Source: Takakia lepidozioides (Eukaryota > Plantae > Bryophyta). From it: 64,000 bases of DNA. Of the stretch, positions 1 through 64,000 are shown in pieces (position 1 is the first letter of the stretch; the number at the start of each line of letters is the position of its first letter). A model generated the notes under the pieces. The model searched no databases. It saw nothing but the letters and a program-made list of their open reading frames with translations, and was not told the DNA's origin. Both the position numbers and the translations under genes were made by a program. The DNA is taken from positions 6,448,001 to 6,512,000 of the forward strand of contig CM060733.1 in assembly GCA_030704615.1 (NCBI GenBank), in the 5' to 3' direction.

Positions 1-354
1 CCACAAAAACGATCTGACTACGCGCTAAGACCTCCGAAGAACTAACGTTATCAAGCCCCTGAAATGCAAGAAACAGAACGCAAACCCAGTACAAGCCGAC
101 CAGGGAAACCAGGCAAACAACAGGGAAACCAGCCGAAGAAAGGCAGTTCCAACCCAGGAGTAGCCACAGCACTGCCCCCCTGGAAGAAAACAAGCAGTGA
201 AAGGAGAACAGAAACCAAACAGGCCACTATGTACAGCAAACACAAGAGAGAATCATTGAGCCGAAAACACAGAGTCCAACCGAAGGACTCTAATGAACGC
301 TCGGTACCGTGGATCTTTTCAAAAAGCCACGCAAAAATGTTGATGCATACAAAT
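1..354 (-). repeat. Inverted copy of the phytocyanin 3' flank (reverse complement of about 5278-5631); runs off the window edge
   Basis: 1-11 CCACAAAAACG is the reverse complement of 5621-5631; near identity continues to TGATGCATACAAAT at 354 (reverse complement of 5278-5291). Related copies at 841-1132 (+) and about 8995-9242 (-). Confidence 0.9.
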
Positions 355-688
355 TGAAGGTTCAGTTTTCAAGTTGCTCATGGAGTTAGTACGTCTGTTT
401 CTTTGTATGTACAATAGTTCTCAAACTGATGAGACATACATTGCGTGGGGGTGTGGGGTGGATACGTGTGTGTGGGCAGTCTTCAACTATGTCTCGGGGG
501 CCCAGAATGTAATCCAGGTCACGGGGACAGGCTACGTGCGGTGCAACCCAAATTTCAAGTTGGCGGAATACACCACCAGTCCGACCACTGTGACCCTCAC
601 TCAACCAGGCTCCTACTTTTTCATCAGCGCACCACTGCCCGCGGATTGCAAACTGAACGGCGTGAAGGTGATGGTGACGGTCGTGTGA
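353..688 (+). pseudogene. Truncated phytocyanin duplicate (intron tail plus exon 2 at 480-688; no exon 1)
   Basis: 353-884 is near-identical to 4770-~5320. Exon 2 peptide is identical (FNYVSGAQNV...KVMVTVV), but the upstream sequence is replaced by the inverted repeat. Confidence 0.85.
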
Positions 689-1200
689 GGAGCGTCAACG
701 TGAAGCTCACCGGAGTGTACATGAATCAGGGGTGGGAGTTCTGTGGGGACCATTTCGGACGTATACCCTTTGTTGCAGGATTTCTATACGATTGTAATAA
801 ATTGTGATGGTGTCCACTCTCCGGTTTGTGTAGATGAGTTATTTGTATGCATCAACATTTTTGCACGGCTTTTTGAAAAGATCCACGGTACCGAGCGTTC
901 ATTAGAGTCCTTCGGTTTGGCTCCGGTGGACTCTGTGTTTTCGGCTCTGATTCTCTCTTGTGTTTGCTGTACATAGTGGGCTGGTTGGTTTCTGTTCTCC
1001 TTTCAGTGCTTGTTTTCTTCCAGGGGGCAGTGCTGAGGCTACTCCTGGGTTGGAACTTTCTTCGGATGGTTTCCTGTTGTTCGCCTGCTTGGCTTGTACT
1101 GGGTTTGCTTTCTGTTTCTTGGATTTCAGGGGCTGTCATTCCTCGGGCCGTGACATCCATGCAAGCTTGGTAAATCTTGCCATCTTGAAAATGTATATTC

Positions 1201-3487
1201 TGTAGACACAAACAGTAAACTATACAAGAGCAGTCCTGAAATCGATGCTGTAGCAGCTTCATGTAAAGTATATATACAATGAGAGTGCAGGGAGAAACAA
1301 CCCTCTTTGATGGATCTACCTACCAGTCCTAACTAACTACAAGGTACCTACGAAACCGTACGAAAAACGTAATGAACAGGTGCATAAAACGTCAACACCC
1401 CCCCCCCTTGCACCTGACCTCATTGCATCCTGAAGAAATCACATACCCCCCTTGTGTCTCCACTTCCTGGTCTTCCTAATCAAGTAGTTGAAGATCAAAA
1501 TCTGGCCATGGCTGAAAGGTCCAACTGCCGTGACTCCTTTAGGTCGCATGTGCCAAGTCAGTATAATCCCGGAGGGACTTTGTGATTGTGGCACGCCAAT
1601 GGAATGCAATGTCCAGACATAAAAGGAATTCGACGCTGTTGAATTGGCATAAAAATGCACGTAGCTTGTCAGCCCAAAGAATTCAGAGACGTTCCAAGAC
1701 TATTAGGTGTTGCTGACAAATCCACCATACTTAGCTTTTCCCTGAGTTTTGTAAACTGAATGCGACCCAAGGGTTTTGTCAAGATGTCTGCCATCTGTTC
1801 CTTTGTTGGAATGTATGCAAGCTCAGTTTTCCCATCTTTTGAGTCCCTCGAATGAAATGATGGGCAACGTCAATATGTTTCGTTCGATTGTGGAACACTG
1901 AGTTGAGGGCCATCTTGATGGAACTCTGGTTATCACAATTGATGAGCCTGGGTGCATCAACTCGTACCTTAATCTCGTTGAATAATCTTCGTAGCCAGAT
2001 AGCTTCGCATGTCGCCTCAGACAAAGCCATGTATTCAGCTTCTGTTGAGGACCTTGCCACACATCCTTGTTTCTTGCTGCTCCATGATATGGGTCATTTG
2101 CAAGGGTGAAAATGTACCCGGTGGTGGATTTGCGACCATCCAAATCTCCAGCATAGTCAGTATCGACAAAGCCACAAGAATTGGGCGCTTCCCCCTTCGA
2201 TAACAGATGACCAGATTCTGAGTCCCTTTTAGGTAGCTTAAGATGTGCTTGGCAGCATCAGAATGGGGACGTTGGGGAGCCTGCATATAGCGTGAAATAA
2301 GTCCCACAGCGTATGATATATCGAGTATGGGTAATGTGTAAGAGTTTCCCTACCATGCACCGATATTCAGCGGGATCCACAAGGGGTGCAGACATGTCGA
2401 GGGAAATCTTAGTCCCTTTTGGGAGAGGAACGGGTGAAGAATAACATTCTGCCAGACCTAAATCATCAAGGCATTTAAGAATGAACCTTTTGTGAGACAT
2501 TATGATGCCATAAGGTCGATGCAAGAACTCCACTCCTAGGTATTAATTGAGGTGACCTAGTAGGGATATGGCAAATCTCTTGGATAGTTGGTCACGTAGC
2601 CACTTGATCTTCAAAGAATGACTCCCGGTGATGAGGAGATCATCTACGTAAATGACCATGATAAGGATTTTCCCGTCTTCAAATATGTAGTATAAATTTG
2701 GATCAGATTGGCAATTTGTCATACCTTGTTCATGCAGGAAAGTATCAATTTTTCATACCATGCGCGGGATGCCTGCTTCAGGCCATAAAGAGCTTTGTGG
2801 AGTTTACAGACCTTGTGTTCAGAGCCAGTGACTTCAAATCCTTGAGGTTGGATGATGTAGACATCCTCCTTCAAGTCCCCATTGAGGAATGCGGTCTTGA
2901 TATCCATATGAAGAACATCCCAATCATTGCTAGCTGCAAGAGCCACCATGCTGCGAATTGTACTCCATTTTGCAACCGGGGTAAATGTCTCATCAAAATC
3001 AATACCTGCTTGTTGTTCATATCCTTTTGCTACTAGCCTTGCTTTAAGTTTGATAGGTTGACCATCAGAATTGAATAGCATGAAACAAGAAAAGACAGAA
3101 GAAATGTGGTGAACTTTGTGAGAAGAGAAAACTACAATGGAGGAGTTGAACCCGCTCTCCAAATGACACTCTCTAAATGACAACGTACAATATTCCACGA
3201 GCTAAGCTCAGTGACAACTTTCTCAAATGGTGAACATGCAATATTCTCGGAGCTCAAGCTCACGAGTCTGGGCAGCCTTGCTCTGATACCATGTAGACAC
3301 AAACAGTAAACTATACAAGAGCAGTCCTGAAATCGATGTTGTCAGCTTCATGCAATGTATATATACACTGAGAGTGCAGGGAGAAACAACCTTCTTTGAT
3401 CGATCTACCTACCTGTCCTAAACTAACTACAAGGTACCTACGAAACCGTATGAAAAACGTAATGAACAGGTGCATAAAATGTCAACA
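1201..3487 (-). mobile_element. Internally deleted Ty1/Copia LTR retrotransposon (RT/RNase H remnants only)
   Basis: LTRs 1201-1397 and 3292-3487 (TG...CA, about 95% identical by eye). PBS TGGTATCAGAGC (tRNA-Met) at 3280-3291 (-). G-run PPT from 1398. TSD TATTC/CATTC. Copia motifs KARLVAKGY, MDIKTAFLNG, KALYGLKQA, SSTEAEY and RTKHIDV occur in broken frames. No gag, PR or IN. Confidence 0.95.
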
Positions 3488-3828
3488 CATTCCACGTGAT
3501 CAAACCTCACTCAGGCATCGTCAGTTCGACTACTTTCTTCATACTTGTGCTCATCATGCTGCTAAGAACAAGATCAATGGCATTCCCCATGCTTCTATCT
3601 TCGTAGCTTTCTATAGACAACGGTTTCCGTAGCACTACAGAGGGCACAGGCTATGTCCATCTTGCATGGGGCTAGTGTCATCTTCCTGCTCTTCCCGATG
3701 TCACACCCATTTCTTTATCCGATGCCATTCAGGCAGTTGGATGGGATAATCATTCGGTTTGATTAGCTTGATATGCTTTCTTTTTCATTTCTTTATGTTA
3801 ACTCTTCCCTTGCTATGGGAACTTGCTG

Positions 3829-4038
3829 GGGGGCAGCGATCGCCCACAAAATATCTGGATAAGCGTCGAATATTCGTTAGGTGAGAAATAACATATTCTG
3901 TTACAGAACAACGGATATCCAGCACTATTCTTAGAGTACAGCTCATATTTTCCTGTTGGATCGAACAGAATATAGTATTATAGTGAATATTCGACGCTCG
4001 TCCAATCTCCGGATATTTTGTGGGCGATCGCTGCCCCC
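3829..4038. mobile_element. MITE-like element with 27-bp perfect terminal inverted repeats
   Basis: GGGGGCAGCGATCGCCCACAAAATATC at 3829-3855 and its reverse complement at 4012-4038, with an inner IR AGCGTCGAATATTC. No clear TSD. Confidence 0.7.
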
Positions 4039-4079
4039 GAGAGAGTGCAGTCCGCAGTGCGCAGCAGCGATGGAGGGAA

Positions 4080-4085
4080 TATAAA
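4080..4085 (+). promoter_or_regulatory. Putative TATA box of the phytocyanin gene
   Basis: TATAAA followed by a CT-rich leader and a probable 5'UTR intron (GT 4215 to AG 4460) upstream of ATG 4518. Confidence 0.5.
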
Positions 4086-4517
4086 GCGCTGCAGCAAAAC
4101 TGCTTCTCCCATCCTGCCCTTCCTCCTTCCTACTCCCACCTCCTCCTGCACCGCCGCCTTCTTGTGACCAACATTTTTCGGAGGTTGCTGAGCAGCTTCA
4201 ATCGATCCTGCCAGGTGAGTTCATTAGGTCGCTAGGTTGCTGATCAGATGCATGCCATAGATCTACTGTCTTTCTGCGTCTCTATCCCTCCCCGGACGAG
4301 CTCCGGACGTCCCAAGAATCTCCCTAATCTATCTCCCTTCTAGGCTCCATGATGATCTCCCTGGAAAGTTTGGTATGATGTTTTCGAGTATCTCCATTCA
4401 CATGTGAGCAATCTTTTTTGCTCAGAACTTCATTGCATCTTTGATTATTGCGTTGATCAGGTGCCTTGTTTGTGCTGAAATGAGTATTGAGGGTGGTGCA
4501 GGAGGTGCAGTGCTTCA

Positions 4518-5127
4518 ATGGAATCTGTCATCAAGATGGCCATGCTGGTGACCGCAGCGATGCTGCTGCTGCTGCCGGGGGCTACTGCACTGACGTACGA
4601 AGTGGGTGGTCCCCTAGGCTGGACTATCCCACCCGATGGTCCGAATACCGATTACTATGACGTCTGGGCCAGCGGCTACACCTTCAGGGTGGGAGACAGT
4701 CTCGGTAAACCCTGATCGCATGCTGCATGCATTCCAAGTTCGGGCCATGGTAGAGTGACGACAACATAGATTGAAGGTTCAGTTTTCAAGTTGCTCATGG
4801 AGTTAGTACGTCGGTGCGCAACAGGATTTGAAACTGCTTCTTTGTATGTACAATAGTTCTCAAACTGATGAGACATACATTGCGTGGGGGTGTGGGGTGG
4901 ATACGTGTGTGTGGGCAGTCTTCAACTATGTCTCGGGGGCCCAGAATGTAATCCAGGTCACGGGGACAGGCTACGTGCGGTGCAACCCAAATTTCAAGTT
5001 GGCGGAATACACCACCAGTCCGACCACTGTGACCCTCACTCAACCAGGCTCCTACTTTTTCATCAGCGCACCACTGCCCGCGGATTGCAAACTGAACGGC
5101 GTGAAGGTGATGGTGACTGTCGTGTGA
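4518..5127 (+). CDS. Phytocyanin (plastocyanin-like domain) protein, early-nodulin-like type, 131 aa; exons 4518-4704 and 4919-5127
   Basis: Signal peptide, then YEVGGPLGW...WASGYTFRVGDSL|VFNY...NVIQV...Y..C...G.YFFI...C. The GT-AG phase-1 intron splices in frame, and the disulfide Cys pair is retained. Confidence 0.9.
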
Positions 5128-7449
5128 GGAGCGTCAACGTGAAGCTCACCGGAGTGTACATGAATCAGGGGTGGGAGTTCTGTGGGGACCATTTCGGACA
5201 TACCCTTTGTTGCAGGATTTCTATACGATTTTAATAAATTGTGATGGTGTCCACTCTCTGGTTTGTGTAGATGAGTTATTTGTATGCATCAACATTTTTG
5301 CACGGCTTTTTGAAAAGATCCACGGTACCGAGCGTTCATTAGAGTCCTTCGGTTGGACTCTGTGTTTTCGGCTCAATGATTCTCTCTTGTGTTTACTGTA
5401 CATAGTGGCCTGTTTGGTTTCTGTTCTCCTTTCACTGCTTGTTTACTTCCAGGGGGGCAGTGCTGTGGCTACTCCTGGGTTGGAACTGCCTTTCTTCGGC
5501 TGGTTTCCCTGTTGTTTGCCTGGTTTCCCTGGTCGGCTTGTACTGGGTTTGCGTTCTGTTTCTTGCATTTCAGGGGCTTGATAGCGTTAGCTCTTCGGAG
5601 GTCTTAGCGCGTAGTCAGATCGTTTTTGTGGTGCAGTCGTGTAAATCGGGCAGATGCCTCGTCGCTTTGTACTTGCCTTCATGGCTCTTGGCTGTTGTCT
5701 TTTCCTTTGTTGTGAATGCAAATTGAGGGCTGCTCATTTCCCCTAATTTAAAAGAATTTTAAAAGGCTTTTAAGAGTAAAAGCCGCAACATGTATCTAGC
5801 TGAAATTCTATCCCTTTGGAACAGAGATTGAATGCAGTCTTCTGCTGCTCTGAACTGGGCAGTGGGTACCCTCCCAATGAGTTGCTTATATTCTTCAGGT
5901 TGATTTTGTACCCTGATCTAGATCATAACATATGCACATGACATAGGTAACCTGCAACATTTGTTCATTCTATCAATTGAAATATTGGGTAGGACAGTGA
6001 GATTCAGTATACACTACGCACGCGCTCAACCTGAAATCCATCTGCATGTCTGGTGCATAATAGATTTTCATTCGGATAGCAGAAGGAAGTTCTGCAATCT
6101 ACAGGAGGCCTTCCTGCTTCAAGCTCCACTCCAGAACCTGACGCATCGTTCCGCATAACGTAACCACTACTTAAATGCTATTCACGCATTAATGACTTCT
6201 CTGTACATTAGACTCATGGGCTGACTTCCCACGTATGTTGCGTTACAGACTCCACTACCAGTTGGCTATTGGAAGGTTGATATGCCACAGCAAATGCGTT
6301 TATGGGTCAATATTGAGTCTCAGGAAATGGTGGATGACCTGAGTAGCTACGCAGATCCATAAATAAAACAAGACGTGTACTGACACCCTTCCAAAAACAC
6401 ACCTTCACCACTAATCCCCACAAACCCCATGATCTTCCAAGTGGTTACCGTCCGGGACCACAATTGCTCGGCGGATAATCTTCGAGATGAACTTGGTGGA
6501 GATCATGTAGCAGTCACCACACACCCAGAGTGACGATACGGAGTGGCGTCTCAGGGGCGAATTCTAGAAGCTGATCAGCCCAAAACCCAATTGCCAGATT
6601 CTCACTGACCAGTGGCAAAGAGAAAATTCCTTATGCTCCCCCACATCATGCAATTGATATTGAGCGTGTATCAGGCCCTTCTAAATACACGCTACAGTAG
6701 TGAGAAAATGTAGAAGGCAAGCAAGGATCAGTTCGCCAGAGGATCAGTCACAAGTATTAAAGCTAGACGTTAATAAAGCAGCAGCCATTAGCTTATTACT
6801 CATGGCTATGGTGCTCCGCAGTGACTGACCAGTAACTGTCATCCTGCTTACCTAAGCTGGTATGAGCGTACTACAGTGCTGCCGTGTGCAAGCTTCACAG
6901 TTATGCGTGATCCTTTAAGCTGGATGATCGTTTGGTCCCAGGTATAGAGCAGCTGTTGCAATCGTTTCTTGCATCGGGGTTGCAACTACACGGACCAAAA
7001 CACATGTGTCTGCCTCACTCACTCAGTCTGGCGGTGATGGCCATGGAGCTGAAATCGGCATCCCCCTTGGCAATGGGCGTTGACGGAGTCCCTTACATGA
7101 GGGGGCTATGGCGCAATATTCCGGGATGCCATTCAAACTAGGTGATAAGACGAAACACTTCGTGGTTTCCTTTTCTCGGGTATGCGCCGTAAGATCCAGG
7201 CTCGGAATTGTGTTCTGCGCAATCAGCTCCAAAATCTCCAGACTACAGACATAAGTTGATTTAGCATCTGTGTAAGTTTCCAGGACATGTTCATTTGTTC
7301 CTCTGTAGAGTCCAATGGAGCCCAAAGTGACGTGCATTCATGAATGTTATTGAAAGCTCACTAGCACTCCTCCATAAAGGAACCGTCAAAGTGTTGGTGC
7401 TATGTAGGTTTTGGGCACGAAGGTCTACCGTCGAGCATGGAGCGGTGCT

Positions 7450-10400
7450 GCCATCAGTTTTCCAAAGATCCTTCACATCGTTGGGACAGCCGCATAGGAA
7501 GGTTTGGCTTTCTTAATGTACCATGCACGAAGAAGTTTGTCTGTTCAGCAAATGTGGGCTCTTCCTGGACATCAGTACCATGATTTGGTTCTTTTCCTGG
7601 TGTTTCCAAGCTACTTTGTCTTTGGAGGCCGTGCTTTAAAATCCATGGCTGCTCAGCTGCACCGGGGTGGTTCTCACATACCATTGATCCAAGATCACCC
7701 GACTACAGACACAAGCAGCACGTGCCCAAAAGGTCCAAGTTTTGCCCAGGTGGATGGCTGGTTGAATCGTCCATGGGCGTTCAGAAGAAAGCTAGCTGCT
7801 TTCGTTGCAACCTCCCCTCGTCTCTTTTGTCAACTGATCGATCAGCAGCTTCCTCGCCCTCACAACTGCATTAATACTATGGGAGCAGTGTCCATGTGCA
7901 CTCAAATTACCACAGCAATGCAAGAGGAACTTATCATACAAGAACAAGGACAATGTGGCACTGAGGGCACCTTCTTCAACACATTTCAATCTCCTGTTTT
8001 GCTCTCTCATTATTGAAGTCGCCCCTAAATTTTCATGTTGAAATATGCAAGTTAGCTCGTTGGGTGGGTCTCTTCTGGTTTGTCAAAGTTATTTTCACAT
8101 GTTACTGCCAATGTGAAAACAGGGAAATATCCAAAAACATTTGTCAGGGACGAGGCGTCTAAGCTTTAGAAGTAACATTTGAGTATTTTTTGGACCCTAG
8201 TCAAATGGTGGGACAATCGGGGCAAAAAGGTGAATGCCTGTTATCTAGATTAAAAAGAGAAACAGACTTGTAACAAGATGCATCACAAAGCTTTCGTGGA
8301 GATTGTCATCCTCTCTCTCAAGTCCCAGTTTAAAGTCTTGGGAGAAATTCACACTAGTTCCGGTGTTGCCTAGAACAAATTTAGGCTGTCGTTGTCAACT
8401 GCCAGGGAAGGAGTGTCGGTCCAGGTTCATCTGAGGGCTGGATTTCAAGCACAACGTACGCTACCTATGATTCCCTGCGGAATGATGGCTACAAGAAACA
8501 GGTTGCATCATGGGTAGATGGTCAACTGGAAGCAGCTGCAGCACCAAGTGATGAAATCAGGCACCTCCACCACATGTGAGCTTCCGAAAGAGGACCAAGA
8601 GAAGGAGTTCACAACATTTGCATCTTTTACCACTTCTGGGAAGGGCAACTGACAGAGGCTCTACTGCAGACTTTTAACCAAGGAGGCATTTCAGCTCTGG
8701 ATTCAGATGCTTACATCTGTCACTTGCATTAGTCCATCAAGATCAAAGGCCTCGAAGCTGGACCTGTAGCAGGTGCATGCTTACATCATCGAAAGTGGAT
8801 TCATGCCATTGAACGTTTTTCTAAACAACACCCAAGTTGGACATCATCATGTATGTAAAGTGCTGGAGCATCGTGGATGCACACCAAGTGCTTACTAAAA
8901 TGCCTGAGTGAGGTTTGATCACGTGGAATATACATTTTCAAGATGGCAAGATTTACCAAGCTTGCATGGATGTCACGGCCCGACGAATGACAGCCCCTGA
9001 AATCCAAGAAACAGAAAGCAAACCCAGTACAAGCCAAGCAGGCAACAGGTAACCATCCGAAGAAAGGCAGTTCCAACCCAGGAGTAGCCACAGCACTGCC
9101 CCCCTGGAAGAAAACAAGCACTGAAAGGAGAACAGAAACCAAACAGCCCACTATGTACAGCAAACACAAGAGAGAATCAGAGCCGAAAACACAGAGTCCA
9201 CCGGAGCCAAACCGAAGGACTCTAATGAACGCTCGGTACCGTAACGGGGCCGCTTTGGTTCCTCGCAAATGAGCATCGAATTGGAGGGAGTCTCTATAGA
9301 AACAGAGAAGGAGTACACGCTCTGTATGCTTGGCTGTACCCTGTTCCCAGCGAAAGAGGTTATTGCAGTGAAACTTCCCCTACTAACCTGCTGATAATTC
9401 TAGCCTGAAACGAATGTACTCTGGGTGAAGAAGCAAGAAAGCGCATGGAGCATGGAACAGGCGTTGGCAGGAGTTGTTTGAAGATACTTCACAATGGTGG
9501 GACAGTAGCCTTGACAAGGTGAGCTTTGTGTAGGAGTTTGACTGAACTCTGGTATAATCGTATTGTGTGGACTGGTGAGTGAAGTCAGAATTTCGCTTTG
9601 CTGTCTGTATCGAGGTTGTTCTTCCTGAGCAGGTAGGTCACACACCGACCTCAGAGGGAGATCAAACATGTTGGATGCTTTGGAATGAACACTTTTCCGA
9701 CCCCAGTCAATGGTGGGACAATGGAGACAAAAAGGTGAATGCCTGTTGGACTACAGAGAGAAGCAGATGCATTTCAGAATCGGAACTAATGTAATAAGTA
9801 GGGTTGGGGTGTTTGCTGGAAGAACTTCAAGCCGTCAGCAGCTGCTAGCAGCAAGACTGAGGTTGTATTCACAGGCAGGGATAGCTGAAGGACCAGGGAT
9901 AGAGGTCCAGATTCATCCAAGAGGGCCAGAGACATGTATGCCAAATGTGGGTGCATTGAGGATGCGAAGGGAGTTTTCAACACTATGGCTGAACAAGATG
10001 TGGTGTCGTGGCACGCGATGCTTGCAGGGTATGCACAGCAGGGATGTGGGATGGTGGCTTTTGAGACCTATGATCAAATGATGGGGAAGGGGTGAAGCCC
10101 AACCACATGACATTTGTGGGTATTTGCAATGTATGTGCAAGCCTGGCAGCCCTGGAAAAGGGCAAAGAGGTGCATGGTTGCATCGCGAAAGCTGGAATTG
10201 TACCAGATGTCATTCTGAACAATACCCTCGCGGACATGTATGCCAAATGTGGGAGGCATTTCAGCAGATTCAGATATGTTTGTCTGTCTCTTGCTTAAGT
10301 GCATCAAGATGAAAGGTGTGGAAGCTGGAAAGCAGGTGCACACTCACATTATCCAAAGTGGATTCACTCCAATTGTTTTTCTCCTCAACACCCTTGTCAA

Positions 10401-10900
10401 CATGTATGTTAAGTGCGGGAGCATCATGGATGCTCACCAAGTGTTCAACCGAATGCCTCATGCCTCAACGATCGATCTTTGATCACGTGGAATATAATGT
10501 TGGCAGGATTTACCAAGCATGGGTGTGGTAGGAATGCTATGGAGACCTATGAGCAAATGCTGCATGAAGGGGTGAAGCCCAACCACATCACATTTGTTTG
10601 TGTTTGCAATGCGTGTGCAAGCCTGGGAGCTCTGGAAAACGGGAAAGAGGTCCATGGTGACATCGTCAAAGCTGGAATTGTACCAGATGTCATTCTGAAC
10701 ACTGCCCTGGTGGACATGTATGCCAAATGCGGGTGCATTGAGGATGCGAAGGCAGTTTTCAACACTATGGCTGAACGAGTTGTGGCACGCGATGCTTGCA
10801 GGGTATGCACAGCAGGGATGTGGGATGGTGGCTTTGGAGACCTATGATCGAATGATGGGGAAAGGGGTGAAGCCCAACCACATCACATTTGTTAAAAGCA
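7450..10900 (+). pseudogene. Decayed PDF-motif (OSB-type) plus PLS-class PPR gene relic(s), copy A
   Basis: PDF half-motifs at ~7455-7500 (KDPSHRWDSR), ~7695-7780 (SPDYRHK..VDGWLNRPW), ~8180-8230 (DPSQ/WWDNRGKK), ~8435 (LDFKH) and 9675-9735 (LWNEHFSDPSQWWDNGDKK). PLS PPR repeats at ~8700-8970 and 9935-10900 (ITWNIMLAGFTKHG...GKEVH...LVDMYAKCG), with frameshifts and stops. Confidence 0.75.
8900..9242 (-). repeat. Inverted paralog of 885-1200 + 3493-3518 (pre-insertion, empty site of the Copia element)
   Basis: The reverse complement reads ...AAATGTATATTCCACGTGATCAAACC..., joining both Copia flanks with a single TATTC (8926-8930). Confidence 0.9.
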
Positions 10901-11244
10901 TGAGATCGATTCCGGCATTGTTCCTTCAGCCCCCTAGCTTGCGGTAGGTGGACACACATGTCTGTTTTGATGTGCTGTGAAACACTGTCAGGAAATAAAG
11001 GGCACCGAAAAAAAGAGTGAGGGTGAGGTTACCAAAGGACTGTAAAGTGATATCAAATTTGCTTGTGACATCACAAATAGCTCGGAAGTAGAGACTATCA
11101 AAGTAATCATGTGCCGTGTTAACCCTATTACAAAGGAAGGTAGAAATAGAGAAGAATCTAGTGGATGGGTGCACTGCCAGGAGGTATAGTGCCTGAACGA
11201 TTTTTTTTTCTAATTATGTCACCTGAATTAGGGGCCATGACAAT

Positions 11245-11995
11245 TTGCAGTCAGTTACTGGATTTGGGGTGAGATATACAACCTGTCCCATTCCTTGAAT
11301 AATGATCAGCATGCCATACTATGAGAATGTACTGGGTACTTTTTTTGCATGTGTGATCCTTACAATGTGACTGTGGACCCCAATGGAGATCCTTTACCAG
11401 AAAGTTATCCGGGAGGCCTTATGTGCTGCTCAGATGGGAAGCGTTGTGCTGTGAAGGAGGGCTTTGAAGGTGATGAGCTTGAGATGACCACTCTACCTAC
11501 AGGTGAACTGCTTCACTGTTATCACTTCGTTTTCAGTGAGCAACTGCCCTTTATTGACAGAATTGGAAACCTTCAGCTGCAGATAGTGAGTTTTTTGAAG
11601 TGGGGGGCCTTGGGTGCTGTGGCTGTCCATCTTTTTGCTCCGCCGGCATATAGCCTTTGAAGTGGCTTGTTGTTTTTACCTTAATGCAAGTTTAGCTATT
11701 GATGATGAGGTGAGGAGTTGAGATGGTATGTGTATATCCCATATAAGTCCGGTTTTCATTTCCTGACAAAATATGGAAGTGCTGTATGGTGTAGTACACA
11801 TGGGAATATTATTCCCGGGATGATTGTGTTGAGCCCCTGTCAGAAATGGGCATCAACGTAACCAACCAGTTCACCAACTATGCCATCAACCAGTTTGAGT
11901 ACACTGTTGAGGGATGCAACATTGATCCCTCTCCTCAGGAATGTATAGATACACGTGAGAATATACTAGCTGCCCCCTTTGGAGGTGATTTGATC
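11245..11995 (+). pseudogene. Stress up-regulated Nod19 (SURNod19)-like exon remnants
   Basis: CDPYNVTVDPNGDPLPESYPGGLMCCSDGKRCAVKEGF and EYTVEGC...CIDTRE...FGGDLI resemble SURNod19 blocks as recalled. No complete gene could be built. Confidence 0.6.
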
Positions 11996-12899
11996 TTGAC
12001 CTCACATGCTGCCGATCTGTTGTGTCTCATTGCTTTTGTGTGGTATTTTATGGATGAGAGCTGAGGAATTTGTTTCAGAAATTGAGAGAAAATGGGGGTG
12101 GGAGAAAAAAAAGACACGGGTTCTGCTTAGATTCGGGTTATTATTTTAAAATTTTAAGTATTAATTTAATTATTTTATCAGTCTGGAAAATAAGACAAAC
12201 TCCTTGGTCACATTGAATGATCAGGAATTTCAACCAAATGCCATGGATTGTATCAGTTTTCGTAAAATAGAAATACACTCAGGGCTTATATCAAAGCGTG
12301 TTCACAATTCCCCTCCTCTGTAAAGGGCATGAGCGGTGAGCTGTTGCTCCCTGTGGAAAAGATGTGGATACTTTCAGTAACCATGTTATCTTATATGAAA
12401 AGGTAAATACCTTCGCGAAATGCGGGAGATGATCAACCTTAATTCTTCTCTAAAGTAAGGTTTAGTAGCTCTCGATTCCCAGCAATTGCATGCTTCTCAT
12501 GCATCACAGGGAGCATGACTCAGCACAACACACCAATCCAAGGCTTGACACGGTGTAAGGTCCTTTGACCACATTTTCTCCCTTCACTTCAACATGATGA
12601 GTAGTCATTCTCATAAAACTTGAATATAGTCCATCTATCGGATGTTGTTCTCAGAAGTCGTTGCTACTAGTGCGGAGCAACGCGAAGCCCTAGTTCCAGT
12701 GACGAACGAAGGTCGGAAGCTAGTTTAGCGTAGAGCAGGAATAGGGTGCCATAGTGCCACGTCATCGTCACCATGTCATCATCGCCACGTTTCGTAAACA
12801 CGTCATCATCGTCAATTTCCTTGGAACCTGCCCAAAATGAAAATAACCGGAAGAGGAAGAGGCGCGTCTTGCAGCGCGGAGGGAGACATTTGCAGATTA

Positions 12900-15487
12900 T
12901 GAGTACACCGCGTGAGAGTTGGAGTGGCACGATGGTGGGACAATCGCAATCGCAAGGTGTGGCTTTTCCTTAATGTACGATGTGAAGAAGTTTGTCCATC
13001 CGGAAAATGTGGGCTCTTGGCTCCTCTTAGTACCATGATTTGGTATTCTTCCTTGTTTACAAAGTTCTTGGGAGAGTCAGCTTGGTCTTACCAGGCCGTG
13101 TTTCAATCTCTGCCTGCTCAGCTGCACCGTGGTGGTTCTCACCCAATCCGACATCACCTTGACTACAGACACAAGCAGCACACACAAGAGGTCCTTTTGG
13201 GTTGATGGTCGGTCAAATCCTCCATGGGTCGACATGACACAAGGTGTGGTGAGGGCATCTTCTTCTTCGACCTATTTCAGCGTGTTTTGCCCGCTCATCA
13301 GACTCGGCCCTAAGATGCATATTGCATTCTCTAAGTTAGCTCGTTGGGTGGATCTGTGGTGGTTTGGAGTGACTTTGACAAGTTACTGCCGATGTGGCAG
13401 CAGGAAAGTATCCATGAAGTTTTATGGACCCTCTTTGGATTTGTAAGAAGGTTTCACCGGGACTGTGTGCATCTTGTATTCAGGAATGTTAATGATGTTT
13501 CCCCAGACTGATGCCTTTGAGTACGTGCGCAAGGTACTGTGGAATTGCTGGCAGCTTGCGAGCTGGAAAACACAACCCTTGCGGAGCATTGTCAGCTGCT
13601 GTCTTGAAGACTGCTGCCGCCAGCAAAGAGCTTCAGGATCAGAAGGAAGATGAGTTCAGCTTCACGAGGTATCTCATTGTACTAATGCTTAGGTAGGTAG
13701 AAGAGCAGCTCCTTGGGATTTCAGTAATGATGTATTTGCTTATCCACTATATCTGTATCTTGGCAGCTTGGTAGCTGTCGGGCGTACTTCGAGCCATCCT
13801 TCCCCACGTCAGTAGCAGGAAACTATGTTGCTGGTATTCCTCAAGGGGCACAAGCGAAGGAAAGTATGTCATTTTGGGACCTTGCACGCAGCGTCTCTTC
13901 TACCACTGAAAAGGATTTGACCAAGTCTCGCCAATTCTCGAAATTCCAGTCCTCAACATGCTATTTTCACAGCTCTTGCTCTACTCGAAATTCAAATTGT
14001 GTTCCTTCGAACATATCATTACTCCAGAATCATGTGATTTACTCCTAGTGTGCAAACATTTGCTGTCTCCATAAATGTAATGTACATGACTGCCATATGG
14101 TGACATCACAGTTAGTTACCTTAGGCATTGGTGCCTGAATAACACAGCCTCCTGTCATATATATGCAGTGACCTTGCAGGGAGTATTAAGTAAGCAGGCC
14201 CACTACCTGCATTCAATGGCTAAATTGATTTCTGGCATCGCTACTATTTGCTTGCAACCCTCCAAAAGAAATGATTGGTGGGAAGTATGTGATGTTTATC
14301 CATCCCTAACTGAGACTGTACACCTTGCTGTGGCTTTGCAAACGTCCAGCTCACCAGGGATCTGGAATCGATGCCCTACATCTCGCTTGGGATGCTTTGC
14401 GTGCAGGCTGTGGGCTACATAATTCCTCTTATCACCGGTTAGTAGCTGACTGATCACCTAAGATCTCTGCTCACTAGTGTTTTTTTCCAGAGAAGTCCAA
14501 GATCACCAGATAAGCTCACAATGGAGGCCCTTTGGATCGACAGTTGGTCAAGCCATCCTTGGGTGAAAGTAGAGCTGGCTGCCATCATCCAAGCATAACC
14601 TGACCATTAAGGGCAAGCACAACCTGATGGCGGATCCAATGTCAATGTAAACCATGCTGTTCCATGTCAACAAATGTGATGGGTATTGTTTTAAGACTTC
14701 TAACTCATACGTTCTAGATGACTCTGGGGGTTTGTACCCCTGTTAAATTGATAGCACGAAGCCTGTTGTCATGGAGAGATTTCCTTGAAATTTTGTATGG
14801 GAAGGTTTGCAACTAAGAATTTAGAGTCATGCAGGATGGCAGGCCTCAATCAAGCAAAATTGTTTGTTTAACATCAGACTTGCAATAGGGGAACTGCCTC
14901 CACCATCAGCACACCACCAACCTCTTGTGTCAATTGTGGGGATGTGAGGACGCTGTGGAAAACGGGCAGACCACAAGGTCCGCTGCACATTTTAAATGAG
15001 CACGACATTCGGGCAGACTGTAGTACTTATGTGTGCTTGTTGCCGGATTGTGTGAAAATGAGAAGCCTAGCAGAGGGAAAGCAATTTATACCCACATTAT
15101 CCAAAGCAGATTCAAGCCAAACATCAGCCTCCTGCTCAACATCATTGTCAACATACATGCCAAGTGTGGGAGCCTGGTTGATGCATGCTCAAGTGTTTGA
15201 CAAATGCCTGAACAGAATATGTTTACCTAGACTATAATGAGCACAGGATATGCTAAGCATGGGTGTGGAATGGAAGCTTGGGAGATTTATAAGCAACTGC
15301 AATTAGACAGGATGACACACAACAGGGTCACATTCATTTGTATTCTCAATGCATGTGCCAGCCAAGTAGCCCTGGAAAAGGGCAAAGAGGTCCATGCTGA
15401 CATCACCCAAGCTAGGATTGCCCCAAATATTATTCTGGAGACCACTCTAGTTGACATTTGGCTCTCTAGTTATATATGCCAAATGTG
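12900..15487 (+). pseudogene. Decayed PDF-motif plus PLS-class PPR gene relic, copy B
   Basis: WWDNRNRK|GT at 12933-12957; the intron and next exon are paralogous to 7500-7780 (DYRHK..LWVDGRSNPPWV ~13160-13230). SPRSPD..TMEALWIDSWSSHPWVKVEL at ~14490-14580. PPR repeats at 14930-15487 end at YAKC, where an LTR-like repeat starts. Confidence 0.7.
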
Positions 15488-16044
15488 TGTCGCATACATA
15501 TTGCTACACAACTACATCGTTATCCAAAACCACACAACATATGTGGACACCACACACTAGTGTACCACTAGTCCACCACTAGTCCAACCATTAGTCCAAC
15601 CACTAGGCTGCCACTAGTCAATCGGTAGGCTGCCCACTATGGCAGTTACTAGTCCATCACAATGATAAAGATGAAGAATACAAGCACAAGCTCATGCGAC
15701 GCGCCATAGTTAGGCGCTGTGAGGCTCAACTCGAGAAAGATGAGCCTCCCGCGCTTGCCATGAAGATAACCACTCCAGGGCCTAAATCTGCCTTGACCCC
15801 TGGATTGACACTTGGGCCAATCCCAAATGTCAATATATAAAAGCTAGCTATTTCCTAGCTAGTTTCACACTAGTGGTGAAATAACTTGACAGCTGTCGTG
15901 CGCATACATATAGCTACACAACTACATCGCTATCCAAAACCACACAACACATGTGCACACCACTAGTCCACCACTAGTCCAACTACTAGGCTATCACTAG
16001 TCAGTCGTTAGGGTGTCCACTATGGCAGTCACTAGTCCACCACA
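15488..16044 (-). repeat. Two short TG...CA direct repeats (15488-15661 and 15894-16044): probable LTR(s) of the minus-strand Gypsy
   Basis: Both share CGCATACATA..GCTACACAACTACATCG..CCACTAGTCC. A purine tract (reverse complement of GCCCCCCTAG, ~16048-16057) abuts the right-hand copy, as expected for a PPT. Confidence 0.65.
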
Positions 16045-17719
16045 ATCGCCCCCCTAGCTGGTGCTTAGGTCCCTCTAAGTCTAGCCACAAGATGTGATAG
16101 TGACCGTAGCCTCACTAAGTCCTCTACCACTGTCCCTACTACACTCAAACTCGATAGATCAAGAGGGCGGGTGCAAGAGTTGCCCCATCGTTAGTCGCCA
16201 TCTTGCAACCTGTGAACTTGAGCCTGGGATCTCGTGTATTGACTCCTATGAGTTTGGCCTCCTATAGCTGCCACTAGTCATATCCACTGCCACTATCCCA
16301 AGCAGTGTGGACATAACTAATCTCCATTAGGAACCTTCTCAAGAGGTGGTGTCAAGCATCCCATATGCCAATCTCTTGAGCATCGATCACACACTAGCAT
16401 GGTGGCTGCCCCTTTGGCAGACCCACAGAGCATGCACCTCAAACCTGCAGGTACCACTGCCAAGTTTGGGTCAACTCTGCCATCGACATTGGAAAGGTGA
16501 CATGGCGCACCAATTACACACATGATCCTTCCAAGTCATGTCATCCCGACCCTCCAAGATCAACTCCTGAGGCAACACCTCTCGACCCTTAGAATAGCAT
16601 GCCCTGCAGTCACATCCAGGGTCGTAGGAGCAGTCTGCTGCAAATAAACATAGTCACCAAGGCTAAACCTCCGAACCCCAGGACGATATCCTCCACCACG
16701 TATAGTAGTATACCTCAACGTGTCACGGTGTTGTGCAATGGCCAGGTTCTCAAAAGCTATGGGCATGACTTAAAAAGGCAGATGCATGCCATCCCGGCAC
16801 CATCTCCTCGTCCGTCTCACCATGCCACCGAGCTCCAGTGTCATCCTACTGGCTCGTGTATGGATTGCAACTCAATCCATCCGCATCCCGATTGACCAAA
16901 CCCGGTCGATGCACCACTTGAACATGTCTCTCATGCTCCTCCACCGTAGCACGAGAGGCAAAGCAATTCATGGAAGCCCTCAGGAACTGCCATATACGTC
17001 GTCTCTCTCCTCTGATGACAATGGGTCCAATGTCAGGCTCCCAATTGTCCTCCGTAACTGCAACCTTAAGTCCAACAGACTTAGAGGTAGGAGACGCGTC
17101 CCGTGGTTGCTATGCTGCAACCTCTTGAGCAGTACCACTGCTTGCTCTGTAAATGACAAGGCCTCATCCTACCCCATCATTTCATCCTTAAGGACCTCCT
17201 CAACCCGAGAAGAATCCCCAACCTCATCCATCACTGCCGCCTTGGCTGCCAACTCCTTCTGAACCTTGAGCACCTCCCACGTGTGCCATGGATGTCTGAA
17301 CCCCATGGTCCTCACCTGCTTGCCCCCACTCACTGCTTGTACCGTCTCGGTAGGCAGGAAGTCTGTCAAGGGACATGTAGTGGGAGAAGTTGTCCGCAAC
17401 CTGCGCTGCTCAGCCATACTCAGGCTAATGATCCCGGTCAAGCAATTAAGATCCATTGCTTGCCCCAACACATGATGACGTGATGCCTCAGATAGAGAAT
17501 GCACCGCCGTGGTCCCAGTGGAAAAACCCGTAGCCCACTCGCGCTCATCGGCATTAGGCTCCACTAACTGCTGCAACTGAGCATCCCACAGAAGGCCAGG
17601 TCCACTATCCCGAAAAGCATGTGATCCAGGAAAGCTGAGCAGTGTAGGTAGTGCTGCTCGTGGTTGACCCACCTTGTTGACCACTGCCAAAGGCAAACGG
17701 TTATCGTGTCTCACACGCT
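16045..17719 (-). mobile_element. Deleted Gypsy copy: DNMT C-terminal half, linker, RT/RH scraps, integrase tail and PHD finger
   Basis: 16955-17719 is homologous to 24136-24890. RT scrap at ~16912-16952, RH end HRPGLVNRDADGLS, IN tail 16560-16766 (ENLAIAQHRDTLRY...FSLGDYVYL), PHD ~16302-16440. Confidence 0.9.
16302..16440 (-). pseudogene. PHD finger (Cys4-His-Cys3) at the end of retroelement pol
   Basis: CMLC...MLVCDRCSRDWHMGCLTPPLEKVPNGD*LCPHC, where the conserved Trp has become TAG (16317-16319). Confidence 0.9.
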
Positions 17720-19818
17720 CACTACAGGAAAAGGGGGGCCTTGCGACACCCGAGCCACACCGCGGCCATGCCGCAGCGTCGGGAAACGCCCTTTTCGGGC
17801 ACGCGGCGAGCGCAGAATTTGCGACGTCCGGCCGTCGCCCGGCAGTCGCATGGGTGTCGCCAAAATGACGTCGCAAAAATGCGACGTATGGGGGTCGCGA
17901 GCCCCCGCCCCAACTCCCGCGACTGCCGGACGTTGCTTTTCAGGCTGTCCGCGCCGATGGCAGGGGCCTACGTCGAGCGACATCTCGCCGTCGCGGCCCT
18001 CCAGCCGACGGCGTTGGTGGGGGCGCCGGCGCGGCGTCGCATCCCCTTTTTTTTCTAACCTGCCCGGGAGTCCCATCCTAAAACCCAAAAACACGTGGCG
18101 TAAGCCAGTACGTCGCTGCAAGCGACTATTGGGCGTGACAAACAAAAACAGCAGGAGCAGGAGTCGGGCTCCGCCACGCCCGGGCGTGGGTTTTCGCGAC
18201 GTTATGGCGTTGTTTTTTTTTAATATTTAATCAAATAAAATAAAATGTGGCGCAGGCAGAGTGGCGGGCTCCGCGACGCCAGGGCGTCGCAGCTTCCGAC
18301 CCCCGGTCCAAAAAAACACGTTGCAGGGGGTGTCGGGCGTTGCCGCCCGCAAATGGGTTTTGTGACGCCCGGCCGTCGCGGCTTGCGACCCCCGCCCAAA
18401 AAGCACGTCGCCATTGGCGACGTCCTGTAGTCGCGAGGGCAGCCTGGTGGGGGGGGGGGGTTTGGGGGTTGATTTTGGGGGTGAATTGGGGTGGTTTTTT
18501 GTTTTTTGTCTAGTTTTGTTTTTGGGGATGGGAGACCTTACAGTTCCATTTCTCTGATTTAGCAGGTACACAATTGAGCAAGCATGAATCGAGGGTGAGG
18601 ACGGTGTGACACATGAATAAGATGGAAGATGGAAATATGGAAATATATTTACAGGAAATGAGCTGAAAAGCTCACAAGGGTTCAATAGGCTTACCTTGGG
18701 ACCTACATGGACTAGGACTAGTCATCCTCATCCTCATCCTCAGTGGAGGTCTCAGAGCTATCCGATGAGCCTGATGACTCCGCGCCCTTTGCCAGAGCAC
18801 CTAAATGAGGCGGCGTTCCCCTAAGTCCCACAGAGCTCTCATCCAACCCCTGGCCATGACCCCCGACCTCATCCATACTAGTGCCCTGTAGTGCACTCAT
18901 CCCCTCCGTGTTGGCCATGTTCTTCATGAGGGATTGCCAACCATGCTCCTTAGCGTAGTTGTACTCTACCGGAGATGGCTTCCTCTCAAACGCGTGTTGC
19001 TACACATGCCATAAATTAAAGTCAGTTCTTCACGATGATGGAGCCAGAAAGAAGACATAAAAAAATCCATAGGGAGGTACGACTTACAAATCGCAAGATA
19101 AAAACCCTTGGATGCGCCGGCGCCCCACTTGTGTGTGGATTCGTGCTTGTCAAGGCGGACTGTTGTTGCTTCGCGTGCCCGGTCAAATTTGGCCTTGTTT
19201 GCGGCATCAGTCTCTCCCGCAATTAGTGCATCCCACGATACCTATGCCCCCCCCCCCCCCCCCCCAAAAACAATTAGTGAATTACACACATACGTTGCAT
19301 CGAATCCACCTCATTAATGCACATGCGACAAATGGAAGGTGACATGATTCAGGATTTGCCAACCTGTGTAATTCCATAAGGTGGTTTGGGTATGGCCCCC
19401 TTTTCCATTGCCGTCCGAATGATCTGTCTGGCACGGTACCTCTTGTCCTTCAAGTTTCACCCCACCATCTCTATCACCCTTGTGTCACTCCAATTGCCCG
19501 GAAACTGGCGGTCTAACTCATGGGCATACGCCCGCTTTGGCCAAAGTGCTGATCAGCCCACTCGATGTGCGAAGGGAACCACCTCAATGCGAGTTCGAAG
19601 GCTGGTTTCTTCAAGGCCTCCCATAACGCACCGTAGGGGTCACCATGGCAATTCACCTCCACCGGTGGCACCACGATCTTTACCAACTCCACGTCCTGTA
19701 TTGCCAAGGGCATGTTCTTCTTCCCACCCTCTCCCTTCTTTGTAGCCTCCTTCCCCTGCTCCTTTGTTACCCCCACTGCCCTCCCCCGTTTGCACACTCA
19801 CCCCTTCCTCTCCATGGG

Positions 19819-19849
<31 letters not shown>

Positions 19850-21000
19850 TTCCTTCCCCTTCCCCGCTACTTCCTCTCTCTCCTTCTCCCTCTCCCTTCT
19901 CTCTCTCTCCTCGGCAGCCCCTTCATTGATGGTAAAAGGGATCTCCGGAGATCGAGGCCTCTTCTTCTTACCTTTGGTGTTTGGGTCCTTCATGAACACC
20001 ACGTGCTCTCCCTCATTGGCAACCCCACTGGACTGCACCAATGAGGCCAGCCATGTTGTTGCCTCCTAAAGACAGATAACCCCTCCAAATTCAAAAAAAG
20101 AAACAAACAACAAAGAAAATCATGCATGCAAAGGAAAGGATAAATCATGGAACAAGGTGCGATAGTTGTACCTTTGCAAGCTTGTCCGACTCGCCCCCGG
20201 TGTCACCCGATGTGGTAGGAGTCCCCGTTGCCGGATGTGCCTGCTCTATCCCCTCCCGGAAGTAGACTCCAGATGTGGAGCATAGCCGGCGGGGGCGCCC
20301 CGTAGTCCAGGCGCTTCTTTGCTGACTGCTCAGGCTCAGGGGGCGGTGTCGCTGATCGGCTAGGCTGCTCCAAACCGTCCCATACCTCCTCCTCTCCCCC
20401 CCCAAATGCGTATCAGGGTAGAAGCCCTCACCCGGCTTGACTTCTTCAAGGCGCTTCGCTATCTTGGGCACTTCATTGGCCCTCCTCGTCTCCTCCTCCC
20501 TCATCGACAACAATGGGCTGGCAATGGAGGCTTTCAAAGGCCCTTGAACCTGACGTTGGGCCTTGGCAAGTGCAGCCTTTGCTGCGGAGGAAGGGGTCGC
20601 TATGGGGGTGACATCCAAAAGTTGCCCATACCGGGCCCCCGAATGGGTGTTGTGCTTGCCAAGGTACATTTCACCCGTCTTGGTGGCCGGGGGTGTGCTC
20701 AACTGAGCATCCGGCTCAGCAACAACCTCCCGAATAGAAGAGCTGGCTGAACCGGCCCCTGGCGCATCCAAGATGTGGACAAGAGGGGGGGTACTGACCT
20801 CGGGGGGCAGACGAGCCCTCTGGCTGCGGCTGTCGACGGGGCTGGTTAACCGTGAGACGCCCTGGCGCGTCACACGTGCCGGCAGAGCAAACGGATTGTC
20901 CGCCCCTTTCTTTGGGGCAGGGGACTTCTTCTCTTTCCCCATAAGCTGGCACCTTTCATCTATACCAAATGAGTCACCAGAGAATGAGGAATTACCTCCG
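17720..21000 (-). mobile_element. CACTA (En/Spm) transposon fragment, one terminus visible, with a decayed low-complexity TnpA/ORF2-like gene
   Basis: CACTACAGGAAAA starts exactly where Gypsy homology stops. GC-rich subterminal GCGAC/GTCGC repeats occur in both orientations at 17740-18440. Fragmented minus-strand K/E-rich ORFs lie at 18718-20942. No second TIR was found. Confidence 0.65.
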
Positions 21001-21271
21001 TAGGGGTTGTGACACTGGCAATCCTATCTATAATTTTTTCATCCATACCGGATGAAAAATACCAGGATAATAATTCATGTTATTCCTCCTTTATGCTTTT
21101 TTTCCGTACTGGATGAAGCTTTTTTTAAGGGGATGGTGAATTACCTGCTAGGATGAGAAACCAATGCCTTGGATGATATGTACTATTTTTCCATCCTACT
21201 GATGGACCTTCTCCAACTTGATGAACTTATTACCTTTTTCATCTAAACCAGATGAAAAATGCAGCTTATGG

Positions 21272-24200
21272 TCCAGCGCAAATCCAATGAGAGCTTGCGA
21301 GAGGCCTACACTCGTATGAGGCGCTTGATAAGTGTGACCCAAGGGGTTATTGAAGCTTAGGCAGTCCAGTTCTGGTATGGAATTTTGGACAAGGAGCTCA
21401 GGAGAAGGGTGCGGGATGTAACCCTGTTACAAGCGGCCCAACCCACATTAGCAGATGTGTTTCTGCTGGCTGAGCAGATTGAGCTCAACATGGTAGAGGA
21501 GCGAGTTGTTACCATTGGATTTGGCAAGGACATGCCTGCACGAGGCGCAGCTGCCAGCCAACACGTACAAGGGACTGCCCAACAGCGTGGTCAGGGGGGC
21601 AAGGTTGCCCAACCCAAATTCCATGGAGCTTACAGGGGACCTCAAGTGCAGAGGCCAGTAGCTTCTTTTGCAGGCCAACAACAACCAGGGGTGGTATGTT
21701 GGACATGTGGAGGACCCCATGTCAAGAAAGATTGCCCAGAAATTCGCAAAGGGCTGGCACAAGCACAGCCTGCACAGTTGCAGTGTGGGCATTGTGGCAA
21801 GTACGGGCATGGAGATGCCCAGTGTTATGACTTGCACCCTGAGTTGCGGCGAGGCCAGTTCCAAGGGAACAATGGTGGCTGAGGGCGAGGTGGAGCACCT
21901 CAGAGAGGACGAGGTGCTCAGGCACGAGGTGCAGGACAAGGGCAAGCACAGTATAGCCAAGGACGTGGAGGTCAGGGCGTTGACCAAGGTATGGCCAACC
22001 GGCTTCAGCAGCTAGAGCAAAGGCTCGCTGCCATGGCCACAGCTCAGGTGGTACCAGCTCCAAGACCTGAGGGTCCACCTCCTATTCCTCCTCAACAACG
22101 TCATCCTGACGGAGGAGACATGGGAGACATGGGATTTATGTGTGGGGCAGCACTACCACTAGTGCAGGTGGAGTCTGCTGCAGCCGTCACTCGAGGAGCA
22201 ACATGAGTTCCTAAGCCACGAGGTGCAGAGGTAGAGTTGGATTCACAACGTGGGGAGGCAAGCCGTCAGGCTAGGTTGCCTCAATCATTCATCTTGGCGG
22301 AGACAGTGTCGACAACATCCATGGTACCTAATTCTCGCCCCACGGATACCGAGGCGGAGGTTATTGTGCCATTGGGCAGAGCTACACGTGCAGCACTGAC
22401 ACCTGCTGCCAAGGCTAGTGCAGCCAGTGTGTTATTGGGGGCAGCCACCTCTGTGTGTCAGACCCCACTGTTCTTGGCAACCATGATTGCGACGCCGGGG
22501 GTAAGACCAGCTGCAGTGTTCAGACTAGCAGCGACACTCTGCGAGAGTGGGGAGGTCACTTCATCTTCTGCGGAGTTAGTGGAAGGTCTAGTGGCAGAGG
22601 GATCCTCGGATTTGAGGGTCAAGACTGCCACGGCTGCTCCATGGCAAGCTGCAGCTGCCAGGTTGACGGAGCTTCCAGCTAGGCCAGCCTTTGAGCGTGC
22701 CATGGTGACACCTGGAGTTGTCTTGTTAGACAACCAGGATGGCATTTTCTCTTTGAGTGGACCGGCAGGCAAGAGGTACCGGCCACTGCGGGTCTTGTTG
22801 GACTCGGGAGCTCAGCCACGATGTTGGGCAAAGCCGTTATTGCAGGTTTGGGCCTCATGGAGGCGGATATGGAGCCTTGTCCCTTCTAGATACAGACATC
22901 TCTGGGAGGATCAGAGCAGGCTCGGGGCATGACACGGCATGAGTTGGCCATTAGACTACAGCCGGATCATCCTATAGATGGCTCAGTGATGCGAGCCAAA
23001 GGCCTATGTGACAGACGCGGTCTCTTACGATGTCCTCGTTGGTGGGGCAGTGTTGTATCCCATGGGCTTCACCCTGGATTTTTGGGAGGAGTCAGCATCC
23101 TATAGGCCTGGATGGCAGTCAGGGGATGGTCCTCGTGTACAACTCCCTTTGACATTCATTGGGGGTGTTGCTGCTGCCCAACGGGGCAAGATGCCAACAC
23201 TAGCAGCCTTCACAGCTGCAGTTAGTTGGCCTGGAGAATTGCAGGAGGGCAATGCCCATGCCCACCTCCAGCAGAGCAGGATTACATGCATGGTACGGCG
23301 GAGTTGCCTGTCATGGTTGCTCACACTCCATTGTGGGGTACGAACAAGGATTTGCAGCAGGCTGCTGATAGACGGGTGCAACAAGCCTGGGTAGAGGCCT
23401 TTGTACCGTCAAGAGAGGAGGAGAGTGTGGTGATTGCACCAGGATCACCTCAGTTGTCGCCATTGGACACCACACCTCTTGTGTGGCAGTGCCCGGATGA
23501 AGGCATATGCCTTCTGGACTTGTTTGGCGGGATTAGCACTGGATAGGTGTACGAGTTCGACGTTACCTATATGTGGAGAGGGATGAGACTGCACGACGCG
23601 TCTCACTGCGCCATGTTGCTCAGTTCGTGCAGCAGTATCCTGATTTGTTGTCAGTGTCTACAGTTCGTGGATACCAACAAGCCTTGCCAGCAGACATCTC
23701 CTTGCTGGGGGTGCATGATTTGGAGCGGGTTGGCCCTATTCACTTAGTAGTGGCAGGTTGGCCCTGCCAAGGGCTTTCATCAGCTGGGTATGGCAATGGG
23801 TTACAAGACTCAAGGTCACGCCTGTTTTGGGAGATGTTGAGGGTCCTGCGCTATTTACAGCTTCAGCAGACAGACTCTCCGGCATATATCTTGGAGAATG
23901 TGCCATTGATGGGTGATTCTTGGGCCAAGGTGATGGCCAATGTATATCAAGTGCGGTCTGGGCTTGGGTCAGCAGTGTTGCTGGATGCAGCTGCAGCAGG
24001 GTCACGGGCTCATCGCCCACGACTATGGTGGACCAACTTGATGCCACCTGCATTGCTCAAGCGTGCATTTGATGGGGTGTAGCGGCCACCAAACCTGACG
24101 GTGGATAGCATTTTGGACATAGGGAGGCAGTCTCAGCGTGTGAGACACGATGACCGATCACCTTTGGCAGTGGTCAATAAGGTGGGTCACCCACGAGCAG

Positions 24201-26200
24201 CATTGCCTACACTGCTCAGCTTTCCAGGATCTCATGCTTTCCGGGATGGTGGATTTCGCCTCTTGTGGAATAGCCAGTTGCAGCAGTTAGTGGAGCCCAA
24301 TGCTGACGAGCGCGAACGGGCAATGGGTTTTACCACTGGTACCACGGCGGTGCCATCTCTTTCTGAGGCATCACGTCGTCAGGTGTTGGGGCAAGCCATG
24401 GATCTCAATTGCTTGACCTGGATTATCAGCTTGGCTATGGCTGAGCAGCGCAGAATATGGAGTACACTTCCCTTGATAGTCTCTCTGCCTACTGAGACGG
24501 TACAGGCAGCGAGTGGGGGCGAACAGGTGAGGACCACGAGGTGCAGGCCGCATCCATGGCACACGTGGGAGGTGCTTGAGGATCAGAAGGAGTTGGCAGC
24601 CAAGGCGGCGGTGATGGATGAGGTTGGGGATTTTTCTCGGGTTGAGGAGGTCCTTAAGGATAGGATGAGGGGGTAGGATGAGACATTGTCACTGACAGAG
24701 CAGGCAGTGGTCACTGCTCAAGAGGTTGCAGCATTGCAACCATGGGACGCGTCTTCTACCTCTAAGCCTGCTGGACTCGAGGTTGCAGTCACGGAGGACA
24801 ATTGGGAGCCTGATGTTGGACCCATAGTCACCGGAGGAGAGAGACGACGTATACGGCGGTTCTTGAGGGCTTACAAGAACTGCTTTGCCTTCAGTTTGAA
24901 GGACTTGGGAGCACTGAAGGGTCAAGAAATTCGCATTGAATTGGCCACTGACACGCCAATCTTTCGGAGACCCTATAGATACAATGACATGGAGAGGTCA
25001 TTGATTCAGAAGAGGACTCAGAACCTCTGGGAGGCTGGTTTGGTGGAGCAATCTGGGGGAGAGCAGTGATGCCAGCCAAGAAGGATGTCTATGGCAATTG
25101 GACGGAGAGACGTATGTGCGGTGATTACCGGCCTGTAAATCGTCAGACCAAGTCCGATAGGTATGCCATGCCGACACCAGAGGAGATCTTTGATGCCATT
25201 GGGCATGCCAAGGTCTCTAGTACTTTGGATTTACGATCCGGATATCACCAGTTGCCGATCAAGGAGGCGGATAAGCAGAAGACGACATTCTGGGGGATCA
25301 ATGAGCACGGGAAGGATTGCCTATACCAATGGCGGCACTTACCATTTGGGCTTAAGAACGCTCCTGCAGAGTTTCAGAGAGTCATGGACAGGATTCTAGC
25401 AGGGGTGGAGTTTGCTCGGTGCTACATAGATGACATCATCATCTTTAGTGCTACGGTGGAGGAGCATGAGAGACACATTCAGGTGGTATTTGAGCGCTTG
25501 AGGGCGCACGGATTGAAGTTACATCCAGGGAAGTGCAAGTTTTTCCACAACCAAATTGAGTATTTGGGTCACATGATATATCCTGGAGGATTGGGGGTAC
25601 AGCAGACTAAGGTAAAGTCCATTGCACAGATTCCACGCCCCACGGATGTGAGCCGAATTCGAGCTTTCATGGGGTTAGCAAACTATTATAGACGGTTTGT
25701 TAAGGGATTTAGTGCCATTGCAAAGGCTCTAATCAAAGTGACCAAGGTGGACCAGGAGTGGCAGTGGGAAGATGAGCAAGAACAAGCTTTTCAAGAGCTC
25801 AAGGCGAGGTTGACCTCGGCGCCCATCCTGAGACGACCTATCAGGGGGCGTCCTTTTCAGCTGCATACAGATTGGAGCATGATGGGGCTTGGAGCGGTGC
25901 TCACATAGGTGGATGATGAGAGAAGAGGGTTTGTAGTGGCTTATGCTAGCCGCTCGAACAATGCTGCAGAGTCTAAGTATAGCTCATATGAGGGAGAATG
26001 CTTAGCTGCAGTGTGGGCCGTGGCACACATTAGGTGCTATCTATATAGCAATCTCTTCACCCTTGTCACGGATCACCAGCCAATCAAGTGGTTGATGGAG
26101 TCAGACAAGCTTACGGGGAAGTTTGCACGGTGGGCACTCATACTTCAAGAGTATGACTTTCAGGTTGTGCATCGACCGGGTTTGGTCAATCGGGATGGGA
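21272..26200 (+). mobile_element. Ty3/Gypsy retrotransposon body gag-PR-DNMT-RT-RNaseH (decayed; LTRs and integrase lost)
   Basis: Gag with knuckles CWTCGGPHVKKDC and CGHCGKYGHGDAQC; protease LLDSGA ~22795; C5-MTase 23500-24420; RT RMCGDYRPVN, LDLRSGYHQ, LPFGLKNAP, YIDD; RH LHTDWS, EGECLAAVWAV, TDHQP. Confidence 0.95.
23500..24420 (+). pseudogene. DNMT3-like C5 cytosine DNA methyltransferase domain inside the Gypsy polyprotein
   Basis: Motif I LDLFGGISTG (23514-23543), II YVERD, IV GPIHLVVAGWPCQG (PCQ 23762-23770), VI YILENV (ENV 23894-23902), VIII HRPRLWWTNL (24011-24040), IX ERERAMGF and X RRQVLGQAM, in canonical order and without introns. Disrupted by a stop plus small deletion at 23544 and a stop at 24080. 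Confidence 0.92.
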
Positions 26201-26275
26201 TATGAGGTGAAGATTGAGGAATGGCGGGTGTATTGATCATCTGACTATGTCTCCATCACTAGAGGCACAAGGGCA

Positions 26276-27297
26276 GTGGTGACACCGGCAGCTACACCGG
26301 CAGCTTCTGCAAGCAACAGTGGGACGTCAAGTAGAACAGGAGCTGGGAAGTCCACCCAAGCTCCTGCTGCAGCACCAACACCCGTGCCTGCCTTTAACCC
26401 AGTTGTGGAGTTCTTCGAGGAGTTAAGGAGAAACTACCAGGGGATAAGGACGGAGAAATTGCGGAGTTTGCAAGAGTTCCAACGAAAGCCTGCCAAGAGT
26501 TTAAGGGAGGCTTACATGCGCATGAGGCGATTGATAAATATAACCCAAGGGGTTACGGAAGCTCAAGCAGTCCAATTCTGGTATGAGACATTGGACAAGG
26601 AACTGAGAAGAAGGGTGCGGGATGCAACTCTCCTACAAGTGGCCCAACCCACCTTAACAAACGTGTTTTTGCTGGCAGAGCGGATAGAGCTCAATATGGT
26701 AGAGGAGCGAGTAGTCATGGTGGGGTTTGGTAAGGAGACACAACGAAGTGGGGCTCCTAGCCAACAACAACCACTACCCCAACGTGCTCAAGACAACAAG
26801 GGGCTCAGGCAAAGCCCAGGGAAGGACCAAGAGGATCTCAATTGCAGAGGTTACTTCCTTCATTCTCAGGCCAACAATAGTCGGGTGTGACATGTTGGGA
26901 TTGTGGAGGACCCTATGTTAAGAGAGATTTCCCGGAGAGAGGCAAAGGGCCGGCACAAGCACAACTTACACAACTACAATGTGGGCATTGTGGCAAGTAT
27001 GGGCATGAAGAGGCCCATTGTTATGACTTGCATCCTGAGCTACGGCCAGGCCAGTTCCAAGGGAACAATGGTGGCCGAGGACAAGACAATGTAGTCCAGA
27101 GAGGTAGAGGAGGCAGAGGTCATGGTGCAAGCCGTAACCAAAACCAAGGAGCATAGGGTCACGGTCAAGGTCATGACCAAGGCATGGTAGATAGGCTTGC
27201 CCAGCTAGAGCAACGTCTTGCTACCATGGCCACTACTCATGTTGCGCCAGCTCCAAGGCCTGAGGTTCAAGCCCCACCTGCACAACCTCCCATGCCT
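26276..27297 (+). mobile_element. Second, diverged gag fragment of the same Gypsy family
   Basis: SLREAYMRMRRLI..TQGVTEAQAVQFWY..LDKELRRRVRD and CGHCGKYGHEEAHC parallel 21272-22080. It is joined directly after the RH end of the first copy. Confidence 0.85.
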
Positions 27298-30200
27298 AGG
27301 GACACATTGTTGTAGTCCTAACACAGAGGGATGCGGAAGACCCAGTCGAACTCGTAGGGAGGTGGTAAGTACAGCAGAAGACATACGGAAGGGTGCAATG
27401 GTTGGTCGTACCGTGAGCCACGCGCCTACTCCGGGCCCTGCGCACGAGAGAAGTCTGGCCCGATGTGCATCTGAAGGAGCGTCGGAAAGCATGCTGGAAA
27501 ATGAGTGTCTGTGCACGCGTTCCATGATGGTATCCTGTAAATGCTCCAGACCTTGAGTGACCAACTATTCAAAGGGTGGCAGACAAGCCCGTGCTGGTGT
27601 TGGGATGAGATCCCGCGCTGAACGAAGATGTTGCTGGAAGGACAAAGAGCCATCGTCGATGTGGGCAACCACCTCCATGAGAAAAGGGCGTTGCTGACAC
27701 AGAAACCGAGATGCCAAGGCTGGAGCGACTAAAGCCCAACTACCTAGGAAGGCAGCAGGGGCAGTGACGACTGTGGATAGTAAACCCACTCCTCCAGAAG
27801 AGATCGGGAGGGTAGCCTGACGACATGCCAAGGGCCCCTGCTCACTATCAAATGCACCTGGGCCTAATAGACGACCAAAAATCCCCCTAACAGTTGTATC
27901 AAAAGAAGACAAAAGCTCCACAAACTGGGGAGTGGGGGGGGAAACAACGCAAAAGATAAGAAGGTTGCTATAAAAAGCATTTGGTGAGAATGCCATGGGC
28001 TACCTGCATATCGCCTAGTTTGGGAAGAAGCTCTATATGGCTTGTATCCTGTAGCAAAGCGTCTTGGAGGAAAGATGTTGTGTAAGGGGTACTACCAAAG
28101 GGAACACCTAACACTCGAATGCCCTCATATGGTGCTAGAAAGTCGACAGGGGGCACGAAATTTGAAGGCAGACTAGAGGGTGACCAAACTGTGGATTTGC
28201 GAGGTTGAACAGTGAGCCCAAGAGAGTGAAGTTGGGTAGCAAAGTGATGGAAAGCCAAAAGGATAACAGTGGGAGGGCCAGTGATGTGGGTATCATCAGC
28301 AATAGAAGGAAATATACAGGATTGGAAGGCTTGCGCAGATGAGCGAAGAGCTCGGAAGTGGGCAAAAGCAAAAAGAGGTCCCCCTAATGGATCGCCCTGA
28401 CGGGTTCCTACTTCGGACTGGATTATAGAAAGATCTCCGGTACGGGTGTGATGACTGAAAAACAAAGGGGTGGAGGAAGCATAAAACAATCTCACAAAGG
28501 GAATGAGTTGATGGCATGCGCCGCTGGCTAATCGCAGTTCTTGAAATATTCTGATCTGGACACCGTGTTGAAGGCGTTGATCACATCCACCTGAAGGACG
28601 ACCCAGTTTGGATGAAGGTCAAGGGAAGCCCGAATCCCATGCACCACCGCTTCACAACCTCCCGGAGTAGCGACCCCAAACTGATGTGGAGAAAAGTGAT
28701 AAGAAAAGACCTCCCGAAACTGGATGCAGATAGAACGGCTCACCAAGCGATACAGAACCTCCCCCACTGCAATAGGACAAATCCCACCTGTGTTCTTGGA
28801 CATGGCCAAGAGCCGTGCTGCTCCAAGCAAACGTGCTACTGGGGTACGTATATGTCCTATCGCAATGAAAGAGCAAACTTGGTACAGCTGGGAAAAGCCA
28901 CTAGCAGAGTCATGTGGATTGAGACAATCACGGAGGTGTTCATACACCAAACCAGACGGACCGGCTGTTGCAAGATGAGGCTACGAGTGAAGGCTTGTAT
29001 GAAATTATCGCGATCCAATTGAAGGTCCTCATCAGGTTCAAAGTCCTCCACAAAGGAAGGAAGGATGTCGTCCGCACTAGGGTGGAGATTCTCCAAAGCT
29101 GTGACAGTATCAGCCGAAGGCGGTGCTGGGGTAAGAGGAGCAAGAGCTCGAGCTGCACGGGAATACTCTCTGCCCGGCCTAGCATAAGACTCCGACAAAG
29201 ACGCATGTGGATGGATGGAGTTGCCTGGTGTGGGCTATCATGAGCTATTCGCACCGCAAGTGCTTGTGCACGTAGATAATGTTCGTCCCCAGAGAGAAAT
29301 CTACGAAGACGGGCACACGTCTCTCGATGTCCGGATTCACCACCACGTGGAGGCAAAACTAGACACCATAGAGGAAAAAGCAGAAAAAGGTGCTAAGTAG
29401 CAATGTCGTAAGGGTCCCGAGCAAGGCGGTCCAAGGGTAAGCGAAGCGCCATTGGGATGCGTGTATAGAGCCGGGGACGGGGCAAACCCAAATGAAATGC
29501 TCCCAAAACATCAAGGGTCACAATCCAAAGCCATGCCTGGGCAGAAGGAGCTACTAACGGGGTAGGCAAATGACTGTTCGGAGAAGACTGATTGAGTGTA
29601 GAACACGTGTGCCGATGACGCGCAAGCCCCCTGATACGGGCAAACATCCGACCACAACCTGGACAAGGCGCTCGGTCTGGTGGGGAAGATGGTGGTGCTG
29701 GTGGTGGGAGATAAGATGGAGCAAAAGAACGGGCAGTCTGATCAGATGAACCTGTCCGCTGTCTAGAAGGAGGTGGCGAGCCAGGTGGAGAGGTAAGCTC
29801 TGTGGGAGGCCGCTGTGAACCTGAAAGGCGAATTGGGGAAGGGGCACTGGCCCCTTGATTTGGAGTTGTTGTGCCTCGCTTGGGGTTGTCGGGTATCATT
29901 CCTGTAGAGCTGTGACCTTGGGTAGAGTGGGAGGGTTCACCATCAGCAACGCTTCCTCTCCTCCGTGGATGAGGGCTGCTATGACCGGAGAGGGAGGGTG
30001 TAGCACTACTCTTGGCCCCATTTCTACTGCTCCTAGGATTGTCTTGAAAGGAGGGACAGGGCCCACCACCAATATTGCCCCTGGCTGTACCATGGCTCTG
30101 GCGGATGTGCCTAGTGTAAGGGGGCTGACCTACCCTGGCGTCTAGGGTTACCTTGTGTGGCAGAGAAGGGCCCACCAATATGACGCTGAAGGCTGGTGTG

Positions 30201-30460
30201 TGAGGAGTGGGCGGGCCCGGCACCAGCTGCTGTGTCCCGATTAGACCCAAGGTTGGGGTGTCTACCGCCTCTAGCCACAAACTGCAAACTGTCGGCCATC
30301 GGCGTCTGCTGTGTCCCGTTTAGACCCAAGGTTGGGGTGTCTACCGCCTCTAGCCACAAACTGTCGGCCATCGGCGTCTGCCCGCTGTCGGCCATCGCTT
30401 TCCATGAAAGGCTTCTGGAAGACGGCTGCTGCTTACTGCTCAATTCTTACCATAACTCCG
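27298..30460 (-). mobile_element. CRE-clade-like non-LTR retrotransposon (N-terminal zinc finger plus RT), decayed and 3'-truncated
   Basis: Zn finger CPGCGRMFARIRGLARHRHTC (29603-29665); RT motifs PIAVGE, QFGV..GGCEAVVH, DVINAFNTVSR, QGDPLG and IADD; post-RT LPISSGGVGL, ARLLSCAGPGVGAWL and LRVRLGLP. An ~80-bp tandem duplication lies at 30228-30380. Confidence 0.8.
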
Positions 30461-31434
30461 GAGGCATATTCATCTTTTTAGCCACAATGTGATTGCTTTT
30501 CAGGCAAAATTTCGCAGTACGAAATTATCCATGAGAGTTTTTTGTTTTGTTTTTGTTTTTCTTAAAAATAAATTTAAGCAAGGGAAAGGACCTTGAAGTT
30601 GAGGTGATGCCTCTAGGGCCACTCTCCTGCCTCTTACGGATTAATTTTGTCAATTTCATTTCGCTGGGAATTCGAGGAATATGGGCTGTGCTCAGTCGTT
30701 ACCCAACCTCATCTCATATAGTTGGTTATATCTTCCACAACACAGAAATGTCACAGAACTGGGCCGCCACGAAGTTGTAGAGCAGACCATTTTGTAATCA
30801 ATGGGCCTGCCCAGCAGAGTAGTTTTGCATCTTCATCCTGGTCTTGTAATATCATGTACACAGGAGAAGAGATAGAGGTGACTGACTTTGAAGGGCAGCC
30901 CATGCAGTTGGATACATTGTTCTAGTGAGTCTCCATCCCACTGCTCATTTTCTAGTGCTAAAGGAAACAAGATTTTCTTTAATCAAACTGCGACAAGATA
31001 AACTTCCATAAGCACATGCGAAAAGGAAAGTACCGTTTGAACTTACAAACTTAAACTGCAATGTAATCAATTAGTCAATGCAATCAACATGAGCTCGTGT
31101 GAATTGAGGAAATTTCTGCGAATCTTTATACAAAAAGCATTTTAAAGATTCAGAAGTGCTAAAGTCTACTCTACGTTCCACATCCACTGATGGCTGCTAC
31201 AACGAGAACTGGCTTCATATGTGAGCTTCTACACGTTAAAAAAATGTGTGGCCAATTTAAGGACTAAGACGAAGATTCGTACCTTAACCTGCTATGTCTA
31301 CAATGATGGTTGTCACCCATGCAAAATTCAAGTTGAATCAAGTTGAATCCGCATTGCTAGCCGCACCCAAAACCTTAGAAACACTCGCATGTTTGTCCAT
31401 GAAGGCAACATAAATAGAAAGCGAGTATCAGAAG

Positions 31435-34400
31435 TTAAACAGCAGAGCCAGCTTCAGCCACCTTGCTAGCAGGAATACGTTGCCTCTGTTCCACATATGA
31501 TGATGGAAACCAGCCAGCCTTCCCCTTGCATTCTCCCTCTGACCAGCCAGATGGAGAGACCTGTTCCCAAAACACAGTAGGGTTGGTCAAGACATTTAGC
31601 AGCGGTGATAAGGATAGATTTTGTGTTTGCACCCTAACTCAGTTGTTCAGGGGGGATTCTGTCGGATAGAATTGAACCTCTCAAAATTCCCCCAGGTTCT
31701 CAGACAAAGGGCAGCCCCTTGTCCTCATCCCAACCAGGTGATAGAGGAATTTTCAGTGAACAAGAGTACAAGCAGTTTGAACCAGGAGAGAGTTGAAGCC
31801 CCAGACCTGACGAACAACCACGTAGTCCCCAACAGCTAAACTTAGCTCTCCTTGATCCTCTGCTTCAAATGCATGCATCACCTGCCATAGTTGGAGAACA
31901 CAACCACTATCACCATCTGCCAAATATTCACACAACTAGCTGTTCCAACAACACCTTTCACTCAAAATCATTGAAGATTGGATTTAAAGACGAGCAGGCT
32001 GGCTGGCTGCCTAAACAAGCACCAACAAATCTGTGGGGTACTGGCAAACCCCATGCAGAAACCATGTGAGAAGGATAGGTACACATTGACAAAATGGCCA
32101 TGAACCAAGGTAATAGAGGCAGTACAACAGAGTTTACTAACCAATTGCACAAATTGTACAGAACACACTTCGGGAAGTATGTTGTCAGCACTCTTGTGAA
32201 CCGATGACAACAATTAATCTATCACTTAATACTCCAAAGTGGCGCATACCCTCCACTGTCGCAAGACAATTTTGAAGGTAGTTCATGGTTGTGTACAGGC
32301 GGATAAACCTACTGAAAAGTGTGACATCCACCCCGCTTACTTGTGAAGCACATATCACTTGGTAAGGGACTGGAGAAGCTAAAACTGTTTCTTCTACAGA
32401 GTCAGGAGTTTAGATATCAGCCCAGATGTCCTGAAGGAAGACACCAGGTTGGCTGAACAGGCTACAGACCAAACAAAGTGTGACCACCCCATAATATGAC
32501 TAGGCTATTCACTCTCCCTGCCTATTGTCTACAAAGTATGTTCACGTGCACAAAACTGGGATACTAACCGGGTAGCGGGCAGGGCCTTTCTTTTGGCCGA
32601 GCCAAAAAAGGCCCCACATGACGGGAAACAATTCCCTTGCCCACCCCTCCCCGGCTCTCTCTCCCAGCATGTTGCACCACCATGAACAGCGCTACCCTTT
32701 CCCCTCTCATCCACAGCTTGTGCGGATGGTGCCTGTCAAACAGACCGACCCCAAAATACCCCATGTGGGAGCAAGACCTTCCTCTCACAGCTAAAACACT
32801 GTTCTTAGACACATGGCAAACGGTGTCAATTGGCCTGACCTTTGGGGGATGACATTTTATCACCCATGTTTCCATTTATATGACGGCTAATCCTACAACA
32901 CTGGATTGTCTTGTGGTGGTTTGACAAGGCACAGTCAAAAATGGGCTCATGGTGATGGACTCCAGCTTCCAAGTACCAATGACTCCCTAGCAACAGACAA
33001 ATGCCGTAACTGAGAATGGTGATCACCAATGGAACAAAGTAGCCAACTGTGCCAGAGGACCTAATTCATCTCGTGTGGCAAGGTGGGTTACCTCAGCAAG
33101 AAAATACAAAGCCTTTTGAGCAGCCTTTGAACCAGGAGTGCCATGAGAAGCATTTTGCTGTCCACCATTGGCCTTGATGTCCTCATAAGAAGGTGGGGGC
33201 ATAAATGTGTCAACTGCTGCAGCACCCCCTGTGGAAGGTGGGATTGACTCACTCCGTTGACGCTCAGAGACCATCTGCATCTCAGAAGAGAGCCCATAAT
33301 CAGCTACTCGACCACAAACATGATAGCTTAAGTTTCACATGTACACTAGCTAATAACAAGCTAAATGCAAATGGACAATGGATAGACACACATACCAGAG
33401 GTTTTAGAATGAAGGGCTAAGCAGAAGGTTTCAGTTTTGCAAAAGCCAGATTACATGGTCGGTGTATGCCTACCTGAGCCTGGAGCTGATCCAGAATCTC
33501 GGCCACACGCTGATGATAGGCACGCTCAGCTTCAACCTGAGTAACACAACCAATTCGGGTTCTCTTCTGAGCATGTTGACTTATCTAGAACACACATTAC
33601 TGATGTCCAAATGCTCCAGATCACTCCTTGGTCCAGCTTTAAGTAGCCCTAGAACGTCTAAGAACAAGGTTTCGAAGCAACACGAAAAATACGGTGAGAA
33701 CAGGGGTTCCATTGTAGCTTAGTTACAAGGACTTGCACTTTAGAAACATCTACAACTGTTAAGCGTCCCAGGAGTTACAGGTGATGCTTAAAATAACAGA
33801 CCATAGCGATCAGGCGCTGAAGTGTGAGGCGTTGCTGCTGGGCTTCAACAGCAGTCATGGCAGCTGCAGCCTCCTTGCCCAGCACCGCCATAGCGGAGGC
33901 AAGTTCCCCCATCTTCTGTTCTGAAACTTGCAGCTTCACAGTGTTTTCTGGATTGCCCCCTGCCTCTTTATTCTTCAACTGCCTCCTTCCTACCTCAGCC
34001 GCCTGCTCAGAGCCGTCTCAGCTTCAGCAAATAATCATTACAATAATGGAGTGTATGAGCTGGACAACAAAACCATCAAGACCATGACAATCTTGGCCAC
34101 AAACGACCCTGTGTAAGGTGACATCCAGAGGTACAAAAAAGACAAACCTGCGCTTCTGCTTCTTGGCGTAAACGATCATAGCGCTGTGTCAGGTGTCGAG
34201 CATCTTCCAATGGTGCTCCCATCACCATTGCCCTTAAAGGCTCCGCAACCTGGGGCACATTGAACGCAGCAGGAAGCTTCAGAAACATCCTCATATACTA
34301 AGAGAAATGGAATGCTTCAGTGCAAAGAAACAGAGTACACATAGATGAAACAAGGTTTACCTTGAGAGTTTCACCTCCTACTAAACAGGGTTTCCAATTG

Positions 34401-35862
34401 AAGATAGGAAAACATTGCTGGACCTAATCATTCCAAATTTGGCACATCCCTAACATATTTTGGACATTGGCACAACCAGATGGTCCTGCGAAGTAATAGC
34501 TCACTTCAACAAGCCCCACAAGCACCGCTGACTGACACAAGACATACCTGAGTACCAAAAACCCTGTGTAAGCCATCCCGCTCTCTCTCCATCTGTGTTC
34601 GTGCTGCACCATAGTGCATAGAGGCTCTAGCAAGCGCTCCCCCAACACCAGGACTTTCTGTCGCATACTTGCGGCAATCATCTGCAAGCTTAGTTCCTGC
34701 ACATGAAAAAATGGAGTGGCAAAGTCAGAGTGTCACACTGGGGAAGGGCAAGGACCAACCTGTATGCTTCACTGCTTCACTTGAGAATTACCGAAGAGTA
34801 AGAATCAAGTTCAAAACATCACAGTAAAAGACTTATGGAAAGAAAAAACACTGCATTCATCATCCAGGACTTACCAACTTCCAGTTGCTTTGATCCTGTG
34901 GATATAAGGCCTTCAACACCTCTGACGATTTCCCGTTGAAAGTGCTGCAAAGAAGGTTTATTTTAAATCACCAAAACACGCATCTCAGTTCGTCTGTAGC
35001 AACCTTTAATAAGTTCTGAGATTACGTGCATACAGGTTCATCAACCCATCCATAGCCTCCTTTGCCAATGTGAATGAGGAAGAGTGATGCATGCTTCTTA
35101 TTATCCTTTTGCAATCTCCATGCTAAAACAAGGGGAAGGTATGAATGACAAAAACCTTGCCAGCCTTCGTAGATGTGTAAAGTCTCTCAAGCTGCTGGTG
35201 TCGTTGAAGCTCTGCTTCATCAGTAATAACTACATCAACCCCTTGAGAGCCTCCAAGGCCTGTGAACTGCTTCAACACTGCCTGCACATTCCAGAGCCCC
35301 TTCTGTTATCAGCTCCCTAGATTTGGTTTCCCTGAAGTAGAAAGCACCCACCATGACAATGACATCCAGCAGATCTGGTGTGCAGAGATAAGGTCACGTT
35401 TCAATGGCAATACACAGTAGACAGTGGACACTAAACAATGCAGACACGCCCCCCAATCAATTTGCTGGTAGCATTGATTGGCTTTCCATGCAAAGGCAGA
35501 CTCTGGGAGACATTGTGGTTGGTGTGGTATCTTTGAGCAATCAACTAAAGAAGAATGCTGGAAAGATGTGAAAGGCCCTTTCCAAAACAATCTAGAACCT
35601 CCCTGTACAAAGCAGGTGCCTTCTGGAGACTGCAGTAGGATTTGGAGCTGATGACAATGACTTCAAGTAACTGCCTACACAAAGATGGAAGTCCAACTGA
35701 AACTCCACTGGAGTATAGTTTCTCATCTCCAGAATCACTCGACACTGCAATTCAGACAGGAAAAGCTAGTTTAGGAAAGGAGACAAGAACACAATGCAGC
35801 ACCTGTTGTTGCTTGGCCACCTGCTCCCGAAATTTACTAGCTTGTTTTCTGAGAGCATCCAT
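31435..35862 (-). CDS. SH3P2: SH3 domain-containing BAR protein (SH3P2-like), multi-exon
   Basis: Exon 1 MDALRKQASKFREQVAKQQQ (35803-35862); internal EPLRAMVMGAPLEDARHLTQRYDRLRQEAEAQ and EAQQQRLTLQRL; SH3 GELSLAVGDYVVVRQ/GWSEGECKGKAGWFP; stop at 31435; GT-AG introns. Confidence 0.93.
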
Positions 35863-37322
35863 TCCTGGAGAGTCCCATTCCAGCCACCACTTCGAATCAG
35901 ACACTCGGCTCGGAATCAATCTCAGCCTCTCTTTGAACCATTACCGACAAGCTATCCTAGAACTGAAACAAAATATAGCACCCTCAGCACATTGGTTCAT
36001 CCACCAATCTGAGGCGAAAAAACTCGACGGCGTACCTATCCCGACAAAAAAAAACCATGATGGCAAGTAGGGGGGATGCTTGCATAAGACAACAAGGACC
36101 AGAGAGGAATGAGGAGAGCGCAAGAACAAGTCTTGCTTCCCTGTTTCTAGCATAGTTTACTTAATCTAGCTTCCACTGTGCCGCATTACCATCTATGAAA
36201 CCACTACGCCTAGTAACGCTCCATCACGTATCACCGATATCGTCTCTCTGCATGTTGAGATCGCTGAAGCTAAGAACAAATCGATCTACGAGGAAAAAAA
36301 GGGAGATCAAGTCTGCATTGCGGGCCGGAGCTTAAAAAAGGCACCTGGTCAAGGCTCAATGCAGGGTCGCAGATGCCCGAGTGCGCCAGGAAAGAACCAC
36401 ACACCGATGGCCTGCCACGAGAAAGCATTATGAAACAATTTGCTAGGTATCAATCACTTCAGACCTGCAGGCATCCTGACAGACAGAAGTCGCGATCTCA
36501 AGCATTTTGAAAAGCTAACCAAGAAAACGTTCAACCGCGAGAAGACCTAAGTATAACACAATTGTTAGCCAACTAAATCAGAAATATTTGCAAACCAGGC
36601 TGCTTATGCCACCATCCCTAGTTCCATGCGTCATGAAAAAAGCAAAGAGAGCGCCGGAGTACCTCTACTCCTGCAAACACTCCTCCCTGCCTGGTGCTGC
36701 TACACTGCATTCCACCTAATCGATAACTTCCTCCGTCTCACACCATCATCCCCGTGCCTAAACAGCGAACCTCGTTTGACGGAATCACAAACACGGCAAC
36801 GGCATTCCGACCTTGTAAACAACAGCAAAGACTCCAACACCACAACGTATTCCGGTACCTCGACGCGGGTCTCGGTTCAAGAGTGATGATGAGGGAGAGG
36901 GGAAAAGATTGCTGCACCGATGCAGCGACGAAAAAACAGGCAGCGGCAGCAACTGGCGGGAGGCAAGGGGGGAGCAATGGCACGGCAATCGCACATACGG
37001 ATTGCAGCGTCACTCTCCCGACCTGGCACGCCAACCCCTTCCTGTTCCTGCAGTCAAACGCTCCCTTAGTCTCCCCCTAACCACACTCGCACTCCACTCC
37101 ACGCGGCACACATCCATCCGCCACCTCACCACGATGACGACGCTCCCCGCCTGCGGATGATGATCAGCCTTCATGCGCGCCTCCCTCTTTACTCGCCTGC
37201 CTGCACATCCCTCTCTTCACCTTCCCCACTGCCCCTTCATTCCTTCACGATCTCCATCATCCCCCTCATTTCCCAGCAACAAAATGAAAACAGTTGATGT
37301 GGAATTCTAGCCTACTAATAAC

Positions 37323-37878
37323 CAGCGTTTTTTTCTTTGGCGAATTTTCGCCAAATGGCGACCTCAAAAAATAGAAAAGCATATTCCGTAGAAAATTCCA
37401 TGTTTTTTCATGGATGAAATCGCCAAATTTCTCCAATTTGTTTTTAAATAATGGATGAATTCACCAAATATGGATGATATGACTGGATGAAATTACGGAT
37501 GTGGATGATTCTGTCCTAATTTGAATGGATGAACAGAATATATGCCTAATCTCTGCAAAACTCTGTAGCCACTCGTGCTATTTTCCGAATTTAAAAAACA
37601 AAACTCTGCTAATAACCTACCCAGAGTCTCCAGTGGCTACTGAGTTTTGCAGGAAATAGCCATATTTTCTGTTCATCCACTGAAATTTGGACAGAATCAT
37701 CCTCCTCTGCACTTTCATCCATGTATATCATCCATATTAGGCCAATTCATCCTCAGTTTTTTTTTGGGGAGAATTTTGGCGATTTCATCCATGTGAAAAT
37801 AGGGAATTTACGACAGAATATTCGATTTGTGTTTTCTAGGTCGAAAAAGTGCGAAATTTCGCCAGAAATAAAAACATC
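37323..37878. mobile_element. Non-autonomous foldback/MITE with long imperfect inverted arms and GGATGAA/TTCATCC subrepeats
   Basis: ~37326-37436 is inverted relative to ~37767-37876 (TTTGGCGAATTTTCGC...ATGGATGAAATCGCCAAA). An inner IR pairs 37555-37574 with 37632-37651. Similar GGATGA motifs occur at 21030-21260. Confidence 0.65.
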
Positions 37879-38016
37879 CATCTCTTCCATCCATCTCTTC
37901 CATCCATCTCTTTGTCTTATTACCCCCTATTGATGACCCAGACATCCATCTCTTTCTCTTATGACCCCCTATGGCCGTCGTATCTGGACCCATACTTATT
38001 TTTTTTAAGGGAACAA

Positions 38017-38111
38017 ATTGAAAGCATTCCGTCCGATCTTCCGGTGTTTTGTCATATAAGACTGATACTTGTATGACAAAACACTGGAAGATCGGACGGA
38101 ATGCTTTCAAT
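38017..38111. repeat. 44-bp inverted repeat with a 7-nt loop
   Basis: Arms 38017-38060 and 38068-38111, 2 mismatches. Confidence 0.9.
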
Positions 38112-39196
38112 ATTCGTTGTAATCATAACTTTCTTTGGTGATCTTTTGCGACCGAGAGCGGTGGCGGCAATGACCACGGAAGACAAAACAAAAAAAGAGT
38201 GTATAAAAGAGTGTTGCGAATCGCGGGGGTTGAAATCCGCAAGGTTCTCACATAATGTCATTGTTAAATAATGAAAAATTGCTGGTTGTGAGCTGGATGG
38301 AATCCCTTGTGTTAAGGGAAGCAATCCGCCGAATTGCAAATTGCCAGCCTGGGAAAATTACTTCTAGAAGCTTTATATTCATGTGTAAAAAGTGAAGAAA
38401 GGAAAGTCTGATGTGTTGTGTCACAAGTGAAGCAAGGAAAGCCTGGTGTGTCGCCACAAATTAGTGCAGCTAGTGCTTGATCATGTTTCTCTCACAGGCA
38501 GAGAAAGCTTTGGGTGCTTTTGCACTGCAGATGAACTCCTATGTTTTTCACCCAGAGGCTTGGGCAAACCACAGGGTGCACATGCTATCATACCAGAGCA
38601 GAGTTTTTTAAAGCATGAGCATTGAATCAGACCATCACCTGCATTTGTACAGACCTGAGTTTTTCATTTTTGTGTGAACATAGCTGTTGAACTCCTATGC
38701 TCTTTTGTAGCTCGACAGACAGTTTGAGTTGTTCAATGTTCAAATTGATTCAGCTGCAGATGGACATTTCTGGATCCAAGGTTTGGCTCTCCAGATCATC
38801 TGAGAGAGCCAGATTGACAGATGCACATAGGTCCTTTTCAAAGTCACTGTTTACCTTAGCAGGACTTCTGATTCTGCTTCAATTTAGAAATTCACCAACT
38901 TCAAAAACACTTTTCAAGGCCGACAATAATATATGATTTCACCCTAGGACAATCAACTAATAATGGACTGGATGATTTCTCCGGAGTTTGTCTAAAGGCA
39001 ATTCACAGCATACACTTTTAAGTAGCTGTTTACTCTAGCAACATTTTGGATTCTCTTCTTCAATTCCGGAAGTTCATAACTTCAAAACACTTTTCAAGGA
39101 CAACTATCATATATGATTTGACCCCAGGACAAGCAACTAAAAGTGGGGTAGATGATTTCTCCAGAGTTTGTCACATGGCGATTCACACCATACATG

Positions 39197-41812
39197 TCAA
39201 GCCACCTTCTCCTTAGGCACATATGGATAGCGCTGATGGATGATGGTGCTGCAGACCACCAGAGGTAGGGCGGCCACCACATAGCCTGAGGGCTCCACTC
39301 CATCCACCACAAAATCTAGTGCTGCTGTTACAAGCAATGCCGACACTATGACAAAACCCTGCACCTCACCCCAAAGAACAAGATTCAATGGTCATACTCC
39401 AGTATAAAGATGTGACAGAAAGCACAGAATCCTAAGGGCCAAAGCAATACCACTGAATCTGCATGCTGGTTTGTCCTATCTAGAAATTGCACGCTCAAAT
39501 CCAATCAATTGTGGCACCAAAACAACAAAACTCTCCAACAAGGGCACCCACCTTTTTCACACCACCAGCATACTGAGTAACAAGCCCCACCAAAATTCCG
39601 CCAACAGCATTGGTTACAACAGGCAGCTGCCATACAAACCACGCACACATGTCTTACATAAGCCAGTTGGATAGCAGGAGAAACACTGAAACTCATGGAA
39701 TGACTATATCACCGTTGAACAGTTAGCCAAATGACCGAGAACACAGGAATTGCAGAATCCAAGGCTCACTAAAGTCAGAGAGGGACAGGGCAACAACTCA
39801 CAAATGTCAGGTGATTCCAACCATGGAAGAAGCCGCGCTGACGAATGCCTTCCCCATCAGGAGACCACAACATGCTAACCAGCAAGCACATGCTTCCAAA
39901 GGTGGACATCTCTAATGTCATCAAGTATGTATTCCTGCGTTTTACCTGTGCAACCTTTAGTGAACCACTGCCCACCAATGCATATGAAAACAAGATCTTG
40001 CGAGAAGACCGCAAAATTATTGTACCTGAGAAGCCCATTGGCAAAGAGTAGAGGCCAGGCCCGATAGAAAGGATGCAATCAGGATCGGCAGTATTCCCAA
40101 CACCAGTGTAAGATGTTCCGCCTGCTTAGTGTGCTGCTTAGGTGAGCCTTTACCATGGCTCAACAATACGGCAGCCAGTAGCAGCATTATGAGGGCAACC
40201 ACCTGTGGTCGCGACTGCCTTTGCCTGCACCATCATCCTTTGCAAACTCCTTCAAGCCCATTCATGAACTTTCCATCATGGACCAACTATTGCCAACTTG
40301 AAACTATAGACTGTCATGAAGTTTGAGAAAAGGAGGTCCTTTCATCCTTTCCTGTTGCTATTTTACAGGACCATAACTCTTCTATGGATACAAATGTGAA
40401 CATAAAATGGTCCAAAGTCAGTCCTAGACAATAGGACAACAAGCACACAGCTCACTTGCAGTTGATCGCTCCAATAAGGGCATTTGTCAAAATATAAAAG
40501 CAACTTGTATGGCTCATGCATCCTTTTAACTGTATCTCACTGTGATGCAACAGACAAATCATCACCTCTTTCTGCAGATTACCTACCGAAGGAATAGAAA
40601 CATGAAGAGCGCAGTGAAAACCAGTTTCGTCTGATTCAAGAGTGAGAAGGTGAGCGAATCCAAATGGCGATAGGATATCTGTAGCAGCGTGTTCTGCAAT
40701 GCATACACAGCAGCTGGCAGTGCCGAGGCTCGTAGTGATTCCACCAACTTCCACTCTTTGGGTAGGCTCCAGAGGCTGCCATCCCATCCCATGACTAACA
40801 GCGCCCCAACACTCTGAACCCACAGATATCACCCACCAGCAGGATTCTGCATGAGGTTTGCAAGTGAGTCAGACCTCCAATTTTGAAATGACAAAGTTGA
40901 CTAGTCAGTGTCTCACCTACAGCAGCAAGCAGGCAGGCAGTCCCCTCCAGCAGGTAGCAGCAAACCATGTACCTTGACCATTTCACATGTAAGCACTGCT
41001 GATGTCATTATTACTTGCCTCCTGCCAACGCCTCCCATCCACCATCCCAAACACATCGCATCCCCTCAGCTCAACTTCCAAATGAGTGCAAGCGTGAGAC
41101 ACCCTCTGCCCCCAAAGACAACATCTACATTTGTAGGGCATTGCGCATGAAAAGGGACAATAAAAATTCATAAAACAGCCAAAGCCATAGACAGCAAAGG
41201 TCCAGAAGGCCTGTAATCAGATCTGTGGTCCATCCAAACCGTGGTCGTATATCGAACCGAATATGTTGCCAGTGCTGGCATCGAATGTGCCCAGAATCTG
41301 TCCACGATCTTAACCACAAGAGGTCCTAAGTTTCGTTGTCTACAAAGGTAGGAGGTGTAATTATGAACTATACTGCCGAGCACTGCATCTACATTGACCT
41401 GATCAGTGGTGAAACATCATGAAGGAACCGATTAAAAGCCCGTTCTGGCATATAAATTCCCAAGGGAAATGGTTTGCAGCGACATTTATCACATGAAAAT
41501 CGGAGCGCAACAATTTGCAGGACCAAATCTAGTAATGGGAAGTCAAATCCATCCGCATGCAATACCTGTAACGGCTAAATTTGCTTAGAAGCACTTCGAT
41601 AGATTTACAGACGCTACCCAGATACCCATCTACTAACAGCCGGAAAATTTCATTATGCAAGAGCCCTGAATAAATCACAAGGGAAAGAAAAGCTACCCAG
41701 TGAAGCGTTTAGATATAAGGGGCTGCACGCCATACTGCACTGTCAACGCCACCATCAACAGCGCTGTTCTGCGCTGCTGCAGCTGCACTCGTTGATGCTC
41801 TTTAGTCGCCAT
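39197..41812 (-). CDS. ROCK1: Nucleotide-sugar transporter, ROCK1 / CMP-sialic acid transporter 5-like, multi-exon
   Basis: LTVQYGVQPLISKRF, TSAVLTCEMVK, LPAAVYALQNTLLQISYRHLDSLTFSLLNQTK, SGLASTLCQWASQV, GGILVGLVTQYAGGVKKGFVIVSALLVTA; the exons splice in frame. Confidence 0.88.
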
Positions 41813-43278
41813 GGCTCCCTCTCTCTCTCTACAATATTTCTCGGTCTTCTCTCAACACGCACGACAACAGAGAAAGCAAGCAGTGCAGAGAAGAATTTGG
41901 GTTGTAGCAATTAGGGCTGGCTTGCAAGAGGCCAGACCGTTAAATTTGAAGAGTATGCGTATTGGGCTTACAGACTTGCATCCTCACTTGTCTCCGAGAG
42001 CGCCGGTTCATACAATTAGATTCCGTACCGATCTGATTCAATGACATATCTCTTTATTACGACAGAGATGCTTGTGCATAGACATTAGGCAGTTTCATCA
42101 TTCTTCATTTAGGCAGTTTAGTTCCTGCATGCTCAATATAAGTATCCAAGTTGTTGGAGAGACTGAACGTGCCCTCTTTCTTCTCCAGTACCTCGGCTAC
42201 TTTGCTGCATATCTACACGAGGCTCTCAACATTATCAATGCAAAGTACACTGGTACTTTGTACTTGTGGTGGCCACACTGGGCCTGACTATCCTTTCTGG
42301 GGTCTCCCTAGTGTTCCCTATGTGCTGGGAGCTCTTGGGGCTTCCCATGTACTCTGACTGTGTAGATCTGTATGCAGTGTAGGGTGCTGGATGCTAAACT
42401 TCCCTTCCTTCTTTTTCTTTCATTGCATATATGGACATATTAGTCCACAGCAGAGCCTTTGCATTAGTAATTGCAACTGCACAGCCTCTGTCCACCTTAG
42501 CAGTTCTTCACAATGGAGCAAGGATGGAACTAGGGGAACACTTCCATACATGGCATTAGAGGGAGGGCTTTATGTAGGTATCCTGTTTTTGGTGAATTCT
42601 GGCAAAAACATTATCTTACGATGAGAAAAATAACAGCTCTCACACACAGTAATCTTGCTGCAAGAGGTACAAGTGTCTCAAACAAGTTGATGTCCAGGAT
42701 TCTTGAAATTGAGTTCAACAAAAGTTGTTTGTGGCCTTGCATCATAACCATCAACTTCTGCTATGGTCAACTGTCATGGATGAAGTTCCTCAGCTAAGTC
42801 CAGCCCCTCTCACCGTCTCTCCAATGACTGATGCAGATAAGACTCATTTCGATGAACTCAGGTTACATACCTGCCAATCTCATTGGAATGAATGACACAC
42901 GAATCTACAACTTTCCAGTTGCAGCCAAATCACCCTACACCAGCAGTAGTGTCTTATGAAATCGAGTGCTATGCCTGATTGCATCCTACTTCCTCATATT
43001 GGGTGAGGTTTAAATTGTAGAGTCCCACTAAACAATCACGCCGTTAGCATCAGGAATATGGACAAAACAACTTCTGCGGCTTGGAACAGGTCCACAGTGC
43101 AACTAACGTGCAAACAGTGGCTCACGATTTCACAATTGAGAGGGATAACTGGACTATGACCTCCTAACTCTGAACAACAGGATATTAAGGAAAGGTGAGC
43201 AAAATCATTTGGAGATGTCTTAGCTGAAGAGACCATATGTTGTATTCAAGGCTGAGACCTCCGTGGTGGTCAAAGAGA

Positions 43279-46200
43279 CTACAAACTAAGGCTGCCACGC
43301 TCCACCCGTTGAACCCGTTGTACTTCTTCCAAGTCACCCAAGAAACTGCATTTGTATACAAGGACTGCATAAGAACGCATTCCCTTCAAATAACAAGAGC
43401 TGACATGATTCTAGTACCTCCTACAAACGTTCTGGCATGGTTCTGTTTCCAACATGTCCGAATGATAGCTAATGAAACCTGTAGTCTTACCTTGATGAAT
43501 TTTGTACTACTGTGCCACCAAGTATAACCCGTGTTCCTGTAGGAGTGGCATTCAGTAGATTGACTGTGCGAGCTTCTTCATAAGTGGTGCCCCCCACAAT
43601 GAACACCACCACATCTTGTGGCCTGCGACACAGAATGATTGTCACTGCGTATGCCCACACAGAAAATTGCAAAAAAGTGACCTACAGTACAGTCGCAAAG
43701 CTGATCTGCAGGTCGGTCTGCCCTTACTACATGGTGCACCTCACGTGTACACAAAGGATGCCTGCACACATGGCCATGCTGACAACCTTCTATGCCGAAA
43801 CAGATGCAATGCAAAGACGGGGCTAAAGAAAAGCTGAAGTTAGATGGACTACAGCCTTCTGCAACTAATACAACCACAGAACCAGTTACCTGGTTCAACC
43901 TCTCAGGCTACTAACCGGCCCTGTTGGAAAAAATTGCAACCTTCTGCAGCTAAACCAGACAAAGAACCAGTAACCAGGTGAAAAGGACTTCCAAAACTCC
44001 TAAGGCTACTGACCTGCCCTGTTGGAAATGATTCCCAACAAACGGATAGTCGAGGTCACGTAGACGACCCCGTACAATGCTCTCAATGGTTTGTGCAAGT
44101 AGTGGTTGGTGTTGCGTGTAAACGTTCTCCACTCCCTGCTTCCAAGATACAGCAGCATCTAGTGAACCCTACTATCGATTGCTTCATGTTGGCAAATGAG
44201 GTACAAGACGATGGATGATATCCTTTGCAGGAAGGGGGACTAAGGTCACCCAAGTGCTCAGAAAGAGTCATTCGCCACTTCAAAAGACCCAGTCCTTACG
44301 GCAAACATTAGAGCTCACTGGAATACTAGCCTTGCAGTTACTCCTATTTGCAGAAAGTGCCAATTGTCAACACCTCCCGCCGCCCATACCTCTAGTATCC
44401 ACTCTAAAAGGTACAGGGGCTGGTTGCGACTAGAGCGAACCACAGTTGGCCTGAAGGCTGACAGTAGCTCATGTTTAAATGGATCACCTTAAGGCCACGG
44501 GCCATGTTGCGAGCCTTGTTCAAAAGGTCCCGGTTCCAGAACAAATCACCAGTCCTTCTGTCAAAGCCTGCCTGCCTCAACAACGTATGTACTAGCTGCA
44601 TCAAACACATTCTTCTTAGCCCATACACAACTGCTGAAAATCACAAAGGAGCCTAGCAAGAGGTGACTGCAGCACTCACTCTACCATCTTCTCCCTTCCC
44701 ACTCCTCCCCACCCTCTCACCACCAAAGGCAACAAAATCCTTCCGAAAGCTTACATACCCCAGGCTTATACTTGCTAGGCCAAGACGTAAGACGGTTAAT
44801 AAGCTGCTCCATAGATTGGGGACTCTCCCTTTCATAACGAAGTGCGTACAGCGCCACCAGCCGTAGCCTATCAATGTCGGAAGTCTTCTCATTGTTCAAC
44901 TGATTCAAAACCGCCTGCATCCCTTCACTCTAATGTATTAGCTCGGGCCCTATTTGGCATACACATTGGCAATTGCTGAAACCAACCAAAATCTTGATAA
45001 AACAGAAGAACAGCTGACAATCCATATGATGGATTAGTCGGCTGATTCTCGGGTTCCAGATCGATTATTCAGAAACACGGAGAAACCCTCTGCCCCAAAA
45101 CATAAAGAGATAGCATAGATATTTATCAAAGCGTTTGGTAGGTTATGGACACCAATTCAGGTGAATAAGTGGAGGGAAAACCTCAAACGCAACAGCCTGG
45201 CCAGCATTACATGCAAGCTCCTGTTCAATCTGCGAGATGGCCATAAGCTGGCGCTCATCCACAATGCGGCTCAACTCAGTCATCATAGTTACATGCTTTG
45301 ACACATTGCCATGCTGCTTGCGATACTCTGGGTAGTTCTCTACAAACTTCACCATATCCTCTGCACTCACCCCAACTTGCAGTCTTTCAGTGCACATAGA
45401 TTCAATTTTGAGAGTCGAATTACTCCTTTTCCTTCATAAACCAAATCTCTCTGTCACTCTCTGTCCTCTGTCTCCGCATCCAAATAAGAATGTCCAGAGT
45501 AAACTTAAGACGTCAGTCACCAAACATCCGACCACCATCACCGACAACTCCCTACTGACTTCAGCACCTGATAGTGGATGTGGTTCAATATGTAAATGAA
45601 TGTGCATAAACAGGGGCATATGTTTATGAAAGTAGCCAGTTTTAATCAGGACACAGGGAAACTAAGCATAATTGGCAAGTACTAGAATGTCTATTGCTGC
45701 AGTCTTCCTTTTGTCAAATTTTTCTTCAAAGCTGTAGGATTGCACAGACCAAAAGGTATGCTTCAATTTCAGGCTCAGTGTGAGACAGTATGTGCAGAAC
45801 CTAGAATGCTGCAAGGAGTACTGCCATCACTGAGTTCTCCCAGATCAGACTCTGATCTCATAAGAAAATCATACCAGCCGCATTTAAATGGTGTGACACA
45901 AGCTACCTTACGAGGGTTACAAAAAACAGACCAAGCGACTGGATGTTCTGATTGCTTTGGGCTTTTGACTGGAACTCATCCACCAATCTCTTGATGTTAG
46001 CTCCCAGATCCCCGAAATTCTCGTACATATTGGCCTTGTAAAATGTGTCCTGCTGTGATGACAACACAACCTCCTATATCACCCAACCCCCCATTGCTCC
46101 TCTATATCAGCTTCTCACCTTATACACGAATTGTGACACGCAATCATAACCCATAACCCAGGAAAGCACAGAGAACACACCTGCAAGTCCTTCGGCACTT

Positions 46201-48215
46201 TGGGGAGCTTGGTAAGGTCCACACGATTGTCTTGAATGCCAAGGAGTTCATGCACCATGGCCTGCATTCCACCACTTTCACCTCAGTCTAAACGGCATAA
46301 AAGCAACACCATTGCAGTGCGCCATACTCCTTACAACACAACCTTATGTTTCAAATGACTTCTGAAATAAATATCTCAAAATCCTTTAGCCAACACCTCT
46401 CCAGGAGACCAACCCTCTCTAGAAAAGTGTGAATGGCATAATAAATGCCATTCATAATGCCTGCATACAGCCACCATAAAAATAAGTAGACGAGATAAAC
46501 CCAAGAAGAAATGAACCCTGTGACTCATCATAAATACAGAAGGGCACTAGAAAATCATTCGAATTGGCACCTGGTAGGTCCACTGGTTCAGTAATGGTGT
46601 GACAGGATCATCCCGTCTATCAATCACCAAAAGCAAGGGTGCAACCTCTGTCCGCCTGAAATCAAACAATCCAGGCTCCTGTTCGTACATCAGCCTCTGC
46701 AGCAATACAACCACTGTGTGCGCCTCAGTTCTCCATAAAACCCACGAAAGGAGCCATTTGATAGCTGGGCCTTCAAAGCAGTGTAACAGCAGAAAGGCCA
46801 ACAAACAAATGGAGACATGTATATGGTATGCACTTGTTTGATGATCCAAACACAAATCTTTTGCACAGAGCTTGTACATGAATAACCTACAGTTTAAGAT
46901 CATACAGGAGGAGAAAACTCAAAATTTCAAACAGGATGAGGCATACAGACCGCAGAATCTTGAGCTATGCGACGGGCAATTTCAGAGCTACGCTGGTATC
47001 GAATAACAGGGCGCTTCTTCAAAGACAAGAAGACTGCAGCAATGCCGTCCAGCATGCGATCGCAGGCCTGCTGGCTGTTATGTGGATCCAGCACTGTGGG
47101 CAACATGCACAGGTAATTCGCAGGGAGATTCAGTGTGAAATGGTAAGGGTCAATCGCAAAATAGTCGGCATAGAACTCCTGCAATGCAAACCCACACTTG
47201 TCACGTGTCTACTACAGTCCCATGTCTACCATCTGACATAAACAAGCACGTTCACAGCCCACAGCCTTCAATCCATGTCATGACATCTACCTGTCTTGCT
47301 TTCCACTTTTGGACAAAACCCAGATAAACAATGCAAGAGTGCTCAAAACATGTTACCTGCACTTCTTGCACAAGGTCATTTTCATCGGCGTCTGCAAGGA
47401 TCTGAATGTAGGATTTCTTAAGAATGTTTGTGAAAACTGCGCCACACATGACAAACCCATGTTATTGTCAGAAGCTACGATCCATTGAGAACCCAGGAAG
47501 GTATAACTGCAATAGCTAGGTCACATTCCAGCTGAGAAGCGACTACAAAGAATTGATGGGGACTCCAAAACCTACTCAAATGGAATTCTCCAAATAGCGG
47601 ATTGTTCAAGTGGCGCTTTAGATGCTGGATGTTATCAGCACTGGGCCGTAGGAATGTAACTGCCTTGAGATGGAGCATAGCCTCCTTGGCTTGAGCATCC
47701 ACCTTCTCCACCAGAAATACTTCCTTCTGCAACAGCTCTGACTGGCTCATTGCCACGCTGATAATGCCAATCTGCACCCTCCCCCATCCACCTAATCGAT
47801 ACCTATTCCACGTACAAATTCTTCACGCGGAATTTCTTAGGTGCGACAGAACAGAAATACCCCCAATGTACTGGAGGCCGACAGGCAAATTCGTGACAAT
47901 GCTGTTACTTACTCAGCCTAGTACTTTCAGATCAAAGTTTGCTCATGAAGACCATTCGATCTAGAAAAACCCGCTCAAATTCGGACGGAACATAAAGCTC
48001 CAATGACGCATTAAAGTGCAGAACACAAGCAGGCTTACACCAAGTTATAAACAGAGTTGTTCTGATTGATTACAATAACAAGTAGAAGCAGCATAGGAAA
48101 AGGAGAAGAGGAAATTGAGTCACACAGTTTGCGCATCGAGGATGAGGACTTTCATGCCGGATATGTCATTAAGCATGCGGTTCAGGTAGTCGCGCACCGC
48201 GCCCACGAGCACCAT
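43279..48215 (-). CDS. VPS45: Vacuolar protein sorting 45 (Sec1/Munc18 family), multi-exon
   Basis: MVLVGAVRDYLNRMLNDISGMKVLILD, SQSELLQKEVFLVE, DRRDDPVTPLLNQWTYQ, HGNVSKHV, ENVYTQHQP and FIVGGTTYEEAR. The last exon FLGDLEEVQR..SL* ends at 43279. Confidence 0.96.
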
Positions 48216-49326
48216 GATGACGCCTCCAGCAATGGGCGTTCGTCCTCTCTTCCGGGTCCACAGCGAGGACTACACCAACTCCAACAAGTCCGCAACAGCT
48301 TGTACGCTCGCTACTTCCTTCCTCCGCCACATGGCTGATCTCATCATCAACAACCCATCCACATCAGCCCTACCAACGATTCTTGAGCTTCCAGATCTCA
48401 CTGTCCATCAACTATGAAACAACCCACTCGTCGCACCATTACCATTGCAGGGATCGCAAAAAGGAACCCGAGGATTAATCATCTGGGCGAAACCCATCCT
48501 CGGCGTATACCCAGATCGTCAATTCTTGAGCTCCCTCTTCGATCAGAGCTACGTACTTCAGTGAGTGGGCACGTCGGTGGGCAACTCCAAGAAGGTTCTC
48601 CCTCAGTGACACGCTTAGGTGTGTTTCCACATTTTCTTTGGCTTTTCTTAGTTCGCGCACACTTGGTTTAACACAGCGGGTAACTAACTACTGTAGTATT
48701 CCATCTTGCAAGTTTTTCGATGTGTCTCGATCTTATTGCGTGCTGGAAAAGCGTAGAGAGGCTGTAACCTCATTGGAGCAACACATTCTGCAAACGGTGC
48801 TCACGAATTTGTTTTTGTTTTCGATGCGTGTATGAGTCTTTGTTAGTGTGCGGAATCCTGATGACACAACTTCTCTTCGCCATCATTTCATATACACGTA
48901 GCCCTTTAGTGCTTACATAGCAAGAAAACAAGACGGAACCCAACTCCCGATTTGAGAGAGACGAAGGACAGACACTCGGCGGTGCGTTGTGGGGGGGGCT
49001 CGCGTGCTGTACTGTGTGCGCTAGCCTACCCACCCACACACATGATTTGCACAGCGGAAGTGCAGCACGCACTATAACTTATCCGTTACTGGCATGTGCC
49101 TCCAGTAACTCCTTTTGTCTCTCTCTGCCTTCATCACCGTCTTAATTTCCGCTAGTCTTGGCTTTGCGGTGCCTTGCCTATTTTTATGTGCTAATCTCTT
49201 CTCTTGCCGCCACCGCCCTCCCCACTCTGTGGATTTTCTTGTGTGTCTGTGTTTCCAGCCTCGTTCAAGGGGAAGGGGTTCAGAGGATGAGAGAGTAGTC
49301 TATGGAGGTGGTGAGGCCGCGGTGAG

Positions 49327-52300
49327 ATGGGGAGTATGAGGATGGAGGTGGAGGAAGCAGGGCAGTGTGCAGGAGCGCTGGGGCAGCCGCCAGTGTTGGA
49401 GCCAGATGTGCCCTTCAACCCGTTCAGCAATGACAGCCCCTTCGAGGGCATCTATGAAATTCTCAGAACGCTGGTCATGCTACCCGTCTTTGTGATTCGT
49501 GTGGTTGTGTGGATCACCTCGCTCTTGTTGGGCTTCTACTTCACCAAGCTTGCACTCTTTGGTGCTCAGGACGTGCTAACCAAGCCGTTTCCACTTTGGC
49601 GCCGCGGATTGCTTTTGCCTGTCCGCTTCTGTGCGCGGGTGCTCCTTTTTTCTTGTGGTTTTCATTGGATTCATATAAAGGGCCGGCCAGCTCCACGACA
49701 TGAAGCTCCCATTCTTGTCAGCAATCATGTTACATTTGCAGACCCTGTGTTCATTTTTTTCAGACATCTACCGGTAATAGTGACAGCACAGGAGAATTTG
49801 AATATGCCCGTGGCTGGCGCCATCATGAAAGCGATGCAGGTGATTGCTGTTAACCGCGTGTCACAGGAGTCGCGACGCAATGCATCTGGGGAGATAAAGA
49901 GGCGGGCAATGTGCAACGACTGGAGCCATGTGATGATATTTCCAGAGGCTACCACCACGAATGGTAAAGGGCTGGTAGCATTTAAAGCAGGTGCCTTCAC
50001 GCCTGGCTATGCTGTGCAGCCCATGGTGATTCGCTATCCCCATGTGCACCTGGATCCATCCTGGGTAGCGCAGGGGCCTGTTGTATACCTGCTTCTCTTC
50101 CGCCTCATGACTCAGTTTCATAACTTTATGGAGGTGAAATCTTGCATCCTCCATCTGACTGTGTTGAAATTCAGTACCTGCCAGCCGAAGATTTTCTGAT
50201 CCTGTGCTTGTGAGATATTATGCTGCTAGCAAAGATCATATCTTCTTCTTTTTCTGTGTGATCATAAATTAGAATTTTTGACTTTTGGCCTCAATATGCC
50301 TTCTCTTTGTTCTGTTTCCTGAGGCAGCTTTGTGAATTTACTAGCCAAGCCATTGGTTGTAAGCTAGCATCCATGAGTTTTTAGCCCTAGAAGCACTTTG
50401 AGGGAAATGTTGAGCTTTCAGGAAACAGCTATATATGCCAGACATGCTCATGTCCTCTCCTCCCTCCCACAAGATAGATATACAGACCTCGTCCCTTTTT
50501 TTTGAGAAAGCCAAATGATGGAAAATTACTGAGAGAGGTTGGGAAAGGAGAGTGGTGACCTAGTTGGTACTCCAGGTGACCACCTCAATGGTGCATTTGG
50601 GAAAGTGAATCTTTGAAATGTTGGGTGGTACCGTAACATCCGGTTACTCTGTCTGGAACTGAAGTCCGTGGGAGAAGAGTATACTGAAGGGAAGATCCTG
50701 AAGAGACAATGTGATTATTATGTGGCAACTGTTTCAAACCCTAATCTAAAGATAGTTGGCTAGTGTGCAAATGGTAAATGTCTCACTGAATTGTAGAGTT
50801 GGTTGGAAAATATGCAGGTGGAGTACTTGCCCATCATACAGCCCAGTTTAGCAGAGCAGAGGAATCCACGGGCATTTGCAGAGAGGGTGCGCATCACCAT
50901 GGCTCGAGCACTTAATGTGATGGTTACGCAGCACAGCTATGAGGATGCATCATTGGCGATGGAGGCGGTCAAGGCCAAAGTCGACAGCGGAGCTGCCATC
51001 CTCGAGTTTGGCAAATTTGAAAAATTATTTCGACTCACTATGAAGGATGCAAAGCACTATTTCTCAAAATTTCAAGCCATTGATTGCACAAAAAGGTAGG
51101 TTCCGTGTCAGGAGTGCCATGCTGCAATGGGATGATGATGTAGAAGGCAGAACTGGTTACTTGTCTGTCCCATGGTCATGCACCTCTTCATTCCAATTTT
51201 AGATTGGTCAGTGTCTAACTTTATCTTACATTTGCTTTTGAATTCCCTTCATTTAGTTGTTTGCTAAAATGATGTGTTCCAGTGCTGTTGCATATACTTC
51301 GTCGAACTGTAAAAAGTTGGACAAGACCAGATATTGGTCAAGTCTAGATTTTGACATTGGGTTGTGCCCTTATATTGGATGTGTGTTGTGGTTAGAAGGT
51401 GAATTGGATGTTTGTTGTATGGTGTGTAGGGGTTTTGTCACTTATCAGGAGTTCACGACAGCTCTGGACTTGCCAAATTGTGCGGTTCTTGAGCAGGTCT
51501 TCCGGTACTTTGACCGTCCAAATCGAGGTTTTATCAATTTCCGTCAGGTGCCCTTCCCAACCACTGCTTTGTGTTTTGGGATGTTGACCACACTTCACTT
51601 TGGTTCTGATCTGTGACTGCATATTTTCTTACCCTCGCTAGCAGAATCAGACATATGCTGAGCCAGTGGAATGAATTTGTATGGGAGGTTAGGGCAGTAT
51701 GCAGCAGGATTGGCATTTATAGCCAAACACAAAAGATTTAAGGAGGTAATTGAAGCCACCTTCAGATTCTGTGATGGGGATGAAGATGGGCTGCTGGATA
51801 AAGCTGAGGCACTTAGCAGCTTCCGAGAAGTCATTCCTTCCATCACAAACCAGCAGGTTTGCATCTATCTGTTTTGCTGTCTGCATCTCTCTTTCTCTCA
51901 CTCTCAGGGAGGAAACTAATTGTCTGCGGTAGAGCAGTTAATTGGTGGACTAATGAGATTAAACTCAAGATAGCTGAGGGACGAGCCCTCTATAAAGAGT
52001 GCTGCAATTTGGAAACCAACAGAGAATTGTGGGTGAGGTACTACCAGCTCCGTAAAGATATCAATCAGCTTGTTAGGTCTCAGAAGAAATTATACTGGGA
52101 CAAGTTATACAGTGAAATAAACTCAACCAACCATGGTGGTAATGACAAGAAATTCTGGTTGGCCCTTCAACGTTTGTACAAGCCGAAAAACGGTCAGCAA
52201 GTACAAGCGCTGAAGACTACTAAAGGTGCAGTGGTGACTTCATCGGTTGACATTGTCAAAACCATTGAAACTCACTACAGTATCCTTGGCAGAACTTCTA

Positions 52301-55300
52301 GGTCTAACAGTGAGGGGTCTTCTGCTGAATGGAGGGACACAGTTGGTAAAACTGTTCCTATGATTCAAAACAGCCCTGATGAACTGGAGTATACTTCAAT
52401 GGCTTATAATGCTCCCATTAGTTCTTCTGAGATTGTGGAAGCAATTGAACATTTAAATGGATATAAAGCTGGTGGACCTGATGGTATTGTCAACGAGCTT
52501 ATCAAGCACGGTGGCGATCCCATGATAGAGGCCCTAGTTCTCCTCTTTAACCTTATCTGGAAGACTGAAATGATCCCCTTTCGCTGGCGACAGGGGGTCA
52601 TTGTCAATCTATACAAGACGGGTGACAGAGAAGAACCGGGGAACTACCGTGGCATCACGCTCCTCAATGCTGTTGGCAAGACATTCTGCAGAGTTATAAG
52701 TACTCGTCTCGAGGTTGATCTGGAGACTAGAGGTTGTTTCCACGAAGGCCAAGCTGGCTTTCGGCGAAACAGGGGCTGTGTGGATCATATCTTCACTCTA
52801 AGCCAGATTATCCAGGGAAGGAAAAAAGAAGGGAAACCCACTTATGTCTTTTTCCTGGATGTCAAAAAGGCTTATGACACAGTGTGGAGAGATGGCCTAT
52901 GGTTCCACCTCTGGTCTTGTGGGATCAAGGGAAAGATGTGGAGAGTTGTCCACAACTTGTATGCTCACACCAAAAGCTGTGTCACTGTTAACGGACAGAA
53001 GTCCAACTTCTTTGACATAGACCAAGGTGTAGCTCAAGGATGTACTCTCTCCCCTCTGCTCTCTCACCAAAGAGACCTCTCTTCAAATCTATTAAGGGAA
53101 TTGTGCCTGTACCCCTGTTTACCAACTTTGAAAGTCTCGAGGCTGAGCCAAAAGCCCAGGCCCTCCTGAGGCCTAGTTTTTGGGCAAATCACACACAGCA
53201 GATTGATGCTTGTGTGAAGGGATTTCTGGATATCTGGAAAACCCGGATTAATTCTTTATATGGAGGTAAGTCTTACTACCAACGTCAGCCCCTGACAGAG
53301 GTAGGTTCTGTCCCTTTTGTTCCCGCTCAAACTGGGCGCGGGGTCAATGGCCACAAGGCTACGGCAAACAACGTCTTATGAGTACAATCTCTCCCCTCTG
53401 CTCTTCAATGTTTTCATCAATCAACTCCTCGAGGATGTGGAAAGTGAGGGACTTGGGTTAAGGGTGGGTGATACCACCATACCAGCCCTTATGTTTGCGG
53501 ATGACTTCGCAGGCATAGGGGAGACTCCAACCAATCTCCAGGAGTTGATTGATTGCGCGAAGAGATACTTTGATCTTTGGGGGCTAGAGGCTAATGTCAG
53601 CAAATGTGCAGTGGTAGCATTCAACGACAGAGGAGAGGGAGGAAGTGATCTTAAGTGGCAGTGGGGTAGCCAAGAGATCCCGGTCCTCCCTTCCTACACT
53701 TACCTGGGCGTTGAGTTCTCCTCCAATTGTAATTGGGATGCACATATCCGGAAAGTTGTTCAAACTGGCAAGGGCAAAGCTCTGGGGCTCACTAAATTTT
53801 TCCACTGCAGAGGGGTCAACTCTGAGGTTAAGAAAACCATGCTTTGTCGCATTATTAGACCTGCCTTGGAGTACAGATCTGCTATAAGGGTTGATAACTC
53901 CAACCAGGCTAAGTCTCTAGAATCCATTCAAATGGGGGTGCTTAAGGAGTGTATGTCAGCATGCTCCAAAACAGCCAATGTGGCTGTTCGGGGTGAGTTT
54001 GGCATTCCGTCCTTCAGCTCCCGACGAGATGAATTCAAGGTCAGATGGTGGGGTCAGCTGCAACATATGCCCAACACCAGATATCCTAAGTTAATCGACT
54101 CTATATCTTGGAAACAGGACCGCCCTGTCAAACAGGCTAAGTCCTGGCAGAAGAGAGTAGAAGAGATCCTCAAGGACCTGGACCTGGATCCGCAAGTCTT
54201 GACCCTGCTGGATAAATCTGACTTAGAGGCTGTAGTGTCCTCAGCCATGTCTGTTGCCATGAGATTGTCTGATGAAAATGAAGTTAGGCAGAAAACTTCC
54301 CTGAACTTGTTTCCAGTCTGTGACATGGGGGAGGACATCTTGGATGACCTCAAGGGTCTACCCACTCTCGGCACTAGACTGAAATTTAAACTCAGGGCAG
54401 GAAGCCTACCTTTGAACAGCAAACAGAAGCAGAGAGGAAAGGGAGAGTGCAATTGCCCGTTGTGTGGGCAATCTGAAGACAGTATTCATTTTCTGATACA
54501 CTGTCCGGGGTTCTCTCACCAAAGAGACGCTCTCTTCAAATCTATTAAGGGAATTGTGCCTGTACCCCTGTTTACCCACTTTGAAAGTCTCGAGGCTGAG
54601 CCAAAAGCCCAGGCCCTCCTGAGGCCTAGTTTTTGGGCAAATCACACACAGCAGATTGATGCTTGTGTGAAGGGATTTCTAGAGGATATCTGGAAAACCC
54701 GGATTAATTCTTTATATGGAGGTAAGTCTTACTACCAATGTCAGCCCCTGACAGAGGTAGGTTCTGTCCCTTTTGTTCCCGCTCAAACTGGGCGCGGAGT
54801 CAATGGCCACAAGGCTACGGCAAACAACGTCTTATGAGTACAATCTCACCTCCCTATGGCGCAGGGTCTATAGCCAGAAGGCTACGGCAAACGAAGTCTT
54901 ACGAGTACATTCTCTCTCTCACCTTGTCTTAACCAGCTACTGGTGGGTATGTAGAAAGTTAGATTTTTTAGGTGGAAAACTGAGACTCCGTCCGTGCAGT
55001 GCAACTAGTACAGCCTATTGTTCTAGTGACCCTCTATGCGTTCTGTAGTTGTGTTGTGTGGTCTTCCCTCGCTGAATATTGGGATGGATTTTGGAAAACT
55101 TGAATGCTGGCTGTGGACTGGTGTTACTGCTAGTAACATTTATACATCATTGTTTGTGGAAAGTCAGATATTTTAGGTAGAAAACTGAGACTCGTCCGTG
55201 GAGTGCAATTGGTACAGCCTTATGTTCTACTGACCCCTGTGCGTTCTGTAGTTGTGTTGTGTGTTGTGTACTCTTCCCTACTGAATGTCGGGATGGATTT

Positions 55301-55690
55301 TGAAAAACTTGACTGCTCTCTGTGGACTAGTGTCACTCCTAGTAACAATTGTACATCGGTGTGCATTTCTTACCTGTTGCTCAGTTCTATACCCAGCTTG
55401 CTCCCTTCTATGAGTATGAAGCAAGAAGTTCCTGCCAAACTGTGGATGTACATCTGATGGCAAGTCATGTAACACACTCTCTGTATGAATGGGTATTGTG
55501 GCAGGTTCAATTACTGTTTGACAAATTGGATGCCAAGAAGGCAGGAGTGATAAGCAGGCCAGATTTTACACACTTCCTCGAGGGAAACCCAGACTACTTA
55601 GCTGTCTTTCTCATTTCGAGGCCAGATTTATTATCAAGCTCTATAAAGGAGGTTGACAAGGAATTTCTAAACATGAATGGAAGATTATAG
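49327..55690 (+). CDS. LPEAT2: Lysophospholipid acyltransferase with EF-hands (LPEAT2-like); exons 49327-50133, 50818-51095, 51430-51547, 51698-51856, 55505-55690
   Basis: Acyltransferase motifs NHVTFAD and FPEATTTNG; EF-hand-like loops DRPNRGFINFRQ, DGDEDGLLDKAE and DAKKAGVISRPD; GT-AG junctions in frame. Confidence 0.9.
51904..54920 (+). mobile_element. 5'-truncated LINE (RTE/RTEX-like RT with C-terminal CCHC) in LPEAT2 intron 4
   Basis: KAGGPDGI, NYRGITLL, QAGFR, FLDVKKAYD, QGCTLSPLL, FADD, YTYLG and CPLC..EDSIHFLIHC. No endonuclease domain. CT-rich flanks. Confidence 0.92.
53060..53390 (+). mobile_element. ~330-bp 3'-end copy of the same LINE inserted into its own RT region
   Basis: Near-identical to 54513-54847 and flanked by the direct repeat TCTCTCCCCTCTGCTCT (53046-53062 and 53388-53404). 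Confidence 0.9.
54950..55360 (+). repeat. ~200-bp diverged tandem duplication in LPEAT2 intron 4
   Basis: GAAAG..AGAT.TTTTAGGT.GAAAACTGAGACT...TAGTAACA.TT.TACATC occurs at ~54950-55148 and ~55156-55357. Confidence 0.8.
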
Positions 55691-57176
55691 ATTGATTCTA
55701 AACAATTTGGTTGGAGGTAGTTTGAGGATCTAGTGGGCTCACATTGGAGTGTTGTTGCCATACAACCATGGCTCTGTGAATACGTCGTGAAGTTTTATCG
55801 ATACCTGTCATAAAAATATTGCATTATTTTGGATTGTTGAGTTTTTGGAACACGCATTGGTTGTAGCAAAGAAGTTCAGGCTCCTTTCTTTCGGAAAGAG
55901 AACAACCTTGACAGAATTTATGCTTCAGCTGCCCTACATGGGGGTGGAGCAGTGCGGTGGGGGTTGAGCTACTTGATTTGAAGTGGGACAGCAAATAGTT
56001 GAGAGGCGTGCAAGAAAGTCAAGATTGTGACTGAAGCTTCACACCTGCATATTGATTGGTGTGTAGATTCGGTGGGGAGCTGGTGGGGTTGTGGTACTGG
56101 GTTTGAAGCCGTGTGTGGATTAATTGTGACAGTAAAGTGTCTGTGTTGATTTTGTCACAACTGAGTTTGAGAGGCGGGCTATGAACCTGAAAGATAGTGC
56201 TGAAACTTTACACTAGGTGTTGTATTTGTTGGTGCCTGAGTACTTTGATTTGTTAGTTTGATCTTTGCATTGCATTGGACCTCTACTTTGGTTATGGAGA
56301 GATTTGTCCACTTTGCTCTGGCACCACCTGGCAACAGCCTAACCAATGTAGGAAGGACACAACTTCCTTGAACAGAGACAGTAGCAGGTACTGCCATGGC
56401 CACGCCCATGGAGGTAGGATCACTGTAACCCTGCTAGAAGAGCTTGCTGACTATAAGTTCTGCTGAAGGCCTTCACTTAATGCGGTTAAAGATCTGCAAA
56501 GTTATCTGAAAGCTACCCCACAATGACAGCCTCTGCACTTGAGTTTCCTGATTTTGAATGCCATCCCCTCTCCTCTGTAGCCTGACCAGGGAGACTAAAT
56601 CCCACGAATTGCAGGGATTTAAGCCACCAATGACTCAGATGATGAGCTTTTAGTGAAACGAGCAATGTGAGAAGTTTCTTGACGTAACAAGTTTCCTTGT
56701 CTGCAAACTTCTAGGTGCTTTCAGGCCCTCCATGATCTTTGAGACCTTGAGCCTATGGACAATAGGAAATCCGGATGGATGCCTGAAATGTCTGATGGAA
56801 AAGTGATACCTACAGCATTGGACTTCAAACAATCACACTGAGAGGGCGATGGGCCCAGTCCCAGTGTTCTCAATTCTTTGCAGATTTGCAAAATGTAAAC
56901 AGTGTATTGTAGATTCACTTCAACGTTGATCTATGATCTATGCAAATCAGCTTGGGTCCTATACTGGACATGCAATTCAACATCAAAATCATTCTGGGCC
57001 AGGTGGGTCCCAGCCGAATAAGGAGGCGGGGTGCAATAAGTGGAAGCCATAGTTGCCTGACAAGTTTCTTCTTTCAAACAGAACACTGCACGGCTTTCAT
57101 ACTCTTCCTCTCAGGCAGAAGACAGGACGCACACTTCTTAACGCGGTGGAGCTTCTGCGACTGGTCTGTGCTGAGC

Positions 57177-59355
57177 ATGGCGCCTCGTGGGTGCTTCTCT
57201 GCAGTGCTTCTGCGTTGCGGCGCTTGCATACTGTGCTGGGCATTGCTCATGTACGGTGTGAATGCTGACGATGGTGAATATCTGTCCCACTCTACCTCCT
57301 CCCCTTTCTTATTTGATTTATGACTTGGAAGTATTGGTGATGGTGGGTGGCCCTCTCTTCCTCCTGCTGGAGCTCGTACTTGAGAGATGTGATCTTGCTT
57401 CCCTCCTCGTTTTCTCGCATTACTTCCCTTTCCTAGCTCTCCTCTGGCTCGTGGTTCTTCTCTTTTTCACCCATTTATGCTCATTTCAAGACGCATCACA
57501 ACCCATAAAAAAGAGGAATGTCTATGGAGTCGGTGCTAATATGGGTGATAGTACTCTGTGACTGATGCGACTTTTGGCGAATTTTATCTCAGTAGGTGTG
57601 ATAGCACAATCTGTGTTGAGTCTTATAGCTTCAACTAACCTCTGAGTTTTTGTAACTCATCAGCTGAAGGCTTGCAAATGTGACATCTCAAAGGTGGATT
57701 TCAAAATAAATTGAGAGAGGGATCCTGTTACACTCTGCATGCGTTTTGGAGCGTGGTTCTAGTTCCACATAAGGAAGATCTGGAACCAGGCCCATAGCTG
57801 TATGCATCTGAAATTTGAGCGTTGAACTATTCTATTGGGCGTGCCAAGGCTTCCATTGGCACAATGATGGAATGGTTTTGACGGATTTTCAATCGTAGTT
57901 GGCCATCTTCAATATGGAATAGGGTCGGACCTAGGAGAGTATCAGGGTGTGGAGACAAAGTCATGCTGGGGTGAAGTGTCCTGTCATCAGAGTAATCATA
58001 TCTATCTGACATACAACCAGCCCCCTTCTTGGGATCCACCAAACCAAGAGGACTAGCTCTATACTAACATTCTGTTATGGTGAAAAGCTGCTGTTCAGCA
58101 TTAATCTGTTGCTATACCTGACCATGTTGGGTCATCTGTGTTTGCATCCTATTACCATAGTAATTTCAAAAGAAGAAAAAATAAAGGACACTAAGGAGAG
58201 CTATAAGAAATGGAAATGCATTAATATTTTCTGCATTTCAGGGTGAGTGTTTAAATTTCTGGAAACAGGAATGTCTCTGGAATCATTGTTGGGATGCTGT
58301 TTGCATTGCTCACTTTTTGCTATGGTAGCCAGTGGATGATATTCAAAGTTTCCGTAGAACCCATCTACATTTGCATAGAACATGTAACAGGAGGAGTTCT
58401 GGTGATCCTCGGAGGTATGTTGGAATTGCATTATTTCTTACTGGAGCGCTCTTCATGTGTGGGATGGAGATATATAGTATGGAGTCCTTGATAAGGATTA
58501 ATTTTTTTTAAGTAGGGTTCAGTTAAAAAGAACCAGGATTGTTTGTACCTGAGAGACATCGTGTACTGAGAATCAGGAGCTAAGTGAGGTTATATCCTTC
58601 TGCTTTATGTTTTGCTATGTAGGCTGCCATCTGCTATTGGTCTCAGAGAAAAAGCATGAATGAACTATAGAAGGGCTGTGGGCAGGCAGTCTCTGCAGCC
58701 TGTCATGTCTGATATTATATGCCCCAGATTGTGTGGTCAGCTACGTTGAGGAGAAAGAAAGGATCATTAATTGGAAGGAGGGGAAGTGAATGCAGGGACT
58801 CAAGCAGTTCTAGACAACGTCAACAAATACAGGGGACAGAACCAGTTGCCAGAGCTGACATCCAATGATGGTGCAGCCTGTGTTGCAGGCCAAGTGGCCT
58901 TGCAGTACAAGGGCCAGTCCTGCACTAACACCACGGGTGCCAATACAGTGCCAGGCACAGAATCAGATTTTTCCAACTACCCTGCAATGTTGGCTGCCTG
59001 CAACCTGGCAATAACAGACACCAAAGATGGTGCCATCCTACCTGATTGTATTCCAGCTGGAATAGATGCTTCAAGTGCCCCACTTGTAGCTGCATCCAAC
59101 ATCACAAAGTCGGAAATGTATCAAGAGTACTTGAATAGCACACAGTACACATCTGCAGGAGTGGGATCAGTAGATAATGTGTGGTATGTTTTGGTTCTGG
59201 CCACAAACTCAACTGGTGGCAATTTCCTGAATGAAAATCCTAATCCATCAGATTTGAATAGTGCCGCATCGTCACAGGGTGTTTCTCTTGCTTTCACTGC
59301 TTTCTTAGCAGTCATAGCTTTATGTAAATCTGTGTCTGATCTTGGACTCCCGTAA
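57177..59355 (+). CDS. Uncharacterised GPI-anchored secreted protein (At3g06035/At5g19250-like); exons 57177-57273 and 58796-59355
   Basis: Signal-peptide exon with a phase-1 intron; LDNVNKYR..L..NDGAACVA..VA.QYKGQSCTNTTGANTVPGTE, YLNSTQYTSAGVGS..WYVLVLATN; hydrophobic C-terminal GPI signal. Confidence 0.85.
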
Positions 59356-60115
59356 AGGTTCAAGCTCTCCAATTGTTTTTGTTTAGTAACTTCTTTGCGC
59401 TTTCAATAGAATTGATTGTGCCTTGAGTCATTCATCATTGAAAGAAAGCCCTTGGTCACCTCTCACCAAGATTCTCAGTTTTCCAGACACTCTTGTCTCA
59501 GTGTGCATGTGTGTGAGTCCATTTTTCCTTTTGCAATTAGTGCATTTGCTTATGTGCTATCAATGCTCATGCCACCAAGCTTGAGGCCCAGAGCTGTGTA
59601 GACCTTTAGGGAGTGTCATTCATAAACTCATGTGCGACCATTACAAGGTATGCGCGACAATGGTGGAGTGTATGGAAATGAGCAGGTTTGATGTACCTAC
59701 AGCAATGGTGCAGGGACTTATGTAGAATGGGGAGGAGGCATGAATATGTGTTGCCATATACTCCCCTGCTAACTAAAATTGTATAGTTGGTACAAAGATT
59801 GATAATTGTCTTCTGAAAATTGAATGTTCTTCACTATCTAGTCCCTAAACCACATACACCCTTTTACACGATATGCGATACATGGATGGCTGGTACACCA
59901 AGGCAAATTGTTGACAACATGCTCTTCATTTACTACACTGCACAGGCTGTTGGGAAATTTGAATGTTGCACAGCAGCTTCAAGGTGGATAGGCCCTTGCA
60001 ACAGATGGGTTGACAGTTACAGCGCGACTCTCAAAAAAAGGTGGCCAAGCTTTGAAGCTTCTGTTTCTTACACCCCTATGAAAGAGGTATCACCCAATGT
60101 TGAGAGGTTATTTAA

Positions 60116-60747
60116 CCCCTAAACGCCCGCCGGCCCAAAACGGGCCATTTTCTGGGCTCAAACAGGTCTGCCAGTCGCAGATTTTGGCCGATTTTGGTTT
60201 ATTTTGTTGGGTGCACTGCGTGTCCACGGCAGGATGGTCCATGCGAGAGCGATTGCCCAGATCAGGATGGACGGCAGAAATCTAGGGCTTTTTTTGGCGG
60301 GATTCTGATTGCGGCTGCTCCCGCCTCTTTGTTTTCCTGTGCATAGCTCACAAAAGAGTATCTCACACCCCGTGCATTTTGACCAAGTCCCTGCACCTGC
60401 CATGGGCTCCAATTCTGGTGATTTTGGGCTTGTTGGAACAAGGGAGACGAGAGGAACACCTTTTGGGGTACAGCAGGCCGAGCCAATGCCATCCCGACAT
60501 GCAAAATCTTGCAAATCTCCATTTTTTTATTTTGTTTTTGCAAAAGTTCCCAAGAATGGCAACGGTGGGGTTTTCGCAGCATTTGTCTGATTGGCTCGAA
60601 ATTTGGGCAGGACCTGCCAGGGGTAGGTCGTAACATATTTTCCGGTTGTTTTTTGCAGATGCACTTTTTTCAAAAAATTATGCTCCTTTTCCTGGCTGGG
60701 GGTCAAATATTTGGGAAAAGTCAACGGAGGCCAGCGGGCGTTTAGGG
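60116..60747. mobile_element. piggyBac-like MITE (TTAA TSD, CCC-initiated TIR)
   Basis: TTAA|CCCCTAAACGCCCGCCGGCC ... GGCCAGCGGGCGTTTAGGG|TTAA, with TTAA at 60112-60115 and 60748-60751. No coding capacity. Confidence 0.75.
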
Positions 60748-60759
60748 TTAATCTTGTCT

Positions 60760-61345
60760 CTAATAACAGTTGGTTATCTATCCGGTTATATATATATATA
60801 TAACTGCAGGAGATGAAAATTTGAATAACCAGTCCCGTTAGGAACCGATAGAGTGTAGGCATACAAATAACCGGTTACTATTGGGACCGGCGGAGGCCAA
60901 AATTTTAAAAATTGATGTAGACAACCGGTTGGGTATTTTTTAAGTGCACGGTTATGAAAAATAAAAATAAAAATGAGTGGTCTAATATATGAATATATAT
61001 ATTGGGTCTAGTAACCTAAGGTTATGAGTGGTGGTTCTGAGGTGTGAGTCCTTGGCTAAATTTGTGAATGAGCTTGCATATTTTGAAGCACATTGAAACA
61101 TTATGATAGGACATTGTATTTTTTGAAATCCCCATGGATGAAACCCATTCATTTAGTAATTTTAGATGCATGTGTATATCTAAAATATATCTACAGGCCG
61201 GCTCTATTGTACCAATGCAGGCTTGAAAATATATTTATGAAATTTCAGCTATAATTCTATATTTCTTTTTAAATAAATATACATAACCGGTTGTATAACC
61301 CTCAGTTATAGCGAAAATGATAACCGGATTTATGGATACCCGGCC
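60760..61345. repeat. AT-rich non-autonomous TE-like segment with repeated ATAACCGG/CCGGTTAT motifs
   Basis: (T)AACCGG motifs cluster at both ends (60770-60930 and 61280-61345). Termini were not resolved. Confidence 0.4.
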
Positions 61346-61659
61346 AAAAAAACATGTCACTCTTAACCCTTAAGTTCCCAAGCGACCTGAATCGGGTCAC
61401 TTTGAATTTGCAGTTCGACCTAATTTTTGCAGATCTAATCTGATGGGCCCCACTCCTAAAGCTTTAATGACAAGGGATTTGTCTTGAGTATGATGCAAAC
61501 AAAAAAAATTAAAAACAAACAAAAGCTACGACCTACAAAAAAATGCCTCTCATTTTAAGATAATAGGGTCTTCAATGGGCACGTGCGATGTGGTCGGTAG
61601 GCCCCGCGCACGGACACCCAGCTCCCCCACCCCGCCCCGCCCACGCCCCCGTCCGCCGC

Positions 61660-63190
61660 GCGGCCAGTCCCCCGCCATGAGTCCGTGCCATCCAGTCTGC
61701 CAGTCCGCTACTGGCCAGTCCGTTGCCCAGCAGTCTGCCAGTCGGCCAGTCCCCCGCCCATGAGTCCGCTGCCCTCCAGTCTGCCAGTCCACCAGTCTGC
61801 CCGCCAGTCCGCTGGCCAGTCCCCTGCCATCCAGTCCGCTGACGGCGCAGGATCTCCACCGTCCATTCCCATAACCCATCCAAGCCCTCCATTTTTAGGG
61901 CAGCGAAAATGGCAATGATCTTGCCACCAAATCCCGGCCGCTATCTTTTGACGGCTGTTTGTTGTCCGATGTTGCGGTAGGCGTTTCCATGCACGCGACT
62001 GTTCCTCTTTTGCGCGCGATATTCATGATGATGATGAAGCATGTGCTTGAACATGAGAGGACTGTCTCGGCACTACAGCCACCATCGTGCATAGGCTTCC
62101 ACTATTTTTGCCTTCTTGTTGTGCTTTCGGGAACCTTCGTTTTATGGTTTGGTTCTATGTCATAAATATGGAAAATGCGGACATCTGTCCTCGATAACGT
62201 CCTCTGCTTGTGATCCGTCATGATACGTTTAGCCCCTTCGTACTGCATCCCTCATGAAAGCCTTCACAAGTTTAATTCGTTAAAGGAACCCATGGGTAAC
62301 ATGGGCGCGAAAATGGCGGAAGCGTATGCACATGGGGGCGTGTATTGCAGATTTCGTATCGGACGATGGGACTGGTTTATGTGACCAAGTTATAGCGGCT
62401 TGCATCCGTCGTGCATAAGTTGTGGAAAAGGGTGGAGATGAGAAAAACCCAGCTTTGTGATGGATCCACTGGTATATATATAAGGGATGGCAGCACAAAG
62501 AAACAATTCGAGTAATCACGGAACACCATCCCGTCCTAAGGTCCTCAAACATCCACACGCACCTGCTGAATGCAGATGTCTGAGCCACGACGGGAGTAGG
62601 TGCAGAATCGGTACATTGTCGCATTTGCCAGGAGACGGACTAGGCTGAGACAATTGCATCTGCAAATGCGCGTGGATGTTTGAGGTCCGTTGTGCCGCAA
62701 GTCTGTTCACAGTGGGTCCGCTGGCCTGTCAGTGCTCCGATATTCCCCTTATCGCGTGCATAACAGTCAGTTTGGAGGCGGTCTGCTAGAAGTCCGTCTG
62801 TTGGGATATCAGTCTGTCGCACTTGTGAATTTGTCAGTCTGTTGTGTCGAAGTCTGTTGCACTAAGTCTGTTCGACTTCTTATTTTCCCTCCGGTCAGTC
62901 TTTTGGCTTATTCTCCCGCCAGTTTGGCGAAACATCCATCTGCTGGACAGTTCTCCTCTATGGATATCAGTCTGTTGGACGGTGCATGCATCAGTCTGTT
63001 GTGCCACGAGTCTATTTGCAATGGGTGTGTTCGACTTTCTTGTTCTCCCCTTATTCTCTTTTGTCTTCATTCCACCCGTTTTCTTGCAACCAGTCTGCTG
63101 AACTGGAGGTGTGCTGACAATCATTCCCCGATGGATATCAGTCTGTTCGCCTGGTACTTTGTCAGTCTGTTCTGCTGCCAGTCTGAATTT
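61660..63190 (+). repeat. Degenerate CCAGTC/CAGTCTG short-repeat arrays, probably TE subterminal sequence
   Basis: Dense CCAGTC(T/C)G at 61664-61840 and TCAGTCTGTT at 62800-63190. Confidence 0.55.
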
Positions 63191-64000
63191 AGTACGATGT
63201 GTTCGTTCAGTGGACGTATTCAATGCGATGACGGTGGATAGTTGGCGCCCTGTGAAATCACGTCACTTGGCAGTGCCATACCCCGGTTCCCCTTCTACTT
63301 CTACTTTCTTCTCATGTTCCTTGTGTCGACTCCATTCTCTTCACGCCTGTTTCTTCGCACTGTTTCGTTTTCCTCTTTGCGTTTCCATCACCGTATAACG
63401 AAAGACGGCCGTTTCTTCCCTAGGTGTGGAGGTCGCGGTGAGCCGCGAAGCATCGCAAACACACGCTCGCCGTCGAACAACTCAAAGTTCATCGTCTCGG
63501 TGAGTTGCCACTTGCTACGGTGTTTCCATTCCATTCTGTGTCATTTCTCTTGCTTATGGTAGTCTGGTTCATAGGATTATCTGTCTGTCGTTCATTGTCC
63601 TTTGCACCCTCGTTTCATTTCTGGCAGCGCTGGCGGATGCTTGTGAAAAGGTTTAGCGACTGTGTGGATTTTTGTGCACCAAATTAGACTGAAGAAGAAG
63701 CGAAGGTACTGGTACTCACCAGAGGAGTTTGATCATAAAATAGTGTAAGCATTTGTAGACCTCCGCGCCGGAAAGCCAAAAACTCGAATTGGCAGAAGGA
63801 CAAGCTCTTCTGTCCCTTCTATGAAGAGCTTATCAAGGACAAAATCCAACTAAATTGGCATTGTGTTGACACGGGTTGCAAGGAGACTGTTGCAACGATT
63901 CCACGGGATTTCAAGCCTTGGCCGATACTGAAAGAAATGTCGATTGTCAAAGAGGCCACAATGCGCATGCGCGGATCAGTGCTTGACCCCCACTAGAAGA

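Follow-up and report, generated by a model that had tools for sequence, protein, structure and literature searches.

The closest described system is KnitGypsy-Dnmt3 of the alga Klebsormidium nitens, a Gypsy retrotransposon with DNMT3 in Pol, which de Mendoza et al. (2018; PMC5890265), in the sections drawn on here, take as an acquisition within the K. nitens lineage. According to the same sections, DNMT3 domains of DIRS elements methylated CG in yeast, the K. nitens Gypsy DNMT gave no methylation there (a result the authors call inconclusive), and the K. nitens methylome is ordinary and plant-like; the figure legends depict an A-coding-B-A-B arrangement in the K. nitens Gypsy and in Symbiodinium DIRS elements. 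Tcn1, Chlamyvir and Phygy/Selgy (PMC6317226) are likewise Gypsy elements of algae and mosses, and neither a PHD finger nor a methyltransferase is mentioned in the main text of that paper (Neumann et al. 2019). The literature searched reported a Gypsy of the present kind from one alga alone, and bryophyte elements were found in no paper. A sequence-only reading knew of no characterised land-plant Gypsy with this architecture, but the architecture itself has precedents: the same order is present in K. nitens protein P0199, and PMC5890265 describes a Gypsy with DNMT3 in Pol.

The copy in the window

The window is a stretch of 64,000 nucleotides of Takakia lepidozioides, on the + strand of which a motif check located an LLDSGA protease, methyltransferase motifs and a Gypsy reverse transcriptase (RT) in canonical, unpermuted order. 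The resulting order, protease-methyltransferase-RT-RNase H, is extended by H2C2, rve and PHD in full-length loci. The copy starts with a 5'-truncated gag (21274..21846), detected by tblastn with Marchantia P0002, that has two zinc-knuckle motifs and a stop at 21358. A frameshifted aspartic protease (22735..23130) follows, which was recognized by its DSG motif at 22801-22809 (Asp codon 22801), while its broken pieces gave no Pfam match. The DNMT3-like C5 cytosine methyltransferase (23514..24415), read from the letters alone as lying unpermuted between protease and RT, was recovered by the Pfam profile PF00145 (E 4.7e-11) with all its named motifs: motif I LDLFGGISTG (23514-23543), whose frame differs from the rest of the domain, GPIHLVVAGWPCQ with the catalytic Cys intact at 23765-23767 (PCQ), ENV (23894-23902), HRPRLWWTNL (from 24011), ERAMGF (24314-24331) and RQVLGQA (24377-24397). 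The domain is interrupted between motifs I and II, where approximately 10 codons are lost (23543/23546), and again by a stop at 24080. Further downstream are the RT (25063..25698; RVT_1, E 3.3e-32; YIDD at 25423-25434) and the RNase H (25699..26196; RT_RNaseH, E 1.8e-25), the latter having a stop at 25906.

This copy begins mid-gag and stops inside RNase H at approximately 26196, and thus contains neither an integrase nor termini. In-frame stops occur at 21358, 21880, 22204, 24080, 24674 and 25906, and the frame changes near 22812, 23010, 23262-23328, 23543/23546 and 25063. It is a dead element truncated on both sides, so that the self-silencing, camouflage and editing of neighbouring DNA once proposed for it are all beyond its ability. 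Its CpG observed/expected ratio (0.48) equals that of the window (0.52), which leaves no footprint of self-methylation beyond host silencing; CpG depletion was hence rejected as a mark of self-methylation. The RNase H end is directly abutted by the gag of a second related copy (26171..27279, + strand; 74% identical over 795 nt), which is followed on the − strand by a fragment of a LINE-type RT. Sequence atlas searches identified the domain as a C5 methyltransferase and assigned a neighbouring host gene to streptophytes.

Identity, spread and selection of the methyltransferase

A profile of the methyltransferase family compared with solved structures gave DNMT3A/3B/3C as the top matches (E 4.6e-18), followed by HhaI and the next plant-type entries (1e-6), and DNMT2 was much weaker (E 4e-4 vs 5e-18). 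Motifs I, IV (PC), VI (ENV), VIII, IX and X are present at the sequence level, and an AlphaFold model of the methyltransferase of locus L034, built from a 13-row alignment, was of moderate quality (pLDDT 68.7) with TM values of 0.44-0.52 to DNMT3. These comparisons confirm the predicted domain as DNMT3-like C5 and not DRM-permuted. Host DNMT3s (animal DNMT3A/B and moss DNMT3) share its motif order and are the top sequence and fold matches, but they carry PWWP/ADD or a plant N-terminal domain, which the element methyltransferases lack. In a tree that sampled a single, non-plant host DNMT3, the element methyltransferases formed one clade (support 99) against 6 outgroups and were separate from that host sequence. 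K. nitens P0199 lies within this clade (99), its place inside differing between trees, and the type I loci are not united in one clade. A relative clade, whose hosts are chlorophyte where named, carries the methyltransferase after RNase H, which suggests a single ancient capture.

The domain order of the window copy is repeated in proteins from Marchantia (P0007/P0011/P0026), Sphagnum (P0091), Closterium (P0154) and K. nitens (P0199), and in 30 of the 55 type I metagenome loci, namely those reaching RT; the methyltransferase is thus a family trait, as the sequence-only reading required of its claim, and not a one-off capture. Among 120 proteins collected by RT alone, 37 contained the methyltransferase and none extended from protease to integrase without it, with 72 uninformative and 11 left out. 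Methyltransferase matches with E under 1e-30 comprised 482 clusters. The family is highly abundant in the species of the window (71,572 contigs in one run), and all bryophyte copies examined are decayed. It is apparently old and widespread in mosses, liverworts and green algae.

P0199 (KFL_009030040) encodes protease-methyltransferase-RT-RNase H-integrase, and we infer that it is the KnitGypsy-Dnmt3 of the paper. The lineage of the window family appears to match KnitGypsy-Dnmt3, so that its kind is already known. As far as the sections of PMC5890265 cover them, both carry in Pol a DNMT3-like domain that lacks introns and is unpermuted, and both show purifying selection and A-coding-B-A-B ends. 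They differ in host, which is algal there and land-plant-type here, and in that the P0199 gene model is continuous whereas the present family has a fixed stop between methyltransferase and RT. The distribution points to a lineage older and wider than an acquisition in K. nitens only. To the known kind, the present analysis adds the PHD finger, the split ends combined with a DDE integrase, the fixed stop and the clade with the methyltransferase after RNase H.

The methyltransferase domain is under purifying selection across the family. The window domain compared with 53 loci gave pN 0.22 and pS 0.71, and the catalytic Cys is retained in 50/52 type I and 11/11 type II loci, so that the neutral evolution and loss of the catalytic residue across all copies that had been named as grounds for dismissing it were not found. 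For non-deamination changes in the peat family, w was 0.30 for those present in at least 3 copies versus 0.95 for private ones (p 0.004). The constraint is weaker than that on RT, RNase H and integrase (w 0.30 vs 0.00-0.09, p 0.01).

Fixed stop, PHD finger and split ends

An in-frame stop of the form TAG/TAA-CAA-CC lies approximately 90 codons past the methyltransferase in one alignment column of all 36 loci (36/36), the next most frequent stop column being occupied in 17/51. Six bryophyte-clade proteins terminate 84-90 aa beyond the methyltransferase, and several algal-side proteins run continuously from methyltransferase to RT without a stop. The homologous site of the window copy (24734..24742, + strand), aligned with the peat loci, reads TTG-CAA-CCA. 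A stop fixed 3' of the methyltransferase implies that the enzyme would ride on the abundant Gag-side protein, though an intron could bypass the stop in place of readthrough.

The 3' end of the family is preserved in the window as an inverted fragment (15488-17723, − strand). It comprises the C-terminal third of the methyltransferase (17439..17723), the family stop in a readthrough-type context, TAG-CAA-CCA (17104..17112), and the RNase H end with an integrase tail whose core is deleted (16302..16920), the tail being closed by a PHD finger with one premature stop (16436-16302; PF00628, E 2.4e-8). A polypurine tract (PPT; 16046..16055) lies immediately 5' of terminal repeat B1 (15894..16045), which ends with GACA; repeat A2 (15663..15891) starts with TGTC, and repeat B2 (15488..15662) ends with GACA at the right end of the element, near which contig depth drops (15491). 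B1 and A2 meet in the palindrome GACA-GC-TGTC (15888..15897), i.e., element end, 2 nt and element start, which occurs once in the whole window.

The PHD finger was located after the integrase by PF00628 in L034 and in type II frames, where Pfam detected no chromodomain. It is closest to the PHD fingers of CHD4, KDM5A/B PHD1, DPF3, PHF21A, UHRF1 and AIRE, which are readers of unmethylated H3 tails. The integrase is of the DDE type (rve, E 1.4e-12 in L034, with H2C2). Chromoviruses likewise place a chromatin reader after the integrase, and Tcn1 self-primes; in domain content, however, Tcn1 and Chlamyvir have a chromodomain instead of PHD, and the window family adds the methyltransferase and the split ends.

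A-coding-B-A-B ends were observed in L025, L034/L036, L042 and L044, to which 15488-16045 of the window conforms; the elements end as A ... B-A-B or A ... B, rather than in two identical flanking LTRs, and the mirror form A-B-A was found at none of 18 left ends. The termini are TGTC..GACA, the internal junction is GACA-GC-TGTC, and the end motif TCGCACGACA contains two CG sites. Seven sites in relatives have 4-bp target duplications (5 exact, 2 with one transition), which the + strand copy of the window lacks. The GACA-GC-TGTC palindrome also follows the PPT of type II locus L058, and type II loci L051/L054 resemble elements with conventional TG..CA LTRs and an LTR-LTR junction. The domain order is that of Ty3/Gypsy, as are the DDE integrase, the TG..CA ends and a duplication of the 4-6 bp class, the latter taken from relatives.

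SymbioDIRS-Dnmt3, as presented in the consulted sections of PMC5890265, also has a DNMT3-like domain in Pol, two possible Pol positions and A-coding-B-A-B, but it uses a tyrosine recombinase, whereas in the window family a DDE integrase (rve, H2C2) goes together with TG..CA ends and target duplications of 4 bp. No tyrosine recombinase was detected in the pol frames scanned with Pfam, and membership in DIRS/PAT/Ngaro was rejected because rve and target duplications are present. Troyka, an animal-restricted group with CG..CG ends and a 3-bp duplication (PMC12440569), was rejected as a split-end precedent, since the present family has TGTC..GACA and 4-bp duplications. For KnitGypsy-Dnmt3, the sections of PMC5890265 mention neither target duplications nor a PHD finger, nor do they say how the element integrates.

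Judging from contigs, approximately 37 nt between A2 and B2 seem common to many copies in the species of the window, which speaks against fresh end-joining in every cycle. L015 (short form) and L042 (long form) share one insertion site, and diagnostic bases fail to settle how; the short form A-coding-B was hence not taken to prove integration of a 1-LTR circle. The sequence just after A1 has an 11-nt complement approximately 31 nt below a TATA-like box, which was the best match in 12/18 loci (with 10/11 pairs in 7), but a second site competes and is favoured by RNA folding (z -0.46). Self-priming is thus weakly indicated by the sequence.

Proposed function and meaning

We favour, at slightly better than an even chance, an old green-plant Gypsy family (gag-protease-methyltransferase-RT-RNase H-integrase-PHD) whose active members package the methyltransferase and methylate new cDNA before insertion. 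Translation would mainly yield Gag-protease-methyltransferase, and readthrough of TAG-CAA-CC would yield less full Pol, leaving the methyltransferase at Gag-like amounts. The protease would release the enzyme, which would methylate the cDNA, most likely at CG by analogy with the tested DIRS relatives. Reverse transcription would set the LTR as B+A, with the PPT preceding B and the primer site following A, the integrase would attach at the internal B/A palindrome, probably on a circular intermediate, and the PHD finger, reading unmethylated H3K4, would bias insertion to silent chromatin. A new copy would thereby be pre-marked like host repeats on arrival. A fuller scenario is offered tentatively and may well fail: one DNMT3 capture early in green-plant history, retained in lineages from chlorophytes through to mosses and liverworts, with Gag-level loading by readthrough, a PHD-guided integrase and a circle cut at the palindrome. 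On this scenario, the family would combine a DDE integrase with permuted LTRs and would set its own epigenetic marks.

The abundance expected from the stop exceeds the need of a 9-kb cDNA, which could mean that Gag-protease-methyltransferase works mainly after or outside the particle, methylating host DNA in trans, at the insertion site or elsewhere; the PHD finger linking Pol to chromatin and the 71,572 contigs also fit. This is nevertheless unlikely, because a benefit in cis more readily explains a trait that selection on the element maintains, the K. nitens methylome is ordinary and plant-like in the cited sections of PMC5890265, and the methyltransferase is joined to PHD only via stop readthrough. 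We give an equally small chance to methylation that aids replication, marking or protecting circular cDNA or distinguishing the two B/A palindromes such that only A-coding-B-A-B integrates. The joint occurrence of methyltransferase and split ends in bryophyte-type loci, K. nitens and Symbiodinium DIRS (the last two from the legends of PMC5890265), the two CG sites of the end motif and the L058 palindrome accord with it, but the ordinary-looking LTRs of L051/L054 imply that the link may fail across the lineage.

Less probable again is a domain that targets element RNA or binds nucleic acid without DNA methylation. Gag-level amounts would suit RNA packaging or a structural role, and in the sections of PMC5890265 the enzyme of K. 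nitens showed no activity on the DNA of yeast, but sequence and fold are DNMT3-like, DNMT2 being the far weaker match, and the SAM-binding and catalytic motifs are kept, including Cys in every type II locus. A functionless passenger captured from host DNMT3 is largely refuted and very improbable: the decay of the bryophyte copies and the weaker selection relative to RT would agree with it, but the domain is kept from Klebsormidium to mosses, also after a shift to a second Pol position, with pN far below pS and in the 482 clusters.

The fixed stop makes a concrete prediction, namely methyltransferase at a Gag-like level in particles, and the pairing of split ends and a DDE integrase suggests an integration route of which no description was found in the literature searched. 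LTR-finding pipelines would miss the family because of its split ends, and its copies swell DNMT gene counts in bryophyte annotations. What had been an oddity of one alga becomes an apparently ancient and widespread lineage with copies in Marchantia, where the role of a transposon DNMT is genetically tractable.

The methyltransferase and the state of its carrier

The sequence-only reading had placed a DNMT3-like cytosine methyltransferase (MTase) inside a Ty3/Gypsy element on the forward strand (21272–26200), and each motif it named was located in the window in the order claimed. The domain matched PF00145 at 23537–24079 (Pfam, E = 4.7e-11), and the same copy gave RVT_1 and RT_RNaseH at 3.3e-32 and 1.8e-25. 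The likeness to DNMT3 held as well: with a profile built from 13 family segments as the query, the highest-ranked solved structures were DNMT3A/B/C (E = 4.6e-18 to 1e-10), followed by HhaI and a plant-type entry (each 1e-6) and by DRM2 and DNMT2 (approximately 4e-4). The predicted MTase structure was of moderate quality (pLDDT 68.7), and every Foldseek row listed for it was DNMT3A/B/C. This copy is dead: it carries six in-frame stops and five frame changes, starts inside gag and ends inside RNase H; the gag of another, related copy is joined to it there. A neighboring host gene is streptophyte, and the element groups with bryophyte sequences, which makes a bryophyte host likely.

Elsewhere in the window, the sequence contains LINE-type reverse transcriptase remnants at 27300–29400 (reverse strand) and 51817–54834 (forward strand, two long open frames). 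Host-gene-like stretches comprise PPR-like repeats (9900–10900 and 15220–15460), an acyltransferase-like frame (49315–50196) and an At5g19230-like GPI-anchored protein (58771–59352). Direct and inverted repeats of 80–354 nt that are 94–99% identical cluster at 1–5631 and 8926–9242, and are likely to represent a young non-autonomous element.

Spread of the family and selection on the MTase

A one-off capture is not what was found, as the MTase piece matched 33 longer proteins, the named ones mostly from Marchantia polymorpha, with Calypogeia fissa and Sphagnum also represented, at up to 74% identity. A metagenome scan that included peat gave 77 loci (L numbers): 55 of type I, with the MTase following the protease, 11 of type II, ordered RT-RNase H-MTase-integrase-PHD and for the most part in long open frames, and another 11 whose weak matches were regarded as unrelated. 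The type I loci were recovered with the MTase itself as the query and form 30 clusters at 94% identity, hence are non-independent; 30 of the 55 have RT downstream of the MTase. For an unbiased check, 120 proteins were recovered by RT-RNase H alone; 72 of them gave no information, and a further 11, belonging to arachnid-type or other Gypsy, were set aside. The MTase preceded RT in 21 and followed RNase H in 16, and none spanned protease to integrase without it. The family profile matched 482 clusters at E < 1e-30 among 1.84 billion representatives; the 150 matches listed include 97 of type II, 9 of type I and 44 unplaced. In one sequencing run of the window's species, 71,572 contigs aligned to 15300–27400, which is not a copy number, and the summed contig depth of the MTase, likewise not a copy number, was of the same order as that of gag and RT. 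Internal deletions with differing breakpoints were seen in L010, L060/L061 and L027, which keep gag-protease-MTase and the right end but are missing either RT-RNase H-integrase or the 3′ half. The type II element L048 (1–9991) contains a near-identical (99.9%) 3.4-kb tandem duplication, and its gag and pol frames overlap.

Neutral evolution of the MTase was not supported. Comparison of the window with 53 loci, in which pS is close to saturation, gave pN and pS of 0.22 and 0.71 for the MTase, 0.17 and 0.76 for RT, and 0.39 and 0.69 for the gag-protease linker. Within the family, only non-deamination changes were counted in 36 chosen peat loci. MTase changes private to one copy were neutral (139 N, 47 S, w = 0.95), and those common to at least three copies were N-depleted (17 N, 18 S, w = 0.30, p = 0.004). 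Constraint was tighter on RT, RNase H and integrase taken together (6 N, 29 S; p = 0.01 versus the MTase). The catalytic cysteine, whose general loss had been a concern, persists in 50 of the 52 type I loci and in all 11 type II loci. The motif VIII arginines are gone in 12/49 and 12/48 dead type I copies, through changes expected of CpG decay. From the sequences, we infer that the MTase would have a function in the family.

Fixed stop, split ends and PHD finger

A stop lies approximately 90 codons past the MTase in every one of the 32 peat rows extending over this position (20 TAG, 12 TAA; three additional rows do not reach it), and the nucleotide alignment places CAA-CC directly after it in each. 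This stop occupies one column in 36/36 loci, and the runner-up of 690 columns reaches 17/51. The inverted fragment of the window (15488–17723, reverse strand) reads TAG-CAA-CCA at this site, and the forward copy reads TTG-CAA-CCA at 24734, with no stop codon. RT downstream stays in the MTase frame, and six proteins (four from Marchantia, one from Calypogeia, one environmental) terminate 84–90 residues past the MTase. UAG-CAR-YYA is a readthrough context of plant viruses and SIRE1. Several algal-side proteins have a continuous MTase-RT frame, so the fixed stop is apparently a bryophyte-clade feature. Another TAG, at 24674/17169, is common to both window copies and may reflect parallel decay.

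Complete loci took two forms, A-coding-PPT-B-A-B (L025, L034/L036, L042 and L044; the 3′ part is at 15488–16055 of the window) and A-coding-PPT-B (8 loci), where A and B are terminal repeats. Elements start with TGTC and end with GACA, flanked by 4-bp duplications that were exact at 5/7 sites and one transition apart at 2/7. Since the polypurine tract (PPT) directly precedes B and a candidate primer site follows A, the LTR for reverse transcription would be B+A. The inner B|A junction, GACA-GC-TGTC, is exact in the window and in the type II locus L058, and decayed in five peat loci. The inserted element would then be a B+A-LTR molecule opened at this palindrome, and a circular intermediate cut by a DDE integrase would fit the split ends. 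Counting against such cutting, the mirror form was found at none of 18 left ends examined. The second B may instead be templated, as argued by a spacer before it that is common to copies in the window's species.

The type II loci L051 (1–1648) and L054 (9030–9909) resemble ordinary LTR elements, with a TG..CA LTR of approximately 822 nt and an LTR-LTR junction of CA-CT-TG; L051 contains one open frame of 3329 aa. Their LTR contains a perfect 11-nt complement of the post-LTR sequence, a self-priming candidate. In the window's species, other copies, seen as contig loose ends, exit repeat A at 15701 into a sequence that opens with a TGG-type stretch, a possible tRNA primer site that differs from the self-priming candidate of the peat loci. 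In peat flanks, the two bases before TGTC formed a pyrimidine-purine step (CA, TG, TA, CG) at 11/14 distinct left ends; the four sites for which only the right end is known did not follow it, and the pattern is post hoc and weak.

A PHD finger was detected at the integrase end of L034, of type II frames and of the inverted fragment (E = 2.4e-8). Its closest solved relatives are CHD4, KDM5A/B PHD1, DPF3, PHF21A, UHRF1, AIRE and ATXR5, which bind H3 tails unmethylated at K4. The type II polyproteins of L053, L055 and L051 run several hundred residues beyond the PHD, and in L053 (2–4918) this region gave a weak D12 adenine methyltransferase match (E = 0.006), hinting at a second methyltransferase-like domain.

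Relation to described Gypsy-DNMT3 elements

De Mendoza et al. (2018, PMC5890265) described KnitGypsy-Dnmt3 of Klebsormidium nitens, a Gypsy Pol with a DNMT3-like domain, Ka/Ks < 0.2 and a DIRS-like A-coding-B-A-B layout. In yeast, its DNMT showed no methylation, an outcome that the authors did not treat as conclusive, and DIRS relatives methylated CG; the available text makes no mention of Marchantia. Both the MTase inside Gypsy Pol and this layout, as given there, are also seen in the window family, and the order protease-MTase-RT-RNase H-integrase recurs in K. nitens KFL_009030040 and in Closterium proteins. The accessible part of PMC12344493 restates the 2018 finding for streptophytes, and its supplements may include bryophyte sequences; PMC8566409, PMC9516144 and PMC10952607, in the parts available, treat host DNMT3 only. 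Our literature search, covering few subscription papers and leaving Repbase outside, found no description of a bryophyte Gypsy with DNMT or PHD or of a split-ended Gypsy mechanism, including in the available parts of PMC6317226 and PMC12440569.

In a quick-search tree, all 50 element MTases formed one group (SH-aLRT 99) against six outgroups, which contained no plant host DNMT3. The window MTase fell with Marchantia, Calypogeia and Sphagnum in a group of 11 rows (support 100); type II, with 16 rows, formed a group (98) nested among type I. The RT-RNase H tree (144 rows, with arachnid-type Gypsy as the only outgroup) placed the window in a group (0.94) that also holds Calypogeia, Marchantia and peat loci. 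Type II was nested in this tree as well, and its named members come from Volvox, Haematococcus and Cymbomonas. The simplest reading would be one old MTase capture, with the domain moved later. The element at the window is a land-plant form of the already described Gypsy-DNMT3 elements, and its family is worth specialist attention for its reach into bryophytes and chlorophytes, its fixed stop, and its split ends with a DDE integrase.
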